64,000 nucleotides of DNA. It comes from Botryllus schlosseri. Its lineage: Eukaryota. The stretch covers positions 14,324,001-14,388,000 of the forward strand of contig CM119372.1 in the NCBI GenBank assembly GCA_051294905.1, written 5' to 3'. This document shows, piece after piece, positions 1-64,000 of the stretch. Position 1 is the stretch's first letter, and each line of letters begins with the position of its first letter. Both the position numbers and the translations under genes were made by a program. The notes under the pieces were generated by a model. The model did not search any database and was not told where the DNA came from. It saw nothing but the letters and a program-made list of their open reading frames with translations.

Positions 1-3000
1 AAATACGTTGAGATTGGTAAGCATTTGTTTGGCACAGCAGGCAGAGGTGGTCAGTTAAGACGTGCTTTTACTTTTTTGAAGTACCTGTACTCGAGTAAGA
101 TTTGCCCTGCACTACTTATGAGTTTCGACTGCCTTTACTTTTACTCACATTGCATTGATAATAAGGCCTGATTTTTCGTCACAGTTTATCGCATACCAGT
201 CGACTACGCATGTTGCGGGATCGCACCATTTGGCAGCAAAATTGTGATACTGGGCTACGATTTTAGTAACGACTCCAATAGTGACGGTATGTGATACATT
301 AAGGAATCTGCGCTCTTATTGCATTGGCCTTGGTTTCTTCCGTGTTAAGGTAAAGGCAGCGGCAGAAATTCGGAGAGGCCGCAATTGCTAATTCTGGAAC
401 CTGACAATGACAGTTATGATGAGCTTTCGTGCGACGCGCTGTCAGTCAGAGGGTATCAGACTTACAAGTGTAACAACTACGGCTTAGGTAGGAAATTTGA
501 TACTTTTGCTGTGTGCAAAACAAGCAACTGTATCTTACGGCGTGATATGACGCACCGTGATAATCGGTGTTTTCTTCTAGCTCCGAGTTAATGGCGGAGC
601 TCTTTCGATGAATTGCATATTTTATCTATCAGTCTTACCGCATCTTCTACTAGCTGCATTAGCTACCTGATTTATATCCGACTGCATTCGGCATGAAATC
701 TTTCGCTTAATTCACTTCAAGATTTAATATCTAGCACATTTTTAATCATACATGAAATGGTGTCAGTAAACGTAAGAAAGTTCACTGTATTTTAGTGGTT
801 CTTACCTTAACTAATCTGGCGAACAGTTGCGCTAATTTGCAAGCCTTCGGCCAACCCCGATTTTTCATCTAGTCACATTACTAAAGAATACTGGTGCACA
901 TGATAAACTGTGCATCAACAACTGTGTTAAAAAACCAAACCATCGGAACATGATTTTCCCACAGAACAAAAACATGGTACCGGTAATGATTATGTAGGCA
1001 TACTTAAATCAGTGTGAATTTTGTTGCGTGGGTCGGGTGCGTGTCTTAACCTCCAGCAAACCTCCGAGACTGGCTGAGCACAACTATGGGGTTTGTGTGA
1101 ACCCCGGCAAAGAACCACCGTTTTGTTTGCACTGGGGTGTTGCTTTCAAATGGAATAGCTACTTTTGACTTGCTCTGCCACAACCTATTTTGATAATTTA
1201 CCCTACGGATTTGTCCCAGCCTACGAACCGGAAGAAGGCACCATCTATATCGTGTCTCCGAAGGACATAGTAGTCGCGCGCACCCGTGATAAAGACGACC
1301 ACGTCGATTGGCTGATATCTTGCAAGAAGTACGAAGAGGCCTTGCAGGAGGTCAAGAAACATGGGAAGCACATATTCAGGAATAGCGCATCGGTATTTCG
1401 CTGTGTTCCGCATTACCCTTGTGTCTGTGTAACGCTCGTCTACATTGTAGGGAATCGGAATTATGTACGTCGAGCATTTGATCGAGAGGAGGGAATTTGT
1501 GTTGGCTGCGAGTAAGAGCAAAGAGGTTCTCGGAAATGACGTCGAGATCTGGGAGGCAGTGGTAGGTGACGCGCGTATTGTTATCGTCAGGCATCCAGAG
1601 TTAATCAGTAACGAAGTACTTCGAGTAGGATTTTAGACTACCACTACTAACAAATTTTCAGTTTTTTAGGCAAAACTAGGCCTAGAATCAGACTTGGACA
1701 TCGACAAAATTTTCAGCTTTTCTAAATTAGATTCGGATTAGAGTTGCAGCTATACGTTACTTTACGAATTAGATTAGAATTAGAATTACTGAAATCGCGA
1801 AAACTTGAGAATTGTATTAGGTTCAGTTCATATCTAATCACAGATGTCTGTAAAGAAAGCTTGGCTCGTTTTTCACGATTCAGTTGTCCTGCCACATTTT
1901 TAGGAAAACCAGAAATTCAATTAGAATTAAAGCAATAGCGTAGAAGCATTACGAAAATTAGTTTACAATTAGAGTAAAGAAACAGTTAGCAAATAACAAT
2001 AAAATGAGATTACCGGCATTTCGCTCTAATAGACAGCTAGAATTATCTAGCTGCCCGAGTCTGCCTAGAATACTTCCGATTTACTTACTTGCAAATCACT
2101 ACTTCTATTTGTACCCAAGTATAAATATACAATGTTACTTATACTTCTATGTGATTTCAAAAGTACGTTCATGACAAACTCGACGAACTTTTCGCGTGCC
2201 ACTTATCTTATCTTCTATGTGAGTACCAACAATGAGTGGTTTGAGTTTTTAAGCCAGGCGTAGGCAATTCATTTTTCCGGCAGGCCAAACGTGAAGCAGA
2301 AAATACGTTGTCTAGCTGAGAAAAATGTTTAGATTATGTTCTACGACGTACAGTTTTATTCTTAAATTGAAACAGTGAATTACGTTGTTAACACGTGTTG
2401 CTAAGTGGATGCGTTAATATTAGGCTGTGTCCCTAGCTCTGTATGGCTTGGTAAAATTGCTTTGCTGGTTTGCCTGATTCGCTAGCAGGTCCGCACCAGC
2501 CGTGCGTATGTATTCACAATTCATGTCATGATTTTTCTCATAGTGCCGACTAAAATTATATTAGTTAAACACGGAGACCTGCTCGGTACTGTCCATAAAC
2601 TAAATAGACCGGTTACCGGTTATTTATATGAGTTATATTTATTTTGGCGTCATCGGTTGACGAAATAAATCTCTCTCTATCGGCTGACTTCAGTAAACAA
2701 AAATTTAGTGCTCCAAATCTTGTTGAAATGTCGGCCTTCCGCCGCATCTTTCATTGCTTGACATAGCATTGTTCGTGAGCCAGGATGGCCGCTAATCAGG
2801 TGCACTGATTGCATTATTTTACGAATTAGAATTTGGAAACGTATCACGTAACAGTTTAAAGCGTAGACCTGGCATCAAACAAGATTTGAACTTGAATATG
2901 GAAACAATGACTTGTAACTTTAATTGTTATGCTATAATTTGCTACATTGGCTTCATTTTGAACCCGGATTTCTCGCACGACGTACATAGGTTACGTAATC

Positions 3001-6000
3001 ACGGTTCATCAATAAACTAGACTTCAAAGTAAACACATTTCCGCATCGGTTTCTACAGTTGTTTTTGGTCACACATAAACATTAGTAAATATATTTTATG
3101 GTCTAAATTCCAAGTAATTTTTCACGGGCCGCTCAGAATCGTTTCGCGGGCCGCACAATGCCCAGGTTTGATTTAAGTTCAATGTACTATTTTTAGATGG
3201 TACAAAAATTCCTTCTATTGGCACATACTTGGTTGACGTATTTTGATAAAAGTTGACTCCAAGGCAAGGCACCGAAATCAAAGTGTGAACTCCTGACGAG
3301 GTGGAATCAGCTATATCGACTGTATTAATGATGCGACACGTTGGAGTTGCTTGGGCGTTTTTATGATCAGTAGTACTTTTGTAAACTGATTAATATATCC
3401 TTTGAGGGGTTGGCAATGTCGGGGCAAACTGAAGGTTTTAAACGAGTTATGATTTTGCAAGATCGTGTACCTTGTGGCATTTGGATAAGATTTCTGAAAG
3501 AATCTTATTTGCTTGTGTCCAACTTCCACACGCGAATTTCAGGTGAGCAAGTTCATACTCGCGGGACAAGTGGCTGCACTCTATCCTTACATGCCTATGG
3601 AAGATGTCCGCTTGGACCCGAGATGTTACGATATGGTTTTGAACGATTTGTTGAAGAAGGATCACAGCGTATGTCCACACCCGGTCGGAGGCTTGTAGAA
3701 ATTAATAAATCGCTTTTGTTCAGACATTTGCCAAGGCTATCAAGGAATGGCCGTCAGACTTGTACAACATTGCGTTTGTCGTAAGTTTGGTTCACGGCAG
3801 GCTGGATAATTACCCGAAAGACACAACGTTGCATGCGTCGCTTGCGAGATTGTAAGTCTCCGACAATCGGTGTGGGTTGAACTTACGCGTAATCTTTGCT
3901 CCATTGCAGGCACGCGTTGGACCATAGATATGACAGGGCCCTGAAAATCTACTTGCAATTGAGGCATCCTGACACGTTTGAACTGATCAGGAAGCATAGT
4001 CTGTATGGTGCCTTGAAGGTTGGTGTTTGGACGAGTTTTAGCTCGTAGAAATGACACGTTGAACTGTTTGTTCTTGTGGCAGGAGAATATTGTTCTTCTA
4101 ATGGAATTCGGACAAGAAGAAGCGGTCAGTTTACTTGTGGAAAATATAGGTCACGTTCCGGTATGTCAACGCATTTATGGTTATTGCTTGTGGTGTCGGT
4201 TGTGAGAGCGTCGATAGATATATTGTTGTGTCTTTGACTTTGTGTGCGGATCTTATTCAGGGATGTTTATATGTTTCAAATGCTTACCCCATAGTTTTTA
4301 TTAGAATAATGGGTATGGGACTAAATGGTAGCGGAATCTGAATAAAATCTGCAAATACTTTCAGACACAAAAATAAACGAAGTGTTTCTTTGTGGTTTAA
4401 TGGTTTAGGCCTGTATATTTTTTATCAAGTTACGTCAGTTCCAGCTAGGTCTTGGTGTCTGTTCAAGTAGTCCATAAAATTGTTGTGTGGTAGGGCTACC
4501 GATTACACTAAAACTCGCTTTCAATATATTGTTGCATAAAATGTGTAAAATCGTAAAAAAAATTGTAGTGTAGTAGGTGTACTGATTGCACTTGAACTTG
4601 CGGCCGCAGCACTATTGCTTGGCATGGGCTCTGATTACTTAGGTATGTTCTAATTTACTGCGGTACTTTGCTGCTCATACGATTTCAAATCACTGTCGGC
4701 ACCTGTGCTTTTACTGTAGTGAAGTGCTGGTGCTATCAGTTGTATCAGACAGACCCAATTACACTCGGCATATTTCTTTCCAGATCGAAATGGTTGTGGC
4801 TGAATTGCAAAAACATCAACAGTATTTATATATGGTAAGTTCTAGTTTTACTGCCAACTCAAGATAGACTATTATGCTTTTGAGCGAATGCTACCCAATT
4901 ACGCTAATTCAATTTCATATGAGTACATTATATCTGTGCTGAAATATTGCTCCAGTGGTTACCAATTACGTTTTTTTGCTCCTCTCGCCCCCTAGTCAAT
5001 CTTGACATATCAACAAATTTCCATACCAGTACTGGAACTTTATCCCTCAAGTGGGGTATGTGGATCTTGTTGATTACATCTACTGATGCAGCAAATTTGT
5101 ATCTTCAAGACAATTTATGCTTGTCGGCACTTTTTTGAATTACCCTGTTTAAGTTTCAATCACTAGCGCAATATCAAGCTTAGTCAATGTTATCTCCATC
5201 ATTCGCAGTACCTTCACGCCCTGTACAAGAAAGACCCACAACTCAGCGGCAACTACCACATGCTGCAAGTGCGATTGTACGCCGAGTTCAATCGATCGGA
5301 ACTCCTGCCGTTCTTCCGGTCCAGGTGACGCGGTCTACTGTATTTTGCTCGGAACCTGCACCAATGCGCTCCATTTTTTTTCTTCTAGCAATCACTACGA
5401 GCTCGAGGAAGCCCTTGATATATGCGAGGAGCGTGAATATATCGACGAAATTGTGTTCTTGTTAGGTAAAACCGGTAGTGAATATGGCTGGTGAAGTTGA
5501 GCATCTGGCTGATTTGATCCTGAATCGAGTAGTAAGCTTCAGGCTTGGTTTTAAAGTCGTGTATTATTATCTCATATGTATTAAGAACGAGTTTCCAAGC
5601 TCATATTTGTACCTTTCACACAATAAGAATGAAGATGATGCTACTAGCACAACCAAAGTCTATATTTTTATAACTCTTAACGATACATATGACTATAGCG
5701 CTGTGTTACAATGTTGTTACACAAAAAAGTCGTTACCAAGAACGTGCGTAACCTATACTATATGATTTCAATGTTGCGATAGTTGAGGTTACAGATCTTC
5801 CACGACGGGAATATATAGCGGCCAAAAGATAATTACTGGTTATAAAATAGTTAACTGTCACAAGAAGTAATCGGTCCTGGAAAAGCCAAACCGATCAAAA
5901 CTATCAAGGCTGTAGTGTCGGTTTACTTTACCATTGACCCCAGAAACTTACAACACACTATGTGAATCAACCCATTTTTTGAATTTGAAAAAAAATCTGC

Positions 6001-9000
6001 TTACAGAAAGTAATTACATTTGTGAATGTCCGTCTACATCAGTGGTTCTTAAACTTCTTTAGACTCGCCCCCCTTGATGAAATTGGAAAATTTAGGATGG
6101 TATGATGCAACTATGACATTTAAAATCGTAGTGCAATTCGCATTATTGTCGTTGTTTAAACTTGAAAGTTTCAGGACGTATTCAACTCATTCTGAGGTCA
6201 AGAAACTTCCTTTCTATCTGATGGCTTCGCGCCCCTTCGAATGCTTTCACACCGCCCAGTTTGAGAAGCACTGCTTTACGTGAAAATCTTGATAATCAGC
6301 TTCCGTAATTACAACGGTACTTTTTGGTAACATTGGGTTCGATTTTGAAGTAGCTGAAGTCGGAGCAATTTAACAAACTCCGACTCCGTCCAGTCCGTGG
6401 TTCGCCAACTCCAACTTAACGAAACTTCGACTCCACAGCCGTGCTTGCTACTCGACTCGAATCGATACAATCAATACTCTACTCGAAAACTCAAATAGTT
6501 GTACCCAACCCTAGCACCGAATTAATGTGGCAATCACGTTGTTCTCTTTCTGCGAAGCCCGGATGGGTAACGCTTCCAGGGCCTTGTACGAGATCATCCG
6601 TCACTACCCTGACGTCGACAAAGCGATTGAATTTTGCAAGGAGCAAAACGACATGTCGCTGTGGAGCGAACTGATCGACAAATCAATCGAGAAGCCTGGT
6701 GGGAAATAAAGGCGAACTTTTTGCCGCTGGAGCGCGACATTATCTTTCTATTTAGAAAACATCAGAGATTTGCTGGAGAACATCGGGACACACGTAGATC
6801 CCGTATTGTTAATTAGACGGATCCCGCCTGGATTGAAAATACCGGGGCTCCGGAACGCATTGGTCAAAATTCTACAGGTAATCCCCACCCAGAGTGGGAT
6901 CCAGACCGAATTTTCTATCTGAACCTTGGGTATGCGAGCTAGTTTTACGGCGTTCACGAAAGGCCGATGTTGGAACTACGACTATAACCTATAAAACTAA
7001 CTGCATTGTCCTTATTTGTAAGATATTGCCTTACTTATGACGCAGGTCCAGTCCATTGTCCATACTTGTCTTATTTTCAGTGCTCACCACAGGTCACAAT
7101 TGAAATACGAATACCAACATTAATAGTTTCACTGCATCGGTAATCAGGCCGTGACAAGGGCTTGGCAAAAGTGATGATCTTTTTCATTTGACCTGGTGGC
7201 ATAGAAGGTTGAAATCTCCTGATCTAAATCGCATTTGGTGATACGATTTTCAGCAGACCACGGTCTTGATTGAGAAGTTTGAACATATCAACAAGGCATT
7301 GTAATTGAACTACATTCTACCAATAGCAAGTTTCCAGTTGATTTATTATTGCTTCTAAATTTGCCTTGATGAGCGATATTCTTAAGACAAGTGCGGCTGA
7401 ATCCTGCTGATGTAGGAAAATTCTGACTCAAAACCATTTCTGCTGTCGTTACTCGTTACGTTATTCGTATAAATCAGTGGTTCTCAAACTTTTAGTTGAC
7501 ATGCCCCCCTGATGATAGTGAAAAATTTCGCTCCCCCTTCATTGTCATATCAAACAATAATAAAAAGAGCAACCAGAATGTTTGCAACGCCAACACATTG
7601 TTTAGTGGCATGGAAGGTGTTACGGCTGTTGAGACGCTTCTAGAATATGGAATTAGGGCTATATACCGAGCAATAATTATGAGATGGAGGAATATCGTGC
7701 GGAGCTTGAAAAAATTTCCAGTCAAGTATTTTGTTAAACATAATCATGTGCAATGGTAGCACGTATCACATGGAAATTTTATTGATTTTGTTGCCTAACC
7801 ACTTCTATTACCCCACTTGAGTTTGTCTCAAATGTACCCGACCATAAGCTAAATCTAAAACTAATGACACAGCTACATGCATTCAACCATTACAATTCAT
7901 TCAGGGACATCTTCCGATTAGTGCAAGGTTCGGTATCAGTCAAATCTAGCATCAGTGTGTGGACGGTAGGACAAAATTGTGAGATTTAAATCGAAATATA
8001 GGCTAAATAGGATTATTGCCATTGTTAAAACTTGGAAGTTTCACCAAGCCCCAACAAGTTTGAGAACCACTGGTATGGATGTGTCACTACTGCTCTCGAT
8101 GGCTATCGTTTGTGCGGAAGCAGTCATACCTGCACCAGAACTATATCCTGTTTCCAAAGTTGCTTATCGTTCGAATTTCAGGATTATTCCATGCAAACTT
8201 CCATGTGGTTTCAATGTAAAAATATTCTCTCGTCGGATGTTATCAGCCTGATTGGAAAGCAGTACAAGGTGCGCTCCAGGCCTGTTTATGTTGACTGTAA
8301 GTGCAATGCTATGATGATTTCCATTACGTATTGACGGTTACAGTTATTGCTTGCAGACGAGTGTATTTGCCATGCTTGCGAGGAGCCGATTATGAGTTCT
8401 CAAGATGCTAACCAAGCCGAGAAGTCAGGCTCGAGTTCTCAAGATGCGAACCAAGCCGAGAAGTCGGTCTCTAGTTCTCAAGATGCGAACCAAGCCAAGA
8501 TGCCAGCCTCGAGTTCTAAAGATGCGAGCCAAGCCAAGAAGTCGGTCTTGAGTTATCAAAATGCGAACCAAAACAAGAAGCGGGCGCTAGCCGGCCTGGA
8601 GATCTCTACATTCATTTGCCGACATACTTTTCATACGGCTTGCCTGCAAAACAAGGTATGCATTTGAACGATAGCTCACACACACTGGCTGTGTTGTGCT
8701 CGAGCCATGACGGTTATCATTGATTGTCAGCGCGGACGTGCGTTTCTTAGATTAGCTAAAAACATTGCACACCAAATTTAGCTCAATTCCAAACTTTAGA
8801 AGTGAAGCTAAATATATTTATTTAAAAAAAATTCGGATGTTACTGGCAACCTCATGAAATTGCTGCCTAAAAAAATGATGCATAGCAAATTTGACTGAAT
8901 CCAACCTGTAGAAGTTATTGGTGTGGAAAATTTCGAATTTTAAAGAATAGTATTTACAGGTGGTCCTATAACACTGGCCTACAAATTTCGAAAAAATTTT

Positions 9001-9591
9001 GCGCCGAAAATTTTAATGAGTGATTTAGGCTAATTTTAGGTTCCTGAATCCGATTCTGTCGTCAGAATTTCTCTATCACGTCAAATTGTTTCGTTATGTA
9101 TTTTTCTCATTTTCATAAATTAATCAAATTTCGGCTTTCGTTAGTGACATTATGGTCAGCGTACAACAGCAACAGATCAAATATTGTTATTGAGATCATC
9201 TATAATGATGAAACCTGGGTTGTACTACAGAATAACTCAGTTTTTGGTGGACTTGAATCCAGCGGTTCTCTATCTTTTTCGAAGAGGACCTCTGTTCGAC
9301 CCATACATTTATATGTGGATGCAACTATTTTTAGTCAGTAGAAGTTATCATCTTTATATACCACACTTCGTTAAGAGATTGTGATTAGTAGCATCGTACC
9401 TAATTTAGTTCCAGACGTTATCTATCTTTATACACCCGTCCTGCCTACTAGGCTCCTCCTCGCCACCTCATCCGTGTGAGCGGTGTCTTACAAAAAGCCT
9501 AGAGGTGGGCCGTGCTGTAAGTCGGCAGTTACGAAACATAGAAGAATATCGGCCTGGTGTAAATGACTATAGTAGTCGGCAAACACCATGA
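1..9591 (+). CDS. VPS41: Vacuolar protein sorting 41 (HOPS subunit), 3' part of a multi-exon gene; 5' end lies outside the window
   Basis: Phase-consistent GT-AG exons: <1-16, 185-286, 350-487, 1220-1392, 1451-1561, 3543-3668, 3724-3851, 3910-4018, 4083-4160, 4784-4834, 5209-5324, 5389-5465, 6558-6698, 6756-6877, 8182-8296, 8357-8655, 9415-9591 (last exon less certain). Peptides follow VPS41 in order: KYVEI, SCDALSVRGYQ, YIVSPKDIVVA..DDHVDWL..KKYEEAL, KEWPSDLYN, RMGNASRAL..DVDKAIEFCKEQND..LW, NIGTHVDPVLLI..LVKILQDY, and the RING-H2 CHAC...CRHTFHTAC...CERC. Confidence 0.95.
6040..6273. mobile_element. hAT (Charlie-like) MITE, degenerate
   Basis: Termini CAGTGGTTCTTAAAC / GTTTGAGAAGCACTG; TSD decayed. 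Confidence 0.6.
7475..8072. mobile_element. hAT (Charlie-like) MITE in a VPS41 intron
   Basis: TIR CAGTGGTTCTCAAACTT / AAGTTTGAGAACCACTG; flanks gtataaat / gtatggat (degenerate 8-bp TSD). Confidence 0.75.
8395..8589 (+). repeat. In-frame 39-nt (13-aa) tandem repeat, about 5 copies, inside the VPS41 RING-H2 exon
   Basis: Unit agttctcaagatgc(t/g)aaccaagccgagaagtc... encodes SSQDANQAEKSxS; units start at 8395, 8434, 8473, 8512, 8551. Confidence 0.9.
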
Positions 9592-9688
9592 AAACCCCTA
9601 AACAAACAAACATCCGTCCTGCAGACTTAATCGGTCAATGCATTTTGTGACAGCACTCTGCTCTTCCGTAAGACGTAAGTTTGCAAAC

Positions 9689-9694
9689 AATAAA
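9689..9694 (+). promoter_or_regulatory. Probable polyadenylation signal of VPS41
   Basis: AATAAA about 100 nt after the predicted TGA at 9589-9591, followed by GT/T-rich sequence. Confidence 0.45.
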
Positions 9695-9810
9695 CATTGT
9701 ATTGTTGGTATATTCTGGTACATAACCCGAATATGTGGCCCTTTAAGCTTGTTTTGAAACATTAAAACAAACAGGATGTCTGCTTTTCCAAAGAAAAAAG
9801 TGCTTATCAT

Positions 9811-11383
9811 CAGGCGCGTAGCCAGAGGGGGGGTTTCGGGGGTCGAAACCCCCGACTTTTGAAACGCGAAACCCCTTCCATTTACGCGAAACCCCCGTCG
9901 ATGCATTTCAATATTTCGTCGGTCAGTAGCACTAGCTAATTTGTAGCAAGCTCTTGCGCAATGATTTATGACCGATACATAGGATGGCTTTTTTCTCGCG
10001 TCTTCTCTCGTGTGCACAGTAGACGAGAGAGGGCTTTTTTCACGTGCGTGCAAGGGAGACAAGGATATTACCATAAATACAACCCTAACCTACCCCTAAC
10101 CCGTAATTTAACCCACATGCCCATGTGTCGCATGCCAAATTGTCGCATGCCGAAGTCTCGCATGCTCATATGTCCACGGACCGGATATTATATCGTCGTA
10201 TAATGTAATCAGTCACATTGTAGCTACAATTCGTCGCATCGCTTTTATGAACGCGCGTAATCAATATTAATAATATCGGATGTATTGCAGTATTCACCTC
10301 ACTGGCGACGCGTAATTCATAATTGTCGCGTGGTCCGCGATCTCATCAAATCTAGAACTCTATTAGGTCTATGCTTCAACAATTGGATGCTTAATCTCAC
10401 GCATTCAGCGATACACGGCAACACAACTTTGATCTGCAATTTGACGGCTTAATATCAATAAAGAACAAAGAAATAGCAACAGGTTATCGGAACACTGTAA
10501 AACACTGTATTCAAACGGCATTCTTCAATCTACGCTAACATTTTTACCACAGTCAGGCTACGCGCAAGCGGCAAAAACTAACGAGAATCGATCTCGCTGA
10601 GATGATTGCGAAATTAAGTCATCGATTGGCGCGCGTTCGGCAATCGTTGCTAGCCTGATTTATCACGTCTCTAACAAGCCTAGTTCTACTGGCTTGAAGA
10701 ACCGCATCTGCAATAGGCCCGGTGAGAACTATGCCATCGCCTGCACAATCGCATCTGCTTTGCCTGGCGCGCACCATATCATCGTTGGCTTACGCAACAA
10801 CCGCATCCGCAATATGCCTGATACGAAAGATATCATCGCTAGCCTAACGATCGCGTCTCAGGCCTAGCATGCTTTGGCTCCTATCTCTCGATGGATTGTA
10901 TGCGGATTTGCGATTGTGATTAAAGAGTGACATCGCTCAACTAATGTCATCAAATGTCCGCAATCGACCGCAAACATAACCATCGGAAGATGTGTGTCAA
11001 TGCTTGAGTTATAAAAGATGAGAAACGTTTGAAATTGAACCACCTGAAATCGGTGCCATTATAGAACAGATTCCATAACAACTCGGACATTTTGACTTGT
11101 GCAAATCGTCGCCGAGGTTACGTAATATGCGTTGATATGCGCGTAATACGCGTTGAGAAAGCTCGCGTATTCAATTGTTCGCGAGAGATCAGGGACTCGC
11201 TAATTAACAGCACTTCCGGACACGTTGGCAAGCTTATCATACGCGTAAGTTCGTCAACGCGAGGCGATTGTATAATCGTCATTTACGCATTACTTAACCC
11301 TAATGAATTGATGCTATAAAAATCGAAACCCCGCCCTCTTCATTTCAAACCCCGCCCATATTTTTCGGCTGGCTACGCGCCTG
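9811..11383. mobile_element. Non-autonomous hAT element (family A, copy 1)
   Basis: TIR CAGGCGCGTAGCCAG / CTGGCTACGCGCCTG; perfect 8-bp TSD cttatcat; subterminal gaaacccc repeats; internal homology to 26413-27620. Confidence 0.9.
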
Positions 11384-12810
11384 CTTATCATGATAACTTG
11401 AAAGAATTTTTCATCATTAATCTCCACCAGTACTTATCATGATAATTCTTCTTCTCCAGTTTCCATATATTGTCACATTTTATCGGAATCGAGGAAACCT
11501 GTTTTTGAATTGTTTTCTTTTGGTTTATTGCCATGATATTAGGGGATTCTTTTGCATTATCTATTATAGACAACCAGATGAATGGAGACTACTTACTAAC
11601 AGCTCAACATGAAACCTGAAGTGCACGTTACTTTACAATAGAAATAAATATGCATCGGTTCTAGGACAGTCGATCTCTCTCGACATAGGACATTCTGTGA
11701 CCTACGACAAATACCATGTGTTCTATGCTGGAACAGAGCCAGAGATTAGCATTGCTTAATTTCGAAGCTTTTTGTTAGTGTGTTGCATGAATAAACGCCA
11801 GTTCCAAATACAAAAAGCTTTACATTTTGGTGGTTTCTGATATGCAGAAATATTTTACTATGAACTAGAGTCGGTCGAAGTGACCAGCGTTGCTACTCAA
11901 GTAGCACAAGTAACACCTTACATTTCTTCTCAATTACAAGTAGCAGTAGTCATTTCTAAGACATCTTAGTATATTTGATCGCGGGAGGGTGGTCGCATAC
12001 TTTCAACAGTTAGTCGGAGGTGGCTACATACGAAATCGCATGATGTGTCACCGCATATAACGCAAAATGACTATAATGACACCACCAATGGGTAGAATCT
12101 TCGAGAAAATATACTCAGGTATCGTGATTCAGAGGCTATTTTACGCTTTTCTTATGCCAATTTAACTCATAATAGTGGTGCAATATTATCCCTGAACTAC
12201 TTTTTACTTTACAAAAACCAAATTGCAAATGCAATTAGTTCATCCAGAATACAGTTCAGGTAGATGTTGAAGTAGTTGTAAAACATTACCACTTCAATAA
12301 GTAGCCAAAATCTACTTGAGTACCCCGAAAAAGTAGAAATATTCAACATATATATTACGTACCGGCATCTCAAAAACGTGACGTGATGGAGCAAAAATAA
12401 CATCAGATTCGTATTCAGCGCCCCCAAATTAGGTATAATTGACCCAAAGAAGTCCTGGCGCAAATATTGTGTATACCAGTGTAGTTAATAATTCCAGAAT
12501 TTTCCACCGTAAATGCTCTTTTTTCATATCCAAAATTTTGTACTCCTATAACTTTACTTCTGTCTCATGGAATTTTGTCCTATCAGATTAAACATACGGT
12601 ATGCCTTACTGCGGTAAATGTCTTTGCGAACCTATATCCAGTGACTTGGGTCCAAATGATAGTTTACGGTTGCCGGTGAATTCAGAAAGTTCAGACGGAG
12701 GTGAACTATTACTTCACTATGTAATGATCCCAGGTTGCCAAATTATCATTTTTTTAGTAAAATTGGGTGCTGAGTTGTTTGGAGAAAGTGGCGAAGAATA
12801 ACTAATCCGA

Positions 12811-13050
12811 AGCCGAAAATATTCGGGTTCATTTTAATATGAATATACCATTCAATTGTATACTGAAGTTCTGTACCTCCAAGAAGCTCTCTCATTCAAA
12901 GTTTCATGCTGGTGACGTCATATTTTGTGATACGATTGTTGATATACAATGTTCTTTCTTATTCTCTACTAGTTGCTGACGATTACCCCTGACGAGAGTC
13001 AGCCGAAAATATTCGGGTTCATTTCAATATGAATATACTATTCAATTGAA
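12811..13050 (+). repeat. ~190-bp dispersed repeat, here in head-to-tail tandem form, carrying a hammerhead-like core
   Basis: agccgaaaatattcgggttcattt recurs at 12811 and 13001 (period 190). Related copies at about 14823-14905(-), 27850-27985(-), 43100-43500 (three pieces, mixed orientation), 44548-44730, 48758-48937(-), 51975-52300. Confidence 0.85.
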
Positions 13051-14247
13051 TATCTAATCTGTGAATGCGCACATTTCGTGCTGGTATCACAAAGCGCATG
13101 TTACTCGCAAGCATATTCTGTAAATGTATGCAAGCTAACCTGACCTTAGCTCCGACACTAGCCGAGTGACTGTGAAACAATCCGAACCTGACCCTATAAC
13201 TTAACTCCTAAACCTCATCCAAGTGAACTTTACCTTACCCCTAGCCCTAACGGTAACACGAACTAATGTAACTAACTTGAACCCAACATTACCACTAACC
13301 CCATTGGTGTTTCAGTAGCATTGTGCATTTGCTGGGATTCTTACCCGTACCACTTTGCCAATAATTGTCCCTAGTCTGAATTTACTTCCGAACCTACGCC
13401 CAATTTTACTGGTTACCATCTTTCCCCGTGAAAATTCAAATAATTCGATTTCTATTTTCGTTCCGCGTCCCAAAATGGGTTTGAAATGCAGATTTTGATT
13501 ATGTGCATACATGGTATCCTAAATTATATTTGTTGTTTCACAGAAATTTTGTATCGTTTGCCGAGGTCAATGCTCTAAATTGTCTACTACCAGATGAAAG
13601 GGAGTCGGCGTTTGTATTTTAGATTTATTTTCATGTATTTTCGTCATTTTGTACCCTGAAGACAAAGAGTGCAATAGTCATAGTGATCATCTGATAATAA
13701 AAGATGTCATTGAACTTGCGTAGCATCATTCACTAACATATTTTACGAACTTTGTTAGGGATGGTAGCCTACATTCCATGGCTTGTTAGCGAGGCAGTAT
13801 GTAGGACTACCCAAACAGTAAGTACGTTATTATCGCAGACGATGTAGTCTGAGGTAGCGAACGAAAAGTTATGACGTCACCATAAACCCCCAACTTGTCG
13901 CGTGACTAATACACTTCCTTCGCCGAGCGTGTGTCATTATACGGCATGATCATATTCAGCAGCTCTAGTATTTTTATACGCTCAATCGATTACGAAGATT
14001 TGTGCGAGGAGCGGAAGGCGAGATCGATATGATAGGTCGTGGTCCGATAATCCTGGAGGCTGATTACTAGTCATTTAGCAGAAATTGCTTGTATTTCGAC
14101 TTGAATGCGGATGCTCGACGACTGTCGGAAAGCCGGCGGGGTGCTGTTGGGGTCCGCCACATGCCATCTCATTTTGTCGCCTGCTTTTTATATTCTCCGC
14201 TTTACTTTTAATTCAGTGTGCATGCCTCTTCTCTACTTCGGCTAGAC

Positions 14248-14630
14248 CAGTGGTTCCCAACGTTGGCGATATCGCCCCCCAGGGGGCGATTTGGCGGTCT
14301 AGGGGGGCGAAAATGACGAAGGGGGCGATAGGGGGGCGAAAATGGACAAAGGGGGCGACGGGGGGGCGAAAATAGCGTTAAAACGGCTATATTGGAGTCA
14401 AGTCGGAGAAATGACCTTTTTTTTTAGTCATCCCACGAAAATTCAGTTGCAAAAGTGTAAAATTCGACATCGAACGGCAAAGTTGACCTTTTTTTTTTTT
14501 TTTTTTTTTAGTCAACCTGCCGGTGATTACAGTTTGTATACCGATTTTTCGGTTCACAAAATTTGGGGGGCGATGATCTGCGTTGAGCCTGAAAAGGGGG
14601 CGATGAGTCGAAAAAGGTTGGGAACCACTG
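14248..14630. mobile_element. hAT (Charlie-like) MITE (family B, copy 1)
   Basis: TIR CAGTGGTTCCCAAC / GTTGGGAACCACTG; perfect TSD ggctagac; ggggcga subterminal repeats; near-identical to 22885-23249. Confidence 0.92.
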
Positions 14631-15531
14631 GGCTAGACCAAGGTGGATTTCTGGTTTCAAAGACTAGGCCTACTCCAAGTCGTTTCGACACCTTCCTATA
14701 TTTTTATTGTATCGCAGTTTTGTGGTGTTTTGTAATGATGAAAATATTAATAAACTGGGGATGTCCACATTCACGTGGAAATACAAGAAATTTTCCACAG
14801 AATAAATTGAATATAGTCTATAAAAAGCTTCTTGGAGGTACAGAACTTCAATATACAATTGAATAGTATATTGATATTGGAATAAATCCCAATGAATAAT
14901 AGTCAGCCCTCAAAATTATCGGGTACCACAATCTGACATATCGACCTCGCCTACCAACACATGTCGCTTTCATTTTCGTCGATTCCTTATATATTATCCT
15001 CTCCTAAATCAAGTGTGCAGTGCGTATCTGTTATTTACATGCTCTAGGCCAGTGTTTATTTTAACCCTTTTGGTGATGTAGGCCTACCCCTTGAGCTGTC
15101 AAGAAAATTTCCCTCTGTCCAGGATCGAAACATTTCACTTTGTCAGACCGCCCTCAAACGCTGGTACTGGGCCCCCGTAGGGCTTTCGGCAAACTTCTTT
15201 GGATTTCAGAGACGTGTTGTGTTTTTAGGGGCGAAATACTCATTGCTGACGATTTCTTTGGCAATGTAGTTTACTAGGTTGCAGGTGCACCGAAACGTCA
15301 TAGCCTATGTCTTGGAGTGTTCTGGTGCCGTAATATTGGACTCTGATAGTCCCGCACCAGCAGGTTTCACACCCCTGGACTTGGTGGACTAAAGGACCCC
15401 AACGCCCAACGGCCTCAAGTGATCACTCTCTCATAATGGCGAAAAAGTCTTGCAGATATTTTGCCGGAAGTGATGGTACCGAAATTAAAAGCAACAGAGA
15501 GATATATATATGATATTCTTTTCCGCCTGTA

Positions 15532-16907
15532 GGGGAGACCGGGGACAAATGTAACTAGGGGCAAATGTAACAATCGACCTCACCGCTAGTAGGATGGAGA
15601 AATCAGCTTGATATTTTAAGTGCGCATGCAGTAGTTATCTCTCCTATTATACCTGGAGTTACGTTGAGCTACGATGCGAAACCCCGGAATAATTTGCAAA
15701 AAACGAAATTTTTGACCCTTGAGTAAAGTTTTTCTGGTCTGGAATAATTTGTCTAGACGAATAGTACCTCAAGTAGTTACAACGTAATATGTGTAGCTCG
15801 AACAATGTTACTATAGTCTACCGTGGTGATGGAAAGAATAGGACTTGCATCGCCGGGAAGGTACCATACTGAAACACTAATCATGGTCGAGCGTGTCAGG
15901 GGCAATCGTAACACTCTGTTACTTTTGCCCCGTTACAATATGTTTTAAATTCTGAATGTCTTTGTTCATATGTTGGTATTACCATTCATCTACTGCAGAA
16001 TAATCTTGCAACAGCCAGAAGTTCACCAGAACAGATACTGCCTTGCGATACTGATTCTAACATGATCATCTGTCGAAACGGCCATGCAATAGTGGTGATG
16101 TGAATCTGACGGTTCGGTTATTTTCGTGATTAAACCACCCTTTCTCATGTTGATCGACTTTTGTTGTGTCGAACTTCAATAGTCATGGCTTAATTCTCGT
16201 CCTCTGACTTTGATCATGGCCCACTTACATTTTGATATTTGATGTGAACAATTTATGTTAATTTTCTACAGTACAGAAGAATGTCATTATAGCTTTGACG
16301 CAACACAATGTTGCGTCCTCGTTTAACTATACTATCATCGGTCCATTCAACCAAGATATGTTAGCCAGGTCGGTTTCGCACCTTCGCAGGTGACCGAATG
16401 AACAACCCATTATGCACGCTGAACAACAGAACCTTGGTAGAAGAGGCCGGATATGTGTAGGGAGATGATGGAATGAATGTGTCTCTTGAACACTTTAAGC
16501 TTGAACAACCCACGAAGGGTGATATTGCATTCAGATGCCATAAATGCGATGGGACGTAGCCTAGAAGCGTTGAAACGTCTCTTCCTTTAGTTTCATGCAA
16601 TATTACAATGCGTGCTTCCGTTTTCGTTGTTCATTTAGTTTGTGTTTAGTTATAAATAACACTGTTACAATTGCCCCGCAAGGGTGTTACAATTGCCCCT
16701 GGGTACGGGGCGATTGTAACATTTGAGCAGCGATTTTTGCGACCCAAAATTACCATGATTGATTGTTGATTGAGTTCCAATTTAGTTTTTATGTCAACTG
16801 TCGAGTTGTTGGCTTCTTTATATAAAACTTTGGAAGTGACATTTCCACGAGAAAAACACGTAATGTTGGAAAATACGAAAAGTGTTACAATTGTCCCCGG
16901 TCTCCCC
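15532..16907. mobile_element. Tc1/mariner-pogo type non-autonomous element
   Basis: TIR GGGGAGACCGGGGACAAnTGTAAC at both ends, flanked by TA; internal ggggcaa.tgtaac subterminal repeats in both orientations. Confidence 0.85.
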
Positions 16908-17016
16908 TACCATCGAGATGCTTGACGACGGAGTTGCAATACGGCCGTGAGGTCATCTAGTCGGCGCCCCCGTTTTTTTCTCCTCCATGCTATCCGTGAT
17001 TGCTGAGCGCCTAGCA

Positions 17017-18016
17017 CAGTGGTTCCCAACCTGTGGTACGCGTACCACTAGTGGTACGCGAAGGTCTTCCAGGTGGTACGCGAGTAGATTCTGTTTTTTT
17101 TTTCGACCGAAGGGAGTTATTAGTTAAGGTGGGGTTGAACACAAAGATTGTTCTCCAATAAACTTCAGGCTTAGCATGGCCTCCTCGTACTCGACTCTAG
17201 TTTCTCACTCCCCAGCTGCCTTATAATTTTCCCTTGTACGTGGGATGGCGACGAAGGATTTTCATATCTGATGACCGACTTGTTGCGCCCATGCATGACT
17301 TTCGATGCGCTGTGAGCAAACAAATGCCACGCATCGACCAACTAGTGCAGTGGTTCTCCAACTGGGAGGCGTGAAAGCATTTGGAGGAAGGCGCGAAGCT
17401 GCGGCCAACTGCAATTTTTTTTCGCGCTTCGAGCGATTTACTTCCAATTTATTGTTCCTACTCTGTGTTTAGTCCTAATAGCATATTTGAGAATCCTCTT
17501 ATCAGCTGTCATAATCTTCCATGCCTTCAAATTATTCGTTGGGACAATGATATATATACATCATATGATATATATATATCATTGGTTGGGATTGCTAGCA
17601 TTCTGGTTGCATTTTGTGATATGACGATAAGCGGGGCGAGGAATTTTCCCCTATCATAAACGAAGACGTGTCTAAAAAAGTTTGAGAACCGCTGAGCTAG
17701 TGAAAAATAAGCAAATGCAGCTATCGCAGCATTAAAACAATTGACTTTTTTCGTTTGCTGTTATTTCATTATGTTGTTCTTCTTGCGATTGGTGGTGAAA
17801 AAACAATTCATGCATCCTATTAACGCTGGCTGATAATGCCTAGTTTAATAGTATTTGCTATTACGGCTAGAATAGGTCAAATACGTCATTATGACGTCAT
17901 GAGTGACGAAAACGTTTTTTGACCGCCTGCAGCGCGCGTAACTTATGTAGGTGGTACGCGAGCACTGCATAAAACCTCGAAATGGTTCGGGGGTGAAAAA
18001 AGGTTGGGAACCACTG
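17017..18016. mobile_element. hAT MITE containing a nested MITE
   Basis: TIR CAGTGGTTCCCAACC / GGTTGGGAACCACTG; perfect TSD gcctagca; gtggtacgcg subterminal repeats. Confidence 0.9.
17348..17694. mobile_element. Nested hAT MITE
   Basis: Termini CAGTGGTTCTCCAAC / GTTTGAGAACCGCTG; flanks aactagtg / agctagtg (1 mismatch). Confidence 0.75.
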
Positions 18017-20140
18017 GCCTAGCAGGATAGCTGCGGATACCAATTTCCGAGTCTTCGGTATGACTCGGCCGGGGATTGAGCCTATAGGCCTATACGACCT
18101 ACAGATCGAGAAGCCGGTCGCATAATAACCGTTACACTATCTCGCTCAACAATTCTCATGCAACGAAATCGCGCGAAGAAAATTTTCGAGTTGAAGAAAT
18201 CCGCCCCATAATATTTCACTTCCAATTGATTTTCGAAGTAATTTTGGTACTTATTGAATATGGTATCATTTCACACAGTACCTCGTACCCCCAAGGCAAT
18301 GATATATCATTGCCCCAAGGGTTTCATGGACCCCTGGTTAAGAACAACTGCTCTACGTCAAGGCTGGTGTCTGATTAATTATAGAGTACTAGCAATGATT
18401 TATTTATATATAGATATCATTGTTACTAATTAGTAATCTACAGTCTAATCATAGCAATTTACAGCGTAGCGTAGGCCTCAGTCTGACTGCAAGTCGTTTC
18501 TGCACCCTTCTATCTTTTTCATTATATCGCAATATTGTGGTATTTTTATTTGATGACAATTTTAATGAAATGAAAATGATGATGACTTTTACAGATAAAC
18601 TTGACAGAAAAATATAATGTAGAGAAAAATTAATTCCACCTTGACGTACGATCTTCATCATCATCATTAATTTACTAGCAATTTTTATCAGTTCAATACA
18701 CACCACAAAAACGCGATGCAATGAAAAATTAGGAAGGTGTCGAAGCGACTTGGGCCCTTTTCATACCGGGGTTCCGGGAATAACATTTCCCGAAAATGTT
18801 TACCGGAACCCCTCTATGTGAACATAACACTGGTTTTTCGGGGCGGTATGAACGCGCTTATTTTCGGTGATTTTTACGAAACCGACTGAGTATGAACACG
18901 AATGGCGCAGCTGGGTTCCCGGAACGCTGTCAATCAAACTTTTAGTTACCGTAACGCGCTGTTCATTCAGGCTGCTTGTATTTCGAGGTCAGCTACCTGA
19001 GGCATTTTGATCTTCTTGTGTAATGGTGTTGGGAATGCATTATTCTTGGATTTATATTCTGTATGCTCACAATACGTAGTCACTGACTACTATTCAGCTT
19101 CTTTTTTCTGTGGTTTTGTGAACAGAGCACGGCTAAAAAGGTACAACACCATCTCCAAATGATGCAGCATTGGGTGAGTTGCCTGAAAACTTAAGGACTT
19201 AACACTCATTTGATAGGTGATCTTGACCCTTACCATATGTTGTGCGTAGGTTAGTCACCGTCATATACGCCTACCGAAAAGGGGATTTAGTAACATCTGC
19301 TTTGATAGTTGTCAGCACAGCAGAGAATGATGTCCTTAGCTCTGAATCACTAACCAAAAGTGATTCAAACGGGCTGGTAAACCATCATACATCATCCAAG
19401 CCATAATTTGGTTTTCACCTATGCCTTCATTTTCTTGTTACAACCAAGTAATTCCTTTGTTATGCAAGTGTCACTTACTCTGATCTTTTCGCAGGTCTAG
19501 ATGGAGGATACTGATGAAAAAGGTGGAACTGTGCAAGTGTGCATGAAGTTATAGTTTCTCTCATGAATAAAATGAAACAGCACAAACACATCTGGTTAAG
19601 CAAGAGCATTGTTTATTGAGAAAGTCACACAGGGCATTTCCGACGTCTGGGCCAGCGATACTTGGATCACCACCACGTCTTGTCTTCAATGCGTATACCA
19701 TCCTCTGTATCATTCTGGCCTTAGCGGATTGCAGTTTCTGAGCAAAGCCGAACACCGCGCCTTCAGTCGACCAAAATCTTTCAACCTTCATGTGTGCTTT
19801 GCTAAGTTTCTGAAAAAGCAATTGTGAATTTTAAGGGCAGCAGAAAGGAAATTTATATTACATATTTGAAATTAGCTTTAGCTCCTGCTCTGTTTTTCAG
19901 GGAAAAGGCTTCATGAGCCGGGGCTGAAAGGGATAGGCTGCCTCATCAGTTATGTAGGCTAGTACGGAACCCTATGGCTCCCAATCTGAAAACTTGAATG
20001 CAGCAAATGCATGTTTGGTACAAATGTTGCTGTGGTAATTTTTTATCCCTCCACAACACTCAGACTTGTGCAAAGTACTGGAATTTCAAAATGCGCAACT
20101 TCAACTAGAACTACTCAATTTTTCAAACTAGCAACTAGAA

Positions 20141-20795
20141 CAGGGGTGGCCAACCTTTTCAGCCAAGGGCCACATTCGATTGACGAACTATTCTGCGGGC
20201 CACTAGCCGCGCCAAGTGTGAAAAATTTTTGAAGTTGATAAATTAATAATATTGCCACTTGACTATATTGCAAGCCTGCTGTATATCGCTAGGCTCAGTT
20301 TGCAAGGACTGGACTATTCGGCACCTGGACATATCGGTATCGAAAGCTTCTTCCAACATGCGTCAATCATTTTGTGCCTAGGTTTCATAGTCGAGGGTCT
20401 TTCTGCGAGCACAAACGGGAGGTCGCAAATATATATAGTTAGACTCACTCTGATACATTAGGCGTTCTTTCATTTTTACAAAGGGGTAACAATATTAAAA
20501 GCAAGAAATCGAGTGACAAGATGTTGCGCTAAGCGTGTAGAAAATTTTTACTTTTGATAAATCTATCGCAAAGTATTCTGCTTTATTGTAGTGTACGAAG
20601 ATCTACCAAAATGTGACTGGCTCATATATCTACCAATGCGTCGGAACTGACATTTCAGTCATCACATCTCAAGTGTTACGGCCAGACTAATCAAATTTTT
20701 GATTGGCCTTGCAAGTTCACAATCTGTGCAATCCATCTTTGATAATACTATCAATTTCGGAAATTAACTCTCGGGCCACGGGTTGGCCGGCCCTG
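20141..20795. mobile_element. hAT MITE nested in the Harbinger element
   Basis: Termini CAGGGGTGGCCAACC / GGTTGGCCGGCCCTG; perfect TSD aactagaa. Confidence 0.85.
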
Positions 20796-20973
20796 AACTA
20801 GAACTGTCAACTTTTCAAAATCTGCAATTAGAACTAGAACTACTCACTTTCAAATATCCCCAACTAGAACCAGAAACTATTCACTTTTTTAAATCCACAA
20901 CTAGAACTACTTAGTTTTAGTAACTAAAACTAACTAAATGAGTAGGTTGATGTACATTGTACATGCCTGACTA

Positions 20974-21328
20974 CACTACAAAAAATATACAAATTTGGTC
21001 TCAATTTCAGTCTTAATAAGTAAGCAGGGTCGTAACCAAGTCACAAGTCGATCCCACTTTAAAAGTTTTGACTAGATTCAAGTCGAGTCATTTTCAATTC
21101 ACCACCGAGTCCAACTCATCGAGCAGAGCGTCGAGTTCGAGTCATGGTTTTATGACCCGAGTCCAAGTCATTGTGTTGACTGCTCAGTTTCCAGAAGTCT
21201 ATTTTCCATCAATTTGGGTCTAATTTCTGAGACAGAAAGTAGCCTACTTGGCAAGAAAATTTGGTCTTTCAGACTTCTTTTTCGAACATAATGATTCATG
21301 ACCAAATTTGTCTGACCTTTTTGTAGTG
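20974..21328. mobile_element. CACTA-type MITE, degenerate, nested in the Harbinger element
   Basis: Termini CACTACAAAAAA..acaaatttggtc / gaccaaatttgtc..TTTTTGTAGTG; same ends as 57217-58558. Confidence 0.6.
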
Positions 21329-21390
21329 GTATGCTACGCAAAAACTGGCTGACATTCCGCCATGACAAATATAGAAATATTACTATGCAC

Positions 21391-21875
21391 TAGGGCTGGG
21401 CAAAATCGAGTACCTGAGTGATTCGATTCTGAATCACTTATTACGCTTAGAGTCAAGTATCATCATGATGACATCACAACACAATGTACTATGCTAAAAT
21501 CCAAATGTGTAGGCTACCTTTTATGCCACCACAAAGAACATAACGCCTATTGTCCGTCACATTAAAGATATTTTGGTGTTTTTTCGACCATACCGTTTTC
21601 ATTGCACTGCTTGACAGTGTTATGGGATGGTCATGACTTCGGAAATGTGTTATTTCCAGCAACGTTCATAGCTTTGTACTATATCTCGTATGTTGCGACA
21701 CGGCCAATCAAGGCTTCCTCAGTAGAAAATAGTATCAAAACTACGGTATAATTCTAGTTAGTAAATCAACTTTCAGTATAATTTCAGTACTCGAAAAAAG
21801 TATTTTACTACTCCACTCGAATCATTAAAGTTAATACTCGATTCAGATTCGAGTACTCGAATCATTGTGGCCCTA
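21391..21875. mobile_element. hAT MITE (family C, copy 1)
   Basis: Termini TAGGGCTGGGCA / ..GGCCCTA; full-length homology to 39255-39737. Confidence 0.75.
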
Positions 21876-22884
21876 TATGGAATCTCTGTCCATTTTTTGA
21901 AATAAATCCTGCGTGATGAGAGCTTTTCTATATAGAATAATTAAGGAATTAAACAGAAAATCCTGCGTGACGTTGCCACCAATTCCATTCCGGATTGTGG
22001 CTAGCCCTACTAGGCACCAGCAATTATTTTTATTAAAATCAACTTGTGACAGTTGCCTTCTTAAAATACATCTGATGTTTACCTGGATCTATAAACGATT
22101 GGCTTCATTGGCTAGCCTCCAAAGAGCGACAGCTACTCAGCAATCAAGAGAAATTGAGTTCGTATAATTTGCTGGCTGCTTTTCGTTATGGTCTCGAAGC
22201 TCGTCGCAGAGTATACCAAATGTTTCTTTCACGGATTTCTAGAATTCCTTGGTTTCTCTGTACAGTGTACATAAGATTAGATTTACCCAAACCATTATAC
22301 AAGCAATCACAAAGATAAACTGACTTTGTCGTTCGCAGATGTGATCAGTGGTTCTTTTCATTCCAGGACTTTATCCTCTTTGCTGGCTTTCAGTTTCTGC
22401 TCTCAGCTTCGGTTGATAATATACAAGCCAGGAACATGCTCGGGCTCTATTACTGATACAGGTATATTGAGTATAGAGCCCCATACACATCGAGAAGGCA
22501 TATCCGCAACATCCCATAGCTAAAAGTTGGAGCCAACTTCTCCGCATCTCACGAATATGCCTCTCCCACATCGTTTTCCACAAGCATATTACAACTGGAA
22601 CACCCCACAGACATGGTTTCGTAACTATCAATACTTACGGAGAATCGCGTTCGTACTGGCCATAATTTCCCGCAAATTTACCGAAAAAACGACCTGTGTG
22701 AACATAAGTTTGCGGTAACTCTAAATAGGTATGAACGCGCTCTTTTCCCGGAACTGTTTCGGTAATTTTTTCTCTATGTGAACATCGCCTGTTTCGGAAC
22801 TTGTTCCCGAAAGAGTTTCGTAAATCCGGTATGAAAAGGGCCTTGGAGTAGTCTCTGGAATCAGGCACCTACCTTGGCCTAGGC

Positions 22885-23249
22885 CAGTGGTTCCCAACGA
22901 GGGCGATTTGGCGGTCTAGGGGGCCAAAAATGGCGAAGGGGGCGATAGGGGGGCGAAAATGGACAAAGGGGGCGACGGAGGGCGAAAATAGCGAAAGGGG
23001 CGATAGGGGGGCGATGACGCGTTAAAACGGCTATATTGAAGTCAAGTCGGAGAAATGACCTTTTTTTTAGTCATCCCACGAAAATTCAGTTGCAAAAGTG
23101 TAAAATTCGACATCGAACGGCAAAGTTGACCTTTTTTTTTTTAGTCAACCCGCCGGTGATTACAGTTTGTATATTCAAAATTTGGGGGGCGATGATCGGC
23201 GTTGAGCTTGAAAAGGGGGCGATGAGTCGAAAAAGGTTGGGAACCACTG
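22885..23249. mobile_element. hAT (Charlie-like) MITE (family B, copy 2)
   Basis: TIR CAGTGGTTCCCAAC; perfect TSD gcctaggc; near-identical to 14248-14630. Confidence 0.92.
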
Positions 23250-24405
23250 GCCTAGGCGATGTAAAGAGGACGCATCTTCGTTCCGCAGCTTAATTTACGC
23301 TTAATTGGATAGTTAAAAACTAATTTCTGTTTTTATCAAGTATATTCTGACTATTAAAGATAACTTGGCACTGTTTTCTCAGTTTGGCACTATTTTACGA
23401 AATGTTTGGTACCAAAGACTCCAAGAGCCTTCCCGTAGTTGGCAGCCCTGCTTCAAGCACAATCGAAATATGACGTATTGATACGCATCGCCGATGACGG
23501 TTTGGCAAACAAGAGTATGTCAAGTCAATGAGTGGGCGGTGTTAGCGATTGTTTTCTGGTCCGAGTTTCTTCGATTGCGTCAATTTCATATCTCATGTAT
23601 GCGGTCATCTGTCTATTGTAGATATATCTATGTATATATAGATATATGTCAGTTTTTGAAGTTGAATTATCATGGTGTCGTTGGCTCGCAATTAGAGAAC
23701 CTGTAAGCTGCTTTTCGACTATAGCATATTGTCTATAAATGCCACAAAATCCGCTCAGTCCCACGCGACAAATTCCCATCATGCTTATTTCATTACGAAA
23801 AGGTGCGGTACATTGATTCGAATTTCCATCTTATCTAGTGGTTTCTGTTTTCGTGTAGGTGCCACCCCAACCAGAGTGATAACAGTTGTCGTTTTCAACA
23901 ATGACTTCAGTGTGATGGAAAGATCTATCGCGTGAACGAAAAATTTTATCCTCATGAAATTTTATCCTCGTATGAAATCGACAGGAATTTTTCGCTCTCA
24001 TTCGCATATGTAAGATTTGAGGCCTAAGTACTTATAAAAATCGAACAGTCTGATTTGTGTAAACACTACCGTACCACTAATTCCTTCCACTAGGCTTACG
24101 TCACATATATGCTTATTCACTCTCAGAGTGCCCTATTGGTAGTGCATGAATTCACCGATAGTATGATTTGATATATTCATCCAAGTGATTATTTGTATTG
24201 TGGTCTGAATTGTCTTGGGTCAAGACCGAGACGCCTCGATCCGAGATGTCTGCAGACCCGTGATATTAGGTATTGGTGTACATTCTACATTAAGTACAAT
24301 TAGCCTAAAGATGCTTTTTGACCATAATACGTTTCTTTTAAGCAGAAATTGTTAATATTGTGGACGCCAGTTTGGTTTTGAAGCTATTCTGTTGCAATAT
24401 TTAAA

Positions 24406-25224
24406 ATGCTTATCAAGGAATTCCGAATCATTTTACCTATAAGTGTTAAAGAATATGGCATCGCTCAACTGTGGTCTGTTGCCGAGGCCAGCAAAAATGA
24501 AACTGGTGGCGGTGAGGGCATTGAGGTCATAGAGAATTATTCCTATGATAATGACAAAGGAAAAGGTCAATATACTCTAAAAAAATATCATCTAACCTCG
24601 AGGGTTCCTAGGGCAGCAAAAATGCTTGCTCCGAAAGGCTCACTTACATTTACTGAAGAGGCTTGGAACGCTTATCCCTATTGTAAAACCGTAGTCACGA
24701 ATCCTGATTACATGAAGGGTGGTTTTGAAATTTCGATTGAAAGTTGGTATAAAGAAGACTTTGGGACAGAAGAAAATGTCCACAAACTCACACACGACGA
24801 ATTGAAAAACCGTGAAGTTATTTACATCGACATTGTCAATGATCCTGTGAGTTCAAGAGATTATAAAGAATGTGAGGACCCAACTAAATTCAAGCCATCG
24901 AAGGCGCCACACAGAGGTCCGATGACTCCAAACTGGATCAGCGAATTGAAGAGTGGGAAAAAACCGAACGTTCCCCACATGTGCGCCTATAAGCTCGTGC
25001 GTGCTCATTTCAAATGGTTCGGATTCCAGACTATTGTCGAAGGAATCATTCAAAGCCAGGAGAAAAGAATATTTCGAAATTTTAACAGGCAAGTTTACTG
25101 CTGGATGGATAAGTGGCTGGGTCTTACTATTGAAGACATTCGGAGAATAGAAGAAGAAGCGAAAGAAGAGTTGGAAAAGCTTCGAACAACCGGTGCTATT
25201 CGTGGAACCGGCGGCGATGACTGA
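24406..25224 (+). CDS. PITPNA: Class I phosphatidylinositol transfer protein (PITP alpha/beta-like), intronless CDS, paralog 1
   Basis: 272 aa: [93 protein letters not shown]. The alpha/beta assignment cannot be resolved. Confidence 0.95.
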   Translation: MLIKEFRIILPISVKEYGIAQLWSVAEASKNETGGGEGIEVIENYSYDNDKGKGQYTLKKYHLTSRVPRAAKMLAPKGSLTFTEEAWNAYPYCKTVVTNPDYMKGGFEISIESWYKEDFGTEENVHKLTHDELKNREVIYIDIVNDPVSSRDYKECEDPTKFKPSKAPHRGPMTPNWISELKSGKKPNVPHMCAYKLVRAHFKWFGFQTIVEGIIQSQEKRIFRNFNRQVYCWMDKWLGLTIEDIRRIEEEAKEELEKLRTTGAIRGTGGDD

Positions 25225-26412
25225 ATCGTGGTATCCGGAAGTGTGTTGCTGAATTACTTGAAGCCTGTAAATTAGTGGTGATGCAAGTCGCTGGTATTCA
25301 CGTTTGTTGTTTTTATGTCCGTCGCATTGCTAATACCGTGCTAATAGTTTTTAAGGATATTGTGTCTTGTATGTCGTTGGTAATTTTACTATTATTTGTT
25401 TTCAAAGATGGTGACAATCAGTATTTTCCGAGACAAAACCCGATCGGAAATGTCAATTTGATTTTAGCGCTGCTAATACCCAAACATCAAATTTGGAATT
25501 CCGTAGCTATGATATGTCATGAACATGTTTCCTTCAAAGTGCCGTGACATTGCCTGTTGAATCGATTTTTTAGTTCAATTTGCTCTGCTTTATCTTCAAC
25601 AGGAAGCTTCCTTTTTGCAATCAATTTTTTCTTGCTTCGCCGAGTCTGCTGCTCTCGTGTTCTGTGTGGACATTAACTAGGTAATATAGTCTAACAAATG
25701 AACTGATCGTGTCGAACCAAACTTCTCAAACGATATCCTGTGTATTAGAATCTCTTATTTCTGTGTAGGCCTGTACACTAGGCCATCTGAAGACGGTTAA
25801 TTCATTCTCGTTTCCTTGATTGAGCCATAACACTTCTTGCGAATACTTTTGAAGGCAATTTTTGCCTTTATCGGCAGATTGGTTATTTTCAGATATAGAT
25901 TGATGCGGCAGTTTTGCCAAAATGCAACATTTTTCTGTACTTTTCGATGATGTGTGATTTAGTACTGTTGCTACATCACCCTGGGCTCGTTTTGCAGTAT
26001 GGTTTGCCATTTATCACCAGAAGCAGATATGGCTTCTTATTCTTATTTCTGAGCAAATTTTCTCCAACTTTCTATTATGTTTGTGTTATTTAATGGTGTA
26101 GCTATTGTATGAGTCGTGCTTTGTGCTATGAATTCTCTATTGCATAACAACCATGTCTAGTGTCTACTGCAAGTACATATTGGTGGATGCATTTCATGAT
26201 TATTGTCGATACGTATATTGTGTGTTTTGTGTTTCAAATGAGCATGTCCTATTTCTAACACCGCAATGCCAAAACTTGTTCTTCGTGCATAACGCAGCTG
26301 TTTGAACCTGGATAATCTTGGATTCACTTCTCTTTCAGATGTCCACATTATTTAGTGTCTAGGTTTAGTTAGTGGGCTATATCTGGAACTGGAATAATCG
26401 AAATATCCTGCT

Positions 26413-27620
26413 CAGGCGCGTAGCCAGGGGGGGGGGTTCGGGGGTCGAAACCCCCTCCTTTAGAAACGCGAAGCCCCCTCCTTTAACACGAAACCCCCTC
26501 CTTTAACACGAAACCTCGCCCTTTTTAAATGACCGCTCTGACGCTAATAGTCGGTTGCAATTCAATAAGTTGTATTATCAGTATTGCGCGCGGCCAATAA
26601 CAAAAGTCGCCGCTAATTAACGAAAGTCGTATTGCTAATTAGCGAGATTCGTCCTGGCGCATTGCACTGCACAATGTAACGCGACACGATCTCCCGCTGA
26701 GATGATTGCGAAATCAGGTCATTCATTGTCGCGCGTTCGGCAGCCTCATTGCTAGCCTCATTTACCGCGTCTCCAACAAGCCTAATTCCGCTGGCTTGAA
26801 TAATCACATCTGCAATAGGCCCTAGGCACGATATCGTCACTGGCCTTCACAATCACATCTGCATTGGCTTGGTGTGCACGATATCTTCGCTTGCCTACAC
26901 AATCGCATCTGCAATAGGCCTAGTACTAAAGATATCGCTAGCTTAACTACCGCGTCTTGAGCCTACATGCATTGGCTCCTATTTCTCGATGGCTTGGATA
27001 AAATGCGATTAAGTGTATGCTGATTAGCGATCGTGATTAAAGAATGACATCTCGTTACTGAACGACATCGAATGTCCGCAATCATGTTCGACGCGTGCGT
27101 ACGTACAGTACATGCGTAATTGATTACCACTAGTCTTCAGTTATAGTGCAGTAGGCTTGAGTTATAAAAGAGGTAAGGTTGGAACCATCTGAAATCGGCG
27201 TCATTATAGCACATATTCCATAAAACCTCGTACATTTTTACTTGCGCAATTCGTCGCCGAGACTACGTAAGACGCAAGACGCATTGATGAGCGGGCGTAT
27301 TTAATTGTTGTACGCTTTGATAAGCGCACGAATTTAATTGTTCGGCGCGTTGATAAGCGCGTGTTTTCACATGTTCGACGCGTGCGTATTTGATTGTTCA
27401 CGACAGATCAGGGAGTCGCTAATCAACAGCACTTCCGGACTCGTCGACAAGCTTATCATACGCCTATAATCGCCGACACGGGAATGTTTTATAATCGTTA
27501 TTTACGCATCACATGTACTTAACCCTAACGAATTGATGCTACGTTACAAAATTCGAAAAAAATCGAAACCCCCCCTTTTATTTCAAACCCCCCCTTATTT
27601 TTCGGCTGGCTACGCGCCTG
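26413..27620. mobile_element. Non-autonomous hAT element (family A, copy 2)
   Basis: TIR CAGGCGCGTAGCCAG; perfect TSD atcctgct; homologous to 9811-11383. Confidence 0.9.
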
Positions 27621-28974
27621 ATCCTGCTACCAGATACAGAGTAGTAGTGGAGGACTGTCGGCACTCATCGAAGCATTCACGATTTTAAAAGATGCTGCAT
27701 GCCTACATATTTGAATGTCTGGTAAGTCCGGATGAGCTGGTGTTATTAGCTACTGGAATTGATGATTTGAAGGAAAATGTTGACTGAATTAAAGTTGTTC
27801 GGGTAGCAGCAATAAGTGACAATACTGATTCACGTTCACTATTATAAAATTATAAAGTATATTCTTATTCATATTGAAATGAACGTGAAATTTTTTGGCC
27901 GACTCTCAGTAAGGGTGATAGTCATCAACTAGTAGAGAATTGGAAAGAACACTGCATATCAACAATCGTATCGCAATTATTAGGTGTACTGAAACGTGTT
28001 ATATCTTGTTCTTGAAATTTTGTGATTTTTTTCTGAATTATTCTTGGTCAAAGCTCAGATCTTGCTTGATACGGTATTATACTGCCCCTTCCTCTTTCCA
28101 AAGTGTCTAGAGAGGTCTCTCTCTGTGGTTCGATTTGTGTTGACTGTCAGATCAAAACCAGTGCCAGTCCTATGACATGGTAGACAGGCAGGGTGGCAGC
28201 AGGAATAGCATCCGCCGTTACAGACTCATCCAAATAACTATGCTCGGCAATGATACGCTGTGGCAAACCCATATACGTTTGTGCTTTTTGTAAAGTGCAT
28301 CCTGTAAACCGGATTTTATTGTATTGTAACTTATCAGCAATGATGCTCAAATTGTGGTGTCCCAATGTAAAATTAAATTTGGCCTAAATGAATTTATTCT
28401 GGAATGATTAGATTGCTGCTACAAGATAAATTTTCATCTACTATTTTCCCCCTGAAGTTGGATTTGCTAGAGCAGTACTTTTCAATCTTTTGACAACCAT
28501 TCTGACTTATATTTTAGCAATAATTTCATCCGCACAAAGAGAGTTAACACGTTTTTTTAGAATGGTCAACAAGTAGGCTACCGGTTTATCAATGACTCAG
28601 TTACTGCTGAATATTTCTGACGATTTAAGACCAGTTAAGTGCAACTTATTTCTCTTATTCTCTTATTTCCCGCAGTAGGCTTGTACATGTCTCATTAAGA
28701 AAACACCTCTATTCTTCGCTTTTACGTCAACTAGAACACTAAAGCCCTTTTCAGCCAAATAAGTTGTGAAATTTTGCACTAGAAATTCAAGTACTCTGAT
28801 GGTCAGTGCGTTGGAACCAGACTTTTGATAACGTAATAATAAGTGTTTGTGTTCGCAAATATTGATTCGCTACGTCTAGTGCGAGACAAAATCAAAGTAA
28901 AAGCTACGATTAGCGGTGCGCTGTCCAACAAGTTTTTACAAATCCGTTGAAATGACTGAAGTTAGGGTGTCACT

Positions 28975-29173
28975 CAATGTTCCCTCTAAGCTACGCACGT
29001 GCGCAATTGCACAGTGCTGACACGGTCTCTGCGCAGTGCGCACAGAAAATCTAAGCTGCTCACAAAAAATCAGGAGTGATGACTTTTTTTAGTCGTTGTG
29101 CACTGTTGTCCAAGGGACCGCACACTTAGTTGGTGAGTGCTCGCAGACTCGTGAAAAATTAGAGAGAACATTG
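28975..29173. mobile_element. Short hAT MITE
   Basis: Termini CAATGTTCCCTCTAA / TTAGAGAGAACATTG; perfect TSD gtgtcact. Confidence 0.85.
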
Positions 29174-29696
29174 GTGTCACTGTGCCTAATATTCAATAAA
29201 GTGTATTTGAATTATCCCACATCAGAAAAAGGAAAAATATGCCCAATTTCATTCGCACCACATTTGTCATCCACATTGCAAATTTTGGGTGCTCTTGTTG
29301 AAAAGGACTGTGCTACAGTAATCGTATTCCGGTGCTCTGTTTCGCACTTTGCAGCTATTTTATATCTTGAAATTGATCAATGTAGTCGAGTGGTTTGTGA
29401 AATCTGACCTCTTGCATTGCAAGCTCTTCATCGGAATTGTTTTATAATAATGACTGTTGATGGTGATACTGTACATGAGGCTACTCTCTTGTTGAGTTGT
29501 TGTCATATTATCATGGTGCCACATTTGGATATATTATACGTGTGTTTGAAAATGGTACGACTCTGGTATCGGTTATCATAACACAACCACACCGTTTTTG
29601 TTATCATACCATTTTATTGCTTTTGTATATTATTATCAGTTCAATCTTTTATTGCCAACAGAAGCAAGTTAGGGTAGGCTTAATTTCACATGCAGC

Positions 29697-30518
29697 ATGT
29701 TGATCAAAGAGTTCAGAATCATCCTGCCCATGACTGTCGAAGAGTACCAAGTTGCTCAACTTTACTCGGTCGCTGAAGCCAGCAAAAATGAAACTGGCGG
29801 TGGCGAAGGGATTGAAGTGATTGAAAACAAGCCATATGAAGATAACGGCGTAAAAGGACAGTACACACTGAAAAAATACCATTTAGCTTCAAGGGTTCCA
29901 AAAGCTTTGAAGCTTATCGCACCGAAAGGGTCGTTAGAGTTTCAAGAAGAGGCGCACAACGCGTATCCGTACTGTAAAACCGTAGTTACTAACGACTATA
30001 TGAAGAAAAATTTTCTAATCTCCATCGAGAGTTGGCACAAGCCCGACTTCGGCGATACGGAAAACGTCCACAATCTACCCGCAGACGTGTGGGCGCAAAC
30101 AGAAGTTATCTATATCGATATAGCCAAAGATTCTGTCAGCTCTGGCGACTATAAAGCTGACGAAGATCCGCTCACATTTCACCCAAAAGCCGATGGCCGC
30201 GGACCATTGACCCCAAACTGGGTCGAAGAATTGAAAAAGGCCGACAAAAACGGCACCGCGAAAATGCCGCATATGTGCGCTTACAAACTCGTCAGGTGCG
30301 AATTCAAAAAGTTTGGATTTCAAGGCATGGTGGAGGGCTTTATACAGAGACAGGAGAGAAGAATCTTCCAGAATTTCCACCGGCAGGTCTACAGCTGGAT
30401 GGACAGGTGGCATGGGCTCACGATGGAGGATATTCGTAGGATCGAGGACCAGACTAAGGAGGAATTGGCCGAACAAATAAGGAAAGGCTCCATAAGAGGC
30501 ACCAAAGTAAATGAATAA
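29697..30518 (+). CDS. PITPNA: Class I phosphatidylinositol transfer protein, intronless CDS, paralog 2
   Basis: 273 aa: [97 protein letters not shown]. The alpha/beta assignment cannot be resolved. Confidence 0.95.
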
Positions 30519-31857
30519 TACCCCATGACTCCCATGAGGAAGCCGGCGAATGTAGGTTGAATCGAACGTATTGTAAGAACCAATTTGATTTAGTTACCCC
30601 AATGCGCTTTGCTTGACACCATTTTGTCCTCAATTAGCAATGTTGGAATTTGAAACTCTCCTAGAATATATCTATTTTTGTCACTGTTTATGGTAGTGAA
30701 CCTAATGCAATCATTAGCTAATCTGATTTCGCCGATGGAGTACGAACTTGAACCCAATTAGTATGATGAATCTTCAGCTATTGATTAAACTTAGTTTGCT
30801 GTTTCCTAGATAAATTTCTATACATGCTTGAGTTTGTTGAAAGCTACTAATATAAATGTCAGATGTTAACGGATTTGAAAGTGAAGGTATCTCCGAGAGC
30901 TGCCCTGAGCAATTTTCTCATGTTGCCTATGTAACTTGCTGCTAAATTATCCCTGAACAATATTAGCACAAAAGCTGGAAGTTTGACCTTTGAAATGGAC
31001 CTGGACCCTTTTTCCTTCGCATAGGCCTACCTATGATGTGCTTCTGTATCGTTCCGATGAATGTTAGAACGATTGATGATCTCGCAATACTTTTAATGTA
31101 GGCCTGCTTATCCTATGAAATGGCCTGCGTGCCAATGTACGGAGACTCCTTTCCCTGTATATTGTCAATATCACTTCTGATCATAGACTTTGTACTATGC
31201 ATTACCTGTATATGCTATTGATTTATGATGTTCCGAATACAGCCAGCACTTCTTCATCATCCTAGTATAGTAACGTGCATGTCATTGCTCTCCTCACCTA
31301 GTCCCATCCCAACTGACCAAATTTTAGTCACACGCAGACTCTCCTGTTCACTTCACTTCACCATGTGTTTCATTCCTAGAAATAAAACTCTGATCTATTC
31401 TATCATTTACATAGCGATGTTTGTTGTCAGGCTCGTGCATGTGAAGATATATTGCAACCATTCGTATTAGTGTATTATGGTTTTGGTGTGACTAATTTTT
31501 GTGCTGTTCAATAAGATTCCAGTGCTGCTTGATCATTGTGATGTCTACCCACTTGTGATATGAAGTAAATTGCCTTTGATTATTCACCTGCTCATGTGGT
31601 CTCGGGTGCGTTGGCAAAGTTTAGTGATGTGTAGGCGAATTCATCTCGTACAATATACCTTGTAAGTTGTAATAGTCTGAAATTTATACCAGTGTCGGTA
31701 TTATCCTGCTCATAATCGACCGGTTTCATATTCTCACGCCACATTAGAAATATTATCGTCTCTCTTAAATATGATAATTTCAAGTGCAACATCGCATTAT
31801 ATATTTAGATCGAATGTTGAAAATAACGATACCTAGAATGAGACAAAGCAACATAGA

Positions 31858-34800
31858 ATGAGCTACCAGAGTGGCAATGTTGCTTACGATCGGTGGCAAT
31901 CCGGCGGACAGCTTAGAGATCCCTATTACAGGCAAGGCAGTGGGAATTATAGCGGCCATGACGTGAATCCCGGTGGCGCGGAATACACCAGAAGTGATAA
32001 TGATCACCATAGACACGACGGCAGAGGCCATCAAGTCGTGGATTCACGTCAATATCAAAGTAAAGTGCCGTACAGAGATGAACGTAACATGGATGGGTAT
32101 GGGTACGATCGTAATATAGAGCCTCCGCACAGATACCCACAAACTTTTCAAAACGACCCGAACTCTGATCCTCGGCGCAATCAATACAGTCGTGAGGTTC
32201 AAGGCAAAGATTTTGATCCGAACACAAATTCTTACTCTGTCAAAAGGGATCCTTACCCAGAGATGGACAGCCACACAAATCCTTACCAGCAAAGGTACCA
32301 ATCCAATCAACCTCCTATCAGGGATCAGAATTATCAAGAGGAGCAAAGACGTGGAGATAACGCAAACGCCTCTCCGGACAGATACAGGTCACCTGACCGG
32401 GGCAGTTATCCGAATCATGCCAGCTACGACAATGCCCCTGATTACCCACACGATCGTTACTCGCAGAGAACGCAAGATGCTAGGCCTGGATATGACCGTG
32501 GGCCGCCGGTTAATGTTCAGCCACCCAATGGTGAACTCTCTCAATGGGACCGCAATCCTCAGCCACGTAGCAGAGCGCCTTCGTACGAGCGAGACTCGCA
32601 GAATATATATGAGCAGGTTTGTAGTTTCAAATCCTGAAATTAATTCAACACCAGTATTTACTTGGTTTGTTTACAGAATAGCCATGCTCCGCAATACCAT
32701 GATAATAACAGGTAAGATATTTCCATCACTCACTCTGTATCGTTCAACCCAATGTTCTGTTTTTTAGGAATGATGCGTCCAAGTACAACAATTTGCCACA
32801 GCACATGGACCCACCAAAGATTATTGCCCAAACGGTCAGTGCCTCTTGTTGAGGCTAGTTCATCTGGTCATTTTCTGCCGTAGAGAATTTTGAGAGTCGG
32901 TATATATTACACCCGTTAGTTCTTTCGGTTGTCTGTTACTTTTCTCTTATGAAGGCCTGTTGTCATGGTCGGCTGACTTGAAGTGAAACACAAGTTGAAA
33001 TTGATGCGAATCAAATATATATGCAGTGAGAGCTGAGACTGATGTGCTCTGTAAGGCTCTGCGTTACAAGTAATCTATTTACCAAGTCTTGTGAAAAATA
33101 GTAATTTACATCAGTGGTTCTCAACCTTTCAACTTGCGAACCAGTCAACTTTCAGAAAGCAAAATTACCTAAAATGTAATCACGACAAATTCATGCAAAT
33201 CAAAGGCAAATATTGTAAACTTGATATAATGCTCTCTTTTTGTTATCAGTTGTTATATTTGTTTCTATTGAAGTTTTGGAAACATGATGTCATGTTTAAA
33301 ACCACTATCTTGATTTTGATTGCTCAGTTTCTTTCAAAAGAAATGGGTCTTAGCTCTTTGCTAGCTGCTATTATACTGCCAAATGAAATTTTGTGTAAAA
33401 AGTAGAAGTAGACCAATTTGTGACACCAGCAGAAAAATATATTTCAGATTTCCAAATTAATTTATAATTTGATGTTTCAGTTCTCTAATTAATCGGCGTT
33501 CGACCAACTTCTTGCATGTTGGAATTTGAATTTAAAATATTGTAACATATTTGACGGACTGGCATGGAACTTGCACAGACTGGGGGTCGAGAACCACCGC
33601 TTTACAGTAGGCTACATAGTACTGCTATGTGCTTACAGACTGGGTCAGCGGCTGTGTTTGGCATCGCGAGGAACAACGTACCTTTGTCGGGACAGCACCC
33701 ACCACCCATTCAGCAGAATTTTTCCCCCGCCAGAGCCCAGCAGCCTGCGGTCGCGTCACCTGCTAAAGACATTCCGCCTTCATTTGAGCCACGGAGGGGA
33801 AATGACTCAGGAAGGCAATTCCAACATAGACAGCCATCTAATGTGCCGTCACATCAGGTATAATAAAATGTAGCTTTGTAAGATGGTACTACTCTATTGT
33901 GTTGTGTGATAGTTCTTCTCTCATGTCTTAGTAGGCCTATCTATGTTGATAATAGCACCATCGCTTTTGTATCGTTATTGCATTTTATTTTGTTATAAAC
34001 ATATTTTGTTGATGACTTACAAGTAGGGATGGTGTGAACCTCGGAAAGGTTCAGGTTCGTGTGAACGCGAACCTTTTTGAAAGGTTCTGTGTGAACGCGA
34101 ACGTGAACCCCATGACGTCACGTGACGTCATATTGCTAATTCCAACCCTACATTTCAGTGAAGTGATATATATCAATGCACACGAATGACAAGGTACCTA
34201 GCGAATGACACGATACCATAATGCCACAAGGCTGGAGGTACATACTGACGTTTTAAACGTCGCCAAATGTATCAAGTCAAATGATATTATAATCCCATAA
34301 AATCAATTATCTTCCGTCGCTGCCAACAATTTCAACGTGGACTTGCAAGAGAATATAAGCTTACGCCTGAAATCGAGATGGAACCCGTACGCTTGCTAGA
34401 TTTTTTACATCAGACAACGATATCAATTCCATTGATTGGCTGAATAAGCATCATTCGCTGACTACCTACATGTAGCGTATTTCGTTTTTGATGTTGTGTG
34501 ATTGCGGGTTAGGGTGGAGTGAAAATGACTTTTTTTTTCAAATCAAAAAAAGGGCTTCCTCAATCCTGACAAATGACCTAAAACTTCAATAAATAGTGAC
34601 TTCAGGGTGTTGCCCCCATTTTCCAGCCGGCAACCCCCCAATTTCTGCGCGTGGGGGGGTAAAATGGCCCAACCGCTGGTCGTAGAGTCATGATATATAG
34701 CTCAAAATCTGCGGAAGCATCATGTTTCTATCTGTCTTAAGAAGAAAGTTTTCTCTATTGTGAACACAAAATGAGTTATAGCCAAAAAACAATACATACG

Positions 34801-37800
34801 CACATTTTTGTTGAAATTCAGCATTTATTCTGACGAATTGTGATCTGTCATCAGTTTTTTTGAAACTAAAAGTAACACACTGGCAATACCGAATATTGGG
34901 CCCATAATACAAATATATTCACAACACAGTCCTTTTAAAATCGGTTCAAAACATCATAATGAAACACCCACATTTAACGGCTTATTGAAAATGCATTTTT
35001 GTGTCAAATTTTTTCATCAGTTTACGAGACTTAATTTTTTGGCCATTGAGAGGCCATCTCGTCTTTGAAATCCCGAAACTTGTGCTGATGCTTCTGTTAC
35101 GAGCTTTACATGTCGTTCCACTGTTTGATTGTGGCATGGATGAAACAAAATCAGAGGCTTCTCGCGGCATTCTTCCAACTCTGCATCAGTTAAGTGCTCA
35201 ATCGTTGGAGGAAGTTGTTGATAAGGTTCAATATCAACCAACTCGTGGTATGCCTTGGCTTTGGGACACAGAATAAACGAATAGGACCCAAGTTCAATTG
35301 GTTGGAACTGCTATGACTTTCAATGTCCACAAGTGAATTTTATTCAGCGGCATGTTTTCGAAACGCAAGCACCTTGGTCACACCCTTATTTCGTATGTCT
35401 TCATTATCATCTACCAGCATTGCAATCATAATATTTTTGGGGTGTGCGGAATAACCGTTTCTTATCACCACATTCAAAGCAATTTTCCGAACGTTTCGGT
35501 CAGAGAAATTCAAAACCTGTTGAATCAAGTTGAAGATGTTTCTGGGTCCATGTGTTATATGTTTGTTTCCCTTGATCTCAAACCAAGTTGGAAAATATAC
35601 TTCAAGGCAAAAACGAACCAGAATCTCTAGGTTCAAAGGCGGTTCATCAACTGTTACATAATACCGTAAAACTCTGCACTGCATCCTAAAGTTAGCCATC
35701 TTGAATGCGCAACTGGTGGTCCAACCTCCCAAGTAAGCCGGATCATCATCAGCATTTCCTTGAATAATTGCCCAGCACATTTATAAGCATATAACTGGTC
35801 CTTAAGTCACTAACAATTTCCGATGGGAGCTTTGGAAAGGCCATAAGTGGTGGCGAGAGCTTTTTGAATTGAGTAACTGGCCAACAAGATACACTTCCAC
35901 GTAGTTTTTTTCCAATTGGGTGTGACCAAGGTGCTGGCGATTCGAAAACATGCCGCTGAATAAAATTCACTTCTGGACATTGAGAGTCATAGCAGTTCCA
36001 ACCAATCGAACTGCGGTCCTGTTCGTTCATTCTGTGTCCCAAGTTGAACTTGGAAGCAAAGGCATACCACGAGTTGGTTGATATTGAACCTTATATCACC
36101 AACTTCCTCCAGCAATTGAGCACTTAACTGATGCAGATTTGGAAGAATGCCGCGAGAAGCCTCTGATTTTGTTTCATCCATGCCACAATCAAACAGTGGA
36201 ATGACATGTAAAGCTCGTAACAGAAGCATCAGCACAAGTTTCGGGATTTCAAAGACGAGATGGCCTCATTCGCCGAAAAATTAAGTCTCGTAAACTGATG
36301 AAAAAACTTGACAAAAGAATGCATTTTCAATAAGTCGTTAAATGTGAGTGTTTCATTATGATGTTTTGAACCGATTTTAAAAGGACTGTGTTGTGAATAT
36401 ATTTGTAATATGGGCCCAATATTCGGTATTGTCAGTGTGTTACTTTTCTTAAAAAAAAACTAATGACCGATCACAATTCGTCTGAATAAATGCTGAATTT
36501 CAACAAAAATGTGCGTATATATTGTTTTTTGGCTATAACTCATTTTGTGTTCACAATAGAGAAAACTTTCTTCTTAAGACAAATAGAAACATGATGCTTC
36601 CGCAGATTTTGAGCTATATATCATGACTCTACGACCAGCGGTTGCCGAGATGGGCCATTTTACCCCCCCCCCACGCGCAGAAATTGGGGGGTTGCCGGCT
36701 GTAAAATGGGGGCAACACCCTGAAGTCACTTTTTATTGAAGTTTTAGGTCATTTGTCAGGATTGAGGAAGCCTTTTTTTGATTTGAAAAAAGAAGTCATT
36801 TTCACTCCACCCTATTGCGGGTCACGCTCACAGCATAGAGTCACTAAATATTCACAAACAGAAAGCTAGATATTTCGAACAAACTTTTGTACCAAAGAAG
36901 GTAAAATTTTTGAGATTGTAAAGCTGCATGCTCGTTTAGTGTTGATTTTTTATGCTGCCAGCGCCATGCATAGAGTGGCCCGCAGTTGAAATGCAATAAA
37001 TTTCAACCAAATATGTTATAATGACGTGGAATTATAATATATGAAAAAGGTTCACAGTGCAGAACCTACCAAGGTTCGTTTGTGAACGTGAACCTCTAAA
37101 TTTCCGAGGTTCACACACAGAACGCGAACGTGAACCTCACGTTCACACCATCCCTACTTACAAGGGTTGGTCTATTGCAAAAGGATTATAATTGTAATTT
37201 CAACTTGGTGTGTGTTGATTTTTCTTCAAGTTAGGTTTGGTCATGTCATATTTTTCTGCAGTATCACAACGCGCTCACACCAATATCAGAAAAAGCTTCT
37301 CCGACATCATCGATCGGTTCCAAAGGTCATCTACAAGATAACGTACGGACTATGCCTCAAGCTTTGCACAATCAATACACGCCTTATGGAAGTGATGAGC
37401 GATCCTGGTAAGCATTATTTTGCAATGTCCGTACTAGATGAGGTCACGCGTTCTTGATGAGATTGAGTTCATAATACTCACTTGTGATGGGATGTACACA
37501 TCGTGTGAGGTTTCATATTACGTGATCGCTAATAGCATCGCGGCAAATCAGGTTTTGATAAATATTGTGAAATTGGATTGGCCTTCTCAACAAGGGCGTT
37601 CGTTCATGTAATTTGAAATAATATGGGACTAGTCCTATCTAGTGCAATCGCCAATCCGGCTCTGTTTGTATTTTGAATATATGTGCACTCCGGGTTACTG
37701 GATTCGGAACGCTGGTTTTTACTTGTGTTTTAGTGCAGTTATTGAAACAAAAATTAAAAAATAGAGATAATATTTGAATAGCACCAGGCTACAAATCTGT

Positions 37801-40800
37801 TGTGATGCTATCTTCAGCCCCCGGTAAAAATATGCAAGTGCTTGTATTTAGTTATTGGCAGTTCTCTCTGCACTTGTCCAATAAGCATATGCGACAGACT
37901 TCCAATACGAGTCTTCTACATCAGAATTACCATCCAGAGAGGAGATAGATCCAGGTACACGTGGTGTAAATACTAAAAAAAGGAGCACCAGTAAATAGCG
38001 ATTGGCACCATGCAAATATCGATCAGAGGGTACCAGCGCGAATGTACGAATATTACCAAATCAAAATTTAACGCAAGTGTTTGCTCTCCGTGTAGGGGTG
38101 GGGGCGGGGGGGTTTAGAGAATAGTTGATTGCTTCTTTTAAAATATTGCCACTCCGAATCCAGGGACCCTCGAGCCGACCAAAGCTTGCCGGATCGTCAC
38201 GTTCCGACCGAAGCACCACGGCGTGGATTCGAGCATTCGGAAAGGCCGGGCCAGGAAAGGCATACTCACCCGCAAGGTCCGAGACATCCTTATCGCGATT
38301 TCGAGACGAGCAGCGGGTACGCGTCGGAATCTACGCACAACACCGAGAGCTCGTACGGCGAAACGCAGCGGCAATACGATCAGCGGAGTCCGCATTTTCC
38401 GCCCGAAGCGCACAGGGACGATCGACTTCATCCCACAAACGAGGGGTACGCGAGGTCTCCCCCTTTGCAAAATCCTGATTATCGACGGCCCCAATTCGAT
38501 TACCCACAGCCCGCTATCATCGCGCAGGGGCATAGAGATCGTTACAGCAATCATGAACAGCGGGACAGTTACGGCCCACCTGCCCGCGGTCCACCACCGC
38601 ATGACACTAATCACCAACACGGTCCAGAGTACGACAGACAGCCAAAATATCCACAAGATCAGCAAAGATATCCTAGAAGTCCACCCGTTCGCGAGGACCC
38701 ACCCAGGTCGCATTACCCTCCGAAGCAAAGCAGGGGTGATGAATCGGGGGTGGTGGAGTCCCACGTACCAGGCGTCCGGGCTGCCAGGAGTATGTTTGAA
38801 CAGAGGTCCGATCCAAAACAGCCACCGCCAATCCCGAAACCATTGGTCGCCCCCAAACCGTTTGTCGCCCCGAAACCGAACCAGGCGAACGCACGGCCCA
38901 TTCCGCCTCGACCTGCTCCAGTTTTGACGAGTCCTAGTTGGAACGAGAGAGATAACAGAGACAGATACCCTCCGGAGCCGTACTCAGAGCCGGGAATAAG
39001 TGCCACCCAGCCGGATGCGAGACGTCAGCCGTATCAAGTCAACCAACGGCCTTCACACAGTCAGAGTATGGATAACTTGGACGATAGGTATGTACGAGTT
39101 GGCGACGAAAGTTTTTGAGTATATTTTACGCAAATTTTATTACAGGTCGAGATATTATCGGTCTCCACCCGCTCGAGTTCCTGGCCCGCACGCGCAGAGC
39201 ATGCAGAATCTAAACGAAAGGTACTAATTACTCGAAGTAAACTCAGCTAGGCGGTAGGGCTGGGCAAAATCGAGGACACGAGTGATTCGATTCTGAATCA
39301 CGTATTATGCTTCGAGTTCAGTATTTGAGTACCACTCATTATGACGTCATAACATAATGTAATAAGATGTCAAAGTGCCAATGTGTACCTTTTATGCCAC
39401 CACAAAGAATATATTGCCTGTTATCTATCACATTAAAGATACTTTATTATATTTATCGACCAAACCGATTTCATTGCACTTTGTGACAATGTTGTGGGAA
39501 GTTCATCACTTCGTAAATGTATTATTTCTAGTAAGGTTCTTAGCTTCCTACTATGTTTTGTATGCTGCAATACGGCCAATCAAGGTTTCAAGGCTACCAC
39601 AGTGGAAAATAGTATCATAAATTGAATTCTTGCGAAGAGCGTATAATTTCCGTACTCAAAAAATCGTCTACTCTACTCTAATCATTAAAATTATACTCTA
39701 TTCAGATTCGAGTACTCGAATCATTGTGCCCACCCTACTAGGTGGTTAGTGATGGAGCATTTAGGAAGTGTTCAAGTAGGTTTTCCCTACATGTACTGCT
39801 TGGTGGTCATGTTTGAAACTAATTCCACTTCTACTACAACAGTTTTTTGGGCAAAACTATTTACTCTTTACAGTTTTAGTTTTAAAAGGTAGAAGTAACA
39901 GTTTTGGGATAAGTTTCCGTCACTTTTATCAGTAATATTGTCGCGAGAACTGCTGGGAACAGCCCCATTTCATTAACAGTAATTGGTTACTGGTAAAGGT
40001 ATGCAACCCCTCGATCGAATCAACCTTTTGAAACTAGTCACTCAAGTACTTTTCATAGCCTTCATTTTCTGCGTCCACTTGAAGTATGCTGAAAACCGGT
40101 CTGATTTGAGATCTCTTTTCCGTTGGCAATTTGAAAACCTACATTTCTTGCTTTCTTTCACGTTTTCGATACTGCTATTTCTACTTATAATCGAGTAGAA
40201 AATTTGCGACGTTACAACTACTTGGTAGCAACCTTGACTACTTCGACCACCTCTGCATATGGTGATGTTCTCGCTTATAACACTGAGATTTGGTGCGTTA
40301 GACCCAGGCCGGCGCCGGACACAGGCGTGTATGCCAGAGAGCCGCAGAACCGGGGGGATCGTTCTGATGTGAACTTCGATGAGCCACGACCCGTTCGCGA
40401 GGAGTATGGCAGAAGCGATTACCCCCAAACGCGACGGGACAATTTTCAATCGCCTCCGCCTGCCATCGACGACCGGCCGCTTGTTGTTGCTGTCAAGTTC
40501 AATCAAGATTCTGGGGTTTCGTTGCACGCCGCTAAAGAGCCGCCAAGTACGTATTTTTTGGGGGCTTTGGCACGGCTACCAGTGTATTCGCCACTTGGCG
40601 GCCCATAATCTGGATCTCATAACCTACCCCTGCCCCGTCCAAACCTTATGTAATTCCTAACCCTAACCTATCCCAGGGGTCATGAACCTGTTTGAAACCA
40701 AGAGCTACTTCGTGAGTACTGATTATAGCGAAGGGCTACCAGTTACTCCCTTAGTTTACCCGTAAGTGGTTGATGTTTTTCACTGCGACATCAGAGCTCT

Positions 40801-43800
40801 GGGCAGGGTTTCCTCTCCTTACCAAGAAAAGATAACTTTTCCCACGACTTTCGCCAGTGTCTACAAGTTTAGTTCCGTTGCTCTAGGCTCCGAAGCGCCA
40901 ATCTCTGCGTCGAGGCTTGGGAGTATAAACTTGACGAGCGGCGACTCATTGATCGAAAACTGCATTCACATGTTCCTTAGGGTTGACTGACCCATGGTCA
41001 ACCGCTGTTAAGATGAAAGCCTTCTCCATTTCGACCTTCAAAGCTGTCAGTTGAATATTTCCTTACCACCACTGAGGACGACTCATCGGGTCCTTACGAG
41101 AGACCTGGTGCCCGTAGGCACCGCGTTGGTGACCCCTGCCCTGACCCTCATGTATTGATACATACCAAGTGCCGAAATAATCATATTCAGTGAAACATCA
41201 ATTTTCAAATTTATTAATACAATATCATTGCTTCGTTTTCCTAATAATAAAATAATTATTACATTTCTAAGGCCAAATTCACCAAGTGAAGTGTATCGCA
41301 ATTCACGCTCATACTGAGTGAAACGTTCATTTTAAAATTTATGAATACGATATTGACACAACACCTTCACAATAATAACAGTTGGGCTATTACATTTCTA
41401 ATCCACCAAGTGCATGTTACAATTCGTACACATATTCAGTGAAACATTCATTTTTGGACTTATTGATACAATATATATACATCGCTTCCATGTTCGATGC
41501 CAATGCCAAATTCACCTTGAGTGTCGAAATCACCCAGAATTCACTGGTTCTAGGGTCGTGTTATGCTCAGTTTGACTTGTTATGCAGGGCGACGCGTATC
41601 GTGGAGCGATTCGAATAGGCAACAGCCGCAGAGAGACGACTCTTATCGTGACGGAAATGTTGGGCAAAGCGGGCCGGCAGAGCCTCCTGCGGCATACAGC
41701 AGGCGATCTTACACGGATGATAGAAATTGGTTAGTGTTTTCAGGCGTTGTGCGGATGGTTTGAATTCAGTGACTCGTAATTTTTGGCGTGACAAACCCTA
41801 CTTTTGGTTTTGCTTCTCTTTGAACTGATGAATTTTAATGCAACGGCTTCCAACCTTTTTGTAGCTACCATATTTCCAATTTAAGGATGTTCCACAACGC
41901 GCCTTTAGATTTGGTAAGTTGATTTAAAAAAAGTCTTCGCTCTTTGCTCAGTCTTACTCTCGGCGTGTTTGGGAAGCTGATTACTAAAAATAAAAATCAG
42001 CACCTTTGCGATCCCTAGGTTGATAAAAACGCAAATCGCACATTTCAATTGCGGCTTTGCGATCCAGAAATTTTCATCGCTAGAGTCAGTAACGCAGCAC
42101 GCTCGCTTTTAGCCTTTCGACCTTCTTTGCGAGTTCTCAAGATTTTCGTGTCTATTCGTTATCCGCAAATTATATTACAATATCCGTTAGTTTTTTATGT
42201 ATTTGCACCGAAAGATGAAGTACGGTGTTCGAAGTGAACCATTAGATTGTATGACTTGAAATAGTCTCATGTGGCATCTGGAACTGTCTGCTAGAGCTAT
42301 TCCTATTTTTTTTCAAAAACCCATCGTCAACACAGGAACAACGGACCACCTAATGCGCAGCAGAGCCACCCGCCTAGCTCGCGACAGCCCGATAATACGA
42401 GAGAAGACGAAAATTATGTTCCTGACATTGTGTCTCGGAGCTACGAACTCGCGAATCAGGCGCAGTCATCGCAAGGGCCCGATCGTTATTACCAACCGCA
42501 AGACGAAAGGAACATGGAAAATACAGACAGGGGAGCCCGGCCCCAAAGTGTCTCGCGGCTTACAAACCAGTCGACCGACCGCTGGCCTACGCCTCCACCT
42601 CCCATTTCACAAGAGCAAGCACGCCAGATAGTTAGAGACGCAGAGACGCATCATCACAATCAACAAGCAGGTTCCGAAGATTGGCGCTATACCGACACCA
42701 ACGCCACCCAACCGTACAGTGTTCCCAATCGTCAGAGCCAGCATCACGCAAACCAACCGCGGCCCCAGCCTTTGGTCCAAATACCTTCGTCCGCGCCACA
42801 GCCGAATTACGACTCCGAGAGTTCAGAAATTGACGTCGACGCTCCTACTCCGCCTCCCTCGAAAAACCGCAAGCCCGCGACTCTGTTTGATCCGCCCCGG
42901 GGCGATTCTCCATACGAGAGAAACAAGCCGGTCCCGGTGGTGTCCAGGGACCCGGCCGAGTCGTGGAGAATTGTCGGGGAGCAGCCGGTCATTAATGGCG
43001 ACCAACCGAGGCACGTCAGTCGTCCACAGCCGCATAATGCTCAGGTGTGTTACATTATTTTTTTCTCATACAATTCTAAATTTCACCCCGGAGTTATTAT
43101 ATTTCGTGATATGATTGTTGATATACTATGTTCTTTCCAATTCTCTACTCGTTGCTGATGATTACCTTTGGCCAGTGTCAGCCGGAAAGATTCGGGTTTA
43201 TTTCAATATGAATATACTTTTCAATTGTTTAGTGTATATTTGAATAATGTATTCATATTGAAATAATCCCAAATATTTTCGGGTGACACTGGTTGGGGTA
43301 ATCTTTGGCAACTAATATAGAATCGGAAAGAGCATTGTATATCAAAAATCGTAACACTAAATATGAGGTGTCCTTTCCAATTCTCCACTAGTTGCTGACG
43401 ATTGCGCCTGACGAGGGTCAGCCGGAAATATTCGGGTTATTTTCAAATTTCATGTATTAATCTATTGTATGTTGAAGTTCTGTACCTTCAAGAAGCTCTT
43501 CAAATATATATATTTGTTATCAATCCTCCAGATATTATCAGATCACCGACCTCACTGGAGGTTTTCAAGCGTAATATCGAGACTGTTCTCTTTATTCATG
43601 CATTCCAACCAGGACTGCGGTGTCGGTTCACTTTACTTACCACCAATTCCAGCTCAGGTTCACAGCATTTTCTTCTCAGAACGCGTACTCCGCGTATGTG
43701 AAAAACTCAAAACTTTAACGACACGTTTCAGCACCCTAGCATTCGCGAACGTTTGGTTCGATTTTTGAAACAGTTTTAGTCCGAGCCGGAAACTTTTTAA

Positions 43801-46800
43801 CAAACTCCAACTATTACGTGTTTCTTCAACTCTTGATTCCAATGAGTGATACAAAGTCTCTGTGACTCCAACTCCAGGGAAAAATTTTTACCGATCTTCG
43901 ACCCCACAAGTTTCCTGATTCTAACTGCAGCCTTGTTCATTCTTTCATCGCCACTATGCTCGTACATTTCGTTACGGTTACTAGCCCTTGTGTACAACGG
44001 CCTAGTGTAGAGCTGATACGTTGCTATATTTGGCGCTCTTTGAGTCAGTACATTGTTCTTATTACTGTTATTATCACCACGCACAGTACCTTCCCGATCA
44101 CGAACCGAGCATGTCGAAAAACCCTCCACAAAAGCCGCACAGGAACTCTACTAGTCTTTCGCCGAGGGTAATTCCTTTGCGTTGTGCCCATACCCGTTTT
44201 TTTTATCTTCACACATATTAATATTTCCTAGCTCGCTCAAGCGACTGTTTCGGACGAGTTTGATGTGCACGCTCCGCAGAGGTTGCGCAATGAGTCGTCA
44301 CGAGAAAAAGTGCGACTCGGCAAATCCGGGGCTCTCGCGAACCGGAAGCCTCCCAGCAGGCACGGAAGCGCCACTAATCTGCTGGATAGTAAGTTGTTTT
44401 GGCTCGGTCGGCGATGTTATATTTCGGGGTTTGGCGTGCTTGTTTTGATTGCGAATCTGTGATGTAGTTGGGAATTTAATTTATTATGCAATTGTATAAT
44501 ATATTTATGTTGAAAAAAATTTGAATATATTCGAATTCGCCTATGTCCATTAGGGGTAATCGTTATCAACTAGTTGAGATTTGGACAGAACTTTTTATAT
44601 CAATGGTCTCTCTTCGAAATCTCTGCCAGCTGCTCACCAATACTCCTGACGAATGGGTGCCGTAAGTATTCTGTGTATTTCAGTATCAATATATTATTCA
44701 ACAGTGCTCTATCTTCAAGAGTCTCTTCATTTTAATTTGATGAGATATTTGCTCCCGTCTGTTTGTTACGCCGCTTTGCGTCTTGTGTGTCACATTGTAC
44801 ACAATATTGCGATTGTTATTGTTTCTCTTGTCTTTCGACATCAGGGGCATTCTTCAGTATTGTTGTTTTTTATCATTTGTGTACATTCGGTTCCAGATTC
44901 AACATCTCATATTAAGATCGTAGTCGTTCCGATAATGTGACATGATTATACTGACAATGTTTATTAATCTTTGATGCTAATCTTTATTTAATCGGCTACA
45001 TTCTACATTAATCCTTTAGGCAAATGTGCTTCACTGTTTGTCATCTTGCAGGCCACACCGGCCGGTACAATCTCGTCAGTGTGCAAATATTTGCTGCGTT
45101 TTCATAAACCGAACCATGTCGTACGATACTATTGCGCAAACGGGAGTTGATTACATCATGTCGAATTTCATGAACTTTGTAGGAGACGATAGTAATTGTC
45201 TGCCAAATTACTGTCGGATTTTTTGACCTTTGACTTTGATTGGATCATTTCACTCAATTTTACGGTCGATTGCTGGATTGCGTGTTCTTGATTGCTGAAT
45301 GGCCGTAAGCTGACTGCAATTTCACGAATTGATCTTACGCTTTTTGCTAACGATACGCGATGTCACATTCTCGCTCTGCACTTCTATCACATTCGTTTTC
45401 TGAGTCAATGCTAATTTTCAGTCGGGAATGACGACAATTATCAAATCGAAGTGACCGACAGCGATCTCTCGTCGACGAACAACAAAATGGAAGTGCATCG
45501 CATGGAGTCGATGAGAATGCTGGAACCGGGGAAGGTGGGTTTTCCGCGATTACGACAATGTCATCCCGGCTCCCTTGCGTCTCTCTTCCAGACGAGTCAG
45601 TGACAGATGATCACGAGACCGATATACTTGATGCAATAAAAATATGTCCATGACTTATTTTGTATGCGATTGGCTATGGCGGGATTCCGAGTTTGAATTG
45701 ATTCGTATCATGGCGTAGTATATGTAATTTATAACTTCATTCCGGTATTTTGGCCTTCGAAATGGTTGCCAGTAAACCATGCCTGGGATCTCAAAAAAAT
45801 GTGTTTGATCAACGTCTGTGCAAGTGCATAGGGAGAGGTTTTCTAAATCCAGAGGCGATTAGTAATGAAGTGCTTGCAACTTTTCCGTGGTACATGAGTA
45901 GGTTTTGTCTACATGCACCAACCACATGCACAATTAGTTGTGATATTGGGCTACTTCATAGTTTTCGGTTTTTTAGGCACGGAACCTAGAATACGTACTT
46001 TTTTACCTACATTGAAATCGCCAGTTCTGCTATTCGAGTGGAAACTTACGACCTTAGTCATGTTTAGACAACCTCGAAATTGTTGGGGATAGTGTTGTGC
46101 CATTGATTGCTTGTGCTTGCCCTTTACCCGGGTGCTGGTTGATTGGTGCATACTTTTTGCGGCAATTAACCCTAAAATACTGCTGAAACCTCGTTCTTTA
46201 TAGTTGCATCGAGAAATGATGCCAATTCTTTTGCCGAATTTGATAATGCAACGAAACGTCTGCAGACCAGACAAGATCGCGCAATTATAATATTGCTAAG
46301 CTCGCACGTCGCATGTTCCTACTGTTTAATCATAGGGAAGGACCACTAAGCACGAGGCAACGCCAATCGCGTCGGAAAAGACACGAAAACCCCCACAGAA
46401 GACGAAACCAGCGGGTGAGTTTATAATTGTGAAATATTCTAGCTTTACCATTGTTTCTTTGAGCGTTTTGTTCCGTGTCTAATGTACCACGTAAATTCAA
46501 TGCCTTAAGTTGCACACTAGTTTTATACTTCTGGCACACTGGGCTGGTAAGAGTTTATCTGAACCTTGATTGGAGCCAGTAATGTGTTGTGCTGTGAATT
46601 CTAAAATCTAGGGATTGCTTATTTATTTGGTACTAACGACTGCAACGTACAACTAGAAATGACTAAAGATTATTATCTTGCATTACTTTTGTAATCTGTG
46701 CCAGTATTTCTTACCAATATGAGAATATGCCACTATCTGCAACATTGATCGGCCTGTTCACTAAATATATCGACCTTTCTCAAACTCCGGGCTAGATTAA

Positions 46801-49800
46801 TTGAAATCGATATATGTAGCTTATAGTGTTATGAAAATCTCGACCGAACACTATCATAGGGTAACAGTATGTGTGTTGTTTCATCTATGAAATTTAGAGG
46901 CTTGTACGTCTTTAAAGGCTTGAAAAATCAACGCACATATCCTTGTTCTCGCGAAGTCTGACTGCTGGTGCACATAGGCTTAAGTACATGAACCAGAGAT
47001 AGATTTAATGAATTGTGAAAATTTGAGATATGTTATACACCTTCATTCAGCATCTGATGCCACTCAAAATACAATTGCGATTTTCAAATTTGAGAGCGTT
47101 TATGTGCTGTGAAGAAACCAGGCACATATCTGACACTGCCGATAGAGTTGATGCGTTCAGCAAAGCACAGGCGCTGTCAACTTTAACTGTCTTTGAATAG
47201 GCCTCTCACGTTTGTAGTATGTATACCAGGACCGGCGATACAACTTTTTGTTGTCTTCGATTCACACATTCAAAACTGTCTTGCTGCTTATAACGTGTGT
47301 ACAGAAACAAAACCGGAGGCCAAGAAACCCGAATCCAAGCTTGTATTCAAGAAACCGAGAGAGGAGGTGGCCAAGACAACTCCAATGCCCACCATTACGG
47401 AGCCATCTGACCCACCTGCCAGGCGGCCTCCAACTTATCTAGGTTTGTGGTTTGTGTTGACATAGATTTCGTAACGTAAACGTAGAGTGTAGTTTGTGGG
47501 ACATATTGGACCGGTTTTATTGTTTGAAGTCAAATATAATTGTGATGTGACCCGGTGGGGTCGTAATGGCTATAAGCAGCTTTACATTGCATGTGTTCAA
47601 GGATAGTTCTGAAAACAATACTTGAACAAACTGCATTATAAAAGTGGAAATGAATAACTCTGTGTACTGTTTTTTAAATAACCGATTTTTACCAGCTTCT
47701 GTCATCGGACTGAATTCTGAAATACCATTCACATATTTCTATAGAGCTTAACTATCCAGCACTAACTTGTCAATCACCTCCATTTCTGTCTGCTTGTTCT
47801 TGTAACCTGCCTATTCTGAAGCGCTTACGCTGTCTCCTTGTTTTCTAGGTTTCGGTCACACAGTTGAAAAACCCAAACCAGGTGTGTTGTGTTCTTACGA
47901 TTCTTTTTGTTCATGGCCCGGCGAATATTTGGTTTTGTTACTGACACGGGCTAACTGTGATTGTGTATTTGTTAGACTACCAGAGTGTGTAGGTTTATTT
48001 GTGAATACTGTTACGTACTTGATCTCACCTCAAGTTTAGTTTGATGATACTTTGAAATAATCGTCTATAGTTGTCATCATCTAACAACTGCTCTTCCTAG
48101 ATGAAATTGTGCATGCTATACTAATACCCGTGTGACCATTGAAATTATATTACAACCGTAGTCTTTTGATAACCTCGCGTGTTATGCTGAGTGAACCCAG
48201 GCTGTAAATTGAGAGTCGCTTTGATTGTTGTTGTTGGAAGTTCGTAAGAGTTATCATGTTTTGAATGTGCTTGTTTGTGAGCGTCGTGAAATTCTACAGG
48301 GTTTTTCCGCAACGTTGCGATGTGTCTGCGCAATTGCTTTTTGTCACCAAGGTTGTTTTTGCTTTGACGAATTGCCTACATCCTATTACGGTCGCATTAG
48401 TGAATGCGTTTATCTTTCAGATATACTCAGCCAGTTTAAAAGTGCGAAAACTTCTGCGATGCGCACCGCCGCGGAAAAGCAAGACAAGGCTTTGAAATCG
48501 GTGACTGCCCTGGTCAAGTTCAACCAGGGCAAAGGCAAGAAGGAGGTACTATTTTCACTTTAGCAGGCCCGTAGATAGTTGTCATATCTCTCGCACGCGT
48601 TATTGCAGGAGAAAAAGCATCCACAGCCAAAGACAACACCTGCAGAGCGGAATGCTCGGGTTTTGGACAAAATGAACCTTGAAGTCTCGGTGCCTCGGGA
48701 TGAACACCCCACTGATAAAGACCGGTACGATATTGTTGTCTCAAAATTCACTATTTAAAGAGCTTCTTGGAGGTACAGAACTTCATTATACTATTGATTA
48801 GTATATTCATATTGAAATGAACCCGATTATTTTTGGCTGACACTCGTCAGGGGTAATCGTCAGCAACTAGTAGAGAACTGTAAAGAACATTGCATATCAA
48901 CAATCGTATCTCAAAATATGACGTTACCAGCATGAAATGAGATCTCAAGTAAGAGAGCGTTCAATGTAATATTTTAAGATGGTACATGAACTCCTTCTGT
49001 TGACAAAACTTGGGCTGATGTATTTTGATAAAGGTCGACTCCAAGGCACGCAGACGCACTATAACGCAGAGCGAAGGTTTTGTGTGATGGGTATTCTGTT
49101 CTTGTTCTGATCTGAGTCTGGAAGCCCTGAAAAATAGGGATTAATCTTGAAAATAAGGACGGCATGGCGACATTGGTTATAGCGATTGATGCAATGCGTT
49201 TTCTTAGAAATCCTTATCACCGGAATGGAAACGATCGCGGAAACCCAGGCAGGAATTCCACTCGTTCCAGCTCCACCGCTAAGCACGACAAATACGAAGG
49301 CGACGATGACAATAGCTCGAGGTACGCTCCGTTGTTTCATGAAGGAGAATTTCCACGAAACGCGTCGACTGTGGCATGCTTTGGTTTCATTCTTCAGACA
49401 CGCAGACGTGCACAAGTGGTCACCGTTGGTACTCAAGTAGCAGGAACACCGTTAATTTATACCGAGTACAAGTAGTCGTAGTAATTTTAAAGTAAGTCAA
49501 AGAGTAAGCACTCTATGCGTAATTTTGCCTAAAATGTATACTGTCAAGTAGAAGTAAAGTATTCTATAATCAGTGTAAGTAGACAAAACCTACTTTGGGT
49601 ACTTTGTCGTAAGTCGACAAGATAGTGTACCGGCTTGATCGGTAGTTCGTGTGTTCAATCCCCAGCCGGGTCAGACCAAAGACCTGATTAGAATCACCGG
49701 TATCCATGACTTTTCGGCTTGGTGCTCAGCTTTACCGGATAAGTATGGAGGGGTGGTGCAAGACTTAAAAAGCCTTGCAAAGATATATCTGCACCTTCGT

Positions 49801-52800
49801 TGTCCAGCGGCATATGCACATCAACTGCTCGTGGTATGCATATGCACAGATCGTGTGTGCTTGTGTATGTATGTCATGAGTTGGTGTATATGTCACAAAA
49901 AACATCCACGGACAAAAATAAACGTCCTATTCCTAGTAGGGCTGGGCAGAATGATTCGAGTTGAGTATGATTTTTTTCTGTACTGAAATTATATTTTCCA
50001 CTAAAAATTACTTAATCACCCAAAATAATAGTCCAGATACTATTTTCCCATCTTGGAAGCTTTGGAACTTCGATTGGTCCTATCACAAGTATACAAAACA
50101 TTTACTGCCGAGCCACGCACGTTTCAAGGAAAGTCACACGAAAATTTTGGCAGGAGCGAACGGGACCGGCACGGCCGCGGGCGGGACCGTCACCGTGACG
50201 ACGACAGCGCCAAGCACCGGGGCAGGTCTACTTCGAGGGGCAGAAATCTGAGCCCCGACCGGCGTCGGGGCCGCTCGTCATCCCGGGGCCGAGACATTAG
50301 CCCCGACAGGAGAAGGGGTCGGTCTACGTCACGCGGGCGGGACTTGAGTCCGCAGCGTCGCACGTCAAAGTCGAGGAACAGATCTCCGAGTCCGGACGAC
50401 AGATATCGGCCTCGTTCGAATTACGACGAGAGAAGATACGACGACAGGTGTGGTGATTGTTGTTTTTAGAACGGCATTCGAATGAACTTTCCTTGAAAAA
50501 ATCGGCATGGTTGTGCGGACGTTTTGTGATTCTGTCTGCGTCACGTAGAACAGGGGTCGGCAACCTCTTTGGCTCTGTGGCCCAGCTTCAAAATACAAAT
50601 GCTTCACATTGAAAATTTATTGCAGCTGGGCATTGGTGTTCATTTTTGTAGTCGTTAGTCTAGAAATTTTGCTATTACTGAGGGTAAACAGCTGTCCCTA
50701 GTTTTTGGGCCATGTCGTTGGCAACCATGACTATGAGACCGTTATTAAAAGCGAGCCTTCCTCTTGTTTTGCCGCGAGTAGACGCTGCTGATCTTGATGA
50801 CACTCGCAATATAGTTTTCATGTGAAATTAGCTTCGTGATTTGGTATGTCACAACTGGTTTTAGTGCTTTTATGGCAAGGTCGGGTTCCATCCGAAGCAT
50901 TGGTAAAATAACATCCATACTGCCATCATCGGACTACCATGGATTCTAAAACAAGGGTGTTCGGACATATAAAACACCCCTCTGCCTTCGCTACTCCCAC
51001 CAAGACACGTGTTTTAATTACAGGGATTAGTTTAAACTAGAAAAAAATGAGCGTTGAGCTCGACCTGTTTAACTTGAAACCTCAAGTTAACTTGCAATTA
51101 GGCACAAGACCTTTTCACGAACCAGAGGTGGCCGATCGCTGCAGTAGAGAATCTGTCGCATCTGATTTGCTGGACACAGGCACGTAGTGTGTTAATAGTG
51201 GTAATCGACTAACAATTGATTATAATACACCAATGAGTATGCAATATATTGGTAATAGACTGCAGATACATGAACCCATAATTTTCAAGCTTTCGAGTTC
51301 ATGTATCTTTTCCGTTGTGCACATATTTTGTAAAGGCATATGTCACTTCGAATTCTCCGGTAGTGCACTGACGCTAACAATCCCGGTTCGAAGATATTTC
51401 TTCAGCATTTTAGACGCAATCACATATTTCGTGATTGCGTATTTCACTTCAAAATCTCCTGGAATGTCTGAAATTTTCGCTTAGAAAATGTTTCCTGGCC
51501 TTTTCTACGTAATCGAATATTGCCACTGTTTTTCCTCGCGTTTCTGTGGTTCTGGAGACGTGTCCGTTTTGTCTGCAAGGCGCCGCAGAGACGACGAGCC
51601 CCCATACAGGAGGTCGCACAGCCCAAACCGGTCCAGACAAGACGATTGGCGTCACGAGAGGGATCCGCACCACCATCCGCATTACGGGCGAGACAGGGGC
51701 GCCAGGGAGCCAGACTGGGTGGAGCAATTTCGACGCGGCAGGGACACGGGCCGCTCGAGCGGCGGCCAAGTGCGGCGAGCCTGGGTGAACGACCCCAGAA
51801 GGGTGGAGGTCGGGGTTGATGGGAGGCGGAGGTAATTGACAGAGCGTTTGCAAATATGATTTTTCTCTTACCACTTCTGAACGCGTGCCTGGGGCTGGGC
51901 GTGGGGGTCGAATACTCAAATCGGAGTAGGGCATCGGTTTTAAACCATTTTTTATCGCCGACCCTTCAAATTTTTTTACAATTGAATAGTATATTCATAT
52001 TGAAATAGACCCAACACTCGTCAGCAACTGGTAGAGGTTCGAATATGTTTCCAAGCATTTCAACGTAATCACGTTATTTTCAATTGCATATTCCATTAAA
52101 AAGTAGCACATTTCCAACAAACAATATTGAAGTTCTGTACTTCTAAAATGCTATTTACATTTCTGGTTTTAAAAATATTCATCAGCATTTTAACATTGGT
52201 ACGACTGCAGATATACAAAGTTGTTCTTTTCAAATTCTCTGCAAGTTGCTGACGAGCGTCACTCGGAAATATTGGGCTATATTTCAATATGAATATATTA
52301 AGACGATATATAGACACGTGTCAAAAGTAAGGTCGTAGGTCGATGTAGTTAGTTTTATGGTCGTGGTTTCCGCAGTGACCCTTCAGTAATCCCTTGAAAT
52401 TGGTCTGGTGACCATCAAATGTCTCAGGTTAAGAACCCTTGGAGTAGGGTATTGATATGAGTAAATCTACAATTGCAATTCCTTCAAGTATCGGTTGCTT
52501 TCTGCCAATGTGATTATCGTTTTCCGTATGTTACTTGCAGCATCGAAACGAGAACGTAATAATTCGATTTTGCGATTAACTCCACATCCCCCGGCCTCAA
52601 CCACGGCACTCGAACACCTTGCCTGCTCTGGTGGTTTACTTGCATGCGCACATAGAGAGACTTTTGTGCATGACCCTTCCGTGCATGCGTTTTGGTAGCC
52701 GACATAATCACGTGTTAGTTGAAATCATGTAACACGGTCCACACCATAGGGTACTTGACATGGACGCTTTCGAAAGGCAAGTGAAGGAGGCCACGGCGTA

Positions 52801-54718
52801 CAACAGTGATTTCGAACAGGTGGGTTCGCTTCGAATGTCAGGGCCCTCTTAGTTTGGTTTGCGGTGGGATTTTAGTATCTTGCATCGAGCGTTCTTTCCT
52901 TTCTCCGCACAATCGCGGCCGGGAAGGGTACTGTTCTTTGATATGAGTTCTGCCTGAAGAATGAATACATTATGATCTGACTTTATCCGTTTGGTGGCAC
53001 CAAGTTGTTTCTGGAAAAAGGGATCGCCAGTTACCCCCGTGATTGTCATGACCTTACCCAACCTCGACGCTCTGCCTGTGCCAATTACATTTCTAGTAGG
53101 GTTACCATACGTCCTCTTTTAAGAGGTTTTGCCCTCTTTTTTGACTTTTTTGAAAGTGTCATCGGAGGACGCCCAAATGTCCTATTTTTTGAGAATTTTG
53201 GTTGAATATAGGGTAAAATTCGACTGAGATACAGTAAATCAACACTGAAGTACCGCTCGGGCGGCTATTTCGGGAGCGGAGCCGGAAAGTTTACTTTTTT
53301 ATTTTAGTCAATTAGTCAACCAACGCAGAATTCAACAAAAGTGTGAATTTCTGGAGCCGAGTCAGGAAAATGACCTTTTTTTCAGTAGTCAACCAACCAT
53401 AAAGTCAGGAAAAATTCCACCATTTTTTCCGAATTTTTCTCCAGTGTTGTAAGTCCGAAGATTTCGAAAAAGTGTCCTCTTCAGATTTCCAAAATATGGC
53501 AACCCTAAATTCTTGTAGCTTGCAACTTCTTTGTGTATATGATACTGCCACAATCTTGGTTCTGAAATCGTACAGCGTACCATGTTAATATAACCAATAG
53601 GTACCGGGGAATTTGCCAGTGGTGGCGTTTGAACGCACAGTGTTGCTAGCTTTACAAATAGGAGCTGGGGCACGGGAGGTTGATTTAGTTGTTCAAATGC
53701 GTAGAACCATGTTCAAGTGTTCAATAACCTGGATTGGCCTGTCAATTTATGAGGATCCCGAAAAGCGGCGTAATTTTGCAAGATCACAAATAGCGTTACC
53801 CCGTTACAAATCCGATTAAATTCACAGCCGCCACCGCGACGGCAAATGATACCGTCTAAGTTGTCGGCGAAACGTCCGCCTCCCAATTCTAAACGAAAAC
53901 CTCCTCCTAGCAACTGGATGGATGATTTGAAGGAACGAAACAGGACAGCTGCCAAAGCACGGTTAGTTTTTTGCGGGACTGGAGCGGTGCTTTGGCACAC
54001 GGCAGCAAAGCGCAAACGACAATTATATTACTGAAAATTAGGCAGCGCAGTGCTGCCTAATGCCGGGCTGTTGGTGATGTTAATTTGTGCAAAAAAACTG
54101 CAATACAATTGACACTGGTAGTCTAATTACCATTGATAACACTTGACATGTAGAAAATGCTCATGCAAGTAATATTTCAGTCTAGAAACTCTGGTGTTGC
54201 CTGATATTTCTGCATGTGAATAGTTTAGTAGTGCGATCTCCATCTTTTACTGTCTGGCATGCCAGTCTGAAATTCATTTTCGTTCAAGATACCGCTCCCA
54301 TAACCCGCCTTCGCATCGTCGTATACCGGATGAAGAGCTCAAGTATTACTATAAGTTAGTTTCACGATAATTTGTCGCAATGTAGAATGCGTAGCGGCAC
54401 ATCACTGCGTGCAGCATGGATTGTTTTTGGTTTGAGATTTGCCGTTCAATTTTGGCGGGATGTCGCTATGAAGCCGTTTCCGATTGATTTGATATTTTCG
54501 GCATCAATGTCTGCGAGGGAAACTTTCAATCTTCAGTTCAGTTCTAACGAGCGTGGATATGTATTTCCTTTTTATTGCATGTTGCATGAATGTCGTGAAG
54601 ATTTTTATCTAACTTTCCACGTATTTTATTGGCTTGCACTGATTTCAGAATTAACCCGGTTCGTTGGTTGATATTTCATTTTCGCTATTTCAGATTCGGC
54701 CGGGTGCCAAGGTACTAG
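31858..54718 (+). CDS. Large multi-exon gene encoding a ~1,700-aa Pro/Arg/Gln/Asp/Tyr-rich, probably disordered protein of unknown function
   Basis: Phase-consistent GT-AG exons: 31858-32616, 32677-32711, 32768-32834, 33639-33857, 37262-37407, 38164-39087, 39146-39220, 40302-40546, 41588-41729, 42336-43044, 44087-44167, 44232-44388, 45422-45534, 46336-46414, 47305-47442, 47849-47881, 48421-48545, 48609-48724, 49208-49321, 50154-50447, 51580-51831, 52750-52819, 53828-53961, 54289-54354, 54694-54718. Sum 5118 nt, ending ..YYYKFGRVPRY*. Extra or alternative exons are possible. Confidence 0.8.
33112..33599. mobile_element. hAT (Charlie-like) MITE, degenerate
   Basis: Termini CAGTGGTTCTCAACC / GGTCGAGAACCACCG; flanks atttacat / ctttacag. 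Confidence 0.6.
34024..37156. mobile_element. hAT MITE hosting the foldback element
   Basis: TIR TAGGGATGGTGTGAAC / GTTCACACCATCCCTA; perfect TSD cttacaag; gtgaac subterminal repeats. Confidence 0.9.
34510..36814. mobile_element. Foldback hAT element with ~880-bp inverted arms carrying transposase pseudogene sequence
   Basis: Arms 34510-35385 and 35918-36814; perfect TSD ttgcgggt. Transposase-like peptides RVLRYYV..NLEILVRFCLEVYFPTWFEIK, RNGYSAHPKNIMIAML, HPCHNQTVERHVKLVTEAS..RRDG (hATm-like, from memory). Confidence 0.9.
39255..39737. mobile_element. hAT MITE (family C, copy 2)
   Basis: Termini TAGGGCTGGGCA / TGCCCACCCTA; flanks ctaggcgg / ctaggtgg. Confidence 0.8.
40674..41138. mobile_element. 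hAT-like MITE, degenerate
   Basis: Termini CAGGGGTCA / TGACCCCTG; TSD not clean. Confidence 0.5.
41165..41520. repeat. Degenerate ~120-bp tandem repeat, about 3 units
   Basis: ccaagtg...cata(t/c)t(c/g)agtgaaac.t.(a/c)attt..ttat..atac.atat recurs at about 41165, 41282 and 41406. Confidence 0.6.
49620..49810 (+). mobile_element. tRNA-derived SINE, degenerate
   Basis: B-box-like gttcaatccc followed by gggtcagaccaaagac..ggtatcc..gcttggtgctcagc..ggataagtatggagg; homologous to the minus-strand SINE at 16910-18140. Confidence 0.6.
50218..50361 (+). repeat. Coding 48-nt (16-aa) RS-type repeat, 3 copies
   Basis: RGRSTSRGRNLSPDRR / RGRSSSRGRDISPDRR / RGRSTSRGRDLSPQRR. Confidence 0.85.
53097..53507. 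mobile_element. hAT (Blackjack-like) MITE
   Basis: Termini TAGGGTTACCATA / TATGGCAACCCTA; tgtcct subterminal motifs; flanks atttctag / aattcttg. Confidence 0.7.
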
Positions 54719-55451
54719 ATTGGATCGCTCAACTTGAAAAATGTAGGACTTGAGGTAATTTTTTAATCTGTTTATGGTGATCTTTAACTTATTTGTGATG
54801 TGTTTGTCGCCCTTTTACGACTATGTACTTTATCTATCACTTTACTTAGTTCAATTTGTTAAATAAGCATGACAATGTGCATTAATGATGCTGCGATCTA
54901 CGAATAAATTGAACCATCCCATCGAGTATTTGTGATAATGATTTTGTTTTGCAGGCTGTCATCACGATTTCTCTTGTGCATTACACTTGGTATGATAAGA
55001 ACATGGATATTGAGACGCTGATGGATATTGTCGAATACGTTCTCTGCCAGCTTGCAACTGTGGTCCCCAGTCCTTGATAGGAATTATGAGATCCACAGAT
55101 GACATTTTAGTCAACTCGTACAGCTTTTTATCTTATCATTTCGTGGGGCGATTGGCAACATGTTTTGGTTATTTGATACCGACTTGTGCTGAGTGTTCCT
55201 GGAAGCCTCAATGTCCAGAATCTTGGAAACTACCGAATTGCTCTGTCATTGTGATGCCCTTATTTACACAGATTCCTTTACATCATACCACCCAATCCTC
55301 GCAAGTTTATTCCTGACGCATGTATATTTTTGTACGCATTCCTGTCGCAAGTATGGTACTCATTTCTAAGCTGGAGCTAAAATCATAGATATTTTTTATT
55401 TGGTGCTGCGGTACAACTCCGTAAATGTAATACTGATACAAGTGCTAGTTG

Positions 55452-55578
55452 CTTTTTCTGGGCATATGCTACCCATCTGCTGTTTATTTAGCAATCTGTC
55501 TAGAATGTGGTGAAACTTTTTCTGGGCATATGCTACCCATCTGCTGTTTATTTAGCAATCTGTCTAGAATGTGGTGAG
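55452..55578. repeat. Near-perfect ~64-bp tandem duplication in the putative 3' UTR
   Basis: ctttttctgggcatatgctacc...tagaatgtggtga starts at 55452 and again at 55516. Confidence 0.9.
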
Positions 55579-57216
55579 ACTAAGGGAGAAAATTAGTTCA
55601 GCTGCCATTTATGTACAATTGTACATGTCTTTATAATTACATTCACGTACAATTGTTTTACAAATCATGTTTGCTGAATCATGGCTGTGTGTGTCTTTTT
55701 TATAATGTGGATATATTTTGATAATCACTTCTGGCACTTTATATGGTACTGTTCTGACAATAAAAAATTTACAGTTACTATTTGTGTCGAATGGGTATTA
55801 CTTTGATGATGTAGTCAATTAACGTTGCTATGTATACACGGTTACAATGTAGGAATCTCCTGTGCTAGCATTTCGTCTCGAATGACTGCGCTTAAAAACA
55901 CTCCCCACTCCCCAGCTTTCATCAACTTCATAGGCAGTCTAGTTTTTGGTCATTTAATAGAAAGACATGGATAGTGGCATATATATATATATAGAGAGAA
56001 ACATTTTTTGCAATCAGGCAGTCCATTTTAGTTGTGATCCAGCAACCGAAGTTCTCGAGCGACGTCAATTAGCGGATAGTTTTCATCAGTTGTCTCATCT
56101 TCATGCATAACTTTAATTGCTGCCGATTTCATATATTGCAAAAGCCAGCACGGTCGACATCTGATAACTCCTGGCAGCCAGTCAGTGAACAGCAGGTCTG
56201 CTATTTGAAAGTCTACGCATTTCTAGCCTTGTTTTAAGTTTCGTTGACATTTCAGCGACATCGTCTTTGCTAGAAATCAGTTGATCATTCATCTTTTCAA
56301 GTTGATTTCTTCCTGCATGAATGGCAGTCAAGTTCTTCAATAATTCTCGAACCTGCAATATCACCATTTATTAATGCAGGAAAACAGCTGGCGATAAGCA
56401 GAACAAGGCGACAATCTATAGAGCTTATGGCAGGGTTATTATTACCTTCCGGTAGCAAGCTTCCACATCCCTCGATTGTTCATCGGATTCAGTAACAGAC
56501 GTAACAACTGTAAAATCAATCATTGTTCGAATGCAACGGGTAAAATATTCCACTAAATCTTGTGTAAAGGGTCAAATCAATTTTGCTAGCAATAGATACA
56601 GTGATGCGGCAATTTTTGTCTCTGCATGGAACTAGCAACTACTGATTGTCTTGGTTGGTTGGTGTCTAATAATCTAGCGTATAATTTTGTTGGCACATTT
56701 GGTAAAGAATTTCGCTGGCCAGATGCGAGAGTAGCAATTAGAGCAAGTATAGCATCATACATTCAGGATGCACATCATACAGCACGTAATCATATTAATG
56801 GCAGAGCCATACTCAGGATCATCATTGAAGGCAAGATCATGCTATTTCGGTTAAGTGGCTAAATAAACATGATGAAGAATACAAATCCACCACAACAGTT
56901 TTTACTATTATTGATCATCTAAGTACCCGTAAAACGCACAGCATTATTATCAAAACAGTGTCATACTCGCACTGCTGACTTCACCTATTCGTAACACAAC
57001 AGAGACTGATAGAGCTATATACGTTGACAGGTTGACTGAGGTTAATTGTCCATGCCCGGTTTCTGGCCCTGGTTCGTTAACTTCGTTTTCATTTTTATCA
57101 GATAAGATAAACAGAATAGAAGGTGTCGAAATGAATTGGAGTAGTCTTTCAATCAGACACACACATTGACCTACTGGAACATGTAAACCCAGTATCCTGG
57201 CGGGAATAACTGAATA

Positions 57217-58558
57217 CACTACAAAAAAAAATTAGACAAATTTGGTCTCAATGTCTCAAATCGATTTTTTACAAAAAAAAAGTCTTAAAGACCAATTAGT
57301 CTTACCAAGTACATTCTGTCTCAAATCGATTTTTTACAAAAAAAAAGTCTTAAGACCAATTAGTCTTACCAAGTACTTTATGTCTCAAAAGTAAGACAGA
57401 AATTGATCGAAAATAGTAGCAGTGCCTTGGGGGCATCCTTTCAATGTTAGGGGTCTGAGCGAAGGGGAAGGATGAGAGAGACCAGAATTTGCAGTGTTGA
57501 GATGATACTGTACTAAGGAGTCTACAAGATATTCACTAGATATAGTTATCAAGGTACATGCCACTTACTACTCACATGTACTATTCAGATCAATATATAT
57601 ATATGGTTGTCTGAGTCGAAAATAGCATTTATGGTGAGTGGGTAAAATGAGACCAAAAATACTGCACAATTCGTCTTAGAAACAAGACCAAAAAAACTGA
57701 AGCATCAAAAATTATCTCGATAAGCTAGCTGTGTCTGTGAAGTCCTTAGATAAGTATTGTCCCTCTCTCTCCCCCTTCACTCAGAACCTAACATTGAAAA
57801 GGATGCCTCCAAAGCAGTGCTTCTATTATCGATCATGTTGGGTCTTACTTTTGAGACGGAAAGTACTTGGTAACACTAATTGGTCTTCAAGACTTTTTTT
57901 GCTAAAAAAACGATTTGAGACCAAATTTGTCTAATTTTATGCTCTTGGCCCATGTCAACTTTCGGGTCTCATTTATAAGACCACAAATCATGTCATTTCT
58001 TGATTAGTGAAATTTGTCTTAGAAACAAGACCAAAAATACTGACACATAAAAAACTGTCTCAATAAGCTTGTTATGTCTTAGAGCTCCTGACCCATGTCA
58101 ACTTTCCGGTCTCATTTTTAAGACCACAAATCATGTTGTTACTTGATTAGCGAAATCTGTCTTGAAAACAAGACCAAAAATTCTGACACATCAGAAATTG
58201 TCTCATTAAGCTAGTTATGTCTTGAAGCTCCTGACCCATGTCAACTTTCCGGTCTCATTTTTAAGACCACAAATCATGTCGTTTCTTGATTAGCGAAATT
58301 TGTCTTAAAAACAAGACCAAAAATACTGACATATCAAAAACTGTCTTAATAAGCACACTATGTCTTATGAGATGCGTTTTATTAGTCTCATTTTTAAGAC
58401 CGAATAATTGTGACAATTATATATGGTCTTGAACAGCTGAATCAGTCTCAATTTTAAGACTTTAATTCATCAGTGAGACTAAAATTGCTGAAAATGAGAC
58501 CATATCATCCTCATTTCTTAAATTTGAGACCAAATTTGTCTAATTTTTTTTTTTAGTG
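57217..58558. mobile_element. CACTA-type non-autonomous element with internal tandem and inverted repeats
   Basis: Termini CACTA(C)AAAAAAAA..TTAGACAAATTTGGTCTCAA and the reverse complement, flanked by TA on both sides; three ~140-bp tandem units at about 57950-58370; dense aagacc/ggtctc motifs. Confidence 0.8.
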
Positions 58559-61269
58559 TAGGAAGCACATACACGACAGTGACTACAGTACATTGAATGA
58601 AAATGCCTCACCTTTTGATTCTCTAAAAACCGGGTCATCGCTCGATGCACTTACAACATCTGCAATGATTGCATCGAATGACGGAGGCTGTGGCCGACGC
58701 AAGGTATCACCGCCCTTTTTGTTCACCATACTCGTTAACAAACTTCGATAACTTTCAGATCCAGAACTGAACAGAGCAGAGATCTCCCTCCAGCTGTTCT
58801 CTCATGTGAGTCTAATGTGCAAACCTGGATAACGCATTCGATCCCCCATGGAACAACTCAGTGGGAACAACAGGTTATTTGAACCGGATTATATTCTGAA
58901 TTCATACTCGGCAGCAATTTGATAGAGTAGTCAGTGGTGCAGACATACCTTACGCAGACGTTTGTGGATCAGGAAAAATGACCTTGGATAATCGCCTGAA
59001 CGGATTTACGTCTTCATAACGAATACGCTCAAGCATTACTCATGCGTTTTACTCGCTACAGCGACTGCATGTGTTGCCGACGAAGCGTAGAACTTGTTTT
59101 GGTGTTATGATTTTCGCCTTGCTTGGAAAGCGTCGTAGTGGAGTTGGTTCATTCGTTTAACCGATTAGCGCCGGCCAATTCTACTTCTACTCACACTTAG
59201 TAGATTCTTGTGTCGCTACTTCTTATTGAGTAGCTTTCATGACTAATTTGACCCTCTCTGCATGTAACCGGCCAGTTTACGAAACGGTTCATTCCATTAG
59301 AATTAGAATCTAAGTGCTGTTGTGGGTCATAAATTTCAGTTGAATTGGCAATATTGTAACGTATAAAAAAATTATATTTGTTCAAGTTTTTCTAATAATT
59401 TATGATGAAAATTTGAAGCAATGCTATTACTTTGATGCGATGTAATCATTTCACGATTTTCTTTCATCATCTCTTTATTTTCAAGGTATACCAGGAAATT
59501 AGTGTATTAATAAAAGGTATCAAATCAGAGCATGCGCATACTTTTACCTTGAAGGATTGAAAATGACTGGTTGGTCTGATGAACCCAGAGATCCTAGCAT
59601 TGTAATCCAAACGGATCTGGTAGCCGCTCCTAAGAGAAAGGTATTGCACTTGACTTGTTTTAAGCATCAATCTGTTGCTTGAAGCTGTTTTTTTCAACTA
59701 GGTTTGTCTGTTACTTGCATTTTGCGGTAAAAATTACTACGGTCTGCAGCTGAACCGCGGCGACACGTCGCTGCCAACAATCGAGGGTGCCCTTTTCAGA
59801 GCTCTTGTCGATGCCAAAGTCGTTCCTGAAATATGTTTGGAGAAAAGTCAACAGATGAAATATTCTTCTTCATCCAGAACTGACAAAGTAATGTTTTCAT
59901 TTTCTTTCGTATTCACTGAATTAGTTTCAATTATAAGAGGTTGAATCTTGGTAGAAAAATTGCATCTGGGTATAGCTATCATAAATGCAGCACTTGGTTC
60001 TTAAACTTTTTTCCTCCAGCACCCCCTTTCAAAAATTATCGGGCTCTAGCGCCCCCCCACACACATATTGTAAGGACTGTAATAGAGACAAGGGGTAAGA
60101 GGGAGGGCCGTAACAGCACTTTGTCAGCCCCCCTAAAAAACGATCGTCTTGCGCACACATATAGCGTGATAAACCAAACGTCTGGTGGCTTAGCTCCTAA
60201 GATCCCCGTCGTGATTTCGATGGTCAGCAAAGTGTGTGTGGCCTGGTCGCCCTAGGCGCAAAAAGTTCAATAATGCATGAATGAATAGGTGGTAATTGCA
60301 TATATATGTCGCTATAAACTTTTTATCCTCTCAGTCCGCGTAATCAGAATTACCAGTAGCGCTGAGTGAGGTGAAAATGAAGGCCACGTAATTAATAATT
60401 GAACGTATTCGGGCGTGCCTGTTGGTACAGCTACTTCGGTATATGTTGTTATTTTGTTACATGTTGTCCGCTATATAGTCAAAAGATATTGAAACGCGTA
60501 AACATATTGAACTAAAGTAAGCACACGATTCAAAATTGATGTTTCTTCACCAGTTGGCTAATAATTTTCCTCTGGTGCATGGATGTTATTTGTCCTGGGG
60601 GTGCAGATTGCCACGGCATGATAATTCGGCACGAGTGATTTAAGCACCTATGGCCAATTAGACTTATATACATCGAAGTTTATGGTCAACATAAGGGCAA
60701 TCCTCTGCGGCTAAGGTTTTCTCGCTGACGATCTTTTGGTACACTTTTCAGAGTCCCCTATTGGCCGGAAAGTCATATGTCTTCGTGCATCATGGCGTAA
60801 TAATGGCCGACGCCGAAATGCCTATTTCTATTTTCTATAATTATGCGTACTTTTTCGTGGGGGAGTCGTAAAAACATATGTAATTTATGTTCATTCACCG
60901 AAATAATTTAGGGCACACTTCAAGCTCACCGATTGGGGGTTTAAGTTGCAGCAGTTTCGGTCCTGGTAAGAGGTCAAAGTCCAGTCGGTCTCTTCGGGAC
61001 TTTAGTATTGGAAATATCTCGAGCTTTAATCGCGCTCGAGGACCACTCGACTATGATAAGTCATATAATAATTGTATGTGGTATATTCAGGGTCAAATCA
61101 AGGCTGGTATAACAACAATCGGGTACGGTACGGTCCCATACCCTGTGATTCGAACCATCCAATGCATGGAAATTAATGGTATTGGATTTTTTTTAGTGCT
61201 TTGTATGACTAAGTAACTTAACCGAGAATTGGATGTATCTGCTCATACTGAATTTGTTACTGTACCCAG

Positions 61270-62889
61270 TAGGATTGTCCAAAATTTGGAAAATCTTAAA
61301 AAGTCTCCGTGATTGTGTCTCATTCTATGAATTATTGATGAAAAATAACAATTAGCCTGAAAGAAGCTTACAGGAAAGCCGTTAAGATTTCGGTCAAAGC
61401 GTTTGAAAGTAGCTGCTCAAGAATGGGCGTGCCACCGACCATAGAACGGCGAGAAGACTAGTAATCAAATAACCACGGCTCTTGATTGGCTAATCGGCTA
61501 TGCTCCAATGATCACGGCAGCAGCAGCTTGCTCATTAGGTGTTCAAGAAGTCTGCTACCGGCGGGGATTCTGAGTGCGCATTGTTAGTATTTTGGCAGGT
61601 GATGAGTCAAGATTAATTCAGGACATGTCGAGTTACGAAATACATGATGAACAAACAACACCTGCTTCACAAAACCTTTTACAGCATGACTGCTTTATTG
61701 TGAACGAAGCGGCTGTAGCCTACATGCCGTGCTTTCATCGAGGAAAAGCAAAGGCGCTTATGCAAGTGGTGAACGAATTCCCCGTTTAAGAAGGGATACA
61801 TCATCAGTGAATACAAATATAAAGCTTGACTATGACACTATACTTTGTGTGATCCTATTGGATCCAAGTTGTAGTATATAGCTGAAGTTTTGAAGGTTCT
61901 CGGGATCGACTGAATCGGCCGGTTATGCTTGGCAGTTATAGCCTACTTACAGCAAATTGAATTCACTTATAAGAGTTGTCAAAGTCCTTAATGATGCTGC
62001 AGAAAAGAGGTGTAAGGTAAGCGCTGGATATGATATCCAAACTATGCTGGATACTATATGCAGCATAGTCTGTGCTTTTCTTCACACCTCTTTTCAGCGG
62101 GATCAATAAGGACTTTGGCATACCATATCCAGCATAGCCAGTGCCACCTCTTTTCTGCATTATCATTAATGACTTTAACAACGCCTACAAGTGCATTCAA
62201 TTTGCTGTAAGCATCTGATAAGTGCCAAGCATAACCGGCCGATTCCGCCGATCCCTAGAGCATTCAAAACGTCACCTATATACTACAGCTTCAGCCCAAT
62301 AACATCACACAAAGTATAGTGTCATTGTTAAGCATTATATATTTGTATTCACTGATGATGGATCCGTACTGAAACCTTGAATTCGCTCAACACTTGCGTA
62401 AGCGCCTTTGCTTTATCTCGACGAAAACACGGCATGAAGGTTTCAGCCGTTTCCTTCACAATAAAGCAGTCATGCTGTAAAAGCTTCTGTGAAGCAGGTG
62501 TTGTTTGTTCATCATGTATTTCGTAACTCAACATGTCCTGAATTAATCTTAACTCATCACCTGCCAAAATACTAACAATGCGCACTCAGAATCCCCGCCG
62601 GTAGCAGACTTCTTGAACACCTAATGAGCAAGCTGCTGCTGCCGTGATCATTGGAGCATAGCCGATTAGCCAATCAAGAGCCGTGGTTATTTGATTACTA
62701 GTCTTCTCGCCGTTCTATGGTCGGTGGCACGCCCATTCTTGAGAAGCTACTTTCAAACGCTTTGACCGAAATCTTAACGGCATTTCTGTAAGCTTCTTTC
62801 AGGCTAATTATTGTTTTTTATCAGTAATCTATAGAATGAGACACAATCACGGAGACTTTTAAAGATTTTCCAAATTTTGGACAACCCTA
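61270..62889. mobile_element. Foldback (almost fully palindromic) hAT-derived element
   Basis: Arms about 61270-62015 and 62145-62889; termini TAGG(A/G)TTGTCCAAAATTTGG; flanks gtacccag / gtacgcag (8-bp TSD, 1 mismatch); mirrored ORFs 61574-61789(+) and 62349-62585(-). Confidence 0.88.
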
Positions 62890-63699
62890 GTACGCAGTTA
62901 TTAATTTCAACATGAATGTATTCCAAACAAAGCAACTCGTATTATGTAAAGATCATGTGAGGTTGTGAACCACAACACTAGATAGTATCATCCTTTATGA
63001 TACGATGAAGAAATATTATGACGATTTAATTTTGTAGCTCTCGAATATAAGTATATTTAGTTATTCATTTCGTGCGCAAAGCTTCAAAACGTATTTATGT
63101 ACAAGGGGCTCTCACTCTCGAAAGTGATATACAGAGCCTTCTTCTTCGATTTCCACACGCTGTGCTCTGCGGGATATAGTACCTAGTTTGAATCATTTTG
63201 TTGTAAATGACCCTAGCAAGCGTGACTGCAGTGTTTTAACGGGAAATTGGCGATCTAAAAGCATGCGCGAATCATTTTGCATGAATTATAATAACCCACT
63301 ACATTTATGAAAACATATGTAGCAAACATAGTCGAGTGGCGCGACCAAAAACTTCGGGATTTGGCATGTTTTGTGGAATGAATACTCATTAAGGATATGT
63401 CCTACTACATCATCTACTGCGAATCCATTTTTCTTCAGCGCCCCCCTGATCCCAGCGCCCCCTGAGTGTTTCCGCCCCCTTCAAAATCGCCAGCGTCACT
63501 TGGGGGGCGCTGGAGACAAGGTTAAGAACCACTGATGTAATGGATTGGGTGATGACTGATGATGCTTGAAATAGATCCAATTTTGGGCAATTCTTCGTTA
63601 TTCCCCACACATCGAAAAAATGATCCCCATGACACCAATAAATGCTTCCCATGAACATTACCAGAAAAATTTATAAACGTCAAAATGAATTGTATTTTG

Positions 63700-64000
63700 G
63701 GTTGGGGTGGGGTAGACGGATATTAGGGATAGGATATTCGGTGGGTTAGGGTTAGGATATCCTAAGATTAGGGTTGGGGGATAGCCTATTAGGCTCGGGA
63801 GGTATCAGGGATGGGGAGTGGGAAATTAGGGTCTACCCTACAGGGTAGGTTAGGATATCCTAAGTTTAGGGTTGGGGATATTAAATATGGGGGGTTAGAG
63901 TCAAGTTTGGTATATCCTAAGATAAGTGTTGAGGATGGGGGATATTAGGGTGGGTTAGGGTCAAGGATGGGGTTAGGATATCCTAAGATTAGGGTTGGGG
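63700..64000. repeat. Degenerate G-rich TTAGGG-like tandem array, running off the window end
   Basis: Recurring ggttaggatatcctaag(a/t)ttagggttgggg units. Confidence 0.7.

Follow-up and report, generated by a model that had tools for sequence, protein, structure and literature searches.

A high-copy Botryllus schlosseri repeat with a hammerhead-like motif and a one-pair helix II, most likely a terminal segment of a Penelope-like element

The DNA considered here is a window of 64,000 nt from Botryllus schlosseri (contig CM119372.1), and it holds 13 fragments of one short repeat at 7 sites. An earlier note on this DNA had counted 8-10 relatives; the relatives exist, and the count is replaced by these figures. 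The focal site, read on the plus strand, begins with the left copy of a 12-bp target-site duplication (12796-12807), which is identical at 11 of 12 positions to the right copy found by direct-repeat search at 13048-13059. Between them lie copy A (12808-12890), which is 5′-truncated, starts in loop II of the motif described below, ends in a 3′ tail of about 30 nt and is 96% identical to the family majority, and copy B (12891-13047), the focal copy, which comparison with the majority shows to be close to it and which ends without a tail. This arrangement, a truncated tailed copy followed by a tail-less one, is a partial tandem and not the 190-nt head-to-tail unit that had been proposed: the two copies share about 52 nt and contain a single complete core, and the 190-nt period is a feature of the focal site. 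Copy A carries GAAA-ATAT-TC and the 3′ strand of helix I, without CUGANGA, and TRF reported no tandem array at the locus. Inside the repeat there is also a palindrome, TGACGTCA, at 12913-12920, which we take to be a putative CRE-like element, along with two further TGACG half-sites (12977 and 12990), and a degenerate CCCTAA-like tract occupies 13135-13305, about 80-250 nt downstream of the focal insertion.

The remaining copies differ in length, orientation and state of preservation. Copy C (14817-14893, minus strand) is a 3′ fragment with a tail, whose outer boundary is approximate; copy D (27849-27984, minus) and copy E (43075-43234, plus) have decayed cores and no tail, and E meets copy F tail-to-tail. 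Copies F (minus, no tail) and G (plus, tailed) form a head-to-head pair at 43235-43516, bracketed by 8/8 repeats at 43235-43242 and 43509-43516, and copies H (minus, no tail) and I (plus, tailed) form a second one at 44475-44738, with 8/8 repeats at 44475-44482 and 44731-44738. Copy J (48752-48940, minus) is the longest single copy; it is tailed and has private changes at G12 and in the palindrome. Finally, a compound site at 51975-52300 contains copy K on the minus strand and then K2 and L on the plus strand as a partial tandem, with no clean duplication at its borders. The F/G insertion (43228-43242) is placed where copy E ends on its 3′ side, close to the tail boundary of the family itself, and may represent insertion into an existing copy. 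Copy J is adjoined by a second high-copy repeat (48952-49048), which matches 3177-3266.

Other features of the window include a Vps41-like RING-finger exon at 8335-8664, under the Pfam cut-off, and uninterrupted phosphatidylinositol transfer protein ORFs at 24382-25224 and 29673-30518, about 5 kb apart on one strand; the best named match of an intronless gene of this kind in the window is from Styela clava (68%). A MITE family with matching short terminal inverted repeats is present at 14236-14642, 17011-18022 and 22877-23257, and two of its copies contain internal repeats of 29-30 nt. A long inverted-repeat element at 34856-36459 has internal ORF remnants (35343-35780) without a Pfam match, and large fold-back elements occur at 61270-62889 and 57215-58560, the latter with tandem arrays of 64 and 143 nt.

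The focal copy contains a type I hammerhead-like motif at 12985-13018 on the plus strand, recognised from its sequence, from comparison with the majority and by a descriptor scan. The letters, helix I and core boxes had been read correctly in the earlier note, and comprise the helix I strands ACCC (12985-12988) and GGGT (13015-13018), the catalytic box CUGACGA (12989-12995), a single helix II pair, G12996-C13004 (G10.1-C11.1), the loop II strand GTCAGC (12998-13003), the box GAAA (13005-13008), ATAT (13009-13012) and TC (13013-13014), all on the same strand; from the position of the motif, the cut is predicted after C13014. The CUGANGA and GAAA boxes and the UH site are found in the focal copy and in the family majority alike. 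On paper, helix I has four Watson-Crick pairs, within the 3-7 bp of the rule for minimal hammerheads (min-HHRs), and knot-free folding predicts a low occupancy for it. Helix III is written GAAA-A-UA-U-UC, with positions 15.2-16.2 and loop 3 palindromic, so the ATAT palindrome described before stands, and its 1-bp helix is preferably taken as 2 bp capped by a UA loop. Likewise, the 1-2 bp previously assigned to helix II reduce to one pair in the focal copy and the majority, the 2-bp gg/cc version being a private change in the copy at 43,4xx, where GAAA in register is missing as well. Core mutations in other copies, mentioned in the same note, are indeed the rule: of the 13 window fragments, only the focal copy has both boxes intact.

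To view the family beyond the window, two DNA contig sets (X2 and X9) and two raw RNA runs (X23 and X21; same species label) were aligned to copy J, chosen as the reference because it is the longest single copy, at a threshold of at least 80% likeness. The matching contigs number 24,105 of 3,944,314 in X2 and 24,259 of 3,825,060 in X9, and these figures of about 24,000 per run, which are contig counts and not copy numbers, agree with the proposal of a high-copy family. Where copy J has its private changes, G12 is present in the majority (about 90% of depth in X2 and 85% in X9), as is the palindrome (about 98% and 96%), and among the positions listed no other core or helix I position varies at 10% or more. 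The family majority retains CUGACGA, GAAA, the AAUAUU palindrome, UC and helix I; thus, the consensus check suggested in the earlier note returned a family that keeps its core boxes and its helix I pairing, and not a consensus without the core. The focal copy matches this majority at 96-97% identity, and its sole difference within the motif is at 12997, a position that varies freely among the window copies (A, T, G, C). In the contig alignment to copy J, the core does not visibly stand out from its flanks in conservation, which is what a single master copied neutrally would leave.

A relaxed type I descriptor (core boxes, G10.1-C11.1, palindromic insert, UH, and helix I of at least 3 pairs), applied to both strands of the window, has the focal site as its single match. 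The same descriptor found 55 matches in a 4.82 Gb order-2 Markov simulation, or about 1 per 90 Mb, of which 5 had a helix I of at least 4 Watson-Crick pairs and 1 combined such a helix with an upstream complement of at least 5 to loop II, and these rates flatter the motif somewhat because the descriptor was composed after the motif had been seen. Next to the known abundance of hammerheads in Penelope-like elements (PLEs) of animal genomes, a chance origin of the motif is unlikely. An Rfam scan of the whole window with E up to 10 gave 10 weak matches, none to a hammerhead, and those to miRNA families at 43125-43340 reflect the E/F palindrome; scans of metagenome contigs and viral contigs with the motif pattern gave no match.

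The anatomy of the insertions gives a second view of the family. The 5′ ends are spread over majority positions 1-113, and the 3′ ends fall into two groups, 142-165 (7 of 13, mean 155) and 182-189 (6 of 13, mean 187), about 32 nt apart. In both clean head-to-head pairs (F/G and H/I) the tail is on one arm only. The flanks are AT-rich and the 3′ edge is sharp in the contig alignment to copy J. Contrary to the initial impression that target-site duplications are lacking, the focal insertion is flanked by a direct repeat matching at 11 of 12 positions and two others by 8/8 repeats, so that duplications of 8-12 bp are found at three of the seven sites, all of them compound insertions, and no clean duplication at the other four. 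Among 1000 random pairs drawn under a tight null, 11 have at least 8 matches and 1 has at least 11, and among 300 under a wide null, 40 score at least 8 and 7 at least 10; both 8-bp duplications are AT-rich, and one overlaps the element end by 3 nt. The parallel statement that there are no terminal inverted repeats (TIRs) is borne out, as the palindromes of this repeat are whole-copy inversions at varying points. The combination of TIRs and a fixed-length duplication that marks a MITE is not what the copies display, their duplications being 8 and 12 bp. The palindrome at 43,099-43,364 was considered as a MITE and rejected, being two copies joined at a non-terminal point. In the genomic contigs, the best 15 of 280 joints consist of 7 inversions at differing positions, 7 go-backs of 53-163 nt and 1 skip, each seen in at most 3 contigs per run, and the go-backs in at most 2.

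PLEs are described as having 5′ truncations, partial tandems, adjacent inverted copies and a one-sided tail of 30-40 bp (Craig et al. 2021, PMC8557442), and in the account of the Anolis element Poseidon the tail is connected with two internal sites of priming, both downstream of the hammerhead (PMC11167929). The variable 5′ ends, two 3′ classes, one-sided tails and inverted joints of the repeat match the traits given in PMC8557442. Insertion anatomy, along with the hammerhead boxes retained in the majority, supports a Penelope-derived origin. Of the two origins that had been offered together, retrozyme or Penelope-derived, it is the latter that is supported, and the half concerned with tandem monomers and circles is not, no array with two intact cores being present in the window.

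Regarding the parent element, a Pfam search of 147 ORFs, mostly near copies (the window has about 375 ORFs of at least 55 aa), found no match to a reverse transcriptase (RT) or a GIY-YIG domain, so the Penelope ORFs that the earlier note would have looked for beside the copies did not appear among them. Protein searches for a parent PLE gave no RT or GIY-YIG linked to the repeat; they returned an unnamed 168-aa record, which appears to be a further copy of the repeat with a few additional upstream codons. Since most copies end within about 170-190 nt, the main template was probably a short non-autonomous master. Summed contig depth falls about 20-fold in X2 and 9-fold in X9 between 48904-48915 and 48928-48939, and 150 X2 contigs share a further extension at 48938, with an agreement of 0.6. 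We infer a link between the repeat and a PLE parent element. The majority also has, at 13029, a candidate ATG with about 20 open codons after it, a very short frame that fits the PLE layout.

How could a motif with a single helix II pair fold? The hexamer GCTGAC at 12975-12980 (plus strand) is complementary, as GCUGAC, to the GUCAGC of loop II (12998-13003), and would be the 5′ strand of a 6-bp pseudoknot. This predicted knot leaves one bridging nucleotide, 12997, and a loop of this kind, with one bridging nucleotide and a 6-bp knot, has a workable geometry. The knot duplex is valued at -8.1 kcal/mol versus -4.7 for the decoy that traps the core. The same hexamer repeats, in direct orientation, the beginning of the catalytic box, and for this reason the knot complementarity is not independent of the decoy hairpin. 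Nearest-neighbour folding, which ignores core contacts and knots, makes the nested hammerhead less favourable by about 16 kcal/mol than two decoy hairpins, namely CUGAC/GUCAG, which had been anticipated as a competitor and is confirmed, and a second one in the motif region, CCGAA/UUCGG, which on paper outcompetes helix I even with the knot. A helix III formed in trans, between two RNAs, is worth only about -0.2 kcal/mol. Covariation in the helices did not exceed that of shuffles (193 of 500 as high) in 12 window rows, which are mostly decayed copies of one master.

In the descriptor of Cervera and De la Pena (2014, PMC4209133) a min-HHR has a helix II of at least 3 bp, and in the alignment of its supplement every motif compared has at least 3 pairs; with its 1 bp, the motif lies outside this definition. 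However, Perreault et al. (2011, PMC3088659) report knot-dependent cleavage at more than 1.2 per minute for a type II hammerhead of metagenomic origin whose stem II is a single pair and whose knot has 6 bp. In the experiments described in PMC11167929, PLE insertion in vitro is independent of ribozyme cleavage and the PLE ribozyme needed protein, and 8 of 9 predicted Xenopus retrozyme dimers in a recent preprint did not cleave (10.64898/2026.07.22.740005). We consider it rather doubtful that the majority motif would cleave measurably in vitro; any cleavage would probably be weak and dispensable for the spread of the repeat.

Taking these elements together, we favour, with good confidence, the reading in which the repeat is a PLE terminal (pLTR) segment whose one-pair-helix-II motif is predicted to need the knot and a partner in order to cut, and the PLE-type origin on its own earns as much confidence or slightly more. 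The copies would have been spread by the reverse transcriptase and endonuclease of a Penelope-like element, the Penelope-type protein nicking AT-rich DNA and copying RNA that carries the repeat segment. Priming of the cDNA at either of two internal RNA sites downstream of the motif would give tail-less or tailed ends, and the PLE priming model could also yield inversions, partial tandems and duplications of variable length. We take the motif as probably the element's hammerhead, either rebuilt around the knot or decayed. If rebuilt, the upstream GCUGAC would pair with the GUCAGC of loop II and stack on G10.1-C11.1, the knot would free the catalytic CUGAC from its decoy hairpin, and helix III might form between two RNAs via AAUAUU, so that cutting, if any, would need the upstream pseudoknot plus a partner RNA or protein.

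The strongest competitor accepts the Penelope origin and takes the hammerhead as dead: the master would have lost helix II by deletion or mutation and been amplified anyway, the knot being an accident of a short duplication. We give this possibility somewhat less than an even chance, and its standing overlaps that of the preferred reading because the PLE origin is common to both, the two differing only on function. Besides the in vitro insertion by PLEs in which cleavage is dispensable and the inactive Xenopus dimers, both cited above, the covariation that stays within the shuffles of the 12 window rows and the strong decoy hairpins speak for it. Against it, the majority has kept every core letter, helix I and the palindrome, and a fold with 1 pair, 1 bridging nucleotide and a 6-bp knot is workable in its geometry, the bridging nucleotide varying freely in the window copies. 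The fully functional alternative, in which a one-pair helix II is rebuilt by the 6-bp knot, the strand that duplicates the box acts as a decoy-release switch and the motif cuts only in dimers or on protein, is put forward tentatively and is less probable than a dead motif. Within the literature covered, this design, a one-pair helix II with a 6-bp knot, has so far been shown only for the metagenomic ribozyme (PMC3088659).

Much less probable is that the repeat is a non-autonomous rolling-circle element (Helentron-associated, of the HINE/DINE-1 type) or another DNA repeat, with a resemblance to a hammerhead that arose by chance. An inverted pair that matches at 10 of 12 positions has its members about 105 nt apart, the 3′ one being about 32 nt from the end; together with a small terminal hairpin at the 3′ side, it may be set beside the subTIRs of HINEs (12-15 bp). 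AT-rich flanks and a sharp 3′ edge also suit an element of this type, the motif region folds as two tidy hairpins, and 1.5e-3 matches per window mean that some are expected in a very large scan. HINEs, however, are described as making no target duplication and as having a 5′ subTIR 2-4 nt from the end (PMC4067079), whereas the repeat has duplications of 8-12 bp at 3 of 7 sites and the 5′ arm of its inverted pair lies about 20-40 nt inside. Moreover, the one-sided tails of the head-to-head pairs would be left unexplained, and in the simulation the strict motif is rare by chance.

The weakest candidate is a true non-LTR retrozyme, a tandem monomer of about 190 nt that would be self-cleaved from multimers, circularised and reinserted from circles. 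Its size and low GC fit the 150-450 bp of animal retrozymes (PMC7229834), the focal site is a partial tandem, one joint among the best 15 of 280 runs from tail to head with 23 letters between, and the head and tail of the repeat share a short similar stretch. Yet nowhere in the window do two successive units both have a complete hammerhead, as the working definition of the preprint 10.64898/2026.07.22.740005 would require; at the focal site a dimer of intact cores is missing since the upstream copy A lacks the first box. The copy ends do not lie at the predicted cut, and the go-backs among the best 15 of 280 joints are rare and mixed (53-163 nt). In X23, of which about 6% was covered, 3,274 of 12.9 million RNA reads fall on the repeat, and in X21, with about 3% covered, 11,854 of 22.2 million do; respectively 98% and 67% of these reads continue into unlike sequence, with strands about even in X23 and about 3:1 in X21, a pattern that fits a passenger in host transcripts. 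The circle junction reads sought for the earlier proposal did not appear, as no RNA read covers any of these 15 of 280 joints, and among those listed from the DNA and the two RNA runs there is no shared monomer junction, circle junction or pile-up of cleavage starts or ends, which leaves a circular retrozyme unsupported. The RNA says little about circles, because the libraries may be poly(A)-selected and would lose them, and little about cleavage, because a validated PLE ribozyme left no such reads either (PMC11167929). All told, a retrozyme in this strict sense is very improbable.

Hammerheads in PLEs and short PLE-derived repeats are already known, so the family itself is ordinary, and it is the one-pair helix II with a possible knot that is unusual. 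In the literature covered, none of the PLE hammerheads combines a one-pair stem II with an upstream knot; the catalogue of Lunse et al., reportedly the largest of PLE hammerhead variants, may contain one that does. If the knotted reading is true, such motifs evade both Rfam and the min-HHR descriptor, and a hidden class of PLE ribozymes, at very high copy, could exist in tunicate genomes. If the motif cleaves, surveys that require at least 3 pairs undercount animal ribozymes, and the repeat would offer a compact model for a hammerhead that is conformationally gated and assisted by a dimer partner or a protein. Should it fail to cleave, the family would show, in vivo and in nature, a PLE-type repeat that has reached very high copy with a dead ribozyme, an outcome that bears on the open question of the purpose of PLE hammerheads.

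The repeat can be compared with several known systems. With animal non-LTR retrozymes it shares a short, non-coding nature, a type I motif, a likely dependence on PLEs and target duplications of more than 4 bp (PMC7229834; 10.64898/2026.07.22.740005), and it differs from them in that multi-core arrays in the window, a canonical helix II and evidence of circles are lacking; in the 2026 preprint these retrozymes are themselves argued to be non-autonomous PLE derivatives (10.64898/2026.07.22.740005). With endonuclease-bearing PLEs, as portrayed in PMC8557442 and PMC11167929, it has in common the 5′ truncation, partial tandem, adjacent inverted copy, one-end tail of 30-40 nt, AT-rich targets and ends shortly downstream of the hammerhead, whereas the RT and GIY-YIG of those elements were not found in the scans and most copies are shorter than 190 nt. 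The min-HHRs of metazoan PLE pLTRs, especially those of the Drosophila virilis type described in PMC4209133, have the same CUGANGA and GAAA boxes, the same G10.1-C11.1 pair, the same N-palindrome-N-UH helix III with a 2-nt loop and short helix I, as well as an AT-rich 3′ flank and mostly solo or inverted dispersed copies. In contrast to those motifs, whose helix II is given as 3-8 bp, the repeat has a helix II of 1 bp, lacks the extra nucleotide before G10.1 and may form a 6-bp upstream knot, and no parent ORF was found for it in the 147 window ORFs or by protein searches. The metagenomic hammerhead of PMC3088659 is the closest in this respect, with its one-pair stem II and a 6-bp knot that links the regions of stems I and II; it is an active type II ribozyme, whereas the animal repeat described here carries a type I motif with a minimal palindromic helix III and a knot that is predicted.
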